Source: Psammoneis japonica (lineage: Eukaryota). Taken from it: DNA of 64,000 bases. Both the position numbers and the translations under genes were made by a program. The notes beneath the pieces are model-generated. The model was given only the letters and a program-made list of their open reading frames with translations. It was not told the DNA's origin and ran no database searches. Positions within the stretch are counted from its first letter, which is position 1. Each line of letters begins with the position of its first letter. This document shows, piece after piece, positions 1 through 64,000 of the stretch. The stretch lies in the NCBI GenBank assembly GCA_008632985.1, contig QPGO01000258.1:20166-84165 (forward strand). The letters run 5' to 3'.

Positions 1-1648
1 CCTGCATTGTCAAGGCAAACAATGGCAGGAGCTGCAGCAAGAGTTTTCAAGCAGGTGCCATGTTTGCAGCAAACCAAGGAAAGCTGTGTGACATGTTGGC
101 AGTGGAGAAGATGCAAAAGGCCTGTGTGAAGCACAACAACCTTCAATTCATGGCTGTGCCTGGCAACAATGGGAGTGTGCAGAGCAATGGCAAGTGTTTT
201 GAAGAAAAACATTTTGAACCAAATGCATGATGGCAGCAAGTGGGTGCTCTGCTGGCATGTCATGAGCTGCAGAAGCTGTCTGTGCAAGTGCAGCAGAACC
301 AACCATGTGCAGTTGCACCACTCAGTGACAGCTCACATCTGTCAACAAGAGCTCATGAGAATGCTTCAGCCACACCAGTGGCAGTGCCCTGGGTGGCCAT
401 CATGGATCCACAGTGTGGAGAGAATGTCAACATTGAGCAACTGGAAATGGCAATCAGCTGATGGCCAACATTGAGAAGATTGAAAGAGCAGAAAATGACA
501 TCACACACACCCCAAGGGTGCTTGACACACACAGAATCAGCACACCAAGACTCTGCAGAGCTGGCATGCTGCCTGGCAGTTTGGAAGGATGAGTGTGAGT
601 GCATGTGCATGGGGTCTGCACCTGAGGCACAAAAATGCCAAGGCTGGCAAGAAGATGCTGAAGAAAGGTGGTGCAACACAGCTTCTCTCTTGCTTTGCAG
701 CAGTGGCATCAGCTGACAATCATTGCCTCAAAGAAGCTCCAAAGCAAAGTGTGCATCATGCCAGTCAGACATCTTTGCATCAACCAAAAGATGACAGTTT
801 TCTGTGAACATTTTCACCTGGCAAAACTCCTCTTGCATTTCCCAAGAAGTGATGCCCATGTCTCACAACCAAAGCTGCCAAGAAGTGATGCCCACATTGC
901 AAATTGTTTGCAAGCATGTGTTGCCCCACAATCATGCTTTCAATCTGTCTGACAGACTGGCAACAAGGGTCACAAGAATGTTGGATGGAGCACAATCATT
1001 GGCGGGTGTGGTCATTGAGCTGGAGACAACTGGCATGACTGTCAAGATGACAACTGGCTGAGGAATCAATGCATTGCAAATGTGTGAGGGCCAGCAGACT
1101 GTGCACTGCTCTTGCACAAATGCATTTTCACATGATCAAGTGCCCACGTTGGTGATTTGTTTTCCCAGCTCTTCTTTGTTGCTGTTTTTTGCGGCATGTG
1201 CTGATGCCGGTGCATGTCTTCTGCGATGCTGCTGGGGCAAGATGAATTTTGCACTCACAAAAAGGAGTCCAAACCCATTTGCATTTTCTGAGAAGAGCTG
1301 TGCAAGCTTTGACAGTCTGAGTTTGCAGACAAGCTTCAGCTTTTTGGTGCTCCTGCCATGGCTGGTTTCATTGGGGGGAAGGGGGTGCCCAGGGAAAGTT
1401 CTTGGCACTCTGGGGACACTTGGGGGTGCCCAGGGATGACTGGGGGTGGGCATCCAGGGACAGTCAGACCTGGTGGGATGTTTTGGTGTCTCCAGCAGGA
1501 AGATGTGGCTTGTCAGGGAGAGAGGGCAACCCCCCCCCCACCAGAGTGGAAGCAGCAAGAGATGGTGACATTCTTCATGTCTGCACAATGTCTTGTTCAT
1601 TGTTGCTCCCACATCAAGTGCGATGTCTTGTTCCAGAGCATTGCAGAA
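1..1648. other. TpA/CpG-depleted, TG/CA-saturated hypermutated domain 1
   Basis: By eye no TA dinucleotide before position 1649 and only a handful of CG (first near 1003); abrupt return to normal composition at about 1649. Confidence 0.9.
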
Positions 1649-1953
1649 TAGCGATAAGTAGATAACATTCATTACGAACGAAAGCCAACTTCCGTCTCGG
1701 CCACTGATTGTTTCTACTTGAGCCTACGACTAACCGAATGCAAACGTGCCCACATCGCATCGAGCGAAAATCGAAAATCGTAGCGGGACTCCGTCGGATT
1801 TTCTACGGGCTTCTCTGGTACAGTTTCTACGCATTCACGAATGGGCCAGCCGCAACAACGAGCGACCGTCACGCTCACCACACAATTTCAAGTTTTGCTT
1901 GCATTGAAACACTCTGATACCAATCTATCTTTATTGATACTACTACCCCCATT

Positions 1954-3801
1954 ATGATTGCATACATTGCACTACTCATTCAATTTATCAACCTCCTGCT
2001 ACGCCTATTTCACGGTAAGCAGAACCACGGCCGAATCGTTGGCGGTTTCCTTTCGGAAGTGTGGGACAAATTTCGCTACACGATTCACGCTGTCGTGTCC
2101 TTTGTCGTTGCGATCTGGCAAGTTCTCCTCGCCTTGTATGCTGGATTATTCATACACTCCTCGTTGAAGTTGATTGGTGATAAGGTCGATTTCTTGTACT
2201 ACCGGATTATGGAAATCGACGACCTTACCACTCTTCTTTGGGATCGAGCGTGCGATGCTGTTGCGGCTGCTCTCGCGGTTGCTGTGGTTTTATGGACCAT
2301 GTATTATGCCATATATGTTCCCTTGCGGTTTGTATCCCCTTGGCTGCTGTTGTTGAAGCATAAATTGTTTGGCCGCGGACGTGTCAGTTGGAAACCTGAC
2401 CCGATAATGCTTCAACACCATGGCGTTGGCGACGCTCCTCCAGTCCCAACCGGCGTGGCCGCTCCACGAAGTCTTCGGATACCTCGATACACCCGTGTCA
2501 TTCCCCTCTTGAATGATCAGCAATTGGCTGCTGTGCTGCTTGAGTTTGACTGGAAGCAAGACCGATACATTCGTGAGTATCAAACGGATCCAAGGTACGA
2601 TCACTGGCGTGGCTGGGTGCGGACTCCAGCAGCAATTGAAACGGCCAAGGTTGTTGCAGCGGTTGACGAACCCATTGCTGATGCTCCTCCAGTTCCTACC
2701 GGCGTGGCCGCTCCACGATGTCTTCGGATCCCTCGATACACCCGTGTCATTCCTGTCCTGAATGATCAGCAATTGGTTGCTGCGCTGCTTGAGTTTGACT
2801 GGAAGCAAGACCGATACATTCGTGAGCATCGTACGGATCCAAGGTATGATCACTGGCGTGGCTGGGTGCGGACTCCAGCGGCCATGGAACCGGCCGAGGC
2901 TCTTGCTGATCCAGTAGAAAGGCATGTCAGGTGGAAACCCGACCGAGTGATGACTCAAGATTATCACGTTGGTGACATTCCTCCAGTCCCAACCCGTGTG
3001 CCTGCCAAACGCGTTCTTCGACGTGCACGTTACACCCGTGTGATACCCGTATTGAATGATGAGCAGTTGGCTGTGGCAATGCTTGAATTTGATGCGGGTC
3101 AAGAAGAAAGTATTCATTACTGGGACTCTGATCTTTCGTGTGATCACTGGTGTGGCTGGGTGCGGACTCTAGCTGCCATTGGACCCGCTGATGCTACGGA
3201 CAACAGCCCCATTGCTGACGATGCCTCGGATATTTTGGATATGGAACCGGCTGAGGATACGGACAACAATCTAAATGCTGTGGAGGAAGCAGTTCCTGAT
3301 GTTGTTGAAGAGCCTTGGGAAGCCTTGAACGAGCCTGCTGCGACTGTTGACGACGCACCAGACGATGCGGAGGTGGGCGTTACTGTTGCTGTAGTAGAGG
3401 AACCTGTCGTTGAAGCCGTGGACCATCCTGCTATGGCTATTGACGATGCTCCAGTTGATGCGGAGGTGGGCGTTCCCGTTGCTGACGTTGAGGAACCTGC
3501 TGTTGCTGACGCTACGGACGATCCCGTGATTGCTGTACACGACGAGGAAGTTGTTCTTGGAGCTGTAGCCGAAGAGCCTGACGATACTTTCGACGTTCAC
3601 GATATGGCTGCCGACAACAATCCAGTGGCAGAGGAGGATGCTGTTCCTGATGCTGTACTTGTGAGAAACAAGGAAAAGCAAGCCCACACTGGCCAATTGA
3701 GACGCTCGCCTAGGCTCCGTCAAGCCGCTGGCAGTGTCTTTCTTTCGTCTAATACTGGGCGTGTCGTGCGTAGATCCGCAAGGATCATGAGTCGCCGCTA
3801 G
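1954..3801 (+). CDS. Orphan 615-aa protein: hydrophobic N-terminal segments, three ~75-aa internal repeats, acidic region, C-terminal double RRSxR(L/I) tail
   Basis: Long ATG ORF in normal-composition DNA; repeat PPVPT..APR.LR..RYTRVIP.LND.QL...LLEFD....DHW.GWVRT occurs 3 times; ends LRRSPRLRQAAGSVFLSSNTGRVVRRSARIMSRR. Confidence 0.8.
   Translation: MIAYIALLIQFINLLLRLFHGKQNHGRIVGGFLSEVWDKFRYTIHAVVSFVVAIWQVLLALYAGLFIHSSLKLIGDKVDFLYYRIMEIDDLTTLLWDRACDAVAAALAVAVVLWTMYYAIYVPLRFVSPWLLLLKHKLFGRGRVSWKPDPIMLQHHGVGDAPPVPTGVAAPRSLRIPRYTRVIPLLNDQQLAAVLLEFDWKQDRYIREYQTDPRYDHWRGWVRTPAAIETAKVVAAVDEPIADAPPVPTGVAAPRCLRIPRYTRVIPVLNDQQLVAALLEFDWKQDRYIREHRTDPRYDHWRGWVRTPAAMEPAEALADPVERHVRWKPDRVMTQDYHVGDIPPVPTRVPAKRVLRRARYTRVIPVLNDEQLAVAMLEFDAGQEESIHYWDSDLSCDHWCGWVRTLAAIGPADATDNSPIADDASDILDMEPAEDTDNNLNAVEEAVPDVVEEPWEALNEPAATVDDAPDDAEVGVTVAVVEEPVVEAVDHPAMAIDDAPVDAEVGVPVADVEEPAVADATDDPVIAVHDEEVVLGAVAEEPDDTFDVHDMAADNNPVAEEDAVPDAVLVRNKEKQAHTGQLRRSPRLRQAAGSVFLSSNTGRVVRRSARIMSRR
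2430..3180 (+). repeat. Three in-frame coding repeats (~230-300 bp period) inside the 615-aa ORF
   Basis: CTCCTCCAGT.CC.ACC...CACTGG.GTGGCTGGGTGCGGACT recurs near 2435, 2685 and 2980. Confidence 0.9.
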
Positions 3802-4589
3802 ACTCATTATCTGCTTCTTTTGTATCCTTGGAAATCGAGCATGCATGGGGGCATCTCTTGATTCCATTTCACGGTACAATACAACTTTTATGCGCATCAA
3901 AGACTCGCCAACATTGCACGAGTTTGTCGTGCAATTCATAAAACCATGGGGTGCACTCGTTATATCACGTTACATTCGAATGCACCCCCAATGTAAGTAA
4001 AGTTCGTGCCTCCTCTCCATTTTCCATTGAGACTTGTTTTCTAACCTTGCTTTTTGTTTTCATTTCACAACATAGAAATACACCCTTTACCCGGTTCGAC
4101 CACTCGACTTGAAACGATACGACAGACAGTCTTTGTTGAAATACTAAGGTTCAAGTAACCGTGGGTCCCGCCCCGCAACTTACGTTCTTTCAAACAAAAT
4201 GTGTACCAGGCATGATTGGTCTTTCAACATAAAGAATACTCTGTTCGTATCGGCTCGAGACCCGTGGAGGTCAATGGACCAAACCTATAACTTTGAATGT
4301 CGGATGCTGAGATATACGAATTAAAATAAGGTAGTAGTGACAAAACGGAATCGGACGCCAAGGATAGCGGCTCCATTGTTGTTACGTATTCCGTGGCGTC
4401 TAGTAATAATTAGTAGGGCCTGGGTTTAACTGTGTAGTGGTACTTTTATTTGGTATTCCCGTCCTGTGTAGTCAGATATTGTGTAAAGCTTGCGTACGAA
4501 GTATGTCTATAAGTTGCCATGAAGAATTACTAGGTCTACACGAAGGAAATCAGACGTTTTTCCGCGTTCTCATAGGTCCAACACGGTAG

Positions 4590-6195
4590 CTACAAGCCTT
4601 TTCGAATCATGGCCAGAGCCATGTCTTCTTGCACCTTGATGTCAATGCTGCCGCCAGTATCCTGGTCACCGCTACTTGATGACGACGACGACGATTCTGA
4701 ATCGCTCTCTTCGTCGCTGCTGCTGCTGCTGCTACTACTAGAAGTAGAAGACACCTCGTCGTCACTATGTCCACCAAGAGTCACCATCATGCCAGTATCC
4801 TGCTGCTGCTCATCCAAAGCACCCTTTGCTTTGATTCGTTTCTGTTTGTGCATTTCCCGTACTCGCTCGTTTTCCTGTCGACGATCCTGCTTCATATTAT
4901 CCTCCAACCGCTGACGCACCTTGTCGACATAAGCATCCGCCAATGAGTCCCGTTCCTCATGCATAGTGTCCGTATTTTTCAAAGAAAGCATGGTAGGATC
5001 CTGTTCCTGCCCATCGTCATCAAAGACGATTCGAGTATTCTTGATATCTGAGCCTCCATCGACCTTGATTCTCGCGGCCTTTCGAGATTTGTTAACTTCA
5101 TGAATGCCACCCTCGGTTGCGTCTACCGGTACATCCTCATGGCTCCACTCGTGCCGTTGCTTTAAAACCAACAGGTCGTCCTCTTCTTTTTCCTCCTTGT
5201 TTGTGCTTTCCAGCGGACGCTTCTTGTAGTGGAGCTTAGCAATCTTTTTCGCCAACTTTTCCGCCTTGGCTCGCTCTTTGAGCTTTTGAAGCTTGTGATC
5301 GACGTTTTTGGATTAGCGCACTTGCGTTCGATCCTTGATTTCAAAGCGTAGTCCCAGAGAAGGGGCAAACTCGTCCACGGTCAAGTCATTCACCTTGAAG
5401 ATGTCCTTGTTTGGCATTATATGAATCGATCGTTGATAAGACTGAAATGCATTTTTGGCGAGCGATTGTGGCTTAGGATTCGACGCGACAAGCGAGGCTG
5501 CATGTTGGGTAAAAAGAACCGTCTTGGATGGTTCATGGCCAGCTTTTCAACGGCACGAGAGACTTGCTCAGCAATTCCAAGATGCCGGCTTATTCCTGTG
5601 GCGTGACACGCAACAACGACTTTCCACCACAATTGTACCGTGTTGTTCGTCCGACACGTTGAATATACATGTCTTGTTCTTTGGGCGCATCCACTTGAAC
5701 CACCCAATCGACGCTTACAAAGTCTACCGGTAGCCCGCGCGCCACGACATCTGTGGCAATTAAGACGGCCTTTGGTCGATGTACAAAGTCAAAATAAATA
5801 GAGGTTCGTTTGGTTTGCACCAGCTTGCCATGCAACGCCATGACGGGAGTACCGGGATGAAGCACACAAAAGAGCTGTCACGCAAAGCGTACTTGGGAAC
5901 ATGACGCCAAGAATATAATCGATTTTGACTTGAGATGTGACTTGATAAAGGAATACACCATGTTGAGCTTGTGCTCGAGGAGAACCACAACGAAAGACTG
6001 AACCAGATTGGATGGAGTAGATGTTGACTCCTTGTAGTGTACACCAAGGTATTTAGGCGTTTTCAACGACAAGGCAGCCAAATCAGAAACTCGTTTCGTC
6101 TGCGTTGCAGAAAACAACAAAGTTTGTCGTTCGCTCGGCAGATTATACATCATGTTTCTCATCGCCCCGCTTCTTTTGGGGATAGCGGTGCTTAT
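4590..6195 (-). pseudogene. DBP4: DEAD-box RNA helicase DDX10/DBP4-like pseudogene, copy 1 (frameshifted, N-terminal helicase core deleted)
   Basis: Fragments in several frames: RQTLLFSATQTK (motif III), KLNMVYSFIKSHLKSKSIIF, ATDVVARGL (motif V), YIQRVGRTTRY (motif VI), acidic/basic C-terminus ending EDMALAMIRKGL. The 5' leader joins directly to motif III, so Q motif, motif I and DEAD are missing. Confidence 0.85.
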
Positions 6196-7431
6196 AATAA
6201 GTTTCTAGAGAAACAAGATGTGCTGACGAAAACATCATCCAGACAACGTACCGTCCATGTACATGATCATTCCGCTTCCCCCATGCCCATACCGTGGACG
6301 CAAAAGGGTCTCAACGATTACTGGGATTGCGTTGCAGCAGATCCTGATTTCTTCGGCGTCGCGGGCCAGGACAACTCTCCATCTAATGGATTCTACCATC
6401 ACAATTGGAAGGCTTTGAGAGATCCGTCTTACCTGTACGGATCAGATTCGTTATTTCAGTAATTTTACAAAGAGTTTGAGAGAAAACACATAGAAATGCA
6501 TGGTGGGCACAAGGAGAAGCGCTCAAAGTAACAAATAATCTTTCGCTTTGCAAACGACTGAGTGAAATGCATAGAGATATTATCATTTGCAAAAGCCAGA
6601 CCCCAACGATAAGATATACGTACTGATCAAATTATAAACACAGACATTGCATGAGTTGCAATGCTTGGATCTTGGTGGTTTGCAAATGTTGCACGTTGAA
6701 CAATATCAGTATCCCGAAAGAAACAGAATAAGTGCCGGACCGCTAACGTCTTTTGGAAACACACCAACCACGAGCCGCGACGTCCAGAGCTCGTCTCAAA
6801 CACTCCAAAGGTGCCCCACACATCAGCGCCTTTTATCTATATTTATTATGAAACGAATGAGGCATAGGTAAAGGGATGAGAGGAGGGAAATAATAACAAA
6901 CTCGACGAAACATACCGGAACGACGACAACAGCAGCAGACTCACAGACTCACACACCGAAGGAGTCGAAACCGATTTTCTTGCGTGGAGTGGCACTTGTC
7001 AAAATCGATCCAACACGTGATGGTGCTAAAGATAAATGACGACAACATCACGAGTGACTCACCTTGTGAAAAACGGTGGCAACGACGGTGGACGCGACGC
7101 AAATTCGCCATGGTGGCTACGCAAATTCTGCGTTCTTCGTGGAATTTTAATTTTTCGTTTTCCTCGTCCGCACCACTGACAGACCTCCAAAATTTCTCCT
7201 GGCCGGCCGCGGCCGGCTAGCTGTTTCTCAAAATGTATCCTTAAGTCACGTATACCAGTATATTTTAAAAACTTGATGTTGTTTTTGGCGATCGGACATT
7301 TTGGAAACAGTTCTGTGGTATGACATTCTCGTATATTTCTACGATGAACCTGATGTCACAAAAATCAAACCCACTCGTGTTTCAAACAAGATGATGATCT
7401 CTTCTTCACGCAAAAACCACACAATCTCACG

Positions 7432-9254
7432 ATGCTTTCAAGCACATCCACAATGTCCAAACAAACAATGAGATACAACCTTTCTTCCCGTACCGTTCCA
7501 ATGGAGAGCATGGGGCGGGCTCGCATGAGCGTCGGCGACAAACGCAGCAGGCTGTTGACCGAAGACGAGGTTTCCCGCGACATGAAGCTTTCGACAAGCG
7601 GACGTCCTTCGAAACGTCTCCAATGGCAGTCATCGGTTCAGTTGAGCGTCATTCCAAGCAAACACGATACCTCCAACGTGTACTTGCTGGACGAATCGAC
7701 GGGCATCAATGCATCCTCAACAACATCCGAGCAGGAATCACGACAAGGCATTTCGAAACCATCTCGTCTGGAAGTTCAGCCGGAGCTTTCAGATTGGTCA
7801 CCGATATACTTGGGTTCAGACGAGTCATCGCTACTCCGATGTTATAATGAGAGCTCCCAGCACGATCACTTTGCAAGTGTTGTGCAACAGATTGCTGGCC
7901 AGTCTTCGAGCGAATGCTTGTTTGTCGATCCGAGTTGTGGTCACAAGAGGTGGTTTCGGCACACATGCAGTGCGGAACTTGGTTCACGCAAACGTCGTCG
8001 GACTTCCTACAAGCAAGTTGGTGACAGCGTTCTTGTTGGTTCCATTCACAAGGAGAGTAGTGACAATGGAAACAACCATCTAGCATTCGGCTGGGGACGT
8101 CCAAAGCCCTGTGCATGTGTGAACGACACTTGCTTTCCTCGCACGCGTCGAGACCTCCACCCAAAGACTATCCGTGCCCCGAGGAAACGCCGCATGGATG
8201 AGCACTCCAAGCCTGACCATTCATTGTACGTTATGGAGAAGCTGTCTGTTCAAGAATCATCGAATGAACGTTTCATAGACACCTTCTCCGGCGACAAAAG
8301 GAAGTATCAGCGCAGAGCATTGGGTTCTCGGAAACGACGCATTATCACACGTGATCAAGATGACGTATGCGGTGGTATTACCGGTAGACTCAGCGCTAGT
8401 CCTGAGGAGAGCAGTCAGAGTGTAAGTCATTTTATCGTTTGTATTATCGCTCCTTTTCGTTGACAATTGACTAAAACCTATTTCTACTTCTACCTTACTC
8501 TCCACAATCACAGCTTGCACCTGATACATCGAGTCAACACGAGACATCTTCCATTGCATCTGTTGCGGCAGAGAATCCTCTCGATGCGATTCTTTTAGAT
8601 GATGATCACGTCCAAGAGGTGACGGTTCCTGCAGCGGCGAGTACGGTGCAAGATGACCCTTCCGATTTCGATGCGTTTGGTCCAGATCATCACAATGACT
8701 TGCACGAAGTGTTGATTGGTGAACAACAATTGGAAGGGTCTCACTTGCCTGCTTCGGACAAGGATGGTCCCTTCCACAATATGGCATCAGCAATGGCGGT
8801 GCCTTCAGCGTGCGAGGTTCCGTCCGACGATGAGGCTTCCGTTCCAAATCAACACAATGGCTTGCCTGAAGTCTTGGGAGAAGATCGAGAAGAAGAAGGG
8901 CGTGTCGAAGTGCGGGAATCCCTCATTACGGATCACCGTGCTTCTGACAGCGACGATCCTATCCACGAGACGGCGTCAGCAGTGGTGGTACCTTCGGCAC
9001 AAGAGATCCCTGCCGACGAAGGCAATGAGAACCTTCCAGACCAGCATGGTGGAGACGAGTTGTTGGTGGAGACGGAACACGCAGAAGGTCAACACGTTCA
9101 AGCACCTACATCCCTCATTACGGATTCAATCATTCCAAGGCGGTCTGTTCGGCTTAGAGCAGCTTTGGGAAGCGTGTATGTCCTCTCTGCCGATGGGAGA
9201 ACTGTTCGAAGGTCCGCTAGAATCTTGAACCGGCGACATGACGCCGTTGGGTAG
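7432..9254 (+). CDS. Predicted two-exon orphan protein (7432-8421 + 8514-9254, ~576 aa) with C-terminal double RRSxR(L/I) tail
   Basis: Phase-0 GTAAGT donor at 8422, CTAA branch-like site near 8471, CAG acceptor ending 8513. The splice joins the 343-aa ORF in frame to the 8619-9254 ORF, which ends PRRSVRLRAALGSVYVLSADGRTVRRSARILNRR. Confidence 0.7.
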
Positions 9255-10559
9255 TTCGAGTGCATGCGGGAAAGAAGAAAAACACGGGAAGAGAGAAGAG
9301 CGGGAATTAGAGATAGCGAGAAAGGAGCTGGAGTTAGAGACAAGGAGTGGAGCATTTGTAGAAGAGAGAAAAAGAATCGGGGAAATGGCGAGGCGGGAAG
9401 AAGACTGGGTTCGGAAAGGACTGCAGGTAGTAACACTCACACTTGCCTTTGCTTGCTTTACAAGTTCCCGAATGGAAGAATTGAGTCTGGCAGCGGCTTT
9501 TCTGACCATACTCTGGATCCGTGTGTATGAATAAGCATGGTGCAGTTGCTTTTGTGATCGTATCGATCGGTAAGTTTCGGGTGAGCAGCGATATTCTATC
9601 CAACAGAATCTTCGTGGCGCCTGCAGTTCGGCACATATAACGCACAGCACGTACCTGCATATTCAACATTTTGGATTCAGCTTTATGGCGATGGAAAGCT
9701 CAATGCCTGATTCAATGATTCCTTCTTGGGACTGAAAAAGCAAGATTGGCCGTGGACAGTCAGTGTGTTGCTTGCACCGTGGACGGATCCAGACTTGTTT
9801 CTGCAATGGAGTACTTGATGATTTTAATACCTTTACTAGTCGGAAAGATTTCTGTGGGGTTTCAAAGAAACAAAAAAATAGTATGGTTGTGTTAGCAAAT
9901 TCGGTAGGCGTACGGAGAGTTTTGAAGCCGCACGTTCAAATGCACATGCGTAAAGCTCATACCTTCTACAATCGCAACGTAGGCTTTGTTAACTCAGTGT
10001 GTAGTTCTTCAAGCATCGATACGATGTCCTTCGAGCATCGACTTTGTCTTGTAAGTATCGTCCATCGCAATGCTTGCCGTTCGATCTTGTCGGACTCGAT
10101 GAATCCCTTTTGAGACTGAAAAAGCACCATTGGCCGTGGACAGTACGGTACGGTGCAAACCTATTTTATTGAAAGGTCTTTTTTCTTTTTGGACTGACGG
10201 CGGTAGCATCTTTTGTGTTATCAACCAGAAGCGCAAAAAACGCCAATGGTGACGCTCTTCTTCAAAAGTCGCTTCGAGAGGGGACGTCCTTGAGTGGATG
10301 CTTGTAGCTAATGTTCTTGAATCGTTTGCAGTTGCAATCGCCTACATGGTATGGAATGCTTGTACTCGTAGTTGTTTTCTGCTGTTTGTGTCTTTCCAGA
10401 GAGCATGCGCATGGACTATCTAGAGATGTCTCAGGACGCCCTCATGCGTCAATCTCAAGGGACGATAAAGCAGTTCAAGACGACGCCCTACCTGGTACTA
10501 TTGAACGTTGCTTTAGAGGCGCTGCCACGAGTAATAGCGCCGTATATCAGAGTAGCTCG

Positions 10560-12304
10560 CTGCCTGTATCCTTGTCATCACTACTTGATGATGATGAAGA
10601 CGATCCTGAATCGCTCTCTTCGTCGCTGCGGCTGCTGCTACTACTAGAAGATACCTCGTCATCACTATGTCCACCAAGTCACCATCATGCCAGTATCCTG
10701 CTGCTGCTCATCCAATGCACCCTTTGCTTTGATTCGTTTCCGTTTGTGCATTTCCCATACTCGCTCCTTTTCCTGTTCACGATCCTGTTTCATGCCATCC
10801 TCCAACCGCTGACGCACCTTGTCGACATAGGATTGATTTGCATCCGCCAACGAGTCCCGTTCCTCATGCATAGTGTCGGTATTTTTCAAAGAAAGCTTGG
10901 TAGGATCCTGTTCCCGCCCTTCGTCATCAAAGACGATTCGTTTATTCTTGGCATCTAAGCCTCCCTCGACCTTGATTCTCTTTGCCTTTCGAGTTTTGGT
11001 AACCTCATGAATGCCACCCTCGGTGCGTCTACATCCTCCTGGCTCTACTCGTGCCGTTGCTTTAAAACCAACAATTCGTCCACTTCTTTCTCCTCCACGT
11101 TTGTACTTTCCAGCGGACGCTTCTTGTTGTCGAGTTCAGCAATCTTTTTCGTCAACTTTTCCGCCTTGATTTGCTCCTTAAGCTTTTGTAGCTTGTGATT
11201 GACGTTTTTTGGATTTGCGCACCTGCGTTCGATCCTTGATTATTTGTAGAAAGCGAAGGTTGGGAGTGAAGGGCAGTCCCAGAGAAGTGGCAAACTCGTC
11301 TACGGCCAAGTAATCCAACTTGAAGATATCCTTGTTTGGCGTTAAATGAATCGAACGTAGATAGGATTGAAACGCCTTTTTGGCGAGCGATTGTAGTTTA
11401 GGATTTGACGCGACAAGCGAGGCTGCACGTTGGGTAACAAGAACCGTCTTGGTTGGGTTCATGGCCATCTTTTTCAACGGCACGCGAGACTTGCTCAGCA
11501 ATTCCATTATGCCGGCTTCTTCCTGTGGCGTGACACATATTAACGACTTTCCACCAAGATTGTACCGTGTCGTTCGTATCACACGATGGGGAGCACCCAC
11601 TTGAACGACCGAATCGACACTTGCAAAGTCCAACCCACGTGCCACAACGTCTGTCGCAAACAAGACGGCGTTGGGTCGATGGACAAAGACAACTTGCCGT
11701 GCAATGCCATGACGGGAATTCCGGGTAGGTTGAAGCGCACAAGAGAGCTGCCACGCAAAGCGTACTTGGGAACATGACGCCAAGAATATAATCGATTTTG
11801 ATTTGAGATGTGACTTGATAAAGGAATACACCATGTTGAGCTGGTGCTCGAGAGGAACCACAACAACAGACTGAACCAGATTGGATGGAAAAGATGTTGA
11901 TTCCTTATCATGTACAGTACACCAAGGTATTCGGGCTTTTTCAGCGACAACGCAGCCAAATCAGAAACTCGTTTCGTCTGCGTTGCAGAAAACAAACAAA
12001 GTTTGTCGTTCACTCGGGCCGCACCCAAAATGTCTCTTCCACATAGATCATGAGGGATACAAGCGTTTTGTATTTCAGTCATGGTGACAAAGTTAGCTCC
12101 ATCCAATCCACGCAACGTTGCTTCTGACGAAGGGCAAAGCTCGAAACGAAACATGCTGACCAAGCGTAGGAGTATCCTCGACCAGGAGCTTCTGCAGCAA
12201 CCCGCTGTTGAAGACTCTCAATCTCCTGCTCTCATTTTACAACATGTCTCTCATCGCCCCGCTTCTTTTGGGGATAACGGCGCTCGGCGCTTGTACTTGG
12301 CCAT
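10560..12304 (-). pseudogene. DBP4: DEAD-box RNA helicase DDX10/DBP4-like pseudogene, copy 2
   Basis: Q-motif region (LRGLDGANFVTMTEIQNACIPH..GRDILGAAR) jumps straight to FSATQTK (motif I to DEAD deleted); FATDVVARGLDF and AKKAFQSYLRSIHL present; multiple frameshifts; collinear with 4590-6195. Confidence 0.85.
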
Positions 12305-14641
12305 GGTGTTTGTTTCTTCGCTCAAAGTGAGGAGACAAAAGAAAAAATGAGTGGGTTCTGCGAACAGCTCAGCACCTATTTGACTCCATCGACTAAAAAT
12401 CTACAGCACAACTTCGTCGTTGAATCTGCGACCCCAGTCATCTTCGATGGACTGGACCTTTCATGCTGGAACCAAAAACTGCATTGTTTCCTTTCTCTGC
12501 ACTTGACTGGAGGCAGTCAATCTGGTGGAGCAAGATGATGACATGCTGGACATAGATGGTCATGGTGAAAACTCACTCCTCTCTTGTGGATGTTTGCACA
12601 ATGCAACATGTGTGTGAAAAATCAAAAGATGCACTTTCAGCTTAAATTTGCCTTCGTTCCAGATCCCCTTTCTGGCTCCCGGCATCATGAGAAGGCCCAC
12701 ACAATCAACAGGAGAAAAATGCTCCTGCTGCATCTTTGGCCTTTCTGTGACATCACAAAATCATTGCAGACATGTTGATGTTGCTGCGCTGTCTCCAACA
12801 TTTTCACACTTGTTAAAAAACTCAGCAGATGAGTTCACAATTGTTGTTTTGTGCAAGACTGATGAGACCTGTCTAAGAGCTGAGTCCATCTGAAGCAAGA
12901 CCATTGTGTGGGACTTGTTTCTGCACAATTGTGCAAGACTTTTTTTGTTTTTTGTTTTGCAGCCAGTTTCCCATGAAACACTTCTTGTTGCAAGCATTTG
13001 TGAGCAAGATGTTCCAAATGCATCTGGAACAAAACAGTCACAACTTTCACTGAGCAATCATTTGACCCACCAAACTGTCTCTCCAGTGGCCCCAATTGTC
13101 TTGAATTGTCAGGCTGACAGCTCAAAAAGACACAAACACACACACAGGAGGAAGAAACAAAGGGGGGGAGCAACATCTTTGCAGCATTTGGTTGAAAACA
13201 GCAGTGACAACATCAGGCAATTTTTTGCATGGTGACAGAGTGATGATGACAGGAATCAGGAACCATGCATCACTGGGGTTGTTGCTGGCAGCAGGGAAAG
13301 CCAGGGATGACACAAAACAGATGAGCGTGCATTGCCAGCAGCATGTCAGCAACAAGTTTGGGGGGAACTGGACCCAGCAACAAGAGGGCAGTTGCTCTCC
13401 AGCAGCAAGCAGTGTGTGACACTCAGGCAGAACTGCTTCTTTGTGCCAGCAACAACTGGTGTGCTGGGCATCAGCAGCATGGCTGCAGGCATGCTCAGAC
13501 ACATTGCCAGAGTTGCAAGGAATGTGACTGCCCAAAATTTGCACCAGCAAACTTGCACAACTGCTGGTGTTCTCACAAGCTTTGCCCTGGCTGCCTCCAG
13601 CTGCTCCTTGTGCAGTGTGCTGGCATCCCACAGAACCTGGGTTGTTTGTCAAATGACCAGACTGGACTTGCACAAGTGCTTTTTAACTCTCAATGAAAAA
13701 GAAAGCACTGTGTTGAGGTGGTTTGGACAATGTGCACAAAATGGGTGCCCACATGTGCCTCAAGCCCCCCCCCCCGCTGTGCTGGCAATGCACATCATGG
13801 CTTCATTGCTTCACTCACATCTGTTTCATTTCAGGATTGTGGGCATGACATCAGTGTTCATTGTGCCCCATGTCTCAACAATGGTTGAGCCTCTGCAAGA
13901 TTTTCCACAAAGTCACCACACCAAAAGGTGTGGGCATGCACAGCTGTCTTGTGTGGAGTGAAACATTTTCTGAGTGTGCATGACCAGTGCAATTGCTGCA
14001 CGGCACCACCAGGTGCACACTCTCCTGTTTCAACTGGCCCAGAAAATGAGATGCAGACAAGTGCCACATGTTTGTGAAGCAACAAGTTTCTTTTTTGAGG
14101 CACTGTTTGCTCCCAATGCCACGGCTCTAACAAGAGCATACAGAGATGCAAAAAGGCACTCACAATGGGAGATGCAATGGTGGTGGGTGTCACAAGTTGC
14201 CACACAACTGGTGCATGCATTGCAATCATGGCAATTGCAGCTGCAATGGCATGCTGGCATTTAGGATTTGACACAAATTCTGGAAGCTGGAAGCTGACTT
14301 GACTTTTTCATCCTCAATTGTGTGCGTCAATCTCAAATTTGTTTTTGGAAGTGCTGCAGTGGTGACAATGTGTCATCTGACACTTGGTTCCTTTTCTAAA
14401 TTGTTGTGCAATGCCCAATGAGTTTGCATTGTGCAGTGGACTCCTCTGTCCTCTTTGGTGTCCTCAGACTCATTTTTTAGACACAAGACACCACCACTCA
14501 GGTTCATCACACATGCAACCCTCCACCATGATCAACACAACACCTCCTTGTCTTATTCCAGCTTTGCAGACTTGTTAAAAGCACATGTCATGAGTGAACA
14601 GATGGCATTTGAGGATTGAAACAACACCAAAAGTCTGGTTT

Positions 14642-15620
14642 TTAAGTGCTGCTGTGCTTCCACCCCACAACTCTGACAACAAGCTGACCCACACCCCCAG
14701 CACACAAACAGTGCAGCAGGAGCATGAGAGACAACTTGCCAGATTTGGTGTCACCAGTGGGCAGTGCACTGAAACAACTTGCAATTGTCCTTGTGCATCT
14801 GGCAGCCAAACATTTGGCTTCTTTGATGCCAGACTTGAACATGGGTTTGACCATGGCCAACCAACTGCAAAGACAGTGAGCAGAGTGGTTGGTGTGTTCT
14901 TCAACCAAATCCATGAGATGCACTCTGTCCTTTGCCAGGCAGTCATCCATTTGTGAATGAAAAGCTTTCACTTCCACCTCTGCATCACGATGCTGCAAAG
15001 ACTTCCTCATTTCAGAATCATGGCCATGTGCAGCACAGTCATGGGAATCCCACAACTCCCGCCAATGCTCCCAAGTGCAATTGCCCACAGTGGCAGTGGC
15101 AGCATGCATTTCTTGTGGATTCAGTGTGTGCATCTGTGTTGGCATTGCCAGAGGTCAATCACAACCAGTTGCAAGCACAATCAACCTTGTCACTTGCTTT
15201 GAATGACTCCTCTTTGTCCAAATCCTCAGTGCCCAACAACAGATTGGACAAACCAAACTGGGCTTTCTTTTGCACTGTGGAGCCAGATGCCAATGGCAAC
15301 ATGTCAAGAAACAAAAAGAAGAAAAGTCACCGCTGTGACACTTGCTCCCAATGTCTTGGATTGCTGTCCCAAGAGTCAAGATGATGTGGGCCGGAGCTCC
15401 CAAAGCACATTCATTCTTTTTGCTTTCCAAATGAATGCAATGAGTCTCCAGACAAAATGTTGCAAGCATTGTGGACCATGGTGTTGACATTGAGCAAGGA
15501 ACATCACTTGTGTGCGCTGCCATTCTTGCAAGAACATGGAGGTGCAAGCCACAAATCACAGTCACATGACAAGAAGTGCCTGATGAAAAAGCCAAAACAA
15601 GGCACTGTGCATTGGCCAAA
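14642..15620 (-). mobile_element. Possible decayed 3' end of a non-LTR retrotransposon ORF
   Basis: WEHWRELWDSHDCAAHG resembles the W..W..LW..RN...HG motif near the C-terminus of LINE-type ORF2 proteins once CG/TA decay is allowed for; no RT core recognised. Confidence 0.3.
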
Positions 15621-18600
15621 ATGTCTGGTGTAACACTTTTGCATTGCTCATGCTTTCATGGTTTTTGAGTGTGTTTTTGCAGCAACTGCACAACCTGGCT
15701 GCAAGAAATGAAGAGTCACCACTTCCATTGGAATGGCACATTGCACACTTCTTTTGTCAAGACATTCTGCCCCCATCTCTTGCCACACATGCAGAATGCC
15801 TTCAGGTGCCACTCAAGAACAATGCAGTGGCTTCATTGTGGCTGCTGTTTTCTGCTGTTTTGAGCTTGTCAAACATCTTGGTAATTTGGGGGACACTGTA
15901 ATGAGAAGAATGCATTGGCTTGTGCTCACAGTGTTGATCTTCACTCCTCCCACCCATGACCAAAGCCTTGTCAAGTCTGCTTGCCCCATTTGAGTTGCAA
16001 GGATTGCACATCCCAGTGTTGCCATCACAAATGAAATTGGGTGGTCTTTCTTGATGCAGCTGCTCCACACATGGCAGGCATTGATGGTTGATGGGGTGAT
16101 GCACCTTTTCTGGTTTTTTGCACAAGACAATGACACATGGTTGCATGCTGTCTTTTGGGGTTGTTCTTGTTGCTGTTTGCACCCCACAAGACACATGTGG
16201 GAGCCAATGGAGAATTTGATCTAGGAGGCTTTGACAAGTCAATGCCAAGTCTCTCAAAAGCAGGTGTGCAGCTCTTGCCAGCAAAGCCAGAAACTCCATC
16301 ATTCAAAGGCTTCCTCATTGCAATGGGGTCAAATGAGCCAAATGGAGCAGCCTGTTTGTTTGACCAACACAATGGTTTTCAAAAGGAAAATGACACATTG
16401 TTCAACTCGTTGGCAAGAAAATGCACTGAGAAACCATCCCTGCATTGCCCTTGCTTTGTGGAGCAGGGACAGGCTGAATGCATTGCTGTGCAAGCTGGAC
16501 ATTGCAGCTGAGGGGTTTGCAGCGGAAGCCCCTGTCACCACACAAATGGCTTTCTCTTGGCACATTGAAACAAGATGAATCACTGCACAGCAGTCTAAGA
16601 GCTTGTGGCCTTGTCAATGCCAAAGACATCTCACTTTGCTTGGTGCTTCATTGTGCTGGTCAACAAGCCCACAATGCATGTCTGCCAATGTGCAACATGG
16701 GGAAAGTGCACTGAATGTTTCGCGCATCAGTGGTGAGGGGAGTGGGCTCTGTGGAAGCAACGCTGAATTCCATTGTGGAGAATGGCTCCAAAAAAGACAA
16801 TGTTCATTGTGAACAAACCCAACATCAGTTTTGGCCTCTGATGTTTCCACCAGGATGGAGCCAAACACTCTGTGAGCAGCCAAATGAAAGAGCATGCAAA
16901 CATCTTGTGAAGTCAAAAATGATGAGTTGGGCTCATTGGATTTTCTGTGAGATTCTCTGGCACAGTTTTTGCACATTGATGAATGATGCCTGATGCAACA
17001 ACAAGTGGCCATCATCTTGCTTGCCACACAATTTCAAGTTTTGTTGCAACAAACACTGTTGTTGCCAAGAATCTGTCCTCGTTGATGCCCCCCCCCCCCC
17101 CCCCCACATTGTGATTGCTCTTCTTCTTTGGTGTCAAGTGTGCAGCGCTGTTTTAGACATCACAGAGCCACCAGGCAGTTGCCTCAATCTCCAAGTGATT
17201 GATGAAAGGAGAAGCTCTTGCCACTTGCTTTTGTCTCCCATGACAGCAATCTTCAGAAGATTCACATGTTGGTCCACAATTTTTCAAAAGCTTCTCCATG
17301 AAGCCTTGTGGCTTTTGTTGCCTTGCAAGGTCACCACCGCTGCATGCCAAATTTCCCTCTTGCTGGGAATTTTGGATGCTTCAGAGAAAAAATGAGCAGA
17401 ATCTGAAGGACATGTCAATTTGGCCAATGAGATGCACAGGGACACAAAACAGAAGAGGTGATGAGCATTGGAGACAAGGTCAATTTTTTTAAAATCTTGG
17501 TGCTTTTGGTGGCACTGGCAACATGATGAACTTTGGCTCCATGTGTTGCATCTTGTTTCAGCAGGTGAGGGCTGTGTTTTCTGAAATGACTTTGAGACCT
17601 GTCAACACCTCCAATGTGATGACTGCAGAGTGGCAGAGGGTTGAGCTGTGCAGGGTGCACCAAAAATGGGGTTGTTGTTCCGTGCATCAGTGGTCAGTGT
17701 GTTTGGCATCAGCAGCCTCAGATGGCTCCAGGGCTGATGTCACCATTGCTCCCCAGGAGGCAAAGGTTGTGGAGGAGGTTGATGGCTGCTGAGTCATGAC
17801 AGCTGACAACTGGCAGTGTAAAGAGCACAGGCCAGGAGGGTTCATGGGTGGCACAGCTTTGGTCAACAGAGCAAGGTAGCATGCCCCAGACATGTCAACC
17901 TTGTTGAAGAGACTTGCGGGCTGAGTCTTAAAACATTTGATGGTTGACATCATGAGCCCATGGCAAAGGATCAGTGCAGCATCTTCACATGACTTGTGGT
18001 GAGGCCCACAAATCTCAACAACATTTTCTTCCTTGTTGAGCTTCTTCTTGCTCTTGAGATCATCTGCAGGTCCAGTTTGCTGCTGCACTGTGGACTTCAG
18101 TTGTTCATGCTGTGCAAGCCAGCCACATGGCTGGTGCATCATGCTGCAAAGTGAATCTGCAGAATGAAGTGCTGTCATTGGCACAAAGACTTTGGCAGCT
18201 GACACAAATGTGAAAAGAAGCAACATGCACTCCTTCTGCTTAAATTGTGTTTGATGCATGTTTTGAAAACCAACCATTTCTTTGCTCATGCTGCATGGAG
18301 CTGCACATCAATCACGACATTCAAAAATTCAACTGTTGCTTGAGTTTGGACAAATCCATTGAGAGTGCATGCAAGCTTTTGGCATCAAGAACATGTGAGG
18401 CTGTGCACTCCGCCTCCACCACAAATTCTCTTGTTTTGGTCTTGTTTGTCATTTGCAAGTTGGTTGAAAGCAACTCGGCTGACAGGCCCTTTTCTGTTGA
18501 CCATTTGGAAATGCTGGCCAGTGCACCAGGTTTGGAAAAATGCAAACAAGAGAAAGCATCATGAGAGTTTGCAAAACAGTGGCAACAACAAAACAAACAC

Positions 18601-19739
18601 CCTTTTCCAAAACCAAGCTTGACTTGCCTGTCTGCCCCAATGCACTTGGCACAAATTCCCATGACAGCTCAATTGCAAGTTCCATTCATTCATCCAGCTG
18701 TTCATTCATTCAAGTTGGTGGCACATGTGTCCAACAGCTTTGGCGCTTTCTCATTCACAACACTGTCAATGAGTGTGGTTGCCAACACAATGCCACAAAA
18801 GTGTGTGGACAGAGAGCTGTTGCTGCACAGGCACAGCAAACAAATGGCAGTGCAAGTGTGCAACAAACCCACAAAGCAGCAAGGAGAGCATGCAAGACAG
18901 GTTTAAAATGACATGCAATGTGCAAAAAGAATGTGCCGTGTGCACAACAAAACCAGCCAACTTCTGTGCAGGGCATCGCATGCCTTTCTGCAATGACTCA
19001 CTGCCGTGGCACCCTGCCCTTTCTTTGCTCTGTTTGTTGCAGCTGTGGCAAATGCATCCAGCCCCCAGTCACATGCAGACTCTCCACATTGTAAAACTTG
19101 GACAATGCAACAGAAAATGAAGAAGCCCACAGAACAAAAAGCAAAGTGTGTCTTTGCCATGAAGCTGAGCATGCGCCCATTCTGGACACTTGCTTCATGC
19201 AAAGACGCTGTGAAGCAGCTCCACACCCAGATGCACAGAATGGTTCTGCAGACAAATCAACATGCGCAGCATCACTTTCTGTCTTCTCATCACAACCTGA
19301 GTGAGCATTTCTTCCTTTGAACTTGTCTTGGCTTTTGCTGCACTTTGGTTGTTTGCCACACATGGAGGATTGTTCACAGCATGGAGCGGATGGCTTGGGC
19401 AGACAGTGGGAAGAAGGGGAGTCATCAATGCCAGAGAGGTGCAAGCTGAGAGCAGTCGGCAATTTGGCAAGTTGATTGTCCAAAATGACCTTCAAGACAC
19501 ACAGAAAATGTGCTGAAACTTGTGCAGACTTGTCGGCACACAGAAGGATGGCCAATGCATGCCAAGTTGGTGTCATCTTCAAACTTCTGAAAACAGCAAC
19601 AATGGGAGAACATTCACCATGTGAAAGAGGAAACTCAAATGGACAATGGGGAGAAGGAGGGTTGTTGATGCTTGAGAGGTGTGAAGAGAGAGCAATTGGA
19701 AGTTTGATGAGTTGCAGACAACATGCTGCACAACTCAAG

Positions 19740-20255
19740 TCAACCATGGGGTGGTTGCAGTGGCAGCAACATTTAACACCAAGTGCAAGAAACACCTGGA
19801 GAGCATGTTAAAACATCATTGTGATCACAAGGTGGGCATCCTGAAGAAAGATGTCTCCCCATTCAATGCCTTTGATCATCTTTCATCATCTGAACTCTTC
19901 ACTCAATTTCTTTGTTTCTTCTGCATCCGACATGACAGCAAATGTTTTGAAGGTCTAAAGTGGAGTGCATCATGCAGGTGCCCATGACTTGGACAATGCA
20001 CTCAACCAAGGTGACACAGAAAGGCATGAGCTCTTTCTTTGGCAGTGTTTTCAATGCCAAAAACACAAGCAAGCATGGCAACCCTTGCTTGTCATGATCA
20101 TTTGCAACAATCAAATTGTCCAAATGTCCACATTGAACCATCCAGAAGTTTCAATGTGTGGCTCAAATGACACCCTTCAATGCCAAATGAGACAATCCCG
20201 GGCACTTGTCAATGATTTGTGCAAGTTCCTGAGGAGCCGCAAGCAGTTGGACCTG
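19740..20255 (+). repeat. ~510-bp dispersed direct repeat, copy A
   Basis: Collinear with 21635-22148 (e.g. CAACATTTAACACCAAGTGCAAGAAA ... GCAAGTTCCTGAGGAGCCGCAAGCAGTTGGACCT). Confidence 0.9.
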
Positions 20256-21634
20256 GGATTGCAGAAGTGCATAGAAGATGTGGCACAATCAAAGGAAATT
20301 TTGCAACTCCCCCCCGCCCCGCTGCAGCAATGCCTGCGGTGCTCCTTGACAGCTGAAAACAATGATGTCACATCCCAGTGACAGGAATGGTGCATGGGGC
20401 AGAGAGCCATTGTGCAACAACAACAACCACTGAAGAGAAGAATGCCAACCAAGAGTGGAAGGAAAGTCCTGACCACAGGAAGAAGACAAGACAAAGGGGT
20501 GAGAACCACAGATTGAACCAGTGTTCAACAATGCTGCCATGACGCGATTCTTCATGTGGCGCACCATGGGTGCTGCCATGGTGAGAGAAGAAAAACCCAT
20601 CTCTGAGTGGGGGGCAATTTGTGTTTGGCAAATTGAAGAATGTGGGTCCGGCTCATTTCCATGCAGGTTTTGGGTTCATTGCATTTGGGATTCCATCACA
20701 TTTGGTGGGGGCAGTCACACTGGCATGCTTCATTGCATTCATTGACAACAATGCAGGTTGACAACTCGGCGGTGCACCACCAAAATTTCTGGCCCCTTTG
20801 CATTTTTCGTGTGCTCCACCAACATTTCTGAGCTTCGTCCATGTCCTTTTAATCCACCTGCTGGTCTGTCAACAGTTGATTCTGTTTGTTTTCATTTTTG
20901 CATGTTGTTGCCAAACATCTGTTTGAACAACAACAACGTGTTGCTGTGCCTCTGGGAAATGCAAATGTCAATGTTTTTGATGTCGTCATCATTGTTGTTG
21001 CCCACCTGCAGCTGATGGCTGTCATTTTCTTGAGTCTCTTTGTCCCATCCATGCACTCCCAGAACTCCTTTGACCAAGCTTCACTGCACTCATCTGCATC
21101 CTTGCTCAAGAATCTCCAACACTCATGAGTCCGTTCTCCCAATTCTTTTCATCTCTCTGGTCCTTTCTTGTTCCAACCCTGACTCACTTGGCTGCCAGAA
21201 TGAGCCCCTCATCTTTTGCGTTTTGCACTGCATGCATGTCCACTTTTGCCAGTTGTTCTCCAAAGTTAGCAGGCCAAATGCCAACCAGTTCAAGCAATGT
21301 TTTGACTTGAGCTGATGCTTCCACATTGTCTTTCCCACTGCTGTTGGCAGGAAATGCAGGACAAAACAGCTGTGGGCTAAAATGTCGTCCCTTTTCTCCA
21401 GCATTTCATCCAGAAAGGGCATCTTGGCATTTTTCCTGCTTGCGCATGTTTCTCTTCTCATGATCCATGTGCCCAGTGCACTCACAACACACCAAGCAAC
21501 ACCTGTTGGCAGTTTTCCAGCACCCCACATGTTGATGCAGTGCTTGTGAAAGTGTTCTTTCTTCAGTTCCCTGCTGAAATGCTCAAAACCCACAAATCAA
21601 GTTTTCTTCTTTCTAAGTGCAGACAACAACCACA

Positions 21635-22148
21635 AGGTTGGTTGTGGCAGTGGCAACATTTAACACCAAGTGCAAGAAATGCCTGGAGAGCATGTCAAAA
21701 CGTCATTGTGATCACAAGGTGGGTGTCCCAAAGAAAGATGTCTTCATTCAATGCCTTTGATCATCATCTGAACTCTTCACTCAATTTCTTTGTTTCTTCT
21801 GCATCTCACATGACAGCAAATGTTTTGAAAGTCCAAAGCAGAGTGCACTGTGCAGGCATTCATGACTTGGACAAAATGTGTTTGATTGAGATGACACAGA
21901 AAGGCATGAGCTCTTTCTTTGGCAGTGTTTTCCATGTAAAAAAAAAACAAAAGCAACAAGCACAGCAACCCTTGCTTGTCATGATCATTTGTTGCAATCA
22001 AATCGTCCAAATGTCTGCATTGAACCATCCAAAAGTTTCAATCTGTGGCTCAAACAACACCCTTCAATGCCAAATGAGACAACCCCGGGCAGTTGCCAGG
22101 TGTCAACAATTTGTGCAAGTTCCTGAGGAGCCGCAAGCAGTTGGACCT
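21635..22148 (+). repeat. ~510-bp dispersed direct repeat, copy B
   Basis: Collinear with 19740-20255. Confidence 0.9.
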
Positions 22149-22199
22149 CAAATCCTGCAAATGAGCCAGCTCCAACCAAATTGATTCAGAGCACAGCTT

Positions 22200-24460
22200 G
22201 AAATGTTCACATTGTCTGGGGAGAGGCGTTGTCAAGCGGACAATGCTTCTAAGATCAGGATCAAACTGTAGAAAATGCCACCAGTGACTGGCAGTTGACA
22301 ACAGCTGGCCGGAACCCTTTTGACTGACACCCATTTTTGTCATTTTGAGTGCACGGAATGATGTGTGGTTTGTCAACAACACAGATTGAAGGCTTTGCAA
22401 CAGTGCAGAAAGCATCTGACACACAGAAGGACATTGCACATGACCAACAACAAGAGTCAACAAGCACAATTGGCAACATTGAAGCCCAACAGTGGGATTC
22501 ACCCGGAGCTTGTTGTGTGCAGGCAGCTCTCTCTGCAAGGCTCCAAGTGCCAGAAATCATTGCTGCAATGATGAGAAACAGGGTGATTTGACAAATTGGT
22601 GTGGCCTGGTGCTGTTGACAGCCAATTGTGATGCCACGACCTTGAGGATGTGCAACATGCCATGACAGTTTGAACTGGCAAACTCTGGCATGCCAAAAAA
22701 ATCCTGCACCAATGTCCATTTCTTCGCTGCAATGCCCAGCCCAGTTCACCCGTCATTGTTGTTGAACAGTGCAGTTGTTGAAATGGGACAAAGCAACCAA
22801 GAAAGACAAACAATGCCCCAAGAGTCCTTGCACCACCGGCCACAACAAGTGCAGTCATCATGTGAAACAGCAGGACGATGAAAACACTCACAACAACCCC
22901 CTTGCTGTTGCACCATGCCCTGTGAGTGTCACTTGCACACAAGAGAAGTCTAAGATGTTGATGAAAACAGTTGAAGTCACATGTGTCCTTTGCAAACTTG
23001 ATCATGCTTTCTCAAGTTGCTCCCCAAAGGTGGCATCCAAGTCCGGCTTCCAAAAAGACGTTCCAGACTCACAATTGTCTGTTCAAACATCTGCGAGCAT
23101 CGTTCACATTGTGAACAAGATGCAATGCCACACCCAAGGTGCATGTTGTCCACACTTTTTTTGCTCCACTCACAAGTGTGGATCTCAACCATGCAAAGCT
23201 GGAAACCCACCCATCTTCCAAAAGGAAACAAGACCGAGCCTGAGTGATGCAAAGCCACATGAAAACAATGCATTGAGTGACATTCATGCCATTTTAAAGA
23301 GACTGTGGCAACAAGCAATTTGTTCATGCTTGCCTGGGTTGTTTGTTGTCTGGGTGCTGCACTCAACAAGCACATCACGGAAATGATTTCACAGCTGCTG
23401 CATTGGTCAAAGACAGGTTCTTGCTCTGCAAGTGGCAAAGTGCAGCACACAGAGAAAACACTTGTGTGAGCCACACAGGCAACTTAAACAAAGGCAGAGA
23501 TCTGACAAATGGAAGGAAAAAAAAAACACGAAACTGCTCTTGACAAGTGTTTTAAAAATGTGGACAGAATGAGCCACACAGGTGGCTTAAAATGAGAAAA
23601 AATGTGTGTTTGTTGTGTGCCAAGAAACAAAATTAACAATTGTGTGTGTTTAAGATCTGTGGATGCAATTAGCCAGCATGTGAAAATTTCAACACTTAAA
23701 AAGTTGTGCTCTTGTCAAGCACAGAAACATGTTGCAGATGCAGAGGAAGGAGAGAGGCCACACACACAAGCACCAGTGGTGACAGGCTGGCTGCTTGCAC
23801 AGGAAAGGGAGACATGAGTTGTTGAGTTGGGGCAAAGGGTTGGACCAAGAGCAAGCAGCACAAGACAGAAAAAACATCATCAATGCAAGGGGAGTTGGAG
23901 CCAATTGCAAGCAGCCCAAACTGGGCATTGCTTGGTGGAACAAAGGGTCTCCATGTTTGTTGTCATGAGCACGAGTGGTGTCAAAAGTGGGTTTGCATTC
24001 TAGTTCAGCAGCAGCGGTGCTTGTTGGAAAGTGTCATCAGATCAGCCTGTGGTTGCACCATGACAAAAAAGAAGAATTTTTGGCCCAATCAGCTGGCGGT
24101 CACAGCAATTTGTCTGTCTGCCCATCAAACAGGTTGTGTCCATGCCCCCATGTTGTGCCCTCTGTCTTTTGATGGCTTTTGCTCTGTCACTGACAAAGGA
24201 CCCATTTTGATTTTACAGCAGGTTTGCAAATCTTGTGTCCATTTCTTTTCTGCTTGCAAACCAGCTCCCAAAAATTGCATGAACAATGTCCACAGGAAGG
24301 AAAATGTTGCATGGGTTGGATTCAATCCTCATCATGTCACAACTGGTCTCCTGCTGCATGCAACCAAGGTGAAACAATCCATCCTGACAAAAAGGATGAT
24401 GAGTCCACAAACAAGTTGAAAATGATTGGCTTGGAGCAAAAAAGCATGTGATGGCTTCAT
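22200..24460 (-). mobile_element. Possible decayed Plavaka/CACTA-like transposase relic
   Basis: Minus-strand fragments in plausible order: LVCGLIILFV..D, NPTHATFSFL, LALMMFF, LGVALHLVH, KGSGQLL...HWWHF. Resemblance only, heavily mutated. Confidence 0.25.
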
Positions 24461-25887
24461 CAGATTACTTGTTGCTGTGCGGGGGGGCATCTGGGCTTTT
24501 TGTCCAGTGCACACATTGTTGGAAAATGAGCTCAGGACGGAGCTTGGAACAAAACACATGTGCACATGCCCCCTTGAAGGTCTTTGGTGGTGAGAGCCCT
24601 TGTGGCTGCACACCCCTTGCTTGAGCAAACTGTGTGGCAGAGTGGCTTGTGTGTTGCAAACATCTGTCTTGTGGCATTTGAGTCAACAAGAGGCTTGGAT
24701 CTTGGACATTGATGTGTTTGGCATCCAACAAGGCTGCAAACACTCTGGGCAATGGGCTTGTGAGATGGTCACTTCGGTTTCTTGTGATTCTGATGAGAGT
24801 TGGTGCATTTGCTTCCTTTGTCTGCATCTGCCATGTTTGGAGCCACAAGTCTTTTTGTTGCTGTCACCTGCACACTTTCGCTTGTTGCATTGACATGACG
24901 TCCAAAGACAGCTCTTCCACAGACAGACTTGACCACTTTCTTGTCAAACATTCAAGAGGACCCTGCAAAGACATGTTGATTCCAGCACAATGTTGGCCAC
25001 CAAAGAAGCGTTGCCATTGACCAGACTGCAAGTTCAGCGCTGCTGCTTTCTGAGGCCTGAAACAATTGATTGACCAGGGGCACATCTGCGGACACTGCGC
25101 AAGAGTTCCAATGTGACCACAAGAATGGATGGAGCCCTTTAGAACAGAAAGAAGCAAGAGGGCCCTCTCTCTAAAGAGAGGGCCATTGCAAAAGCATTTG
25201 CAGAAGTTCTGAGTGTGTCAAGTCCCTGCTTGAAATGCGATGGTGATTCGTTCGTGCTGGGTGCTGACAACAGGTGACGTCTCTGATCCCTGAGTCAACA
25301 GAACAGCCACATGATTGGCTATTCATTCAATGCTCTGCAATTGACTTTTTGTCTTGTTCAAACCCCATTTTGAAGAGTGTGCAATTCGAAGCATCAGCTT
25401 GTTTTTGCACACTTTCTAAGCCAAGCCAAACAAACAGAACCTTCCTTGCTGTCTGGAGCAAATGCTCCAGAGATTTGCCAATGAGAGTGCCTGGCAATGT
25501 CCTTGGAGCCTTTTTACAGCAGAATGATCCGCTCACAGACAATGCATCATTGTCATGTTCATGCCATGCCATCCCTTCTGCTTTTTTGTCAATCTTCAAT
25601 CTGTTGATTTTTCTTTTTGTTGTGCCAATTTTAGCTTTTCCATCCTTTTTTATTTTCGTCACACATTTGACCAAAATAAGAATAATGTCAAGCGAAGGAC
25701 AGACAGACATTTCCTGCGCTTTCTTTTGCAAGAACGCACTCCCGGCTTGGAAGCAACTCGCAACAAAAATAAGATTCTGACACTGACAGCAAAGCAATCA
25801 TCAGTCATCATCATTGAATTCTCAATCAAGAGAAGCTTGCCCCGAAAGTCACAATATTTTTCGTATTGATCATTCTTTTATCAAACA

Positions 25888-27888
25888 ATGGCGTCGTCGT
25901 GGTTGTCGGTTCCCAAAGACTCGGACTTTTCGCTTCGCAACATACCTTTTGGTGTGGTGTCACCTCGCTCGAAACTACCGCGATGTGCTACGATTGTCGG
26001 TGACACGGTTGTCGATTTACAAGTCTTGCAGGAAGCGGGACTCTTGGATGATATACCCAATCTAGGTCCCAATGTCTTTGCAGAGCCAACGCTCAATTCA
26101 TTTCTGAAACACACGAAACCAGTGTGGACGGCCACCCGAGAACGTCTTATGAATCTCTTGACAGGTACTGACAAGCGTCTTTCTACAAACAGTAAGCTTC
26201 AGCAAGCGGCTTTGTATCCCGTCGAAACGGTAGAAATGTGTATGCCTGTCACTGTGGGTGACTATACCGACTTTTACTCGAGCCGAGAGCATGCAACCAA
26301 CGTGGGTATCATGTTTCGTGGCAAGGAAAACGCCTTGCAACCCAATTGGCTTCATTTGCCCGTCGGTTATCACGGACGGTCCTCAACCATATTTCTCTCG
26401 GGAAAGCCCATTCATCGTCCGTGTGGACAGTTGCAAAAAGACAAGGATGATCCCAAACAAGGCAGCATCTATGGTCCTTGCCGATTGCTAGATTACGAAT
26501 TGGAGGTGGCTGCGGTCGTCGGCGGACCTGCCAATACGGCTCCCATGTCACTCGAACAAGCCAAGCACCGCATCTTTGGATATGTTCTCATGAATGATTG
26601 GTCGGCGCGAGATATTCAAAAGTGGGAGTATGTTCCGTTGGGTCCCTTTACGGCGAAGAACTTTGCCACCACAATTTCTCCATGGATTGTCACCATGGAC
26701 GCTCTTGAAGACTTTCGTGCCATCAGTTCGGCTGGTCCAGAGCAAGTCGATCCAATGCCGCTACCCTATCTCCAAGACCCAATTTATAGTTCGTTTGATG
26801 TCAAGCTATCCGTTGGAGTCAAGGCTTCCGACCAGTCAGAGCCCACCGTGGTTGCTCGATCCAACTTGAAGCACATGTATTGGAACGCGGCTCAACAACT
26901 TGTGCATCACTCTGTAACGGGTTGTGTGATGCAAGCAGGCGACTTGTTGGGGAGTGGAACAATCTCTGGAACAGAACCGGGATCCTATGGCAGCATGCTT
27001 GAATTGAGTTGGAAGGGTACCAAGGAAATTCCATTGGGTGACCAAGTGCGCAAATTCCTCAAAGATGGTGATTCCGTAGTAATGAAGGGATACTGTGTCG
27101 GACAAGACGGAACTCGCGTGGGCTTTGGCGAATGTGAAGGCACCATTTTGCCAGCCAGAACTGACAACACTCCTGATAATTCCTCTTTGGTGCAAGAGGA
27201 CCGATACGTTGATTTCAAGCTTTATGGTTACTGGAGGTCGTCATGCACTTGGCGTGTCCGCGTGGCGCTTGCCGCAAAGTCCATTCCATATGAAACAATC
27301 CCCATTGACCTTGCTAAAGGCGAAAACAAAAGCAAAGGCTTTCTTTCCATTAATCCCATGGGACAAGTACCAGTCTTGGAGTGCAAAGACCGCGTTTCTG
27401 GCAATGTCATTCGGTTGTGCCAGTCGCTTGCCATTATTGAATTTCTCGAGGAGGCCTTTCCTCAGCGCAGGTCTCTCCTTCCCACCGGCCCAGTAGATAA
27501 AGCCATGGCTCGAGAAATGGTGGAAATTATCAATGCTGGTACACAGCCACTTCAAAATATCATGCACCTCCATAAGCTTGAAGAATTGTCGGAAGGCAAA
27601 GTCCAGGCGATTGACCAGGCCAGGATCGCAAATGAGATGGGCCTTGCCTCATTGGAAAAGGTCGTGATTCAATGCCAGCTAGAACGAAATGGGCCGTATT
27701 GTCTTGGAACGTTTTCTCCCACGCTCGTCGATACTGTAATGGTACCTCAACTGTACAATGCTCGTCGGTTTGGGGCCGATGTTGACAATGTATGCCCCAC
27801 GTTGGTACAGATCGACAGATTTTGTTGCGATCATGTGTGGTTCCAAGCGTCTCATCCTAGTGTTCAGCCGGATGCCCCAAGAGAGTAG
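25888..27888 (+). CDS. FAH: Fumarylacetoacetase fused to C-terminal maleylacetoacetate isomerase (GST-zeta)
   Basis: FAH motifs DFSLRNIPFG, GDYTDFYSSREHATNVG, LPVGYHGRSS, LDYELE, NDWSARDIQKWEYVPLGPF, GDLLGSGTISG; then GST-zeta motifs LYGYWRSSCTWRVRVAL, NPMGQVPVL, QSLAIIEFLEE, AGTQPLQN, PQLYNARRF, HPSVQPDAP in one uninterrupted 666-aa ORF. Confidence 0.96.
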   Translation: MASSWLSVPKDSDFSLRNIPFGVVSPRSKLPRCATIVGDTVVDLQVLQEAGLLDDIPNLGPNVFAEPTLNSFLKHTKPVWTATRERLMNLLTGTDKRLSTNSKLQQAALYPVETVEMCMPVTVGDYTDFYSSREHATNVGIMFRGKENALQPNWLHLPVGYHGRSSTIFLSGKPIHRPCGQLQKDKDDPKQGSIYGPCRLLDYELEVAAVVGGPANTAPMSLEQAKHRIFGYVLMNDWSARDIQKWEYVPLGPFTAKNFATTISPWIVTMDALEDFRAISSAGPEQVDPMPLPYLQDPIYSSFDVKLSVGVKASDQSEPTVVARSNLKHMYWNAAQQLVHHSVTGCVMQAGDLLGSGTISGTEPGSYGSMLELSWKGTKEIPLGDQVRKFLKDGDSVVMKGYCVGQDGTRVGFGECEGTILPARTDNTPDNSSLVQEDRYVDFKLYGYWRSSCTWRVRVALAAKSIPYETIPIDLAKGENKSKGFLSINPMGQVPVLECKDRVSGNVIRLCQSLAIIEFLEEAFPQRRSLLPTGPVDKAMAREMVEIINAGTQPLQNIMHLHKLEELSEGKVQAIDQARIANEMGLASLEKVVIQCQLERNGPYCLGTFSPTLVDTVMVPQLYNARRFGADVDNVCPTLVQIDRFCCDHVWFQASHPSVQPDAPRE

Positions 27889-28789
27889 ACGATTCCTTAA
27901 AGCTACACTCGTGTAGTATTTACTATTCATACATGTATTAAATCTGGTTCCAGAGATGTTATAAGATAGAGAAGTTAGTTATAATAAGAGTAGTACACCA
28001 TCGGAGGCGCGATGTTGCTGACAATAAATCTGCTGGGACTTACCGGTATTCAATAATATTCCTGGCGGATGCGCTTTGTCGGTCGGTAGTATTCGGCATC
28101 ACGTTAGCGGCGAGATAACTCTCGCCTGAGCCGCTTAGTCTCTGCGTCTGCATTAAGAAGCCTGGTGCAAACTGTTTGTACTCTCAGCTTCTGAGCTTAC
28201 TTTCCATGTCCCAAGGAACAGTCTCAAAGGGTTGAGCACACTTTAGGTGGGCTTCTTGACTACAGTTGTGGTGGCAAAGCAAAATCTGGGAGAAATCTGG
28301 TGGCAAAATGTCGGCCATCAGAAAAAGTGACTTCTGCCATGCTGTTTGCACTCTCAGCTTCTGAGCGTGCTCTTCACATCCCAAGGTGCAATTCTTGGAT
28401 TTCAGCACTTTGGGGAAGAAAATTGTCCCTCCACTTTCTAAACTGAGCCACAGTTCCGCCTTGTTCATTGTTGTGAAAGTCAATCATCGTTCAGATGTCT
28501 GCAACTTCTTCTCTGTGACCTCCAGTGCAAGACGATGCCTTTGAGATCAGATTGTCCATCCTGCAAACTGGACGAGACATTTGGAGTCCCCCAGCTGTTG
28601 TTGTGTGAACAAGCACTGCTGCACCCCACACCGAGAATGGGATGTGATGACAGACAGTGTCACTTGAGGTGCAACAAGATGACTCCAGACAGCACAACAA
28701 TTCCCGATGAGAGACGACATGACTCAAGACTGAGTGACATTTGGCACCACAGCGGCTGACGCCCACAGCACATTGATGCCCCAAAAAGC

Positions 28790-29250
28790 AGAATTTTTTT
28801 ACACCTGTGAATCAAAGATTTGATCAATGAAGCACAAGTGAAGAGATGAAATGAACAAATGAAGATCAAAGCATGGATGGCATCAACTCCACATTTTGTG
28901 GTCTTCCTCATCAATGCAGGAGAACAACATTTCTCTTCACAGCTCCCTCACATCACACTCAAGACAGGGGGCACATTTCTTAAATGTGTCAAGTCAAAAC
29001 AAGCAATGTTCATTGATGGAGAAGGTGCAGCAAACAAACGAACATCGGATCCTGGGTTTGGTCACTCAGAAATGGCTGACAACAGAGAAAAAGCCCATCT
29101 TTTGATTTCCACACAACAAACACACCATTTCTTGCCAAACCAATGGCCACATCTGACAGCAAGAACTTCCAAAACCAACACACATGCTTTCACTAGATGG
29201 CAATGACAAAGAACAGCTCACACAAGGCTGGGCATGGGTTGGCAGCACAT
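28790..29250 (+). repeat. Decayed relative of the 55700-56327 inverted-repeat arm
   Basis: CTCAGAAATGGCTGACAA...CCCATCTTTTGATTTCCACACAAC...GCCAAACCAA matches 56136-56215 with CG->TG/CA and TA->CA/TG changes. Confidence 0.85.
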
Positions 29251-31610
29251 CACTGCATGCAAGCAAAAAATCCAGGCTTTGGACAAAAGTCTGCACACAT
29301 CCTGCCAACATTTCTCCTCCCCAAGGCTGCCCACACTGCAGCGCACTCTTGTCCCCAGCAGGTCAGTGCAGATTTTTTGAGCTTCCTGGCTTCAGCAGAG
29401 AAAAGTGGCCTTCTGTGATGGCACCAACCAACTCAACAAGCCAAACAGCAGGCTGAGGACACAAACTGGTGGGCCCCACCATGCGACACTCTAAGAGCTG
29501 CATGGTTGAGTGTTTGGCAGTGCAAGGCCAGTGTTGTGCACACTTGTGGTGCCCTGTCATGTCCTCCCACCAGCCAGAAGCACACCTCAAACTCCCAAAG
29601 CTCTGTGCCAGATGGTGTTGTGCACTCGCCGCATGCGTGCAGCTCAGCCTGATGTGAAGTTGCAGGCCACACACAGAGAGTTGGAGCTGACAGACAGATC
29701 CACATGACTGGGTCTTGCAGCATCAGCCAGAGAGTTTTTTTTGCTGGCAAGTTGCTTCTTGCCACAAGCTGCCCCAGATGCCTGGAAAACTGGCCCACTT
29801 TGAGAATGGCCACAAACTCCAAAACAGCACACCGCTGAAGCCAAGAAATGATGGCAACCAGTGCATTTAGAGGGTGCATCAACAATGGCAGGATGTCCTC
29901 CAATTCTGGACTCCCTCCTTGGAAAAAAGCTCTCCAGACACTGACAGCAAGTTTGAGTGGGGGGGGGGGGGGGGGGGGGGGCAAGCACACCTGATTGAAC
30001 TCCAAGGTGCACTGAGCTTTGCTTGCACAAAGAAAGTGGCTTGGGGCTCATCATGATTTTGCCTTCTGATCTCTGGACATCCTGATGCTCCACAAATTTC
30101 AACCCTGCCACAGCTTTGGCAGTGCTGCATCTTCTTGTCCCTCTGCACAGCATCCTGTGCCACAGGTTTCTGTTCTTTGCAAACTGCAGGAACAGCCCAC
30201 CATCCATGGAGATTGTGCATGTTGTTCTCAAAGCAGACTTGGATGACATGAGCATGTCTGGTCTGTCCAAAAACTCTTGCAATTGCAGTGCTTCAGACCG
30301 CTGGCCTCAAGCTGGCTGACCTCCATTTCTCCTGGCATGTGCTGCTGCTGACTCCTGCCCCCTGCTGCCTTTGAATGGTGTCAGGGTGTGTTTGCAGCAT
30401 GTCTGGGATGCGCTCTGCCAGAGGCCAAAGAGGAGCCAGCTGCATGCCTCTTGTTGTGAACCACATGCTCAGTGGATGGCACCCCAGAGCTGACCACACA
30501 AACAAACTCTTCTCTTTGTGTCATGTGAGGCTGCATTGAAAGTTTCCTTGACAGTGTCTTGAGGACCCACTTGCACATCTTGAGCTTCTTTTTTGAGTCA
30601 AACTCCATGCATCCCAAGTTGGCTGCCTGCCTTGGCCCTCCAATTCCAAGACCTCTGTTCACAACTGACTTCAAAAATGCTGCTTCAAGCAACTCACCAG
30701 GAGCTCCTCTTGTGGCAACAGACACAGACCCCATGACCAGCTTGGCTGATTTTCCAGTCACTGTGAGCATCATCCTGTGTCTGGAGCTGTTTTGTGACCA
30801 CACCTTTCTCTCCACACAAGGTGCTGGTGAGCTTGTCACATGCATGTGACAAACCATGTTTTCATCAGATCCCAACCTGGAGAAGAGCAGTTGAAAATCT
30901 TGCAGTCTTGGCCACAAATGCTCTTCCCAAGTGACAGAATTGCTGCCAGAGCTTGGACACAGAGATGTCATCTCCTGGTCCAACTTCAGTCCCCAGCTTG
31001 AGCAATGACCACATCAAACTTGAGATGTCAGCTGCTCAGATCCATTCACACAACATGCAGAGACTGCAATGTGACTGTGTCATCCTCACATTTGAGTTCA
31101 ATGCACTGCGCACAGAACACAACTCTGAGATTGATCCCCAGCATGCTGTTTTTAAGCACTGTGGCTGTGGGGTCCAATGAGTCACTTGCCATTGTGGGAG
31201 GCTCCATGATGCACCACATGGGTTGGAACACATGGCCACAAAATTTCACTGATCTTGGAGCCATGACACATTGCTCCATGTGGAGCACAGTTGGCAAATG
31301 GTTGAGCTGAAGTGCAGAAGCTGCAGTCTGACACATGTCAGCTGGGAGAACTGCTTGCATGGACTGTCACTCTGCTCAGATGCCTCCTGAGCTTCTTGTC
31401 AGCATTCCTTCAAAATGATGCCACCCCAAACACTTGCCCTTCACAGCTGGAGTTGACACATGAGGATCCTCCAGCACAAACTTGGTCTGAAGCCTTCTGA
31501 TCTCTTCACACAGAGAGACTCTGTTGTTCTGACAGAAGTGTGTGCAATGCCAAGAGTGAAGGTCATCAGGCCTGACACTTGAAAACAAAAACTCCCTGAA
31601 GACAATGTAA

Positions 31611-32274
31611 AAAAGCTGACAAAGCAAGAAGAGTGCACACCTCTGCTGAAGATTCTGCACTCTGCATCTGAAGCTGCACATCTTGTGATCCCTTTGAGCA
31701 ACACCAGTGTGGGCAAAGAGCAGCAGCACATGGGAGTCCAGTGCCCTCATTGCTGGCCAGTTTCAGCTTTGTTTTGTGTGGTGTCCCAGATGCTGACACA
31801 CCTCAGGAAACTTTGTTGCCACCAGACCATGCAAAAGCTGACAAAGAGAAGTGTGCACACCTTTGCTGAAGATTCTGCATTCTGCAAATGAAGCTGCATG
31901 TCTTGTGGTCCCTTTGAGTGACACCGGCATGAGTGAAGAGCAACAGCACATGGGAGTCCAGTGTCCTTGTTGCTGGCCAGTTTCAGCTTTGTTTTGTGCA
32001 GTGTCCCAGATGCTGACACACCTTGGGAAACTTTGTTGCCACCAGACCATGCAAAAGCTGACAAAGAGATGTGTGTGTGTGCCTGCCTTTGCTGAAGATT
32101 CTGCATTCTGCACATGAAGCTGCACATTTTGTGGTCCCTTTGAGTGACACCAGCATGGGCAAAGAGCAGCAGCACATGGGAGTCTCCAGTGTCCTCATTG
32201 CTGGCCAGTCCCAACTTTTTTGTGTGCGGTGCCCCAGATGCTGAGACACATCTCAGGGAACTTTGTTGCCACCA
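31611..32274 (+). repeat. Three tandem ~220-bp units
   Basis: AAAAGCTGACAAAG starts at 31611, 31833 and 32053; shared GCTGAAGATTCTGCA, CAGCACATGGGAGT, AACTTTGTTGCCACCA. Confidence 0.92.
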
Positions 32275-34044
32275 AATTGGCTGCAGGAGTTTTGCCTGTG
32301 TCCAAGGGTGTCTTGAGCCTGCAGGAGGAAGTGGTTCATTGGGGCTGCACAACTCTTCCCTCCTTCACAAGCCCAGCTGAGAATGGGTGCTGCACCTTTG
32401 CACAGAGGCTCTCAACAGCTGTCTGGAAAATGTGATTGCTCTTGTTCAGCACTGAAATTTGCTTGGCAAGAAGCCTGCATGTTCTTGTCAAGAAGTGCTC
32501 TTTCACAGTGAGCAAATGGCTTTTTACAAATGGCCAACTCAGCAAAGTGGTGAAAAAGAACCAGACTTGAGGAAGTTTGGTCTCACAATGCATGAGCTCT
32601 TGATGACATTTTGTTTTGAACTCAACCACTGTGCAACACTGTTGTGAATGCTGGAGTGTCAACTGTCAACTAAAGCAGCAAAGCAGGAGACAACAATGAA
32701 TGGAGCATGGCTCATTTCTGTGCACATGTGCCCCAAGTTGTTCTCAGCAATTGTTGTTGTTCATTGGCTGGACAACACTGACATTTGATTTGTTTGCTTG
32801 TCAACTGTTGTGCATGATTTTGCAATTTTGTGGCTTCCAATGTGGCGATGTTTGCTTTCTGCCCACCTGGCAATGTTTGTCGTTTGGTGCATGCTCTCAT
32901 TCCATGCTGTCATTCCACTGCAAATTTTGCTCCCTCTGTTGTTTGAGCCACCACCCAATTGCCTGTCCCACTGTCTCTTGCAGCTTGTTGTGCATCTTGG
33001 CACTCTTGTCTGTGCTGACATCACACAGTGCTCCAGTCTTTTGTGTTTCAAAGAGAGTCAATTTTTGTGACAGCTTTTCATTGTGAGACATGACTGGTGC
33101 AATCCCTGACAGAAGAAAGCAGAGAAGTTGTCAGTTTGTCACATTTTCTTAGCAAGCATGGTGCAATGCTGCTCTTTCTTCTTGCCTGTGTGCAATGTTG
33201 CAGCAGTTTGTGTCTTGTCCTTGGCTGTTTTTGTCAACTTGTCTGAGCTTCAGCAAGAAACAAAAAGAAAGCACAAAGGGAAAGAGTCAGTTTGTTGTCT
33301 GCCACCCAAGCTGCCTTCTCTCATGCCATGGACCCAACCTCTTGCCTTTCCTGTGGCTTTTCTTTGTCGTCCTGTGCAAAGTCCTGGGTTTTGTTGGTGC
33401 CTGCCTGCAAGGTTGTCATGGCTTGTGTGCTGCTTGGGTGTGTCCTGAGTTTTTGTGCTTTTTTGTGTGGTTGTGATGTGCCTTTTTGCCACAGAGCCAA
33501 GCCAGCCAGCCTGGTGATCATTGCCTGTGTTGTTTTGCAAGTGGTCATCTTAAAATGAAGCCTTTCATTGCATCATTTTTTGAAGATCAAGTTGTTTCAG
33601 TCAACTCAATTGAGTCACTTCATTGGTCTTTGTCCTTGACACATTCTGCTGTTTGTGAACTCTCATCTGTCTGGCCCGCACAGCTGGGTGTTGAATGTTG
33701 TTTCAATCAAATGTGGTGTGCACCCATTTCAAAAGGTTGAGATCTCAGTTTTGTGGCCTCAATTGGCTCTGTCAAGAATGAAATTTTCAGATTTGTGCTG
33801 GTCCCTGCAGTTTGATTGTTTGTGCCCGTGAGGCTGCTGTTAAAGCAAATCTTTGCAGCAAGTCTGCACATGCACAATGACCTTTGTTGCTGTTGCACTC
33901 TGATCATGGTTGAAACTTGCAGGCAGGAGGTCAGAAGAGGTCATGGAGTTGGTTGTGCAGGTGGTTGCAGACAGAGAGTTAGTTGAGCAAGAGGTTGGCT
34001 GGGTCAGCACAGATGGCAAAAGGGTCAAATGTCAAATGGTGATG

Positions 34045-34940
34045 CCAACCAAACAACCTGACAGTTGCAAGCTGAAGACACTGGCAGCATCTGTCTGGCA
34101 CACCCCAGGCAACTTCTCAAGAACTGTGGCCAGGCAAAATTGCAAAACTGATCTTGTGGTGTTGTGGCCGGATGTCACCTTGTCTCCACCAGCACCTGCA
34201 AACTTGATCTCCTGAGTTCTAGATTGCAGGGACCCCATGATGTCAACAACGAATCTGACAGCAAGCTGAGGGCATTGGTGGCATCTGGTCAATTCCTGGC
34301 ACAATGCTTTGACAACTGGTGCTGGGCATTGAAAGGTTGGTTTTGTTGCTGTTGTGGCCTCACATCACCTTGCCCCCAAAATGGCAGGTGAGCAGACTTG
34401 ATTTTCCCAAATCCAGAGTGCAGCAATCCCATGGCGGCACCAACCAACCTGACCAATGCAAGCTGAGGGCATTGGCAGTCTCTGGTGGACCCCAGGTGAC
34501 TGTGGCTGAGCATTGTGAGGTTGACCTTGTGGTGCTGTGGCCGCATGTTGCCTTGACCCCAACAGCAGCCAGAACTTGAGAACCCCAAATCCAGAGTGCA
34601 AGGATCCCATGACAGCTCCAACCAGGTTTTTCTCCTGGATCTTGAGCTGCTTTTGCATCCTTTTCTGACTGTGATTGTTCTTTGTCCTCATGGTGTGAAT
34701 GCTTTGCATCCATTCCAAAAGAAAGCAACAACCTCACTCTTGTGCACCAGTGTGGGTCAGCTGGTGATGGCGCAGCTGGGCAAAGGTGTGTCGGCACTTT
34801 AAAGTTGGGTTTGAGTTTTTTTGTCCCTGCCAGCACCTGCAAACTTGAGCCCCCCAAACTGCAAAGTGCAAGGACCCTGTGATGGCACCAACCAACCTGA
34901 CAGCTGAAAGCTGAGGGCATCATCAGTGTCTGGTGGATTG
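34045..34940 (+). repeat. Degenerate ~195-bp repeats
   Basis: AAC(C/T)TGAC...AAGCTGA(G/A)G.CA.TGG motif near 34050, 34245, 34440 and 34890. Confidence 0.7.
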
Positions 34941-35043
34941 ATCTCACAGGAAACACCCCCCAAGACCAATCTTGAAATCAGCCAACAACGACACAACTCA
35001 TCAACATTCACTTGGATCGAGCCTCGATAGAGCTGTAAACAAC

Positions 35044-36080
35044 ATGACTGAGATGGAGGAGGATGCGACCATGACGTTGGATGAATCCGACAACATTGTC
35101 ATGAGTAATGCGAACACTACGATTGATGCCTCAGTCGTTCAGAGTCGAATTCTGCAAAGCGCCTCAATTGCAAAGGAGCAACAGAACGAGGAGGATGACG
35201 AGCAGCAGCCGGTGTTTCCCAAGCTCAATGCCACGTAGGCATCCCAAAACAAGGTGGATTATCGCCGTGTCAGATGCCCGGCTCATCGTTACACGCCGCT
35301 TCGAGAAACGTGGGAGCAAATTCTAACACCGTTGGTGGAGTACCTAAAATTGCAGGCGAGTAGCGGAACTTTTGTTTTCTGAGCCATGGTTCTTATCTCG
35401 TGCACGTGATGAAAGTTGCCGAATGCTTCTTAGAGCCACTGCTGTTTTTGGACGTTCGACGTTCGAGAGAACACAAACCCTCCGAAAATCCAGTGTGTTA
35501 TTCGAGGATGAAGCATGGTGCGGCGTCTAGTCGCGGTCTGATGCACCGAGCCATGAACCTTTCTGTGTACGTGTGGCGATACTTATTGCACCTCTCTCAC
35601 ACAGCATGTTTGTACTCTTCTATTCTACTTTCTTTAGGTTCGTTTCAATACAAAGACGAGGTCCGCAGAGATGAAGACGTCGCCGCATACCATAGATACT
35701 GGAGCTCTCCAAAAGGGATCTGATTTCGTTGCAGCCTTCATGCTTGGCTTTGATGTTCAGGATGCAGTAGCTTTGTTGCGATTGGATGATTTGTATATTG
35801 AATCCTTTTCCGTCACGGACGTGAAAATGTTGAGAGGTGACCACTTGAGTCGGGCTGTTGGTCGAATTGCTGGACAGGACGGAAACACCAGATTTCCCAT
35901 TGAGAACGCGACACGGACTCGAATTGTTATTGCTGATACTCGCATCCACATGCTTGGATCTTATAGTAACATACGGCTGGCTCGTAACGCTATCTGTGAC
36001 TTGATTCGTGGTGCACCGCTCCGGGAAAGGTGTACAACAACATGAGAAATGTTGCAAAAAGAATGAAAGAAAGATACTAG
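35044..36080 (+). pseudogene. PNO1: PNO1/Dim2 KH-domain pre-rRNA processing factor, apparently disabled; two exons (35044-35355, 35638-36080)
   Basis: RRVRCPAHRYTPLRETWEQILTPLVEYLKLQ | VRFNTKTR...ALQKGSDFV..FMLGFDVQDAVALLRLDDLYIESF...LRGDHLSRAVGRIAG. In-frame TAG at 35236-35238, frameshift near 36019 before PGKVYNNMRNVAKR, GC-AG intron 35356-35637. Confidence 0.88.
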
Positions 36081-36419
36081 CTATCTCTAGTGAGATCTTT
36101 AACTTTTGAGAGATACGATTTTAGCCACTGTACTCTTTTGTGATGATTCGTTAAGCTAACATGACAACGAAAGAGGTGCTCCTCATCTTTCACATCCAGC
36201 GAGCCATCGATGCCATGTCATCAAGCAATGCCACTAACTTGAAGCATGCAACGCAACATGACACAGAAAAAAATAAAAGATACCGTGCGCAGCGTCCATC
36301 CATTGTCCGTGTTCCGTGTTCCGGCCAAAACCCCAGCCAACAGCCAAAGCAGCAGCAGGCAGCAGCAACTAAAGAAGGTCGTGCTCCATAACACTTCGCC
36401 AAGATAGAAGTACTATACC

Positions 36420-38009
36420 ATGTCTACAACGCCACCTCTGCCATCGGGAAGCTCAACAGCGAGCAACTCCGACGAATGGAGAAGCTCCGTAGAACAATCT
36501 TACAGAAACCGAGAAGTTCGTGAAATCGCCAAGATCTTAGCATCACTTGAACCCGGAGCTACCTTTGCCACCAAACTACGCTTGGCCACAGACTTTGAGA
36601 ATACCATGTTTACGACTGCGACTTCTCTTGCTGACTATCGTAAACGCATCCAGAAGCGGCTCAAGAAGCTCAAAAAAAGCTACAAGCCACCGGCAGCTAC
36701 ACCGGAAACCAGTGATAAGATTGTGCAGGAACGTTTGCTTCAGCTAAAGCAGAAATACGGGGACGCCTTGAAATTAATTGTCGAGTGCTCCCACGACGCT
36801 TTAAGATTTGTCAAAGAGAAGCACGGAGTCACCAAGGCAAAGCAGCTCAGAGATCATACCGAAAATGCAAAACAATGGGCGATAGAGTTGCGTGTGTTAT
36901 CAGACAAAAGCACAGACACAACTGCTGCGATTAGTACCACTGCGTCGGTTGAGAAATTAGCTCAGTTATTGGAGCAACGCGTTGACAATATTCGTTCTCA
37001 TGTTGTCAAGTACGCACAGCCAGATTTGTTTCTAAAGGAAACCATCGAAAAGCTCCAACCACAAATCAGTGAAGCGAAAACGAGCTCGGCTTTGTCTGAC
37101 GCAACACGAAAAGCAACAGCTGATGATCCGCTTCTCTCACAGAATGACGAGTTGTTACTTTCGACATTGCAAGAGTCCATGCAGATTGTGGCAAAACCCA
37201 TCCCGCCACCGACGCGACAGCAGCAGAGCGATAAGCTGTACATACGAAACGAGGCCTTGGCTCATTTGGACAAGTTGCGTGCTGCTTCCCAGGTGTACTT
37301 TGCGTTCTTGACTTTAAAGGACAAAAGGACCGGTGTTCCAGACAATGTTTTGACTAAATGCCATGATGTTGCAATAGCCGCAACACGTAGATTGGAGGAA
37401 ATAACTAGCGCCGCAACTACAGAAGCCAAGAACAACAACAACAACGCGGAAGATAGGAAGGTGTCGCTGGAGGACGCATGGACCAAGAAGATGGAATACC
37501 CCACCAACAATGGCGAGGACGCTGAGATTTCTGCCATTCCGTTCAGTAGTCGTGTCTTACTGACACCTGGAAGCAAACTGAAGTTTTCCAATTTGATTTC
37601 CGAGCTAAAACGCAAGGGTGCCAAGCTCGTCACGCCGGATGATCATGACGTGGATTCTGTTTCAAACAACTACTATTTGGTGCTGGAGTTTGGAAGAGCG
37701 TTTAGCATGACGATTCACTTGGTTCCACTCTTGGTTCAGATCCAGGCACTCTCCCAACAAGGTAAAGAAGAAGAGGCCGCGTTCTCTTTTTGGGGTCTTT
37801 CTTCCAAGAATCACGACGTCGGATTGAATCATGTCATCAAGCAGAAGCTAAGGTATTCTTCGACACATGCAACGGCGGTACTTCGTCGCTGCTTCGCTCA
37901 GTCCGCAGGCGTGTCAAATCGAACTGATTTTGAAGTGGAAATATCAGAAGCGACTGCCCTGTTGCAGTTTATTCAAATTGCGCAGGCGACCTATTTGCCC
38001 AAAAGATGA
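36420..38009 (+). CDS. 529-aa protein with N-terminal KIX-like domain (Mediator Med15-like)
   Basis: N-terminus DEWRSSV...RNREVREIAKIL...LATDFENTMFTTATSLADYRKRIQKRL fits the KIX_2/Med15 pattern; long intact ORF. Confidence 0.7.
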   Translation: MSTTPPLPSGSSTASNSDEWRSSVEQSYRNREVREIAKILASLEPGATFATKLRLATDFENTMFTTATSLADYRKRIQKRLKKLKKSYKPPAATPETSDKIVQERLLQLKQKYGDALKLIVECSHDALRFVKEKHGVTKAKQLRDHTENAKQWAIELRVLSDKSTDTTAAISTTASVEKLAQLLEQRVDNIRSHVVKYAQPDLFLKETIEKLQPQISEAKTSSALSDATRKATADDPLLSQNDELLLSTLQESMQIVAKPIPPPTRQQQSDKLYIRNEALAHLDKLRAASQVYFAFLTLKDKRTGVPDNVLTKCHDVAIAATRRLEEITSAATTEAKNNNNNAEDRKVSLEDAWTKKMEYPTNNGEDAEISAIPFSSRVLLTPGSKLKFSNLISELKRKGAKLVTPDDHDVDSVSNNYYLVLEFGRAFSMTIHLVPLLVQIQALSQQGKEEEAAFSFWGLSSKNHDVGLNHVIKQKLRYSSTHATAVLRRCFAQSAGVSNRTDFEVEISEATALLQFIQIAQATYLPKR

Positions 38010-38773
38010 CACGAAAGAAAGAAAGAAAGAAGAGGCGGTATACAGATGGCGGGTTGAATACTGGGAGTCCGTCCTTTACATGACCCATACCCCGCGAGCA
38101 TGTCGGATGCGAAAATGGGAGGTTTTGGTTTGCAGGTTCCGTACATTGACTGACATTACATTAAGACGAGCACTGCTTGCCGAACGAAACGACGGGCTCT
38201 ACATTTATTGGTTACACCTTCCGACAATACAAGGGCGATTTACCATAAAAAACTAGCAACAATCTCTGCATTGTGTACCACGCGGCGCAACCTAACTATT
38301 CGAAATATTCGTTCAAGAATTCGTTCGTTATCAGCAAAATATCCCCAGTCAATAGGATCCTTCAACAAATTTGAGGCGTGACGAGCCGCGGAGCAAGCAC
38401 GAAAATCTGCAGGCTACTTTTTGACATTCAACCTTTACAAAGTTCATTCGAATCGGAATAGCTCTAAAGTAGATAATATTCATTGTTGATAAATCCAACC
38501 ATCAGTCTCAGCCTCTGAATGTATTCCCCTTTCTCTCAATGTAGCACTTGCATGGTATGTTCCGCCATCCTTTGCATGGCAGAATTACCGCGATCGGCCT
38601 CTGCCTTAGTACGTTGCTGAGCACGTATTTCTATCAATACAGATACGGCATGACGACCCAGCCTGAGATAAACGCGGATGTACAGTTTCTAGTGAACTAA
38701 AAAGAGAAAAGTAGCTCCCATGCTTTCTTAGAATAGACAACATAATAAAGCGACTTTACGCTCCAGGAAGAAA

Positions 38774-39676
38774 TCAATCAGATCGATTTTTATTCCTTCT
38801 CGCATCCTCTGGCTGAACCATATCCGGCTTCTCACGAATCAAAGAGTAAACAAGGCCAACTCTGGACATGTCAGTACTCCTGTTCCCCACTGTGGCCAAC
38901 ACATGGGCCCAGAGCGCTGGCTGAATGTTGTCGTGCGACAAAAGTTGTCGCCCATGCGCTTCCATCAAGGCAGAGGTGACAACGTGGTTACCACGTGAGA
39001 TGGATATGTCCAATGGTGTGCCACCATCCTCGCCCTGGGCGTTCAAATTAGCGCCATTCTGCAGAAGCAACCGGCAAACATCATCATGTCCCCTATCCGC
39101 GGCAATGTGAAGAGCTGTGAAACCGTTGTCGCCAGCCTTTGAATTCACGTCAACTCCATTCTGCAGAAGCAACCGGCAAACATCATCATGTCCTCTATAC
39201 ACGGCAATGTGAAGAGCTGTGCCACCTTCTCCAATCTTTGAATTCACGTCAGCGCCATTCCGTAGAAGCACCAGACAGACATCACCATGTCCTTGAATCG
39301 CGGCAGCGTGAAGAGCTGTCCAACCCCCGCATCTTTCATCGACTGCCGCACCATGTGACACGAGGATTCGAGCCGTGGATGCACGCCCACACACGCATGC
39401 TAGGAACAAGGGGGTCCAACCAGATTCTCCGTCTCGATATGTCAAGCGCGCCCCAGCATCCAGCAAGAGTTGCACTTTTGCGTCGCGATTGCTTATCGGT
39501 TGACAATTAACAACCGCATAAAGGATGCCCAAGGGCCGCTGAACACCATCACTACAAGGAAAAGTCACAATGCTGTTCGGATCGGCGCCGTTTTGAAGTG
39601 CACGACGAAGGCCTTCCGTAGTGTCTTCCTCAATCAACAGAGGCCGCCAAAACAAATAACTCGGATCCATGTCCAT
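38774..39676 (-). CDS. Ankyrin-repeat protein, paralogue 1 (~300 aa)
   Basis: Repeated TALH.AA..GH.DVC.LLL.NGADVN; start placed at MDMDPSY by comparison with paralogue 2. Confidence 0.9.
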   Translation of the reverse strand: MDMDPSYLFWRPLLIEEDTTEGLRRALQNGADPNSIVTFPCSDGVQRPLGILYAVVNCQPISNRDAKVQLLLDAGARLTYRDGESGWTPLFLACVCGRASTARILVSHGAAVDERCGGWTALHAAAIQGHGDVCLVLLRNGADVNSKIGEGGTALHIAVYRGHDDVCRLLLQNGVDVNSKAGDNGFTALHIAADRGHDDVCRLLLQNGANLNAQGEDGGTPLDISISRGNHVVTSALMEAHGRQLLSHDNIQPALWAHVLATVGNRSTDMSRVGLVYSLIREKPDMVQPEDARRNKNRSD

Positions 39677-41213
39677 GTCTAACAGAGATGATGATTCGTT
39701 CTTAGCGGTGAAAATGAAATCATTGAAAGGAACTGCGCGTCCAGTGTCGTCAACACAAACGGTCAAAAAATTTGAAAATTCTCAACCGTGTACTGACCGT
39801 CGTCCGGTGATTTCAGATTTGTCCAGCGGCACAGTCAAAACGACGCACCACGCACCACCATGGCGTGTGAGGTGTGAGACGTAGTGCTCTACCACTCCGT
39901 AACTATAACGATCTGATACCCGAAACTAGGAGCTCATGTAACTCTGCGGATCGCCTCGAATGACCGTCGAAGCGGCATCGAAAAAAATCTCGTTGGTTCT
40001 GCGCTTGTTTGAGACAACAATACTGACAACAATGCATTGTAGTACACGAAAAGAGCTCCTTGTTGTACGTATCAGATATCAGAAGGCGACCACGATGTAC
40101 AAGGATCTGGGGATTGGAGCGGCTCTATTTTCCAGTCACCGGTGGACCAGTGGCCATGATTTTCTCGCTCTACGTGTGTAATAGCTTTATCCACCATGCT
40201 ATTCTCAATTCTGCCTAGATTGATGCTGCTATCAACTGCTGTAATCTTTTTCTGACGTGCAACATACTGTGATCTTCCATCATTCATAAGATGGCAGCAC
40301 AGCGAAACTTGCGACTCGTCGAAATAGGTAGGGTATTCAAAAGCAATCCCTGCAGCCTTCGAAATACGTCTCGAACCCGGTTACTTTTGTGAACCTTAGA
40401 ACCTTGGGAAGTGCATTAAGGGCAAGGACGACAACGATGGGTGCAATAGAGTGAAAACTGTTCCCGTGCCAGAGTTTTCCAGTATCGTTGTGCGAGGAAT
40501 GCCTTCCTGCCCGAGCACCAGGAGCTCGAATCATTGGCCGCTGCGAACGCTTCGAGAAGCTCGGTTTCGTTAGCAATCACTTTGCTTACATCGTTTGTTC
40601 GCACAGAGCAAGGAATACTACAAAAGGAATTCAATTGGACACCGCAAATTGACGAGCCGCAACCTTGTCCACCGGCGTTGGACTTACCGTATCACCCTTC
40701 CCCGGCTCCTTGATTCGAAAAGTGACCAAGTACGCCGAACTAAAGAATGATACTCCGTCTCCTCCAAAGCAGAAACAAGCGACAGCCCCAGCTCATTTTC
40801 CTTCCTATTTGCACCATGCGGAGAACGGTGAAAAAATGGGCTAAAACACCGAACTAACGGAAGTCACCTTCGCAGCAGCCATACCCGCCAAATTGCAGCG
40901 TACAGAAAATCCCGAGGTAATCGAAAATTCAGGATTGTCCCGAAGTTTCGGAGATGGAAAGCAGCACGTCTCCTCTACCCCCAAAGCTCAATCGGTGGCG
41001 ACTAATGTGATCCATAACAGTCCCGTCAACTAATATGTACGTTGCATCAGCCAAGAGTTGGCAACAGCTCATGTCGACCAGAGAACGTAAGCTTGATTTG
41101 GCTCGTGATAGAAACGAAACAAGCTGACCGGACCGTAACCGTAACGCGGAATTGCTACGTTTCTCTCGATGATTTACGCCCTGTGAGACGGCTATGAATG
41201 GAAAGAAAGCAGC

Positions 41214-41400
41214 TTGTGGCTTTCATCAGAGCCAGAATGTAATTGGTTCAGTGTTTCGTGTATACTTTCGGTGTTGACCGAGCTCATCCTGCCAGATAAA
41301 GAACTCCATGGCGTCATCCCGGCCGAAATCGGTCTTTTAACAGGCACGTGTGCCATGGGTTTCTCCAATTACCTTCCCGAAGGAACTATACCAGAAGGTG
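41214..41400 (+). pseudogene. Fragment of LRR receptor-like gene (LRR N-cap plus first LRR); further weak fragments to ~43490
   Basis: WLSSEPECNWFSVSC...LTELILPDKELHGVIPAEIGLLT is typical of a plant-type LRRNT cap plus LxGxIPxEIGxL; no intact long ORF. Confidence 0.6.
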
Positions 41401-44224
41401 AGGCCAATGAGGACGTTCTTGTTATTTTTGCACTCTTTTGGGGTTTTGATCGTCCACTGCTGTGGCTCTGAGTTGTTCGCGGGCTGCTTCTGTTATTTCC
41501 TCGTGTATTTATTCATCATTTCTTGACATTTTCTTCTACTTGTTCCTCTCCTCATCCTGTCGCCCTTCCCCGTTTTTTTCTTTTTCGTTGGGGAGAACGC
41601 CTTGTCGCCGGACTGAAAGAGCCCACTTGGAAGTCCGCCCTTTCAAATGCATCCCACTCAGAATACTTCCAGGACCTAGCAATGTTTCTTGAAAGCGAAA
41701 GAATTGTATGCACAAACTAGTGACGAAACGAATCATCGATGGGTCTACAGTCTCATTCAAGGCATCATTCTTGGCAACAGAGATTCTTCTTGCCGGCCAC
41801 AACGTTACTTTGGTATGCCGAGAGGCCACAGCGGCGCTCTTCAGTGAGGGAGGTTCGTTCGTTCGTTCGTTCGCAATCTTACACGCTCGGGTGAGGTGAT
41901 TGTACTACATTTAAACGACTTGGATGGAGCACTCCAGGTCCGAGCTCCCAAAGATCCTCAGTACCGTACACAAGATTCTTCAAGCCAGCAGCTGGCTGGA
42001 GACTGCTCTTGCTGTTGCTTGGCTTGGGTGTTTATTGCTGTTTCTGACTAGAGATACGGTACTTTACCCTACAACAACTGTACTTGTAAAGTGTGAGTTG
42101 AAAGGAATTCATTAGGCCGGTATATTGTTTTCGGCAACGGAATCTACTCCCTACGATACCTTGAATTGTTTTCTTCAAAAGAACTCAACTCTTCAAGCGT
42201 AATCCATCGCTTGTTCCCCGGTGAATCAGCTCAGTACCGGTATGGAGGAACGGACGGGTTTGCAATCAAGATTCGCGACCTTGCGTTTCAAAGCTTTGCC
42301 AGTCTAAAGGAATTTGGTAAGATTGCCACACCCCGTAATTCATCGCTGTCGATCTATGATCATTGTTGACGCTTACTTTCTCACCAAGAGTATACTTTTA
42401 CTTGGCCAATACATTAGACATTCTCAATCTTAGTGATGACGGTCGTGTCATTTTCAATAGCCACGTTGTCGGCACTTGCACGAGCACCGGAAATAGCATT
42501 ACGTGTCCGCATCCTCTCAGAGCATCTATATCCATCGATCTTTCGTACCCAAGGATGAATCTGCCGGGCCATTGCAACACCAGCTTTATCACGACATGAC
42601 AAAGGCTGCCACCCGATTCGCGAGCAATGCTCGGATGTTCCGGCATCGGAGGTGGACATGAACGACTTTTCGGTGGACTTTGAAGAGCGTCGGTTGCGTG
42701 ATAAGGCTCTGTTTGACGCCTACGACCACCACAAGGGATCATCTAAAGACACCGCGGGTTCGGAGAAGCCCATACCAAGGTCTCTTAGATGCTGCAGCAC
42801 GGTCGGCCATTGCTGAAGAGTCAGAATCTTCTTATGCGGTCAAACGGCTTATTCTTGGAGGCGATTTGATTCCAAGCAAGTGGCCGCCGGAAAAGCGAGC
42901 AGTTACCGAAAGAAACTGTGACATTTGGCAATGTCCCGCATGAGGTGCTGCCTACTGCCTCCCCTGGCTCCAATCGAGGGCGACTACAGGCTGTTTATTT
43001 CCGTACCCCGGACGTGGGATATGGGTAATGGATCTTCGGCCGCGGAGGCAAAGGAGCTTGCCCCACAGTGGTGTTGCAACCCTGCCTTCTTGAAGAATAT
43101 GAATAAGCACTTAACGAGAGCGCAATGTAATTGGCGATGTCCAGTTACCTCCCAGGACCTGGCAGGCGGGATAAGTTTTTGAGGTAATGAGGGACGTGCT
43201 TGAGAGCAACATTGCTGGGAAATGCTGCCTGATTGGATCGATCTCGTACTTGGAAGGAGATCGCGATCGGTGAGATCTTGTGTTGCCGGCTTTTGTTAGC
43301 TCTCAATGTATATTGTTCGTTTGTGTACCTGTTACAACAGGAACTAGCAAGGTCCAGAAGCGATCAAGGCTATATCGTGCTTTTATTGAGGATAAGTCTT
43401 TACGTACCGCTACAGAGTTACAGATTGTCCACTTTTGGTAGTGTCCAATGCAGCTCTTCCGCAGAAATCACGTGCGACGCGTGCAGCGATGGAGAAATTA
43501 TACCAGAGGCTCACTTTCTACCAGATGTTGAGCGCATATATACGCAGGGAGCTGGGCCCAGCACTGGTGTAAAAGAAAGCAACGAGGACGAGGAGGAGAC
43601 GCGTCACTAAGAAGTATGGAATGCAAAGAATTATTTTGCAAGCCCATGTTTCTCCCGTTAAGGAGTGTAGGGCCCTACAACCAAAATGTCGTTGTTCTCG
43701 ACAACGGCAGCATCCTGTGTCAAGAAGAACTGTTCCGGGCCGTGCATTCTGATGATTGTTGGAGCAAGCCTGCAATCTACTGTCTCGCAGATACGGGTAG
43801 CAGCTACCCACCAAGGACATCTACCTAAAAACCGAGAGCTACTTTCTATTGTTGTCTTTGTCAAAAAGGGATTTGTAGGATTGTTGTGCTTCAAGACGTC
43901 GAGTGGATTGAGCAATTAGCGCACATCTATCAAGATAGAACTTTGCAAATAGTGTTCTTATAAAAGGAATACTTTTCTCCCAATGTAGCACTTGCATGGC
44001 ATGTTCCGCCTTCCGTTGCATGGCAGGATTGCCGTATTCGGCCTCTGCCTTAGTACGTTGCTGAGCACGTATTTCTATCAACATACAGATACAGTACGGC
44101 ATGACGACCCAGCCTGAGGCAACAGCGGATGTACAGTTTCTAGTGAACTAGAAAAAGAAAGTTAGCTCCCATGCTTTCTTAGAATAGAAAATATAATAAA
44201 GCGACTTTACATTCCAGGAAGAAA

Positions 44225-45130
44225 TCAATCAGATCGATTTCTCTTCCTTCTCACATCCCCTGGCTGAACCAGATCCGGTTTCTCACTAATCAAAGAGTAA
44301 ACAAGGCCCACTCTGGACATGTCAGTACTCCTGTTCCCCACTTTGGCCAACACATGGGCCCAGAGCGCTGGCTGAATGTTATCGTGCGACAATAGTTGTC
44401 GCCCATGCGCTTCCATCAAGGCAGAGGTGACAACGTGGTTACCACGTGAGATGGATATGTCCAATGGTGTGTCACCATTCTCGCGCTGGGCGTTCAAATT
44501 AGCGCCGTGCTCCAACAGGGCTCTTACGCATGCGCTACGCGCCTCGCCTGCGGCAAGATGAAGAGCTGTGTAACCATAATCAGTTGTTTTTGAATCCACG
44601 TCAGCGCCATTCTGTAGAAGCAACCGGCAAACATCGTCATGTCCTTCAGACGCGGCAATATGAAGAGCTGTGTAACCGTCTCCAATCTTTAAATCCACGT
44701 CAGCGCCATTCTGTAGAAGTAGCAGGCAGACATCACCGTGTCCTTCAGACGCGGCAGTGTAAAGAGCTGTGTAATCCCCGCATCTTTCATCGACTGCCGC
44801 ACCATGTGACACGAGGATTCGAGCCGTGGATGCACGCCCACACACGCATGCTAGGAACAAGGGGGTCAAACCATAGTCTCCGTCTCGATAATCTGTCAAG
44901 CGCGCCCCAGCATCCAGCAAGAGTTGCACTTTTGCGTCGCGATCGGTTATCCAATGATATTGAACAACCGCATAAAGGATGCCCAAGGGCCGCTGAACAC
45001 CATCAAAACCAGGAAAAGTCACAATGCTGTTCGGATCGGTGCCGGTTTGAAGTGCACGACGAAGGTCTTCCGTAGTGTCTTCCTCAAACAACAGAGGCCG
45101 CCAAAACAAATAACTCGGATCCATGTCCAT
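44225..45130 (-). CDS. Ankyrin-repeat protein, paralogue 2 (301 aa)
   Basis: Same architecture as 38774-39676; identity extends ~250 bp into the 3' flank (38530-38773 vs 43975-44224). Confidence 0.9.
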   Translation of the reverse strand: MDMDPSYLFWRPLLFEEDTTEDLRRALQTGTDPNSIVTFPGFDGVQRPLGILYAVVQYHWITDRDAKVQLLLDAGARLTDYRDGDYGLTPLFLACVCGRASTARILVSHGAAVDERCGDYTALYTAASEGHGDVCLLLLQNGADVDLKIGDGYTALHIAASEGHDDVCRLLLQNGADVDSKTTDYGYTALHLAAGEARSACVRALLEHGANLNAQRENGDTPLDISISRGNHVVTSALMEAHGRQLLSHDNIQPALWAHVLAKVGNRSTDMSRVGLVYSLISEKPDLVQPGDVRRKRNRSD

Positions 45131-45894
45131 GTCTAACAGAGATGATGATTCGTAGCGGTGAAAATGAAATCATTGAACGGGAACCGCGCCGCACCATCGT
45201 CAACGGCAAGCACTGCCGTGCGCTCAGCGCGCAGCTGCGCCCACGTCAGCAAGCGACTCAACCGTGGCGACGATCGGCCGTTTCTCAAGAAGAAGAAGAA
45301 CGAGTCAGTCACCATGGCTCATTTTCAATTGTGCTGTGGTCACTGCAATGAGGTGGCTCTCATGCTGGTTTCAAGAGCTCCAACAAAGTGCAGTCTGGAG
45401 TGTGCGAGAAAAACAAGGTCCAAGAGTCAGGCCGGTGTCTTGGCTGTCATTTGCACATTGCACACACCGCACAAACACGCGCAGCTCAGCAACAATTTCT
45501 CAAACCCATGCAAATGTGGGCAGGGAAATGGGGGATGGGGGAAAGGTCAAGCTGCACTGCAGCTCATCCTTTGAAAAGAGCAGAAGCCTCTGCTGAACAT
45601 TGATGTGTGCGTGGTGCACAAAGCCCCTCATTGTCGCTTTCTTTTTGTGAACAGTGGCTGCTGTCCACAGCAAGCAACTCATTTGTTGCCATGCAGGAAA
45701 CAAATGGACTGGCTCCATTCTGGGATTCTGTTTCCATGTTCAAGTTGAAACTGTTGACATTCATGCACTCAAGCTGCAAAATTGGCCTCGCGCACATTTC
45801 TTTCCCCACGTTGTTTCTGGGAGGAGCAAATGACAACTCTGGGCAGCAGTTGGAGGCATTTCTGCAGATGTGTGAACGGCACACCACCATGTGG

Positions 45895-46490
45895 TCAGCA
45901 CCACCTGGGTGTGGAGCTGGTGGCAGTTGGAGCCTTCACATGGCTTTTTGCAGAGCCGGTGGTGTGTGGAGCCTTTGTGCTGCCAGCGCTGGTGGCGGCC
46001 GGTTTGAGCCTCTGCAGCACTGCTGGACATGGAGCTGGCAGCCTTTGCACACCACTGAGCATGGAGCTGGTGGCAGTTGGAGCCTTTTGCTGTGGAGCTG
46101 GTGGTGTGCAGGGCCTTTTTGCTGGCACTTGTGGTGGTTTTAGCCTTCACACTGCTGGGCACAGAGCTGGTGGCTTTGGAGCCTTTGCACCACTGGGCAT
46201 GGAGCACAGAGTTGGCGCTGTGGCAGTTGGAGCCTTGTTTGTGCCATTGGGAGCAGAGCTGGTGGCAGCTGGAGCCTTTTCACTGCTGGCGCTGGCAGTG
46301 GTTGGATTTTTTGCACTGATGCTGATGCTGGCAGTGGCTGCAGCCTCTGGATTGCTGGCACTTGCTGTGTGGCTGGTTGAGGCCTTTGTGTGCTGCTGAC
46401 ACTGGCGGTGGTTGGAGCCTTTGTGCTGCTGCTGGATGCAGAGCTGGTGGTGGTTGGAGCCTTTCTGTTGCTGGGTGGAGCTTTTGAGCA
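45895..46490. repeat. Degenerate minisatellite (GAGCTGGTGGCAGTTGGAGCCTT; KAPTATSS-like on minus strand)
   Basis: Motif recurs many times with variable spacing. Confidence 0.8.
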
Positions 46491-48425
46491 GCAATTTGGC
46501 TGCAAATTGCAGGTTGCTGTCATGCACACATTTCCCTTCTGCAGACATTCTGATGGCAAACACGTGCTCACAGGACATTGTTCTTGCACCTGCTGGAAAT
46601 GATGCTGCAGTGAACACAAAACAGGAAAGCAGCTGCAAACTGTTGTGCAATTGTCCCATTTTGTGTTTCTTCATGCTGGGACAATGGATCTTCCCAACCT
46701 CCCAAAATTTGCACTTGTGCCCAAAATGCAACTCTCTCCAACATCTGGACCCTCAACCCACAGTGCTCACCTGTCCCTGCACCTGCTTGCCAGCACTGCT
46801 GATTGCACTTAGAAGGTTCATCATGCCAGTGCCAGCTCTGACAACATTTTTGAAATTTCCACACCATCCAGCCTCCCACTGTGACCAACACCCTGATGAA
46901 ACCTGGCAGGCATGCACCCCAAGTCATGGAAGGCTAAAAAAAGATTTTTTTGCAGACTTTGCATGTTTCAGGTGCAGCTGCAATCCAATGCTGAACTCAG
47001 CTTGGCTCTCAATTTGGCCACAATTCTGTCAATTGACCAGAAGCAATGTCAAAATGAAGTGCAAGGAGGGGTGTTGCTTGTGTTGTTTCTTCTTTTTGCC
47101 TTGGTGGTGCTTGCTTCCACATGATGTGTGTCATGGAACAATGAAGTTAAAAAAACTCATGGGAAAGTCAATGCAGAGCAAGTGTGTTCTTCAAGTGGCT
47201 GTGCACTGTGCCACTTCCATGCTCTTGCCATCTTGCACACATGCAAATGGACAGAGTCATTGTGTTTGGTGTGATCTGGGATCTTCAAGATGAAAAAATG
47301 TGCTGACTGTGGTTCGTGATTGGAGCAACAAAGGAGGACACATGGAAAAGCCGAGAGAGCAGAAGTGACAACATGGCAAATCCTGGTCAAAAAGAGGCCA
47401 CAATGCAGCAAAACTTGGTGTGTCTCTGTCAAATGTGGGCCTTGGCAAAGCAGGCTTCCCTTGCAGCTAGAAACTCTGGGGCAACATGCACAAACTGTCT
47501 GATGTCAATGGCCGGCTTGCTTCAGCCAACTGGGCAGGATTCCGTGTGAGATGCTGGTGAGCGCAGCATGGAGTTCTGCATGTGAGCACATCCTTGAGAG
47601 CACAGAGTTGGGAAATTCAGCTGCTGCTTGGCAAAACAAATCTCTTGCCACCTTGCCAGCACAACACTTTCTTGTTGACATGTTGGCTCTTGGAAATGGC
47701 TGAACTCTGTTGTGCACAGGGAAGATGTGGTGACAACAGCACAGTGTGGAGGTGACAAAGGTGGGGTGCTGGATGACTTCTTGAACTTTGCCAATCTCCT
47801 GAATGAAGTCACCACCAAGCCACAAGCTTGGTGTCACATTGAGGTTAACAGCCTCTCTGGGGATCTTTTGCAAAAGCTCGGTTTCCAATCAGGAGAGCTT
47901 GGGTGCCCAAGAAAAGAATGTCCCTGCATTGTTTGTTGAAGCGACATGGCCAATTCAACCAAATCCTTCCAATTGCACCCGCCCCAACTTCGAGTGTCTG
48001 ATCAGCTTTTTTTTCTTTTTTTTTTTCATTCAGAGGAGAAGCAGCCACGCTCAGTCTCACAAACAAATTGTCTTGCGACCATGCCATGAGAGAAACACTC
48101 AAATGGTGGATGCTTTTCAGAAGCATTCTTGACAAAAGAGAAGCTGCAATGGCAAGTCCAGTGCCTCTTGCTTGTTGAGGCCCAGCAACAACAACTGGCA
48201 GGGACGACATCACGTGAAACGATCAACTCCCGAATGAAATGCATGCACGTCAGATCTCACAATGATGATGATTGTTCATGATGGCCTCACTTCAGTCTTC
48301 GCATGAGCTCACTCTCTGCTCTGCTCTTGGCAGCTGCTCTCCAGCTCAGTCTGCCAGGTGCACTGTGCCGCATCTCTCCATCTCCAATTCGCGTGTCTCG
48401 CTTGATCCTCTCTGCTGTCTGTGTG

Positions 48426-48720
48426 ATGATTCGCTCTTTGCTCATGTCAGTCACTGTTGCCCTTTTTGGCTTGGCCCATGCTGGGACGAATCCTGAGGGA
48501 CTGAAGTTTCCAGCCGCCAAGACACAGGAGGACGGGGTTGTGGAGTTTCCGTCAGGCCTTCTCTGCAAGGAACTTCGTGCTGGAACCGGTCCGTCGCCGA
48601 AGATTGACACGCCGTGCTTTTGCCACTGTGCAGGAACTTTGATCAATGGCACTGAATTTGACAGCTCTTACAAACGCGGGGAGCCGCTCACTTTTGCTCT
48701 GGAAAATGGGAGCTTTGCAT
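48426..48720 (+). pseudogene. FKBP-type peptidyl-prolyl isomerase, truncated and decayed
   Basis: Signal-peptide-like start, then GTNPEGLKF...GVVEFPSGLLCKELRAGTG..P...TPC.CHCAGTLINGTEFDSSYKRGEPLTFA; conserved Tyr replaced by Cys; C-terminal half absent. Confidence 0.85.
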
Positions 48721-49189
48721 CCCTTCTGAGTCAGGTTGCGGCGACCGTGGCGCTGGGGGGCAGATCCCAGGTGGTGCTGTTCTCGTCTTCACCTTAGAGC
48801 TTCTCAAAGTGACGCAAGACGGACAAGCGGAGTTCTAGAATGCCTCTTGCACCTGCGCGGCCCGCTCAAAACTTGGGTTTGCAGACCACTGCCGGCAGCG
48901 CTGTGCTCTAGAGAGAGGAAGGTCCTGCAGGGCTGTTTCGTCATTTGCACTGTCAGATTCATCAGCCATCAATTTTCGTCTTGTCCAATTGCAAGTCAAC
49001 ATTGCCGCTCTTCCATTGCGAAACTCATGTCTGCCACATTTCGCCCACCCGCATGTGCTTGTCTGCCAAGTGCCTCCAGGTGGTCATTTCCTGGTGCGTC
49101 AGCAACAATGCCCTGAGGGAAGCTGCCATCTCCAAAGCCATGTTGATGTCCAACCTGACAAAATTGCACATGTTGTCACACTCACCCAA

Positions 49190-50777
49190 TCATTCCATCA
49201 CTTGTGCATTGAAACATTCGACTGACAATCAGAGCGCCAACGCTGCCCAACCCTTTGTGCAAATGCTCTCAAGCAATGAATTCTTGTGGCCACATGGTGC
49301 AAAGTGCCACCTTTGCCAAAGGCCCCCGAGCCATTTGAAGCTGCTCAATTTCAACATCGGAGACTGAAATAGAAAACAAGTTGAGGATGCACAAAACAAC
49401 ACGTGAAAGCTCGGACACATTGTCTCCACACTCGAAACAACAACACACCTCCCCCAACTGCTCGAAAAGGCCGAGCGGCAAAGTCCGCACCCGTGCTGTG
49501 CGTGTGCAACCAAACAGATGCCGCAAGACCACCAGGCTGCGGTGAGTCGATTCCCACCCACCACAAATGTCGGCGTCGCAATCGTCAGGACAAACATGAG
49601 GCCACGGCGTGCCTGGTTCAAACTTGGACAGTGGGCTTTCTGCTTGTTCCAAATCATTTCGAAGGGTTGACAAGGCAACAGCAGAGAGCAACAATGTCAA
49701 ATGAGCTGCTTCTTGGAGCAACAAGGAAGGGTCGAATTGCTCCATTGAAGCCATGCTCCGGACAACTGATCTGCCTTTGGAAAGTTGCAAAGCCGTTGTG
49801 CGACTCGCGTTGTTGTTAAGATTTTGGATTCGTCGCCTGCTGCAATGTGCTGCAGCAGTCTTCGAATGGGATCACCGACGGTCCTTTGCGGTTTCCACAT
49901 TGGCGCATTGACACTCTGCGCTGGTCTCTGCATTGGAGCATTTGTGCTCTTTTTGGGCCCTTGCATTGACGGGGACTCGAGAGATTCGTTTCGGTCAGAT
50001 GATTTTGCAACGATGACTTGTGGAGGTCTCTGTTGTTGTGGCTGTCTTCACCGTGACGACAATCGCACTCCTCAAAAAGATTTCTTTGCACGATGCCACA
50101 GCGACAATTGAACATCATGTCCCTGTGCACTTTCAATTTCGTCAAGGTGGTCTTCTAAATCTTGTCGTGTCATTTCATTCAATTGTTCCCGCTCCCGTTT
50201 GACAGAGGTTGCCTGTGGAAATTGCCCAAAGGATGGAGGCTGCGTGCATCTGTCTGACTGCAAATGAAATGCTGCAAGTTCCATGCCAACATCCAACCAT
50301 TTGGAGTGCATTTGATGAACGACAGTCACTGCAGCAGACAAAGTGCTGTGAGCGATTGTGCCATGGGTTTTCCAATTGACGACCTCATGCTTGCCTGCTT
50401 CCCAATGCTGCAGCAATGATGCACCCGACATCAGAGACACCAGACATCAGAGATGTCAAGAAGAGCGGCAAGATGAAAATGAATGTAAGTGCCTTCAACT
50501 TTCAATGCATTCCGAGTTCATTCTCAAGTCTGCACAACAAAAGCGCTGATGCCCAACACCTGCTCACGCGGCAATGAGAAAAGGAAGTTTTGAATGTCAG
50601 CAGAAAGGTGAAGGAGGCAATCAGTGCTCCCATTGGACAGGGGTGATCAAACACTCCATTCCCGCCGTCATGCAGGTCGAAGAAATGGAAAAAGACCGCT
50701 GCAGCCTTGAACAGTGCTGACCCATGCAGTCTCAACAGAGCTTGAAAGCCAAACACACCGCCTTGATGCTTTGTCAT
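49190..50777 (-). pseudogene. Bestrophin-like (algal UPF0187-type) anion channel gene, decayed, multi-exon
   Basis: Ordered fragments MTKHQGGVFGFQALLRLHGSALFKA, HPCPMGALIASFTFLLTFKTSFSH, HWEA, HQMHSKWLD, QEAAHL..LLSAVALSTLRND, ARPFRAVGG, ARGPLAKVALCTMWPQEFI, IVSRMFQCTSDGMIG. Confidence 0.65.
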
Positions 50778-50864
50778 TGTTGCTGTGGAGTGGGCTTGCA
50801 CTCTAGAACGATTGTGCAAATGTGCAAAATGCAGAGGAGAAAGCGCTGTCATTTGCCATTTTCA

Positions 50865-52600
50865 TCATTCCTGCTGCGGCTTCTGCGGCAGAGTGTTGGC
50901 TTCTAATCCGTCCAAGAGCTGCGCAGCACCTCGTTTCATTGCAATGCTGCAATCACCGTCGCGGACAACAGTGTCGCATTTGATCAAGAGCGGCTCCAAC
51001 TCCACCAGTGCCTCAGCCGCAGCTGCAACCATTGCAGAGGCGGTTGCTTCAAAATTGTCAAGCTCGACGGGCGGCAACTCACTGGTTTCCGCTGTGGCAT
51101 CAACCGAAACTTCGGGAAGCTCCGTCAAGGATGGATGAGCGCCATTTTTGTTCCATGCATCACACGGCGACCACAACAAAGCTGTGGTGTTGGCATTGAG
51201 CAGCTCCATGACGTTTGATGAGGACAGATTCAAGATTGTGACGGACACACCATGCACATCAAATGAAGTCATGCAGCTGCCCACAAAAATGCAAGTCACT
51301 GTGCAGCCATGCTGCATTTCCAGACAGCCCAAAATGGAGTTGGTCAAGATTGACATTTCAAAGTTAGATGTCCCACCCAAATTGTTGACAAGGACACAGA
51401 GATCGTCTCCTTTTTCGAACATGGGAACGACTGCTTCCAATTCATCGACACACCCACACTTGTGAATCGCACCAACCATCTCCTTTGCAAGTTCCTTGCT
51501 TGTCAAAAGCGCGGACTGCTTCACCCCAGCTTCGCCATGAATTCCGAGGCCAACTTCAATCATGTCATCATCGTCCAGATGATCTTTGACTGCCACTGCA
51601 CCAGGCACCGTGACTGCATCAAGCGCCGCACCCAACGTTCCCATGTGTTTTGCAGTCAGTGCAGCCAGGTTTGCCGCGCCCTGCAAAGATTTCCCTTCGG
51701 CAGCAGCTGCTCCTGCAATCTTGTGAACAAGAATGGCTCTGGAAATGCCTTGAGCTCCAGGGATGCCCTTGGTTCTCTCCAAGGCCGCATCGTCGGCTGC
51801 GACCGCCACTTGGCAGGAAAGACGGGTTCCAGCCCCAGGTGGGACTTTTTGTGACATTTGCCCCGCAGAATTCCACGTGCGAGCTCTGCAGTTTGTGCTC
51901 TGGTTGATGGACATGTTCACTTTCGACATGAAATGAACAGTCAATTTTGCAGCACATGCACCTCTGTTCGCACTCGAAGTTTTAGATGACACGCCTGCCC
52001 TGCGCCATTCTCAAGACACTCGAGAATGGCGCAGAAGAAAAAAATGTCAAAAGTTGTTGAGTGGATCACCCGACAATTGCACTGTAAAATGATGCAAAAT
52101 TTCGCCAAAATCACGCAGAAATGTGCATGCGCGACATGCGACGCGCATTCAAAAAACTGTCGATGTCACAGTTCAGCAGGGCGAGGTCCCACCCAGACCT
52201 GGAGCGCGTCTGGCTCGACCACATGCCGCTCCAAAGTTCAAACGGTCACCAGCGCAGTTCTTCACCACTGGCAGAATGGGGCTTGTTTTCCCACATGAAG
52301 CGGCGCGAATTGCAGCCAAGGCAGCGGCGACAGAGGGAGACGCAAAGATTCCTCCTGGAGTGGCTCCGCTGAGCATGCCGTCGCCTGTCCATCCTGCATG
52401 ACTCGGCTCATGTCCGCCGCCGCCACTGAGAATCTGAGCACCCGTTCCAGCCTTCAAGTTGCTCTTGAGCACAACATGATGATTTTTCAATTTCGCGAGG
52501 CGAGCGAGTCAGATGTTGCAATGGCAGGCCAGCAACAAATTCGTCGACAGTGTCGGCTGGATCGCTGGTGATCTTTTTCGGCTTGGGCGATGCGACGCTT
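50865..52600 (-). pseudogene. DAK: Dihydroxyacetone kinase / triokinase (DAK1-DAK2) pseudogene
   Basis: SGGGGHEPSHAG..G.GMLS, GGIFASPS, VVKNCAGDRLNFG, LVHKIAGAAA, GLGIHGEAG, LVNNLGGTS..E, GSCMTSFDVHGVS, DGDC; frameshifts; truncated early in the DAK2 domain. Confidence 0.92.
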
Positions 52601-53082
52601 TTCTGCTGTGCGAGTTGAGCCAAACAACACCTGGTCATTTTGCGTGAGGGTCAATCACTGCTGGGAAGACTCACGCGGATGTTCTCAGCAAGAAGCTCCT
52701 TTGCACAAGGGCCGTCGCTCAAGAGCATGGGACAAAAGCTGCGGCCCAACCAACCCGCTGCACGACCTGTCTTGCAAGTCGCAGCCGAGACGGCAAGTTC
52801 TTTGAGAATTGCACTCGCATTGCCCCGCTTGTCAACGACCATGGTGTCGTTGCACACTTTGTTGGAGCTCTTGAAGATGTGCGCTCGAGTGCGGAACAGG
52901 AGCCCGCTTGTTGGCGGGTCATCGCCGAGTGCATTTTGCTCTTGTCGGAACGGCCGGTCAGATGCAAGAATCAGCTCAATGGGAATCAGTTCAACAGAAT
53001 TCGCTGGCGATTAGAGTGCACACAATGTGATAGAAAGACCCGCCATTTTGACAAGCAGAAAGCATTCATTGGCTTCCACAGT

Positions 53083-54114
53083 CAGAAAACGCATCTGCGG
53101 CATGGCAAGTGCGGCAACAACGGCGGCATGGAAATCTGATTGGACAAACGACGTCAGCTAGCTATGAACTTTGTTCTTCACAACAAGTGATGTTGACATC
53201 ATTATTGCCCCCCCAGCACCTGCCAGCATCGCGCAGGCAGACCCCATGCTGTACAAGTATGGTAGTACGAGTGGTAGCACTCACTCTACACTGGATGAGA
53301 CGCATCACGTCAAGTACTGAAGCCGCACGTAGAATTGTACGTGGAATGAGATGTGGTTTTTTGTGCAAGTCGCCATGGCGGTGTGTGGTTGTTTTGGACA
53401 ACTTCTATCGACTTTGTGACTATAGAAGTAGGATCAATCGATAATATGAAGTAGTTATGATATGTGTAGAGAAGGAAATGGTAACGCTTCGCGTACTTCT
53501 TTCCAAAATGGACCTGTTGTATTGCAAGAATTTTCAGGTCTTTTCATGCATCGCAGAAAGCCATGCATAAGGTCCCTAAACTAGATCTCTATGACACAGA
53601 AACTACCGTACAGAGTAATTTAGATATGGCGGATTGAACGGTGTTATTTGTAAGTTAAATGGTTTTAGAGTAGGTAGACTAAATGGCCCGAGAAGGACGG
53701 TGCAAAAATTTCTACTTGAAAGTTGCTGAAATTGTCCCATAAGAGGGTCGCACATGCATTGAACAAAAAGAGAAACAACACACACATACTAACAAAAATG
53801 CTGCGGTTCTAATGGTGTTATTTTTATGCTCACCAGTCCGAAAGTTGCCGCTGTCATGGGCGGTTCGTGCTGTTTGTGTATCATGATGTTGTGTTGTCTT
53901 GCTGAGTCTCCAAGGACTCTTGTGAATGTTTCTGTTGAAGTGGAGCGCGAATCGCCACGGCCGGGCGGCGGGGCGGATGGTGGGCGGGGTAAGGATGATG
54001 TCATCATTACTTATTGTGAACAACAAGGTTCTTAGCTGACGTCGTTTATCCAATCAGATTTCCATACCGCCGTTATGACCGCACTTACCATACCGCGGAT
54101 CGATACGTTTTCTG
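53083..54114. repeat. Inverted repeat pair (~130-bp arms: 53083-53212 and 53985-54114)
   Basis: GGAAATCTGATTGGA(C/T)AAACGACGTCAGCTA and flanks are present in opposite orientations. Confidence 0.92.
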
Positions 54115-54142
54115 TTCCACAGTTTGCCTGCCGTACACCGCG

Positions 54143-54319
54143 AGGAATTTTGTGTCTCGGAGGAATTTTGTATCTCGGAGGAATTTTGTGTCTCGGAGGA
54201 ATTTTGTATCTCGGAGGAATTTTGTATCTCGGAGGAATTTTGGGTCTCCGAGACACAAAATTCCTCCGAGACACAAAATTCCTCCGAGATACAAAATTCC
54301 TCCGAGACACAAAATTCCT
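54143..54319. repeat. Palindromic array of an 18-bp unit AGGAATTTTGTRTCTCGG (5 full + 1 partial forward, 4 inverted)
   Basis: Forward units at 54143, 54161, 54179, 54197, 54215, partial at 54233; inverted units at 54248, 54266, 54284, 54302. Confidence 0.97.
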
Positions 54320-54341
54320 CCGTCCTCCGTGAACCGATACC

Positions 54342-56327
54342 GAGATGACGCAGCGGCGACCCATGCTCGGCGTTGTTTGAGCTATTCTTCGTCGTTTTCG
54401 TTCATTAAAGACACGGATATTACTTTTAGGAGGTCGACTTATTAGATGAGGTCCTTGGTTTGGCGAGAAACGGTGTTGTGGTTGTGTAGAAATCAAAAGA
54501 TGGGTCTTTTTGCTTTTGTCAGCCATTTCTGAGCGGCAAAACCCATGCTCGGATGTTTAATCGCTCATTTCACTTCATCTGATGACTATCTTTGCTGGTA
54601 TCGACTGACCATAGTCACGAAAAGTTTTCCATGTCTTGGGTATGCTGTGAGTGGGGGCTGTGTCGAGAAACATCGTTCTCTCGTATCGACAAGAAACACC
54701 AAAAAGCATGGAATTGACACGATCCATACTTTGATGGTTATTCGTTCAATACACCTTTTCTGTTGTGTACCTTTGCCTGGATCTCTTTGTTATAGATACG
54801 AAAATCATCTCCTGTCTTGTGTATGTTGTCTGTTTGATTTGTGGAGAGAAATGTCGGTCACACTCGTGTGGTCTCATGTCGGCATTTTGTGATTATCGCT
54901 GACCCATGCTTTGATGTTTATCCGTTCATTTCGTCTCTTTACTCACACTTCTTAGATTAAATCATTACTTTATAGCTACAAAAAGATTAGTCTGTCTTGG
55001 ACATGCCTTCGGTGTGGTCTGTAAAGCGCAAGTGTCATTCACAACACAACTGCGACATGCACCGACGCCTCTCCTCGCTTTCCGACAATACATTTTCCCG
55101 TTTGTCTAATCTATTTGGACACTAATTGAGTCATATAATAGAATGATAATAGAATGGTAATACCAAGCATGTTCTTCTTTTATCTGAAGCTATTGTTTCC
55201 TTGTTCTCCATGGTAGCATCATTCTGGATTCTCCTCGGCTGGTCGTGCATCCGTGAGTCGAATGAAGTCCGTAATCCTCATTTTGTTCAACATCAGCTCG
55301 TTCACTAGAAGAATCATGAGCAGAGCCGGAGGAGTCGCTTGATGGGCTGCAAGTGCTTTTGATTTTGATATTGACAAAAGGACCCCGATTCTCCTCGTCA
55401 GCACTAGCAGAACTCGCAGGAACGGTGTCGGTGCTTTCCTCGGCGGACGTGTCCGCAACAGCCTTTGCTTGGCATTTCTTGGTGGATCTATTGTGCTTCC
55501 TTGTATTTTGGTTGAACTCTTCCTCTTCTTTTCATGATTCCTCTGCTTCTCGTTGCTTTGGGACAGCATGCGCTTGCGGGGAGCTTTATGACTGAAGCTT
55601 GCGCATCGCTTGTGTTGATGTTGGACGGTGTGCTCCACATTGCTCTTCACAGACCCCACCAAAGGCAAATACAAGACAGTATAATCTTTTCGTAGCTAAA
55701 AAGAAGAGATTCGATTAAAGAAGTGTGAGTAAAGAGACGAAATGAATGAATAAGCATCAAAGTATGGGTCGGTGTCAGTAAAAAAAAAGACACGGGACCA
55801 CACGAGTGTGACCGACATTTCTCTCCACAAAACAAACAGACAACATACACAAGACAGGAGATGATTTTAATATCTATAATAAAGAGATAACAGCAATGGT
55901 ACACAACAGAGGAGGTGTATTGAACGAATAACCATCCAAGTATGGATCGTGTCAATTCCATGTGTTTTGGTGTTTCTTGTCGATACGAGAGAACGATGTT
56001 TCTCGACACAGCCCCCACTCACAGCATACCCAAGACATGGAAAACTTTTCGTGACTATGGTCAGTCGATACCAGCAAAGATAGTCATCAGATGAAGTGAA
56101 AGGAACGAATAAAGATCAAAGTATGGGTTTTGCCGCTCAGAAATGGCTGACAAAAGCAAAAAGACCCATCTTTCGATTTCTACACAACCACAACACCGTT
56201 TCTCGCCAAACCAAGGACCTCATCTAACAAGTCGACCTCCTAAAAGTAATATCCGTGTCTTCAATGAATGAAAACGATTAAGAATAGCTCAAACAAGGCC
56301 GAGTATGGGTCGGCGCAGCGTCATCTC
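54342..56327. mobile_element. Foldback-like element: ~690-bp inverted arms (54342-~55030, ~55640-56327) around a ~600-bp spacer
   Basis: Arms are reverse complements with high identity (e.g. 54570-54700 vs 55970-56100) and are built from diverged ~181-bp subrepeats. No transposase or TSD identified, so mobility is inferred. Confidence 0.6.
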
Positions 56328-56490
56328 CAAAAACACAACTTGAAACTTCACGTTCCCAACAAAAAGTCTCTCCGCGCTAAAAAAATAAATCCCACGGATC
56401 GCGCGAAAAGCAATAACACGGGTTGCGATTGGCGCCGCTGCTGCACCTACCTGCCGAAGGGAAAAGGGAACAAAGCCAACAGCCAAGACG

Positions 56491-59400
56491 ATGGCACCAG
56501 CCACACGCAACACTACAAAGACTCCAAGGAAGAGCAACGCTCGCAGTCGTTCTCATCATGCCCCAGCGACGACTCTCCGGGCAGTGACAGCGCAAGACTT
56601 TGTCAGCAGTCCAAATGATGCAGAGCTGGCGCTGCTTCCCGCTGCGGTTGCTCGTGCCTTGACCGACCTTGCTTTCGACGCAGCTTCTACGGCGACACCG
56701 CGCAGGAAACGACGCAGCACTGGTGCTGCTGGTACGTCCAAGACCATCGCCTTGAATGGTTTGACTGAACAAAAGCTCCGAGCCTTCATCAACAGTGCGT
56801 CCAAGCTTGATGGTCCTTTGGTTGCAGCATTGGAGCGTCTAGCGGAAGAGGAAGGTATCCATGGGATGCTCGAAGATTGCGATGTCAAGAAGACGGCGGT
56901 CTTTCGTGACTGGCACACTGCCTACGTGACAGACCCGGAAAGCGAACAGGCGGAACAATACCGTCGTTTTGAGCTGATGCAGTTTGCAACCAAGAACATG
57001 AAACGCGTCAAAGGACGCGTAGCCAATACTTTTGCGCCTATCGGAAGCAGGGAATGCACCACGCAAGAACTTTCCCGTTATGCCACATCCCTTGTGATGC
57101 TCCTACGCGACGCTGCCTTACTCCCTCGCGAAAATGTCGACTCGGACACCGATGGTTCGTGCGACGGCAGTTGCCGTGAAGAACTCTTGTGCCGAGTGGC
57201 TCGCTTCATTATGTTTAATGGCATCTTGATCAGCGACTTCGAGAACTTTGACACTCACCACGGTCGACGCCGGCCTAGTCTGTACACACAAGTCTTCATC
57301 CAAAGTGGGCTAGCCTTGCCGGAAGGCCTGGATTACTCAGAAATTGACGACAAGGATGACCAGTGCGATCCGTTTGACCTGGACTTCAAGCAAAAGTGCA
57401 TCAGTCAGCTCTTGATGGTTCTCTTTGGTGGCAATGACTGTGCCACGCCTTTTGTCAAGCGCGTGTATTCCTATTTCAAAAAGGTCTGGGAGCTGCAGCA
57501 CTCTAGCAAGCTTAGCTCACGCATGGCAGGAGCAACTCTTTTCGAACAGCGCAGCATGTTTATACATCAATTTCTCCTCTGGGGTAGCGAGGAGGAGGAC
57601 GATACCTTGGGGAATACATCTTCAGCAAATGTGCCCTCGATCGATGAGTCGATTGCGTCGTTGGTTGCTTCGTCGCTGTCGTTTGATACCGATGACCATC
57701 CATCGGCGAATGCGTCGATTGGTGGGGTTACGGCGGTGTCGTTAAGCCCAGCCTCGACACGCAGTATTGTGCACAGTAGCAGTGGTACTAGCGATGGTTG
57801 CAAGACCCCTGGAAGTTCCAACGGCAATAGAACTCCTCTTGCCATGCTCAAGGGCGCCATTGAAGAGCTTGTTGCGGATCCGTTCAACAAGAAAAAGTAT
57901 TCTGAGGTCGCCGTGTGTGCTTCCAAATGCTATCCCCAGCGCAGCTTGCTCGTGGGATACGAGTTTCCGGACCCCGCCAGTCCAGCCGCCAAAGAAACTA
58001 GCAAGTTGCTTCGAGCAGCATGTCCGGCGACAAAGGTGGAGGAGCCGGTCCGTTTGAGCAAGGCCGAGAGCACGTTTGTGGATCAACTGCACAATCTCAA
58101 AAAGACGGACAAGAACCTTCCTGATATTCAGTTCATTCGCACCCTATTTCCACTCATTCAGAGTGCTGACCAGTTCTACAACACTGGGGGCATTCTCGAA
58201 AAACGGCTTGTCCAGTCCCACATCAAGGCGCTTCCAGTGGATTCCAGTATCAGTAATTTTGCTGATACTTTTGCTCCGTCCGCCGCGCAGGCCGCATCAG
58301 GAGGGGACGAGAATGAATATGATGCTGTGGAAAACACCGACGAATTAAGCGACGACGACGATATCGAAACAGCGAATGCCTTACCAGTCGCTCCAACGCA
58401 CACCCCTGCTGGTGTGCTAGGCAATCTGGAAGTTTTCAACTTCATTAAATCCTGCAAGGAGGACCGTCGCGAGGAAGTAAAGGATGGCAAAGTGGTTTAC
58501 GAAAACGTCTTTTCCCCGGAAGTCCAGGCATTGTTGGGAAAAAGCTATCAAAAACCGGGGAAGAGCGAGGAGGAGCAGGCGTGCGCTGGATATCGCATGA
58601 ACCAGGATGACCTAAAGCTTGTCCGCTTCGTCGATCACGGAGCCATGGGTTTTGTCTTTATGGCCAAGCACCAGTCTGGCAAGCTGGTGGTGGTCAAGTA
58701 TGAGTGGTTTCATCCGTGGGATGTTGGCGACTATCTCATTCGAGTTCTCGTAAACCATTCCCTGGTCAACTACAGCCCTCACGTCATGACTCTTTCTGAC
58801 TGGTTTGTTGTTATGTGCGATGGCACAGCGTTGAAGCAGAAGATTAGGGGTGGAGATAGACTCGAACGCAAGTGTATGATGATTGCTCTTGTCGCTGAGT
58901 GGTGCCCCGGTGGGAGCTTCAAAGCTGCTGTCAAGAAGCGTATCGAGCTTGGATCCCTCAGCATGGGCTGGGTTCTAGAACACGCAATTCAGCTTACCCA
59001 GGCGCTTCGCTGCTTCAAGCGACACAATATTGTCCACCGTGATCTGAAGCCAGCCAATATTCTGATCGGGTCTGACGGTAACGTGAAGATTGCCGACTTT
59101 GGCCTTGTTCGCAAGTCTACTCGGGGTCAAGAGAGTGGCACCCGTGGAGCTGGAACTCCTGGATTCCGCAACCATGCTGGGGTAGTGTATGGCAAGTACG
59201 ACTCTAACACGGATGTTACTGCCCTTGGTTACACCCTCCGCGAACTGTTTTTACAAGGAGACGAAGAGGGCTCAACCAAGGAAATGACGGCTGACGAGGT
59301 GGCTGGCGCAGAGGCTGCAAAGCAAGAGGCATTCACACCGCAGCAAATGGAAGAGGTCATCTCGAATAGTGAAAGCAACAAGGAAGCCCTGAAAGCGTTC

Positions 59401-59514
59401 CATGAGCTCATTCAAAGCATAATCGTCGAAAGTGATGCAACCCGCATCTCAGTGGAGGAGCTTGAGCGCGCACTCGAAAAAATTCGTGAGACGGTGTTGG
59501 AGAGCGCTGAATAG
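56491..59514 (+). CDS. 1007-aa protein with unknown N-terminal region and C-terminal Ser/Thr protein kinase domain
   Basis: DHGAMGFVF (Gly loop), VVVKYE, EWCPGGS, IVHRDLKPANILI, VKIADFGL, GAGTPGF, DVTALG; intronless intact ORF. Confidence 0.92.
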   Translation: MAPATRNTTKTPRKSNARSRSHHAPATTLRAVTAQDFVSSPNDAELALLPAAVARALTDLAFDAASTATPRRKRRSTGAAGTSKTIALNGLTEQKLRAFINSASKLDGPLVAALERLAEEEGIHGMLEDCDVKKTAVFRDWHTAYVTDPESEQAEQYRRFELMQFATKNMKRVKGRVANTFAPIGSRECTTQELSRYATSLVMLLRDAALLPRENVDSDTDGSCDGSCREELLCRVARFIMFNGILISDFENFDTHHGRRRPSLYTQVFIQSGLALPEGLDYSEIDDKDDQCDPFDLDFKQKCISQLLMVLFGGNDCATPFVKRVYSYFKKVWELQHSSKLSSRMAGATLFEQRSMFIHQFLLWGSEEEDDTLGNTSSANVPSIDESIASLVASSLSFDTDDHPSANASIGGVTAVSLSPASTRSIVHSSSGTSDGCKTPGSSNGNRTPLAMLKGAIEELVADPFNKKKYSEVAVCASKCYPQRSLLVGYEFPDPASPAAKETSKLLRAACPATKVEEPVRLSKAESTFVDQLHNLKKTDKNLPDIQFIRTLFPLIQSADQFYNTGGILEKRLVQSHIKALPVDSSISNFADTFAPSAAQAASGGDENEYDAVENTDELSDDDDIETANALPVAPTHTPAGVLGNLEVFNFIKSCKEDRREEVKDGKVVYENVFSPEVQALLGKSYQKPGKSEEEQACAGYRMNQDDLKLVRFVDHGAMGFVFMAKHQSGKLVVVKYEWFHPWDVGDYLIRVLVNHSLVNYSPHVMTLSDWFVVMCDGTALKQKIRGGDRLERKCMMIALVAEWCPGGSFKAAVKKRIELGSLSMGWVLEHAIQLTQALRCFKRHNIVHRDLKPANILIGSDGNVKIADFGLVRKSTRGQESGTRGAGTPGFRNHAGVVYGKYDSNTDVTALGYTLRELFLQGDEEGSTKEMTADEVAGAEAAKQEAFTPQQMEEVISNSESNKEALKAFHELIQSIIVESDATRISVEELERALEKIRETVLESAE

Positions 59515-59899
59515 TCGGGTTGGTCTCGGTTGTTTGGTCTTTCTTGTTTTGATGAATAGTGAGGAAGGAGTCGGACTCGACGCCATCGCATTCGTAAATC
59601 GGTGTTGATCCTCCTGGCTATCAGTCGTTCCTTTTCCGTCATCTGTGGGACTTGGAGGACGACAACTAGACGGGATTTCTTAGAACAAATACACAAATAC
59701 AGAGTAGAAAAAGGGTTCTTCTCATCATGTTACATTCTTTAGGCTCTTGTTGACCATCGTTAGTAGGAGAGTGCGTGTGCGTAACTCTGTTGCAGACGAT
59801 CGACACCTTGGCAAGGTTGGGCTAAGGCATGCTCTCAAGAATCTACTCTCAGACGACAACAGAGGATCGTCTTCAGTCTCTAGCTAGAGTGTCCAACGA

Positions 59900-62800
59900 A
59901 AGTAGAGGCAGCACCAAATTCAATGTGGGCCAGCAGCGCGTCAGACTTTGAGAACTCAAATTCTAGGTGGCAAACGACGGCAGGAGCACACCCTGCTTGG
60001 CAACGCACAGCAGGCGCTCAGCAATGCAACGAGTCCATCAACAAGAAGTCTCCTCAGAGGATGGTTCAAGTGGCACACTCTCTTGTGGCAACAAGATCTC
60101 ATCATTGTGTTGCTGATCTTTTGTTTCTGGGTTGGACGACTGAAGTGCTCATTGCTGGAACTGATTGTGCAACAAGCACGTGACAGAACTCTGGCAACTC
60201 AGGCATTTTTGACACACTCAGTTGTTCCACAGGGCATTGAAGCACAGTGTGGCACTTTGGTCAGTGCTTTCCTGATGCAGGTTCAACTCCTGTGCATGTC
60301 ACACTGCTGGACACGCAGGATCTCTGTCAGTGCAATGCTGAGTCACAGAGCACAGTGGGCTGTTCTTTCAGAGCCACTGTGGATTGCTTCTGACAACTGC
60401 TGAAGTCAAAGACAGCTGGCAATGACTGTGGAAGGTGCTGTTTGTGCAACACAGTCCTTTGCAGCACTTGGGCTTTGCGGGCAGGTGGGAAAGAAGAAAA
60501 CAGTGCGGTGCTTCTTCTTGACATTTCAACAACAACAAACTCTCTTGAAGCTGTCTCAAGAAGGAGCAGGTCTGAAAGCAGTTTTAATCACAGACACCGT
60601 CTCTTTGACACGTGCATTGTCAAATCCATGAACTGCCATTGATGTGAAGTGAGGAAAGAAAGGATGGAGCCGACCCTCACAGAAGATTCTTTGCCGAAAT
60701 GGAAAACAAACAACAAGATGATGAGATCAATCCTGGGGGCAGTGACAACATTGACATTGAGGTTGGCATTGACAAATTGGGAAGAACACCGCAGCTCACA
60801 TGGTTGCGGGATCCATTCGAAGCAGCAGTGGTTGCGACATGGACTTTTCAATTGTTGACTCCATGCTGAATTCAGCCAAGTTTGTTGACTCCACACTGAG
60901 TTCAGCTGAGTCAGAGTCTGAAGACTTGGTCAAGACCCAGATGATCAAGATGAATCTGCACAGTCACCAACACCTAAGACGTTGCCCAACCACACCAAAT
61001 CTTGACCCATCCCTGAGTCCCACACAGCATCCACAGGCTTCTTTGCTCCCACTGCAACCAATGCAAACAGCTGTTGCCAGTTCCCAGAAAGTTTGGGCTC
61101 TGCCTTTTTGAGAAGTGTTCTCAATCCCACAGTGAGCGCATTCAACAACACACACCTGCCACACACACCTCCGGCCACAGAAACTTCACATGAAACATCT
61201 CATTTTGGCAAATGCACTTGATCGAAGAGTGCCTTGGGGCATCTTCATTCTGCTTTGGAGCATCTTGAAGAATGAGATTTGTTGGATCAACAAACCAAGG
61301 GTGTTGTCAGAGATTTGGTTGATGTTGGAGATGAAGAGCTTGGAATTGATGTGATGTGAACAAATGCTGCACTCTTGTTCTTGTCCTCCCTTGATGGGAC
61401 AGGCAATCTCATTGTCACTGCTGTCATCATTGGATGATGCAGAAGCAGTGGCAGTCCTTCTGGTCCATCAGGAAATTCCCTTCCACCAAATGAAAATCCA
61501 ATGTTGCAGCCATCGTTGCTTTGCTCCACACAAGTGCCACTGTTTTGCTTCTCCTGTTGTTGCTCTTTGGGTTGCTTGTCCTCTGTGGCTGTTCTTGCTG
61601 CGTTCTCTTTCTTGGAATGGCATTCAAACTTGTTGTGGGCTTCAACAATGTTGATCACATGGTCACAGGTTTTTGTGGCTTTTTTTTTTTGCAGTGCCGG
61701 CACAGAAGTCATCATTGGAGCTGGAATCGCCTGCACCTTTTGAGCTGAATCCTCCCCAACTCCCATCACACTGACACCCAGTTGACACACATGCACAAAA
61801 GACAATGACACTTGAGCAATGCCAGTTGGAGGCAACACAGAGGGAATGAGTCATCTTGCTGGAGATTTGATGCTGAAAGGTTGCTTTGCATTCTTTGGTG
61901 TTGGTGTGGATCAAAAGAACAGACTGGAGCAAGGCACAGTGAATCACAGCTTGTCTTGAAACAGCTGCTGGCGTGGGCATTGTGACAATTGCATCCAAAC
62001 CTGGCAGGTGCAACACACCAGCACATTTGTCTTGAATGGCATGTCCATGTGCATGTTTTGAAATGCACTTGGAACACACAGCAACCAGAGCTGAACAAAA
62101 GTTGGGGAAAGGAGCAAACTGGCCAAAAATTGACTGTGTTCAGTGTGCAAACATGGGGTCAGAGATTCATTGGCTTCTTCTTTGTCATCTGGGGTGGTTG
62201 CTGCAGACACATCAGTGCACATTGCAGCTGCAGGGTGACCATGTGACACAGAGTGGTGTGTGCTGCCAAGCTGAGCACCCCAGACTGGCTTTGAGCCAAG
62301 CCCAGGGCACCAGCTGCCAGCTCCCTCTGCCCCACCCCCCCAGCAGGTGCTCTCCTCTTGCAATGTGGTTTGGCTGCTCAAGCTGCACCACACACTGACT
62401 CAAAGGCTGCACTTGGGAATGGCTGGGGAGAACAAAAACTTGCAAGCTTGGCTGCTTGCTTCAGACCTTTTGCTGGCAAGCAAAAGCTTGTGAGAAAAGA
62501 CCAGCGGGTGCTGCAGCACCATGAGCAGAGGAGAGTTGTCACCACTGGTGCATTTCAGGTCAAGTGCTTGGCATGCTCAATGACTCCTGGACCCAACCTT
62601 GCCAAGATCTTCTTCACTTTGAACCACACAAGCAGGGGCAGAGGTTTGTTGGCTCTTTGTCATCCAGGGTGGCTGTGCCTCCAAGATGCTGCTCTGCTCT
62701 CTTTGCTGAGGGAGGCTCCCAGCTGCTCATGGGTCATGTGCACTTTGGGGGCATGTCGCTTGATTTGCAAATTGTGTCATGCTCCTTGCCCACAACTGTG

Positions 62801-64000
62801 TGGTGTGCCCAATGTGCCAGTGCATTGGCTGGGCACGTGACAAACTTTCATGCTTGTCTGTGGCTGGCAAAATGCCATTGAGCTTCCCACTTGCTTTTTT
62901 GAATGCTGCTGTCAACATGTCACAAGTCAAGCCCAGCTCACTGTGAGAAGCACTTCCAGTGGGCTGTTGCTTGGGAGCATTTGTGGTTGTCTCACATTGT
63001 GTGTTGGCCAGCAAAAATGGGTGCTCTCCTGTTTGCAGCAACAAGCAAGGTTGTGTGTCAATGATGAGGGGGAAAGCCTCTCTTGCTGTCACCACCACAC
63101 AACAAAACAATTTCTCTGGTTGCATCTCCATCAAGGGGTTGACAGAGCCAAATTGGCTCTGTTGCTTTTCACAGGTGTGCTGCCAAGGCAAACTGAGGGC
63201 AGGCAACTCATGCATTTGCACATTGAACAGGCAGAGGCAATTTTGGACATGAGAGAAATGGCATGTTCGAAAGCATTTTCTGCTTGTCATTCAAACCATT
63301 TTGCAACTGCCACAGCATGGGGCACCAACAGGAGCTCCTGTCATCTCTGGCTTTGGCCAGGGATCTTTGCAGTTGTGCTGACCCTCAAGCCAGCACTCTT
63401 GTCTGAGAGGGGCAGTGGTGTGTGGGGTTGGGCAGTCCAGCCAGCTTGCTTGTGCTCTCTTGATGGCACAAAGTGCTCTCATGGCAGCAAGGTGGGAGCA
63501 ACTTTTGTGAGTTGTGAGCTGGGCTGGTGCTCTGGAGGTCTAAGTGCACCACTGGGAAGCTGTGCAGGAAGAGCTCAGTGCTGCCACCATGGTCAGAATC
63601 ATGGGCCTGTTGCCCCATGTCTTGTGATTCTGGGAGTGCTCACAACTCCCAGGTTTGATGTGTCAACTGGCAGCTTGGAAAACAGCTTGAATTGCAACAC
63701 CTGACATTTGGGTGGTGCTGTTGTTCCCAAGAGCTGGGGGGAGGGAACAGGCAGAGAAAGGTTTTGCAGGTGCTGCTTTGTCAATGGTTGGGGACACAGC
63801 TTGGACTCTGGACTTTCTCAGGATGGAAGCAGCAGGTGCAGCAACAGAAGATGCCTTTGTGACAGAGGAGTGGCTGATGGACAAAGCCTGAGCACAGAGA
63901 ACTGTCCACTCCAGCTCAAGCAAGCAACACGCTCCAAAGGCGATGCTGCATGTGTGTTCATGCACCAACATGCTTCAAGCTGAAAGTCATGAAAAATGCC
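59900..64000. other. TpA/CpG-depleted hypermutated domain 5
   Basis: TA nearly absent from ~59900; CG fades after ~60200. Confidence 0.9.

Follow-up and report, generated by a model that had tools for sequence, protein, structure and literature searches.

Probable regional mutational erasure of TpA and CpG dinucleotides in blocks of a diatom genome

In the genome of the pennate diatom Psammoneis japonica, five blocks of DNA poor in both TA and CG, amounting to ~32 kb of a 64-kb stretch, probably reflect a regional, context-specific mutational erasure of both palindromic YpR dinucleotides, with an enzymatic process behind the loss of TpA and decay of 5-methylcytosine (5mC) behind the loss of CpG. 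The stretch analysed, hereafter the window, comprises 64,000 nt (positions 20,166–84,165 of contig QPGO01000258.1, assembly GCA_008632985.1), and the blocks were delineated in a 1-kb table across it. The claim of the initial annotation that over half of the window is depleted, in five multi-kb domains, holds narrowly: 66 of the 128 500-bp windows are TA-low.

The first block (1–1648), extending past the left end of the window, is devoid of TA, as had been noted by eye: the first TA of the window is at 1649, vs. 65 expected in 1–1648 at the density of normal DNA (P(0) = 4e-29). CG is absent from 1–1002 and is represented by a few copies in 1003–1648. The second block (12430–25800) has a saturated core (12900–25100) and graded edges, with an observed/expected ratio (o/e) of 0.02–0.11 for TA and 0.03–0.27 for CG. 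The third block spans 28400–35000, and the fifth one (59950–64000) continues past the right end of the window. In the older part of the fourth block (45200–48200), TA and CG are both gone; its younger part (48200–53050) retains 13 TA (9 of them YTAR) and most of its CG (o/e 0.6–0.96). Recognisable gene copies are found in this younger part.

Pooled depleted DNA (32,282 bp) contains 84 TA (o/e 0.04) vs. 1280 expected at normal density, and 442 CG (o/e 0.23, falling to 0.03–0.15 in the old parts of the blocks) vs. 1884 expected, along with the initially noted saturation in TG and CA (o/e 1.83 and 1.82, respectively). In pooled normal DNA (29,850 bp), the o/e values are 0.59 for TA, 1.00 for CG, 1.18 for TG, and 1.16 for CA, and the genes flanking the blocks show the same 0.59 for TA and 1.00 for CG, so the depletion of TA is indeed far greater than in the gene islands. 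Since the sum of the YpR dinucleotides (TA + CG + TG + CA; 24.45% of dinucleotides in depleted vs. 24.46% in normal DNA) and the GC content (0.489 vs. 0.482) match those of normal DNA, the composition of the blocks is as expected from the conversion of TA and CG into TG and CA. The counts of TG and CA are nearly equal in each domain, and a runs test (z from −0.04 to +2.4) revealed no strand-coordinated runs in the blocks, indicating that both strands were affected. Environmental contigs in which a neighbouring gene has orthologs, 540 kb in all, were scanned as well, and none of their 2041 windows shows the signature.

The edges of the blocks, initially described as sharp, are so (within 100–200 bp) at five of the eight boundaries (~1600, 35000, 45200, 53000, and 59950) but are graded across ~200–700 bp at the others (12400–12900, 25100–25800, and 28200–28400). 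Likewise, the joint loss of TA and CG stands for most of the depleted DNA but not for 48200–53050 and 1003–1648, where TA is absent (or nearly so, with the 13 survivors in 48200–53050) and CG is retained. Among the 128 500-bp windows, split 62/52/14/0, 14 are TA-low with CG kept, and none is CG-low with TA kept. Erasure of TA is complete in the block harbouring FKBP and dihydroxyacetone kinase (Dak) gene copies, though these genes still share ~88% identity with unmutated contigs of paralogous sequence and have most of their CpGs left. Thus, the loss of TA is separable from the loss of CG and is always ahead of it.

The direction of change was inferred from repeats and paralogues. A depleted copy of a repeat family in the third block (28796–29254, forward strand) was compared with two copies of normal composition, the arms (54342–55031 and 55640–56327, 90% identical) of an inverted repeat at 54342–56327, which serve as an unmutated outgroup and show that repeats beyond the domains escape mutation. 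Not a single one of its 19 ancestral TAs is kept, 14 having become TG/CA and 5 something else; the same is true of 18 ancestral CGs (14 TG/CA and 4 other), against a background divergence of ~20–25%. A sequence in the second block (16909–17098, forward strand) has a homolog of normal composition at 1767–1950, whose 8 TAs correspond to TG (5), CA (2), and CG (1) in the depleted copy and whose 11 CGs correspond to TG (6) and CA (5), none being kept. Within the fourth block, at 20 of the 31 listed differences from the contigs assembled from raw reads, the contig reads TA (9) or CG (11) against TG/CA in the window, vs. 0 of 9 in the flanks of the block (p = 1e-3). Transitions at A/T amount to 15/36 at bases in the TA context vs. 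23/190 elsewhere (p = 8e-5). Taken together, these sequence comparisons indicate that ancestral TpA and CpG in the blocks were both converted into TpG/CpA, site by site and on both strands. The initial proposal of an activity beyond CpG decay that replaces A:T by G:C at TpA on either strand, inside bounded domains, is supported by these polarised comparisons.

Repeats lying wholly within the blocks tell when and where the change took place. Two copies of a depleted direct repeat (19741–20269 and 21627–22163, both on the forward strand) are 84% identical, or 93% after R/Y recoding, with a transition-to-transversion ratio (Ts:Tv) of 60:11, and carry TG in one copy vs. CA in the other at 18 of 111 YR steps. 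In the third block, the three copies of a 220-bp unit arrayed in tandem (31606–32291, forward strand) were each mutated independently (8 of 52 YR steps discordant; Ts:Tv 24:4). Overall, 26/163 steps are discordant in pairs of depleted repeats and 2/330 in pairs of normal composition (p = 1.5e-11), with Ts:Tv of 84:15 and 170:129, respectively. The mutation hence occurred in situ, at least partly after the local duplications.

The depleted sequence does not stem from consensus building or polishing, because contigs built from raw reads give the TA-free sequence exactly, although this exclusion is not absolute. The k-mer/De Bruijn contigs were derived from the public run X1 (single-copy depth 58–74; platform not on record). 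This run is probably from the assembly's own sample, so the contigs are independent of the assembly in computation but not in sample. Even so, they reproduce the TA-free DNA, which bears on the initial concern that raw reads from an independent platform might show normal TA content: there are no differences in 46616–47690, 51333–51847, and 62564–63129 and two in 45124–45934, and a 5888-nt contig (56312–62199) spans the boundary of normal and depleted DNA of the fifth block with 15 differences. The notion that sequencing, basecalling, or polishing erred at modified bases, the true DNA being normal in TA and CG, draws on the systematic transition errors that such bases cause in some long-read basecallers. 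However, the read contigs yield TA-free sequence with 0–2 differences per 500–1000 nt, paralogous contigs from the same run still carry TA and CG, the depleted repeat copy diverges by 20–25% at other sites, and the gene relics bear indels, a repeat insertion, and substitutions outside TA/CG as in real pseudogenes, so this explanation is close to refuted already.

The identifiable contents of the blocks are relics of cellular type (Dak1, FKBP_C, and DENN) and repeat fragments, and the remainder, i.e., most of the block DNA, is unidentifiable. A search of 175 ORFs of at least 90 aa and 54 read-through frames returned no viral or transposon Pfam domain in the depleted blocks. A relic of a cellular DENN-domain gene in the second block (15284–16037, forward strand) is legible only with stops taken as X; it matches Pfam DENN at ~15662–16033 (E 2.3e-6, 28.1 bits vs. 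a cut-off of 23.4) and, at E ≤ 1e-3, 75 proteins of the library (best 2.2e-10), one of which aligns over relic residues 29–277. Of 69 conserved columns, 25 are altered in the relic, and 7 of these 25 revert upon restoration of a single TA or CG, e.g., RY to WH in SPLPLERYIANF. A copy of an FKBP-type isomerase gene (48282–48794, forward strand; FKBP_C E 1.7e-7) lies in TA-free DNA and has CA/TG where a paralogous read contig has TA/CG.

The Dak1 pseudogene copy (50889–52650, reverse strand), located in the younger part of the fourth block, contains no Tyr over 410 aligned codons. Its GGGSGHEP motif is short by one codon, its frame changes at ~52503, a 389-bp repeat is inserted in it, and the C-terminal Dak2 part is not detectable in 50889–52650. 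It differs at 18 of 111 invariant columns (vs. 21/291 in a control gene), and 8 of these 18 revert by a single TA/CG restoration. Five of the nine A:T>G:C changes at conserved residues are not at TpA; therefore, either the activity is not strictly specific or other processes also played a part. The inserted repeat (51821–52209) is a short high-copy element with a summed word depth of 12,800–33,000 vs. ~62 for single-copy DNA; its joints run from 51820 to 52210/52211, with a loose end at 52147, and the paralogous Dak contigs are without it. It is still CG-rich but has only two TA left, and it bears CA/TG where other genomic copies have TA/CG.

The TAs that survive follow a flank rule. The YTAR context accounts for 64 of the 84 residual TAs, compared with 192 of the 1184 TAs of normal DNA (p = 1e-30), with survival of 0/72 for ATAT, 0/99 for GTAC, 1/214 for ATAC/GTAT, and 27 vs. 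42 for TTAA. Within Y-TA-R, survival decreases in the order TTAA > CTAA/TTAG > CTAG, and R-TA-Y, R-TA-R, and Y-TA-Y are extinct; by triplet, it is 0.09 for TAG and 0.18 for TAA vs. 0.006–0.022 for TAT/TAC. Survival of CG depends on the flanks in a different manner (GCGC 0.56, TCGA 0.14). The flank required may be either a purine at −2 or a pyrimidine at +1 of the edited A. The bulk products are asymmetric (YTGY +1023 vs. RTGR +348), and the direct tallies disagree (7 vs. 4 for TA and 6 vs. 9 for CG). The survival of Y-TA-R is a fingerprint of the specificity of the activity, constraining the enzyme candidates initially put forward (a TadA-like deaminase or Pol eta) without identifying one.

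On the most probable reading, regional mutation has struck chromosomal blocks of non-functional DNA (the remains of gene copies, pieces of repeats, and sequence that cannot be identified), whereas DNA a few hundred bases beyond a block is untouched. Inside the blocks, TpA (as A:T to G:C) and CpG were both turned into TpG/CpA equally on the two strands, in situ and at least partly after local duplications and repeat insertion. Loss of TpA is the faster, leading process, and CpG loss is not seen without it. The TpA component would most likely be due to an enzyme that deaminates DNA adenine preceded by a 5′ T, a deaminase of the TadA/ADAT fold or another one, guided by a chromatin state. The CpG component would most likely be ordinary deamination of 5mC in the same methylated, silent domains. 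TadA/ADAT2-3 acting on tRNA A34 and ADAR acting on dsRNA convert A to I (read as G), and their preference for a 5′ U/T would give TpG from TpA; AID/APOBEC enzymes target C and not the A that changes here. Members of the deaminase superfamily are well established as hypermutators of viruses and mobile elements, although we know of no natural DNA adenine deaminase demonstrated in such a role in protists. Decay of CpG via 5mC in vertebrates, plants, and diatom transposons likewise leaves TpG/CpA in place of CpG outside genes, the CpG of neighbouring genes being retained at the expected level. However, it cannot remove TpA, the loss of which is more complete and earlier here, and it was rejected as the source of the whole signature, also in view of the 14 TA-free windows with CG kept.

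The view that no described germline system bears this signature is outdated, because mutation-accumulation lines of Bigelowiella natans show regional hypermutation solely of TpA to TpG/CpA (Mettrop et al. 2026, bioRxiv 10.64898/2026.01.13.699255). In these lines, 231 of 302 mutations fell in two regions, 230 of the 231 being A>G or T>C and all at TpA; in a giant-virus-derived (NCLDV) region, the figure was 210 of 211. The targets described there are integrated sequences of viral (NCLDV, virophage) or other foreign origin that mutate de novo at ~1000-fold the genome baseline (10.64898/2026.01.13.699255); in our case, only the end state is visible. Both cases share the conversion of TpA to TpG/CpA on both strands (here, in 14/19 and 7/8 of ancestral TAs, none kept), bounded regions beside normally mutating DNA (here, five blocks), and TpA-depleted, CpA+TpG-enriched clusters rich in unannotatable genes. 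The TpA component in the diatom is probably the same kind of process. The differences start with the hosts, a rhizarian vs. a stramenopile diatom. The NCLDV region is reported at rho 0.45, vs. a saturated TA o/e of 0.04 over half of the 64-kb window, and its spectrum is given as nearly free of C>T/G>A, whereas 14/18 and 11/11 ancestral CGs were converted here (o/e 0.23). The term 'CpG' does not occur in the paper, and its main text gives no flank rule akin to the Y-TA-R survival. In the diatom, the erasure of CpG may be a process distinct from that of TpA but active in the same domains. Viral targets are described there, vs. the Dak, FKBP, and DENN copies and repeats identifiable here.

Among the alternatives, a single ADAT2/3-like deaminase editing A at TpA and C at CpG, with CpG lost without 5mC decay, is doubtful but deserves consideration: CG loss is strictly nested in TA-depleted DNA (0/128 windows CG-low with TA kept) and is extreme in the old parts, and the B. 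natans preprint refers to reports of ADAT2 enzymes acting as DNA deaminases on A as well as on C (bioRxiv 10.64898/2026.01.13.699255). Nevertheless, the losses are kinetically separable, the flank dependence of CG survival differs, and the B. natans spectrum as reported has essentially no C>T. Less likely still, the change would begin on T, a TET/JBP-type dioxygenase oxidising thymine at TpA to 5-hydroxymethyl- or 5-formyluracil that pairs with G. T>C on one strand equals A>G on the other, so sequence alone cannot separate the two, and a palindromic target with equally mutated strands fits either. 5-Hydroxymethyluracil favours TpA in dinoflagellates, and 5-formyluracil causes T>C. Such an activity would, however, need strict TpA specificity, as T in the far commoner TpG stays and TG is the stable end product. 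With regard to the dual deaminase, diatom repeats are CpG-methylated, which suffices for CpG decay. An origin of the blocks as retro-copies of transcripts edited by an ADAR-like enzyme is very improbable: it would account for the sharp edges, and the preprint mentions a 5′ U preference of ADAR (bioRxiv 10.64898/2026.01.13.699255), but one reverse-transcribed strand would yield one outcome, whereas TG and CA are equal and alternate at base-pair scale. In-block tandem and dispersed copies resolved the same ancestral sites differently, the repeat inserted in the Dak copy was mutated too, and CpG loss is left unexplained. Moreover, ADAR prefers a 3′ G and favours TAG/TAA triplets, the very survivors here. 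Fixation of hyper-edited dsRNA by retro-copying was rejected on these grounds, strand symmetry refuting it for practical purposes.

Detection and mutation of duplicated DNA, as in repeat-induced point mutation (RIP) but aimed at TpA (and CpG) instead of CpA, is unlikely. RIP of Neurospora and other ascomycetes is similarly regional, saturating, transition-only, and sharp-edged, destroys coding sequence in non-essential or duplicated DNA, and is readable as genome defence. It converts CpA to TpA, creating TA and lowering GC; here, TA disappears, CA/TG are in 1.8-fold excess, the GC content stays the same, and the strands show no coordinated runs. Thus, the initial judgement that this is not RIP is upheld by the opposite direction of change. 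A homology trigger gains from the FKBP–Dak block duplicating sequences elsewhere in the genome, from in-block repeats mutated after duplication, and from fragments of dispersed repeat families in the blocks. Yet RIP mutates all copies, and here duplicates outside the blocks are unmutated (4648–6138 vs. 10557–12017; the ankyrin genes at 38528–39755 vs. 43972–45205; the 690-bp arms of the inverted repeat, which belong to a multi-copy family), with the low discordance (2/330) and Ts:Tv (170:129) given above. In each duplicated pair examined, the in-block copy alone was mutated, its outside partner keeping TA and CG; most block DNA occurs only once in the window, also when compared in R/Y code, and the hypermutated NCLDV region of B. 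natans is single-copy (bioRxiv 10.64898/2026.01.13.699255). Finally, selection against TA/CG for functional reasons (e.g., nuclease or transposase sites) or a regional AT-to-GC bias of gene conversion is highly unlikely: the unchanged GC and the concentration of A/T transitions at TpA (15/36 vs. 23/190) exclude simple GC-biased conversion, as the initial annotation required, and the blocks hold destroyed rather than conserved genes, with no coding or RNA family detected in them.

A regional process of this kind has been reported once so far, in the unrelated alga B. natans. Compared with it, the diatom shows a saturated depletion, an added erasure of CpG, and damage to repeats and to pseudogenes of cellular origin instead of DNA recognisable as viral. 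The coding capacity of the affected DNA is permanently destroyed, Tyr becoming Cys/His, as seen in the gene relics, and Arg becoming Trp, Cys, Gln, or a stop, in the manner of a genome-defence or pseudogene-scrapping system.

The window harbors five multi-kb blocks (1–1648, ~12430–25800, 28400–35000, 45200–53050 and 59950–64000), located by a 1-kb dinucleotide table and by listing the TA-free and CG-free gaps, in which TA is nearly gone and TG and CA are roughly doubled. When the depleted DNA (32,282 bp) and the normal DNA (29,850 bp) were pooled and compared, TA occurred 84 times (observed/expected, o/e, 0.04) in the former vs. 1184 times (o/e 0.59) in the latter, and CG 442 (o/e 0.23) vs. 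1742 times (o/e 1.00), with TG o/e of 1.83 vs. 1.18 and CA o/e of 1.82 vs. 1.16. At the same time, the GC content (0.489 vs. 0.482) and the total share of YpR steps (TA + CG + TG + CA; 24.45% vs. 24.46% of dinucleotides) are the same in both sets, exactly as predicted if TA and CG were converted wholesale into TG/CA. The five TA/CG-poor, TG/CA-rich domains noted in the initial annotation are confirmed by these figures, and so is TA depletion exceeding that of gene-bearing DNA; the complete lack of TA reported for 1–1648 holds as well, the first TA of the window being at position 1649 (65 expected in 1–1648 at normal density, P(0) = 4e-29). The edges, described as sharp, proved so at five of the eight internal boundaries (within 100–200 bp), and the other three are graded over roughly 200–700 bp. 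Several duplicated or repeated segments with normal composition terminate at or near the block edges, i.e., at 12286, 45205, 53093 and 1767 (segments 10557–12286, 43972–45205, the inverted pair 53093–53224/53972–54100, and 1767–1950); hence, some of the sharp edges may be breakpoints of rearrangement or insertion, not chromatin borders.

The depletion was also checked on raw reads. The public sequencing run X1, whose kind was guessed as DNA, contains 77% of the sampled 31-mers of 44001–54000. Contigs assembled from its raw reads independently of the assembly (single-copy depth 58–74) are identical to the window over 46616–47690, 51333–51847 and 62564–63129 and differ from it at two positions over 45124–45934; a 5888-nt contig running from normal DNA through the 59950 boundary to 62199 carries 15 differences. 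Since these contigs reproduce the TA-free DNA, the errors of consensus or polishing raised as a caveat in the initial annotation are excluded, X1 and the assembly coming probably from one sample, so that X1 is probably not an independent one. The interleaving of TG and CA outcomes within a few bases (normal copies ATATCTATAA, depleted copy ACACCTGTGA), together with the occurrence in the same run of paralogous contigs retaining TA and CG, argues against a read-strand artefact. At 45831–45832, the X1 contig reads CA and the assembly TG, an adjacent double transition in a contig otherwise exact over 45124–45934. This single case, as expected of two alleles separately resolving one ancestral TA or CG, hints at such a resolution and at recent or ongoing mutational activity. 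In run X2, from the same sample, almost no depth is found over the doubly depleted 46002–48002 and 60009–64000 (within 44001–64000), and the depth is high over some genic parts, with 471 over a TA-containing FKBP paralog; if X2 were RNA, the low depth would indicate silent blocks.

The direction of change can be read from depleted segments with homologs of normal composition. The depleted segment 28796–29254 has two homologs of normal composition, the arms of an inverted repeat (54342–55031 and 55640–56327), and the positions where these arms agree were taken as the ancestral state. None of the 19 ancestral TA steps was kept (eight became CA, six TG, and five other steps), nor was any of the 18 ancestral CG steps (ten became CA, four TG, and four other steps); ancestral TG and CA are unchanged at 11 of 22 and 24 of 35 positions, respectively, and the divergence at the remaining sites is 20–25%. 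Transitions of A/T affected 15 of the 36 TA-context bases vs. 23 of the 190 others (p = 8e-5), so the anticipated enrichment of A:T>G:C changes at TpA was borne out, with GC unchanged. In the depleted 16909–17098, compared with the normal 1767–1950, no TA (0/8) and no CG (0/11) is kept, and TG or CA now stands at seven of the eight ancestral TA and at all 11 ancestral CG steps. Some X1 contigs are ~88% identical to the part of domain 4 (45200–53050) with decayed copies of FKBP and dihydroxyacetone-kinase (Dak) genes. The comparison rests on 40 listed of 1658 differences (31 inside domain 4 and nine in its flanks): at nine of the 31 the contigs read TA, and at 11 CG, in place of the TG/CA of the window, vs. 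none of the nine flank differences (p = 1e-3). The repeat 51821–52209 inside the Dak copy has two TAs remaining (CAGAAATGTGCATG in this copy, TAGAAATCTACGTG in the consensus of the other genomic copies). Overall, the comparisons support the proposal of a putative TpA-directed A:T>G:C activity that operates on both strands, differs from CpG decay and is confined to the domains.

The residual TAs follow a rule of flanking bases: 64 of the 84 are in the pyrimidine-TA-purine (Y-TA-R) context (TTAA 27, CTAA/TTAG 29, CTAG 8) vs. 192 of 1184 in normal DNA (p = 1e-30). Survival, expressed as the length-normalised ratio of depleted to normal counts, is zero for ATAT (0 vs. 72) and GTAC (0 vs. 99) and rises through ATAC/GTAT (1 vs. 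214; 0.004), ATAA/TTAT (1 vs. 173; 0.005), CTAC/GTAG (2 vs. 175; 0.011), ATAG/CTAT (2 vs. 117; 0.016), GTAA/TTAC (14 vs. 142; 0.09), CTAG (8 vs. 49; 0.15) and CTAA/TTAG (29 vs. 101; 0.27) to TTAA (27 vs. 42; 0.59). Since TA is palindromic, the edited A would need either a 3′ pyrimidine (T-A-Y) or a purine two bases 5′ (R-T-A). The bulk product classes, with genic DNA as a proxy for the ancestor, point to the 3′ pyrimidine (YTGY +1023 vs. RTGR +348), a preference not confirmed by the direct flank tallies, which are few and balanced (TA 7 vs. 4, CG 6 vs. 9); under either reading, the surviving triplets are TAA and TAG. ADAR prefers a 3′ G, which is opposite to this survival pattern, whereas the preference of TadA/ABE for T-A-C is compatible with it.

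Duplications inside the blocks bear on the mode of action. In the direct repeat 19741–20269/21627–22163, 18 of the 111 YpR steps differ between the copies as TG vs. CA, and eight of 52 are discordant in this way in the 220-bp tandem array 31606–32291, vs. 1/164 and 1/166 in two duplicate pairs of normal composition (pooled, p = 1.5e-11); the transition:transversion ratio is 84:15 for the depleted pairs vs. 170:129 for the normal ones. Such discordance implies that one ancestral TA or CG was resolved independently in each copy, and we infer that the blocks mutated in situ and after duplication. The counts of TG and CA are nearly equal in every block, and their order displays no runs (z from −0.04 to +2.4; down to −5.6 in genic DNA), which argues against an origin by reverse transcription of one edited strand, and likewise against long tracts made processively on a single strand. 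Outside the blocks, neither the duplicates nor a multi-copy inverted repeat is mutated, and in each duplicated pair examined only the block copy is mutated; as judged from these sequence comparisons, the process is not simply repeat-induced. Decay of 5mC alone is insufficient to explain the signature, and fungal RIP operates in the opposite direction. Among the 500-bp windows (n = 128), 62 are normal, 52 are low in both TA and CG, 14 are low in TA with CG kept, and none is low in CG with TA kept. In the block with recognisable genes and ~88% identical paralogs, TA is fully lost and CG little, hence TpA loss is the faster one; CpG loss would follow it in the same domains, the rate being estimated from end states.

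The Pfam and Rfam results suggest that the recognisable contents of the blocks are decayed copies of cellular genes and repeat fragments, the rest being unrecognisable. Among the 175 block ORFs of at least 90 aa, only FKBP_C and Dak1 were above the Pfam threshold; sub-threshold hits to TPR1-like, Pre-SET and DUF3716 were disregarded. Scanning every block in all six frames with stops read through gained only a DENN domain beyond the ORF scan, and nothing else in Pfam, viral and transposon domains included, was found in any block (175 ORFs, 54 read-through frames); no Rfam family was detected in the window. Comparison of the window with itself after R/Y recoding revealed no new large homology between the blocks and other DNA, and the identity of already known pairs rose. 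The FKBP-type copy (48282–48794) and the Dak copy (52650–50889, minus strand) reside in the right half of domain 4, which is TA-free with a CG o/e of 0.6–0.96. By its sequence, the Dak copy is a pseudogene: it lacks Tyr throughout its 410 aligned codons, NYTGDRLNFG became NCAGDRLNFG and KYDT became KCDT, GGGSGHEP is one codon short, the reading frame switches near 52503, a repeat of 389 bp interrupts the copy (51821–52209), and the C-terminal Dak2 part was looked for and not found in it. It departs at 18 of the 111 columns invariant in four homologs (eight revert via one TA or CG restoration, and nine are A:T>G:C transitions) vs. 21 of 291 columns, along with 20 Tyr in 672 residues, in the control, the fumarylacetoacetase gene in normal DNA (p = 0.013). 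The inserted element has a summed k-mer depth of 12,800–33,000 in X1 (hundreds of copies) and a 16-nt hairpin at 52000–52034. The DENN-domain relic (~15284–16037, domain 2), exposed by reading stops through as X, scores 28.1 bits in Pfam (E 2.3e-6, cut-off 23.4) and is matched by 75 of 1.84 billion library representatives at E ≤ 1e-3 (best 2.2e-10). It departs at 25 of 69 conserved columns, seven of which revert by one TA/CG restoration, e.g., SPLPLERYIANF read as SPLPLEWHIAHF (CGG>TGG, TAC>CAC). With TAA and TAG gone, TGA is the sole stop in the blocks, hence the many long spurious ORFs on both strands. The longest comprises 297 aa (46400–47293), and automatic annotation would probably call such ORFs as genes.

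The genes of the normal DNA are ordinary and mostly intron-poor. A single 672-aa ORF (25870–27888, plus strand) encodes fumarylacetoacetase (N- and C-terminal domains) fused to a GST-type domain, which is maleylacetoacetate isomerase in the annotation of some sources, and one protein thereby unites two successive steps of tyrosine catabolism. All best hits (diatoms wherever a name is given) carry the fusion as well; the best relatives are 60–64% identical, and the named ones come from raphid pennate diatoms (Fistulifera, Mayamaea, Seminavis, Amphora), which assigns the window to a pennate diatom. In environmental contigs at FAA-hydrolase/GST orthologs (80 loci, 540 kb), the signature was found in 0 of 2041 windows; this set, mostly non-diatom and with many contigs bacterial or short, is a specificity control and not evidence on other diatoms. 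Two ankyrin-repeat genes, a protein kinase, a KIX-domain protein and a helicase fragment are also present. A 627-aa open frame of normal composition directly after block 1 (1918–3801, plus strand), containing tandem repeats of 249 bp and 93 bp, gave no Pfam match. Two adjoining 18-bp tandem arrays, mutually reverse complementary (54142–54322), lie beside the 690-bp inverted repeat 54342–56327 (arms 90% identical, ~600-bp spacer, normal TA/CG content); its family is multi-copy (summed word depth ~1000 vs. 62 for single-copy DNA), and it may be a foldback-type element.

The view that no germline system of this kind had been described has been overtaken by a preprint on mutation-accumulation lines of the chlorarachniophyte Bigelowiella natans (Mettrop et al. 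2026, bioRxiv 10.64898/2026.01.13.699255). According to this preprint, 231 of 302 nuclear point mutations fell in two integrated viral regions (~6e-7 mutations per site per generation), 230 of these 231 were A>G or T>C, all 230 at TpA, and an ADAT2-like DNA adenine deaminase was proposed; CpG and diatoms are not mentioned in it, and the main text gives no flank information. The diatom window has the type of mutation and its regional confinement in common with that case, but the lineage differs, and the diatom case is more saturated, involves CpG erasure and has other identifiable targets, so it is not a proven member of the same kind. A literature search for a diatom report of TpA-depletion domains found none.

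The mechanism is newly constrained by the flank rule, the kinetic nesting with CpG loss, the action on cellular pseudogenes and the independence from mere duplication. The survival of Y-TA-R represents an enzymatic fingerprint for testing candidate deaminases or dioxygenases, and a natural TpA-directed DNA A-to-G editor would interest base-editing research. The strictly nested order, TpA first and CpG later, ties the process to domains that lose CpG, and its targets include cellular pseudogenes and repeats, beyond viral inserts. Decayed genes and repeats in such blocks are hidden from annotation, their homology being regained only via read-through or R/Y recoding. It is conceivable, if on balance doubtful, that diatoms have in common with chlorarachniophytes an ancient adenine editor of DNA, directed by chromatin, which recognises TpA, spares Y-TA-R and irreversibly scraps silenced DNA. 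Foreign sequences, repeats and redundant copies of genes would all count as its silenced targets, and the same enzyme would possibly also deaminate C at CpG; such a eukaryotic genome-defence pathway, the reverse of RIP in direction, could shape half of some genome regions. Regional TpA-specific hypermutation has one previous report, the 2026 preprint on a single rhizarian alga, and the diatom provides a second, phylogenetically distant and far more saturated instance. This second case suggests a wide distribution or an ancient origin of the process in the stramenopile–alveolate–rhizarian (SAR) lineages, or else its repeated evolution.

Follow-up and report, generated by a model that had tools for sequence, protein, structure and literature searches.

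Preferential loss of TA at TAY in repeat-rich domains of the diatom Psammoneis japonica

Depleted domains and the TA sites left in them

What has removed TA dinucleotides from long blocks of the Psammoneis japonica genome, and why do the few remaining ones share their flanks? The question was raised by a 64-kb stretch of contig QPGO01000258.1 (64,000 nucleotides, here called the window), in which the region 12600-22300 (9701 bp) holds 37 TA at an o/e of 0.05, compared with 0.59 in ordinary DNA, and 62 CG at an o/e of 0.12, compared with 1.0. TG and CA both reach an o/e of 1.89 there, and the base composition is the same as elsewhere. With limits set by a two-state HMM, we found five depleted domains in the window (Table 1). 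They are sharp-edged and lie over repeats and gene duplicates, and the intact genes in between retain TA. The region to which an earlier note on this DNA had assigned the pattern falls inside one of these domains, but the domain is wider (12403-25631).

Polarized against the undepleted homologue on contig C49, the TAs of the DENN-domain gene have become TG or CA in the decayed copy, and its CGs have likewise become TG or CA. Most of the TAs surviving in the block that starts at 12356 are common to its counterparts on C231 and C222, indicating that this block was erased before a duplication or an allelic split. The dispersed 1.9-kb repeat exists in the genome as coexisting depleted and undepleted copies, and one copy (L007) has 9-bp terminal inverted ends. 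In the domain that starts at 45154, CG is mostly retained from about 48.2 kb onward, which fits an earlier stage, with TA lost before CG. For annotation, about half of the 64-kb window is rewritten, and spurious ORFs are longer in depleted DNA because TAA and TAG are lost.

Table 1 Features of the 64-kb window
Feature	Position	Strand	Remarks
Depleted domain	12403..25631	.	13.2 kb with 55 TA and 99 CG; encloses 12600-22300; limits from HMM
Region of the earlier note	12600..22300	.	37 TA left, 26 of them YTAR
Depleted block	12356..17579	.	~97.5% identity to contigs C231 and C222
Decayed host DENN-domain gene copy	15113..16721	+	Undepleted homologue on C49 (L061/L111)
Decayed segment copy	18169..18773	.	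Undepleted homologue on C166 (L067); served polarization
Depleted fragment of dispersed 1.9-kb repeat	19721..20259	.	
Second depleted fragment of dispersed 1.9-kb repeat	21629..22299	.	
Further depleted domain	1..1648	.	0 TA and 6 CG
Further depleted domain	28262..35027	.	16 TA and 38 CG
Further domain, TA erased	45154..53158	.	21 TA left, 299 CG; Dak1 gene copy inside
Further depleted domain	59965..64000	.	3 TA and 33 CG

The remaining TAs are mostly YTAR, as the earlier note had stated. The 37 survivors in 12600-22300 comprise TTAA (13), CTAA (8), TTAG (4), and CTAG (1), giving 26 YTAR, together with GTAA (6), GTAG (2), ATAC (1), TTAT (1), and ATAG (1). In the undepleted segments of the window, YTAR makes up 193 of 1199 TAs (p=3e-13 against 26 of 37), and a null model based on the dinucleotides of the region itself gives an expected share of 0.31 (p=1e-6); the survivor contexts are not proportional to the background. 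Across all five depleted domains, 71 of the 95 surviving TAs are YTAR and 1 is RTAY. Nine of the ten TA coordinates listed in that note were exact, 12815 being one off (the TA is at 12814), and the rarer exceptions that it named include GTAA and ATAG, both present, but also TTAC, which occurs in 12600-22300 only as its reverse complement, GTAA. On the other hand, of 18 window sites that were ancestrally YTAR, 15 had still been lost; YTAR is slowed, not protected.

From these survivors a preferential A-to-G change at TAY had been proposed. The argument is insufficient, because YTAR is equally the sole context without RTA on either strand, so that survivors cannot decide between a 3′-pyrimidine and a 5′-purine rule. 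The preference itself was borne out by polarized comparisons.

Flank preference read from the direction of change

At asymmetric sites (RTAR and YTAY), the direction of the change, to TG or to CA, reveals which strand was preferred. We read this direction in the window and in four young copia families of this genome, F1 to F4. Six of the 60 fetched copia loci (L191-L196, from divergent families) lie outside all counts, and the near-identical contig pair C223/C3, with 73 TA-type changes among 315 differences and a locally bursty pattern, was excluded from the rates. In the window, the TAY strand was favored over the other by 43:16 (21:5 at RTAR and 22:11 at YTAY). The copia copies are partly nonindependent, some flanks being shared and one pair agreeing in direction at 90 of 117 sites, and they gave 719:295 for the TAY strand in F1 (80:17 per site), 371:154 in F2 (77:19 per site with 15 ties, p=2e-9), 262:109 in F3 (54:8 per site), and 147:83 in F4 (38:12 per site). 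The TAY direction was seen in each of the three codon phases, and on this ground ORF selection was rejected as the source of the flank rule.

A target of 5′-RTA rather than TAY would leave the same YTAR survivors, and with an A at −2 the rate was indeed some 2-fold higher in three families, less clearly so in the fourth. However, such a target predicts changes of RTAR to TG and of YTAY to CA, and the opposite was found in the window and in F2 (RTAR to CA 56 versus TG 19; YTAY to TG 315 versus CA 135). A G at −2 also gave no boost in this genome. As the main rule, the RTA target is refuted, and we leave it almost no probability.

In a likelihood fit to F2, the nll fell from 1667 to 1558 with a 3′ term, to 1639 with a 5′ term, and to 1526 with both. 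The fitted F2 rates by the +1 base, relative to A, were 3.3 for C, 4.0 for T, and 1.1 for G. Across the families, TAC and TAT were about equal, both being 2 to 4 times faster than TAA/TAG, and TAT was no slower than TAC in all four. The rule is TAY, at its best ATAY, and not specifically T-A-C. A likeness to the U-A-C context of the TadA tRNA substrate, as drawn in the earlier note, is unsupported in that specific form because TAT is as fast as TAC; the general TadA-like resemblance is still an analogy, though one backed by the published preferences of adenine base editors, for which TAY is the best context and MAR the worst (PMC10879117). TA survival in hot zones was 16/37 at TTAA, 34/74 at CTAA/TTAG, and 13/272 at RTAY. 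The same +1 rule, with TAT again near TAC, was found in metagenome contigs from another organism, whose copia copies have at most 65% identity to those of this genome over the RT stretch; its −2 rule is unlike the one described here.

Run forward, the F2 rates agree roughly with the window, predicting 49 YTAR among 76 survivors versus the 71 of 95 seen, but they put TTAA too low (12 predicted versus 29 seen) and CTAC/GTAG too high (10 versus 2). Among 11 alignable survivors, moreover, 4 sit where the undepleted homologue has no TA, and some surviving TAs look newly made. Both observations would suit a survivor spectrum that consists of newly created or selected TAs and does not reflect a mutator preference. 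Yet the direction and the loss rates in young copies give the same rule, in three codon phases, and this explanation is largely refuted; we regard it as very improbable, and it could account at most for part of the TTAA excess.

Mutation after insertion, on both strands, and ahead of CpG decay

The mutations followed insertion and arose at the DNA level on both strands. In the F2 TA columns, 1018 of 1049 changes were single transitions to TG or CA, and 27 were transversion outcomes. The strands were hit equally (582 TG versus 598 expected under a strand-symmetric model), with no sense-strand bias (intercept 0.01, CI −0.09 to 0.12), and neighbor concordance equaled the permutation null at 10 to 10000 bp, revealing no same-strand runs over these distances. 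The LTRs of a copy are initially identical, but of 238 TA sites in F2, 104 had changed in the 5′ LTR and 24 in the 3′ LTR, and in F1 the changes were 86/289 (5′) versus 117/238 (3′). A universal 5′-LTR-first gradient was rejected, as it was confined to F2, the other three families having more hits in the 3′ LTR. The copies themselves ranged from 5 to 174 changed sites of 289.

ADAR-like editing of transposon RNA, fixed via reverse transcription, would place retrotransposons among the targets, as observed, and A-to-G change after U/T is ADAR-like (discussion of Mettrop et al., bioRxiv 10.64898/2026.01.13.699255). It is nevertheless refuted by the strand symmetry, with no sense bias, and by the discordance between the two LTRs of one copy, and hardly any probability remains for it. 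Hits are also seen in a terminal-inverted-repeat element and in copies of host genes, and ADAR prefers UAG (PMC11334849), whereas TAG is slow here (1.1 versus 3.3 for TAC).

In hot zones, the changes per A amounted to 0.24 to 0.58 at TA, about 0.01 at VAY, and about 0.001 at VAR. Off-target A-to-G changes were found there at 37/3487 VAY versus 6/4205 VAR (p=4e-8), with no difference in cold zones (19/11037 versus 17/12244), and were lowest with a G at −1, showing a weak spill-over onto A/C-A-Y. AA was nearly spared in hot zones (AAR 0/1177, AAY 13/943). GC-biased conversion was rejected, non-TA A/T being nearly untouched and CpG shifting the opposite way.

CpG decay stood at 0.026 in hot zones versus 0.0034 in cold zones, with C-to-T changes outside CpG flat. 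TA loss and CpG decay tend to fall in the same zones (Spearman 0.23 to 0.42 in the four copia families), and there TA loss runs well ahead, exceeding that of CpG about 10-fold in F1, F3, and F4. CpG proximity was rejected as a trigger, TA loss being independent of the distance to the nearest CpG. Diatom TEs have been described as CG-methylated islands (PMC9998398), and this genome has 27 C5-methyltransferase matches. Deamination of 5mC at CpG in such islands likewise turns CG into TG/CA without CpH loss and explains that half of the domains, but it leaves unexplained the TA loss, which is further along by a factor of about ten or more.

Error-prone synthesis of the Pol eta or iota type, in the repair of deaminated 5mC, could bring A-to-G changes into methylated repeats, and the co-location of the two decays would suit it. 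Pol eta prefers WA motifs with T-to-C changes at TA hotspots, which in somatic hypermutation are coupled to a deaminated cytosine mark (PMC9723645), much as TA loss here shares its zones with CpG decay. However, AA, the other half of WA, is nearly untouched in hot zones at the counts given above, transversions are few (27/1049), tracts and same-strand runs were not seen at the tested distances, and TA loss is both independent of nearest-CpG distance and some tenfold ahead of CpG loss in the three families. We consider this route decidedly unlikely.

Candidate agents and known systems

DNA adenine editing has been obtained through laboratory evolution of TadA, and to our knowledge natural eukaryotic A-to-G genome mutators have barely been described. 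The reading we favor, and consider moderately probable, is an in-place TA-to-TG/CA mutator with a preference for TAY, likely an adenine deaminase of the TadA/ADAT-like kind whose substrate is silenced DNA that probably carries CG methylation. Within repeat-rich domains, such a mutator would convert the TA adenines of either strand to G (a T-to-C change on the opposite strand would look identical), at a rate 2 to 4 times higher when C or T follows the A, and YTAR would be the last to go because it is slow on both strands. Adenine would be deaminated to inosine and read as G, recruitment may occur via heterochromatin or 5mC, and the process may serve defense through a decay of transposons that is missense-only because TA to TG/CA never creates a stop codon.

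The TadA-derived editors ABE7.10 and TadA8e and natural TadA/ADAT2-3 convert A to G most readily at TAY and least readily at A/C-A-purine, and the diatom data match this TAY-best, MAR-worst order, off-target sites included. TadA-based editors slightly disfavor G at −1, and variants can edit any context (PMC10085711). Engineered editors need exposed single strands, and all contexts are editable by them, whereas the diatom process demands T at −1 more than 10-fold more strictly and does not prefer C to T at +1. Two observations sit uneasily with a deaminase, namely, this strictness relative to the laboratory TadA variants and the absence of the runs that a processive enzyme would leave on exposed single strands.

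A modified base would fit the strict TA specificity, the strand symmetry, the distributive events, and the near-pure transitions. Adenine could be methylated at TA before being deaminated or miscopied, or oxidation of the thymine in RTA could make it mispair with G, and the flank rule would then belong to the modifying enzyme. The sequence does not reveal which of the two paired bases, A or T, is the damaged one. Against this explanation, which we hold to be unlikely, Tet_JBP had no match in this genome at E<=0.1 (absence not being proven thereby), and the order of contexts, on and off target, is that of TadA-derived editors.

As for a deaminase gene, family searches of this genome returned ordinary-looking TadA-, ADAT2-, Tad1/ADAR-domain, and dCMP deaminases and no clear chromatin-targeted candidate. 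A TadA-like gene (C38) and an ADAT2-like gene (C26) are present, as tRNA editing requires, and an AID/APOBEC-like ORF on C2 has a single close homologue. The 16 ORFs scanned at methyltransferase loci (10 of 12 fetched loci, of 27 matches) had no deaminase domain.

In ascomycetes, RIP is set off by duplicate pairing and converts C to T, for the most part at CpA, so that TA and stop codons arise. Like the diatom process, it makes in-place, irreversible transitions in repeats, and it is tied to methylated silent DNA. Unlike RIP, the diatom process destroys TA, can create no stop codon, and treats identical LTRs differently. RIP was rejected on the TA o/e of 0.05, the CA o/e of 1.89, and the flat C-to-T rate outside CpG, and its pair-alike mutation on the LTR counts of F2 and F1.

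A closer parallel is Bigelowiella natans, in which integrated NCLDV and virophage DNA has been reported to undergo TpA hypermutation, with a de novo rate raised about 1000-fold and activity in only some lines (Mettrop et al., bioRxiv 10.64898/2026.01.13.699255). The spread among the diatom copies, from 5 to 174 of 289 sites, would be compatible with such a rate and on-off activity. The preprint proposes an ADAT-type deaminase, the enzyme not being identified, and cites amphioxus ADAT2. In both organisms TA becomes TG/CA on both strands, only in foreign or repeated DNA, leaving TA-poor, TG/CA-rich blocks, and in the diatom we found almost pure A-to-G/T-to-C change, confined to TpA on both strands and local to repeats. 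The diatom differs in its targets, which are copia elements, a terminal-inverted-repeat element, and host gene copies, and in the erasure to about 90%, the co-located CpG decay, and the measured flank rule. The main text of the preprint contains no occurrence of "diatom," "trinucleotide," "flanking," or "CpG," although its Table S2 may hold flanks, and our literature search found neither the flank rule nor a diatom case of TpA hypermutation.

The fingerprint of the process consists of a near-obligate T at −1, a two- to four-fold effect of C/T at +1, an about two-fold effect of A at −2, a weak A/C-A-Y spill-over, no strand bias, no processive runs, and a progress ahead of CpG decay. As measured, it makes the hunt for the enzyme testable, since a candidate must give the same ratios. 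Tentatively, and a little short of what we would call probable, diatoms may possess a natural genomic-DNA adenine deaminase, in effect an adenine base editor occurring in the wild, that would be recruited to methylated transposon chromatin, edit T-A-Y on both strands, and disable transposons by missense decay; it would be common to at least two lineages with diatom-type copia and may be the Bigelowiella system. If true, this would give a major group of algae a RIP-like genome defense whose chemistry is the opposite of that of RIP.

Surviving TA sites in the window

The window contains five domains low in TA and mostly also in CG, which have abrupt edges and alternate with ordinary DNA of the same GC content. 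Within 12600-22300, the observed/expected ratio was 0.05 for TA and 0.12 for CG, but 1.89 for each of TG and CA. Consistent with the earlier note, the TAs left there were mostly YTAR (Y, C or T; R, A or G), with 26/37 against 193/1199 in the undepleted segments (p=3e-13) and against a share of 0.31 expected from local dinucleotide frequencies (p=1e-6). When all domains of the window were pooled, 71 of the 95 surviving TAs were YTAR and one was RTAY, and A at +2 was overrepresented beside survivors (82/142 strand-ends versus 128/386). This survivor pattern is a real, non-random feature. The CG survivors of 12600-22300 were also context-skewed: GCGC, CCGC/GCGG, and CCGG stood at 0.22-0.35 of their ordinary level and TCGC/GCGA at 0.04, while TCGA was retained at 0/156.

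The domain holding the YTAR-rich survivors is a mosaic of copied pieces, including a decayed DENN gene copy (intact version on contig C49), a copy of a segment of contig C166, two fragments of a dispersed 1.9-kb repeat, and blocks duplicated on further contigs of the genome (91.4 Mb, 597 contigs). Duplication alone is insufficient as a trigger, since local helicase and ankyrin-repeat duplicates are unerased. The stretch at 48.2-53.1 kb looks like an early stage, with TA lost before CG. The top named homologues of the fumarylacetoacetase-GST protein were from Fistulifera (62%) and Mayamaea (61%), which makes a raphid pennate diatom the probable host. The feature combining the 18-bp arrays and the inverted arms has an erased relative at 28825-29243.

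Features of the window and of related loci (L, fetched locus; C, contig of the P. japonica genome)
Feature	Coordinates	Strand	Remarks
SPB4-like DEAD-box helicase duplicate pair	4650-6138 / 10559-12017		without erasure
Depleted domain	12403-25631		holds YTAR-rich survivors
Fumarylacetoacetase-GST (maleylacetoacetate isomerase-like) fusion gene	25870-27888	+	2.6-kb normal-TA island, erased domains both sides, sharp boundaries
Ankyrin-repeat gene duplicate pair	38530-39738 / 43974-45189		without erasure
Dak1 gene copy	50865-52010, and L031-L034	-	TA erased, CG mostly retained; undepleted paralogues on C223, C3
18-bp tandem arrays	54142-54322 (whole feature 54142-56327)		head-to-head
2-kb element	arms 54342-55031, 55640-56327		~690-bp inverted arms; adjoins 18-bp arrays
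AID/APOBEC-like (NAD1 family) ORF	L314:1057-2019 (C2)	-	320 aa; HAE and PCxxC motifs; single close homologue (50%) in protein collection

Direction and flank dependence of the change

The dispersed 1.9-kb repeat exists as both depleted and undepleted copies. Relative to the undepleted state, 10 depleted copies showed TA>TG 164 times, TA>CA 122 times, and TA>CG twice, with 42 TAs retained, and CG>TG 150 and CG>CA 143 times, with 47 CGs retained and no CG>TA. In a young copy (L006), 16/19 private changes were at TA and none at CG.

The survivors cannot separate a TAY rule from an RTA rule, because YTAR contains neither on either strand. The discriminating sites are RTAR and YTAY, where the two rules predict opposite outcomes. 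With undepleted homologues as the reference, the 33 RTAR sites of the window had gone to CA in 21 cases and to TG in 5, and the 36 YTAY sites to TG in 22 and to CA in 11, so that the TAY strand was ahead by 43:16. For power, 60 copia loci were fetched, of which 54 were used in four young families (F1-F4) and 6 divergent ones were excluded; F2 comprises 14 copies (6.57 kb), some near-intact. The TAY strand exceeded the opposite strand in F1 (events 719:295; sites 80:17), F2 (371:154; 77:19, with 15 ties), F3 (262:109; 54:8), and F4 (147:83; 38:12), where columns in F1, F3, and F4 were admitted only with TA kept in at least 2 copies and the fastest sites were thereby lost. The site-level counts are the safer ones, since the copies are partly non-independent: some F2 loci have common flanks, and one pair shared direction at 90/117 sites. 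The bias was present in every codon phase. The TAY-preferring target proposed in the earlier note is thus borne out by direction in the window and in all four families.

A rate fit to F2, with a local intensity term for each copy and 400-bp bin, gave values for the base 3′ of A, relative to A, of 3.3 for C (5-95% bootstrap 2.6-4.4), 4.0 for T (3.1-6.0), and 1.1 for G, and values at -2, also relative to A, of 0.43, 0.44, and 0.42 for C, G, and T. The other three families gave 2.1-2.8, 2.2-2.9, and 1.0-1.3 for C, T, and G 3′ of A, and 0.4-0.5 (F3 and F4) or 0.5-0.8 (F1) at -2. The target is T-A-Y, with A-T-A-Y best. TAC seems strongest from direction alone because T at +1 is A at -2 on the other strand; C is not favored over T at +1, and the suggested likeness to the specific U-A-C context of the TadA tRNA substrate is therefore unsupported. 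Applied to ordinary DNA and run forward, the F2 rates predicted 49/76 YTAR survivors (71/95 seen), too few TTAA (12 versus 29), and too many CTAC/GTAG (10 versus 2). YTAR is slower, not immune, since 15/18 ancestral YTAR sites in the window were lost. Among 11 alignable survivors, 4 were the same as the homologue, which had TA in a faster context at 3 others and lacked TA at the remaining 4.

Mode of change and candidate mutators

The two LTRs of an LTR retrotransposon are identical when inserted. Those of L185 are 99.7% alike, and across F2, of 238 TA sites, 104 were changed in the 5′ LTR versus 24 in the 3′ LTR; the imbalance was opposite in F1, F3, and F4. The lean differs by family, and therefore place within a spreading zone decides, not homology. 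The mutation acts on DNA, after insertion. In F2 (L177-L190), the 5′ LTR and gag (the first 1.5 kb) are where erasure begins, and from there it extends 3′ with a reach varying by copy; these copies are a natural time series of spreading. In three long-ORF copia families (L157-L176, L197-L216), the coding parts of nearly all copies are TA-poor (~10 per kb) with normal CG, as if active lineages had inherited earlier rounds of TA erasure; the LTR and leader (first 600 bp) often retain their TAs.

Both strands were changed equally, and same-strand sharing between neighboring changes showed no excess over permutations at any distance tested; the changes are made distributively. They are almost exclusively transitions (F2 TA columns: TG/CA 1,018, CG 4, others 27, of which 21 fell at 5 shared columns), and no sense codon can become a stop through TA>TG/CA. 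TA loss precedes CpG decay in the same zones: F2 copies had lost up to 174/289 TA alongside 23/379 CG, and F1 had lost 1832/3999 TA and 373/9853 CG. CpG decay was 0.026 in hot (heavily changed) versus 0.0034 in cold (little changed) zones, with CpH flat; TA loss and CpG decay were correlated at 0.23-0.42, and distance to the nearest CpG had no effect on TA loss. There was also weak spill-over to other sites: off-target private A>G changes in hot zones favored VAY (37/3487, chiefly CAC, AAC, and AAT) over VAR (6/4205), an excess absent from cold zones.

We lean toward a candidate TadA/ADAT-like deaminase that would be recruited to silenced chromatin and edit TA there, because the context order is TadA-like, ADAR and Pol eta do not match, and diatom transposable elements are reported as CG-methylated islands (PMC9998398). 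TadA-derived base editors are described as acting best on TAY and worst on A/C-A-purine (PMC10879117), an order matched by the diatom process. The editors are also reported to disfavor G at -1 slightly (PMC10085711). ADAR is reported to favor UAG (PMC11334849), whereas TAG is slow in this genome. Error-prone synthesis is improbable, given that Pol eta is described as favoring WA (PMC9723645) but AA is almost unchanged here and tracts are absent. A modified base is a slightly less doubtful source, though still an unlikely one. The genome has 27 C5-methyltransferase matches and, at E<=0.1, no Tet_JBP match. Four of the methyltransferase copies (L227, L228, L229, and L233, on C301 and C297) sit in TA-erased, CG-retaining DNA and are possibly element-borne, and at L230 a weak chromodomain match adjoins the methyltransferase match. 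The deaminases found in the genome include a TadA-like one, an ADAT2-like one, and two Tad1/ADAR-domain loci, among others.

A second lineage and earlier reports

A/T-to-G/C hypermutation (A>G/T>C) at TpA only was recently reported by Mettrop et al. from viral inserts of B. natans, with an ADAT proposed (bioRxiv 10.64898/2026.01.13.699255). The main text of that report has 0 occurrences of "diatom," "trinucleotide," "flanking," or "CpG," although its supplementary mutation table may be relevant to flank dependence. No diatom case of TpA hypermutation was found in the literature searched.

When metagenomes were scanned with the F1 RT as a query, 80 loci were obtained. YTAR and RTAY made up 134/319 and 14/319 TAs in the 11 loci with TA observed/expected <0.35, versus 16% and 34% in the 44 loci with >0.55. 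TAY:TAR was 460:218 across 29 TA-rich/TA-poor pairs, and with L262 as the reference, sites stood at 44:13, with +1 rates of 3.5 for C, 0.6 for G, and 3.1 for T. Because all three references used seem to belong to a single family, the set counts as one replicate; its -2 pattern is unlike that of P. japonica. These loci are 63-66% identical to the copia DNA of P. japonica and therefore come from another organism, probably a diatom judging by the element type. To the TpA hypermutation reported in B. natans, the present analysis adds a quantified flank fingerprint and its extension to a second lineage.

Follow-up and report, generated by a model that had tools for sequence, protein, structure and literature searches.

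Probable one-sided loss of TpA in the inverted repeat of a transposon points to a regional mutator acting apart from CpG decay in a diatom

In repeat-induced point mutation (RIP), both copies of a repeat are mutated and repeats of several hundred bp are needed. The changes are C:G>T:A at CpA, the signature left behind is an excess of TpA with a deficit of CpA and TpG, and RIP is not known outside fungi. The decay of CpG by deamination of 5-methylcytosine has TG and CA as its products. Natural TadA/ADAT enzymes act on tRNA. These enzymes and the base editors derived from TadA deaminate an A that follows U or T; the wild-type form of TadA is dependent on UACG, and a UA motif is seen for TadA-8e (PMC12296453). 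A mutator that erases TpA, which is the mirror image of fungal RIP, is described for Bigelowiella natans. De novo mutations of TpA to TpG or CpA (210/211 and 20/20) arose in integrated viral DNA of mutation-accumulation lines (bioRxiv 10.64898/2026.01.13.699255). The targets are integrated NCLDV and virophage DNA, the genome has 124 TpA-poor clusters, and an ADAT2-like adenine deaminase is proposed (Mettrop et al., 2026; bioRxiv 10.64898/2026.01.13.699255). This 2026 preprint is the only description of a TpA-erasing mutator that we found. Full-text literature searches yielded no description of one in diatoms, the other papers listed being mostly on fungal genomes or unrelated subjects, and the word "diatom" has 0 occurrences in the preprint's main text (bioRxiv 10.64898/2026.01.13.699255).

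Here we describe what appears to be the same kind of process in a diatom. The window, by which we mean the whole 64-kb stretch of DNA analyzed, contains an inverted repeat that serves as a natural experiment: two copies of one sequence are separated by 770 bp, and the rewriting appears to be confined to the one that touches a TA-poor block.

The element and the blocks around it

The segment 53083-54114 is a 1,032-bp non-autonomous TIR DNA transposon with arms of ~130 bp and a 9-bp TSD (Table 1). The assignment follows from the inverted-repeat ends, the perfect 9-bp TSD and an interior that is unmatched in the window. An inverted-repeat search recovered the arms as two pieces, one of 68 nt (88% identity) and one of 55 nt (82%), and in a global alignment the arms are identical at 111/129 positions (86%). 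Between them there are, in addition, 5-6 transversions and 3 indels, indicating that the arms were imperfect at insertion or that the element is old. The element sits ~490 bp upstream of a dead copy of a dihydroxyacetone-kinase (DAK) gene. A point against the reading favored below is that TA is also absent from 110 bp within the element (53880-53989), beside the arm taken to be unmutated; part of this run is G+C-rich.

Within the 64-kb window only the two arms were found, whether by a two-arm nhmmer profile, by blastn at word size 7 or by a whole-element query, and a sequence index of other windows gave 0 further copies. A 29-nt degenerate pattern had 0 matches among metagenome contigs. A 17-mer met at least 118 loci in such contigs; among the matches listed, all were chance, with extensions no longer than 46 nt (78% identity) and an nhmmer E of 8e-5 over ~60 nt at best. 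Over the whole window there were 0 Rfam matches at gathering thresholds, and 0 tRNAs by ARAGORN. A 9-bp TSD with long TIRs is typical of Mutator-like or Merlin-like elements.

Table 1. Coordinates of the element, the surrounding features and the repeat pairs compared with its arms
Feature	Position	Strand	Remarks
Left TSD copy, TTCCACAGT	53074..53082		9/9 identical to 54115-54123; directly abuts the repeat terminus
Left TIR, presumed mutated arm	53083..53212	+	3 TA, TA o/e 0.35; converted sites 53092 to 53206
Element interior, non-coding	53213..53984		46 TA, TA o/e 0.79; TA-dense from 53252
Right TIR, presumed unmutated arm	53985..54114	-	10 TA, TA o/e 1.02
Right TSD copy, TTCCACAGT	54115..54123		9/9 match to left copy
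TA-poor blocks	1-1649; ~12.9-25.1 kb; 28.4-35.0 kb; 45154-53082; 59964 to window end		
TA-erased domain adjoining the left arm	45154..53082		19 TA in 7.9 kb; TA o/e 0.04; CA, TG o/e 1.55-1.84
Dihydroxyacetone kinase (triokinase) copy, dead	50886..52587	-	Pfam Dak1, E 3e-47 and 2e-24; tblastn
DAK copy, larger exon			40/172 conserved columns changed: CpG-type 12, TA-type 6 (incl. Tyr>Cys), multi-step 7, other A:T>G:C 5, other G:C>A:T 2, transversions 8
DAK copy, exon nearest the element			8/63 conserved columns changed: CpG-type 0, TA-type 2 (incl. Tyr>Cys in KNYTGD), multi-step 3, other A:T>G:C 2, other G:C>A:T 0, transversions 1
FKBP-type isomerase fragment	48282..48797	+	Pfam FKBP_C, E 1.7e-07, profile positions 5-64 of 94
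Control pair	43974-45189 vs 38530-39738		TA vs CA/TG in each direction 9:4; TA kept 30
Control pair	10559-12017 vs 4650-6138		TA vs CA/TG in each direction 11:8; TA kept 28
Control pair (reverse complement)	55640-56327 vs 54342-55031		TA vs CA/TG in each direction 4:4; TA kept 25
Element arms, left vs right			TA vs CA/TG 0:8 (default gaps; 0:9 with GATC placement); TA kept 1

The window alternates between ordinary DNA and five blocks that are nearly without TA. In ordinary DNA, TA o/e is 0.55-0.62 and CpG o/e ~1.0; in the blocks, TA o/e is 0.00-0.11, and CA and TG o/e are near 2. G+C hardly differs between the two and is 0.45-0.53 in the domains. No 1-kb window shows an excess of TA, the highest TA o/e being 0.85. 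The edges of the blocks, of which 8 are listed in the window, are either sharp to tens of bp or fuzzy over ~100 bp. Neighboring DNA is untouched beside the discrete blocks, a feature in common with TpA hypermutation in B. natans. The targets include mobile DNA, namely one transposon arm and a relative of an element with 690-bp arms, mutated at 28825-29243, as well as host-type sequence, the DAK pseudogene in the block that adjoins the left arm. Long ORFs of the old blocks had no Pfam family at E<=0.01 in 39/39 cases, and so give no sign within the window that these blocks came from transposons.

The first-pass annotation had placed the left arm at the edge of a domain, and it does adjoin one (45154-53082). 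The TA-free run of this domain reaches 53012, and only two TA (53012 and 53031) occur between the last long run and the element. Within the element, interspersed with the converted sites, unconverted TA are found at 53159, 53163 and 53203. There is no TA between 53203 and 53252, beyond which TA is dense and includes GTAC and GTAT. In the right arm GTAT persists at three sites and GTAA at two, and past the right TSD the host flank retains GTAC at 54134. The intact TA from 53252 on, the GTAT sites of the right arm and the GTAC of the flank place the block edge within the element, at a distance of 125-170 bp from the left end. The edge there is fuzzy over ~100 bp. At the left edge of the domain a second internal control was sought in an ankyrin-gene duplication, whose homology ends at ~45190, where the domain starts, leaving nothing to compare.

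CpG is depleted unevenly along the same domain. In 500-bp windows, CpG o/e is 0.04-0.27 at 45.5-48 kb, 0.47-0.84 at 48-52 kb and 0.95-0.97 at 52-53 kb. TA o/e remains at 0.00-0.16 throughout the 500-bp windows of the domain despite this gradient, and next to the left arm it is 0.00-0.04 where CpG o/e is 0.95-0.97. Because TA o/e is flat while CpG o/e rises to 0.95-0.97, TA erasure can occur without CpG decay. An earlier claim that TpA mutation proceeds without CpG decay thus holds for the arm and the adjoining 1.2 kb, but the statement is local: deeper in the domain CpG o/e is 0.04-0.84, and both TA erasure and CpG decay acted there. The CpG gradient fits either rightward growth of the block or the joining of pieces of different age.

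The arms compared and the direction of change

The arms were aligned on the coordinates of the first-pass annotation, with the first 4-nt indel placed as GATC, a placement that scores equally with the default one. The alignment has 126 columns and 19 mismatches, 13 of which are transitions. The annotation had counted nine of ten right-arm TA sites as replaced by CA or TG in their left-arm counterpart. Realignment returned the same number: the ten sites read CA at 7, TG at 2 and TA at 1. With default gap placement the counts are 6 CA, 2 TG, 1 TA and 1 in an indel. The surviving TA, said to lie in a CTAR context, is indeed CTAA in the right arm (CTAT in the left). The reverse situation, a left-arm TA opposite a right-arm CA or TG, occurs at 0/3 sites; one is shared, one lies in a left-arm insertion and one faces CC. 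Of the arm transitions, 9/13 are TA versus CA/TG, and all of these are in one direction (sign test on a count of 8:0, p=0.008). The CpG sites behave differently from the TA sites. Right-arm CpG number 10, rather than the 9 counted earlier, and the left arm reads CG at 7, TG at 1 and an indel at 1, all as first reported; the tenth, at the inner edge, reads CC. CG versus TG accounts for only 1/19 arm mismatches, with TG in the left arm. TA was lost at 8/9 aligned sites of the left arm versus 1/8 for CpG (p=0.003).

Three repeat pairs outside the mutated domains, ~90% identical, served as controls. In all three, TA turnover is symmetric (Table 1). Compared with the pooled controls (40 changed, 166 kept), the arms (8 changed, 1 kept) differ with a Fisher p of 2.8e-5.

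The sites at which TA persists are not a random sample of TA sites. Residual TA in the blocks is YTAR in 68/91 cases versus 199/1,211 in the background (p=3e-31), the 68 sites comprising 27 TTAA, 17 CTAA, 15 TTAG and 9 CTAG. With both strands counted, TAC and TAT are down 40-100-fold, and TAA and TAG ~7-fold. GTAC and GTAT never survive inside blocks; for GTAT, survival inside the domains is 0/100 background-equivalent sites. YTAR sites are precisely those with TAR on both strands, so that the pattern is most simply described as A>G in 5'-TAY-3' with YTAR spared, as a preference and not an absolute rule. The sole TA to survive in the left arm is also its sole YTAR site, and, as A>G in TAY predicts, 4/5 RTAR sites became CA and 1 YTAY became TG. 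One GTAA went to TG (at 53188), contrary to this preference. Pooled polarized sites go in the predicted direction (RTAR, CA 5 : TG 2; YTAY, TG 6 : CA 1), although this is a weak test (p=0.10). Sparing of YTAR is not described in the main text of the B. natans preprint, which does not contain the words "context", "flanking" or "trinucleotide" (bioRxiv 10.64898/2026.01.13.699255).

The direction of change can be read from sites where copies of a sequence carry CA in one and TG in the other. Such CA~TG swaps number 13 and 12 in two pairs internal to the domains and 0 in the three controls, i.e., 25 in 925 nt versus 0 in 3,301 nt (p=2.5e-17). To go from CA to TG takes two changes, while the loss of a palindromic TA or CG takes one in each copy, so a process that gains TA cannot yield swaps. 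Comparison of block copies with their relatives gives a similar picture. The copy at 28825-29243 reads TG or CA at 13/16 TA and 14/20 CG of an unmutated relative (54359-54767), and the copy at 16938-17057 reads CA or TG at 3 TA and 8 CG of 1796-1913. As judged from these copies, TA loss is shown to be the direction inside the domains.

A gene copy next to the left arm provides protein outgroups. In tblastn with two homologues, the DAK copy covers residues 2-447 of diatom proteins of 589-590 aa, and the reading frame shifts near 52503. It retains the Dak1 part, whereas a search for Dak2 detected none. Its best named homologues belong to the pennate diatoms Seminavis, Nitzschia, Pseudo-nitzschia, Fragilaria, Mayamaea and Epithemia, at an identity of 48-56%, which is low for an orthologue. 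The copy was aligned with 27 homologues and columns at least 80% conserved were examined (Table 1). Changes of TA>TG or TA>CA account for 8 of the changed conserved columns in total, with Tyr>Cys at two sites. The larger open frame (P0001) has 0 Tyr versus 5-11 in the 27 full-length homologues. The gene copy is dead. Changes by TA>TG/CA at residues that are conserved in the outgroups show that TA was lost, not gained, beside the left arm.

We infer the same polarity for the arms themselves. That TA was ancestral and that the domain-side arm was mutated is suggested by the CA~TG swaps, the Tyr-to-Cys changes in the pseudogene and the location of the sole surviving TA in the spared YTAR context. 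Together with the adjacency of the domain, these observations favor the reading of the first-pass annotation, which had taken TA as the ancestral state. The right arm has a TA o/e of 1.02, above the host background of 0.55-0.62, as a TA-gaining process would also give; the unique interior of the element is TA-rich as well (TA o/e 0.79-0.85).

Alternative and favored explanations

The left arm could already have been different at insertion, owing to mutation at a donor locus or to imperfect repeats, its adjacency to the domain then being coincidental. The 5-6 transversions and 3 indels are unrelated to TA, so the arms are no pristine pair, and non-autonomous elements often carry imperfect repeats. 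However, for a difference that predates insertion two things must coincide: the arm that is mutated has to be the one on the domain side, and the element has to have landed no more than ~70 bp from a domain edge, of which the window has few. An origin in imperfect repeats also has to contend with the nonrandom nature of the differences, most of the transitions being on TA sites and in one direction. We regard a difference of this kind as distinctly unlikely. Ordinary neutral divergence of two old arms is scarcely credible: nothing beyond their 86% identity speaks for it, the three control pairs are symmetric, and when 12 random transitions were placed on the right arm in simulation, at least 8 TA sites were struck in 0/200,000 trials. 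When the 12 were placed on the left arm instead, at least 8 TA were created in 41/200,000 trials. Under a reversed polarity, the left arm would be ancestral and a RIP-like change of C to T at CpA/TpG would have made the TA of its right-hand counterpart. The arm pattern by itself is symmetric for polarity, and the right arm would suit such a gain by both its TA o/e and its (CA+TG)/(AC+GT) of 0.89. Nonetheless, an excess of TA is seen in no 1-kb window, only one repeat copy is affected, the CpG/TpG difference would require a gain of TG>CG, and the swaps show that the process in operation removes TA. In addition, the best named homologues here are diatom proteins. A RIP-like gain is accordingly very unlikely.

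An artefact of assembly or base calling, by which modified TA and CG would be miscalled in the domains while the arms are identical in the cell, has a similarly slight chance of being correct. Blocks with sharp edges in which two palindromic dinucleotides are almost wholly missing do resemble the outcome of a modification-dependent error. Yet the DAK copy has decayed in other ways too, conserved columns showing 8 changes by transversion and 7 by several steps, and Dak2 being undetected; sister copies disagree, CA versus TG, at 25 sites; conversion is partial and context-graded at the frontier; and miscalls on one strand would be expected to yield mixed rather than clean consensus calls.

Two other candidates were rejected. 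Methylation and deamination of CpG as the sole cause fails because only 1/19 arm mismatches is CG versus TG, and 7/10 CpG are shared. ADAR-type editing of a hairpin transcript would leave genomic DNA unchanged and should affect both arms.

The explanation we favor, and consider highly probable, is that a regional mutator changing TpA to CpA/TpG advanced ~125-170 bp into the element after insertion and did so apart from CpG decay. The transposon would have inserted first, upstream of the now-dead DAK copy, and the regional process would then have spread over the insertion junction, if we have the order of events right. Transitions of A:T to G:C, turning TpA into CpA or TpG, would have cleared the adjoining 8-kb domain of TA and rewritten the nearer arm at 9/10 TA sites, without touching either the matching sequence, which lies 770 bp away, or the flanking host DNA. 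Such a process would run apart from, and ahead of, CpG decay.

The data show the process to be regional and position-dependent. That it changes DNA in place is shown by three observations. One insertion brought in both arms, as evidenced by the TSD, and only one of them was changed; the edge does not coincide with the boundaries of the element; and a DNA transposon needs no RNA copy. The one-sided rewriting argues in favor of in-place action on DNA, with no RNA or reverse-transcription step needed, of aiming by position rather than by sequence, and of separability from CpG decay.

The chemistry would be deamination of adenine, A becoming inosine that is read as G. The agent we favor is a TadA/ADAT-like enzyme acting at silent chromatin; no gene for a TadA/ADAT-like deaminase is present in the 64-kb window. 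That silent chromatin recruits it is a guess, suggested by the width of the fuzzy edge, which is about that of a nucleosome. More broadly, and tentatively, with somewhat less than even confidence, we suggest that diatoms possess a genome defence based on adenine editing of DNA. It would employ a TadA/ADAT-like enzyme that prefers 5'-TAY-3', would be recruited by silent chromatin and not guided by homology, and would be fast, independent of cytosine methylation, and spread by a moving domain front. If the defence reading is true, the front crossed the insertion junction and halted at about nucleosome scale within one arm, killing the neighboring gene copy, and the CpG gradient from 0.04 to 0.97 across 8 kb records its advance. 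The element is a defined amplicon of ~1.1 kb on which the process can be tested, and the context rule, with TAY struck and YTAR spared, offers a means of screening candidate enzymes.

Comparison with known systems

The element itself resembles Mutator-like and Merlin-like non-autonomous TIR transposons in having long TIRs, a 9-bp TSD and no coding capacity. It differs from them in that it comes without a transposase and without a second copy in the window or the metagenome contigs searched, and a link to either superfamily, suggested by TSD length, is putative.

The process is like RIP of Neurospora and other ascomycetes in its dense, dinucleotide-specific transitions, which come in blocks, inactivate genes as well as transposons and extend a little way beyond the edge of the target. 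Unlike in RIP, TA is destroyed rather than made, and G+C is kept at 0.45-0.53. The domains accordingly show the opposite of the RIP signature. Mutation of both copies is also not seen, since CA/TG is faced by 0/3 left-arm versus 9/10 right-arm TA: one of two repeat copies is affected, in an organism that is not a fungus. With CpG decay by deamination of 5-methylcytosine the process shares the products TG and CA, and such decay operates in the domains as well, where CpG o/e goes down to 0.04. But CpG decay cannot remove TA, and over the left arm, as over the 1.2 kb adjoining it, TA is what is gone and CpG what is intact. The likeness to TadA/ADAT and the TadA-derived base editors lies in the deamination of an A that follows U or T, and the UACG and UA motifs of these enzymes fit the loss here, which is strongest at TAC and TAT (PMC12296453). 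No such enzyme is as yet tied to this genome, so that the link is putative.

The closest likeness is to B. natans. There, as here, the changes are almost only A>G/T>C at TpA, they come in blocks of nuclear DNA, and the blocks are TpA-poor and rich in CpA+TpG (bioRxiv 10.64898/2026.01.13.699255). B. natans is a rhizarian alga, whereas the lineage here is a diatom, as told by the best named homologues, which are proteins of pennate diatoms. Erasure of TA is nearly total here, with an o/e of 0.02-0.07, versus a Rho of 0.45 given in the preprint's main text for an NCLDV insert (bioRxiv 10.64898/2026.01.13.699255). The targets also differ from the viral DNA that the main text names, and include a dead copy of a host-type gene and one arm of a DNA transposon. 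In B. natans the evidence comes from de novo mutations in accumulation lines, while here the process is read from one assembled sequence.

CpG content within a TA-free block

The TA-free blocks are stretches almost without TA, formed by conversion of TA to CA or TG, with ordinary DNA between them. In the block at 45154-53082, the CpG observed/expected ratio climbs in steps towards the right edge, from 0.04-0.27 through 0.47-0.84 to 0.95-0.97, yet the corresponding TA ratio is at or below 0.16 throughout. This CpG gradient could be a record of block growth, or it could reflect a patchwork of ages.

Duplications and coding content around the blocks

Each of two segmental duplications, one of which carries an ankyrin-repeat gene, has a TA-free block beginning (at 45154 and about 12400, respectively, for the copies ending at 45189 and 12284) about 40-120 bp from the end of its downstream copy, whereas ordinary DNA adjoins its upstream copy on the far side. 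An intact open frame with fused domains lies in ordinary DNA with a TA-free block on each side (see table). As for the fully decayed blocks covered by the Pfam search (1-1649, 12874-25140, 28439-35028, 45154-48300 and 59964-64000), none of their 39 long open frames (at least 140 aa, stop to stop) has a match at E≤0.01, and a transposon origin is not demonstrable within the window.

Features of the window
Feature	Position	Description	Arms	Arm identity
Segmental duplication	4650-6192 / 10559-12284			
Segmental duplication	38530-39738 / 43974-45189			
Intact 666-aa open frame	25888-27888	Fumarylacetoacetase (N- and C-terminal domains) fused to glutathione S-transferase N-terminal domain		
Second inverted-repeat element	54342-56327	Larger than the 1,032-bp element	54342-55031, 55640-56327	90.7%

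Inverted-repeat elements and the palindrome between them

Within the 1,032-bp element, a non-autonomous transposon at 53083-54114, 110 bp without TA (53880-53989) directly precede the unmutated right arm. The first half of this run is TG-rich and the second G+C-rich; it may be a converted patch.

The DNA between this element and the next contains, at 54142-54322, about 5-6 tandem copies of an 18-bp unit, GAGGAATTTTGTRTCTCG, followed directly by about 4-5 copies of its reverse complement. The two arrays make up an almost perfect palindrome, about 180 bp long, whose 75-nt arms are 99% complementary.

The second inverted-repeat element is not depleted of TA, and TA turnover between its arms, that is, TA in one copy facing CA or TG in the other, is symmetric (4:4). 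Subrepeats of about 180 bp are found in 54342-55031, the arm that was scanned. A relative of this element, about 70% identical and fully converted, resides inside a TA-free block at 28825-29243.
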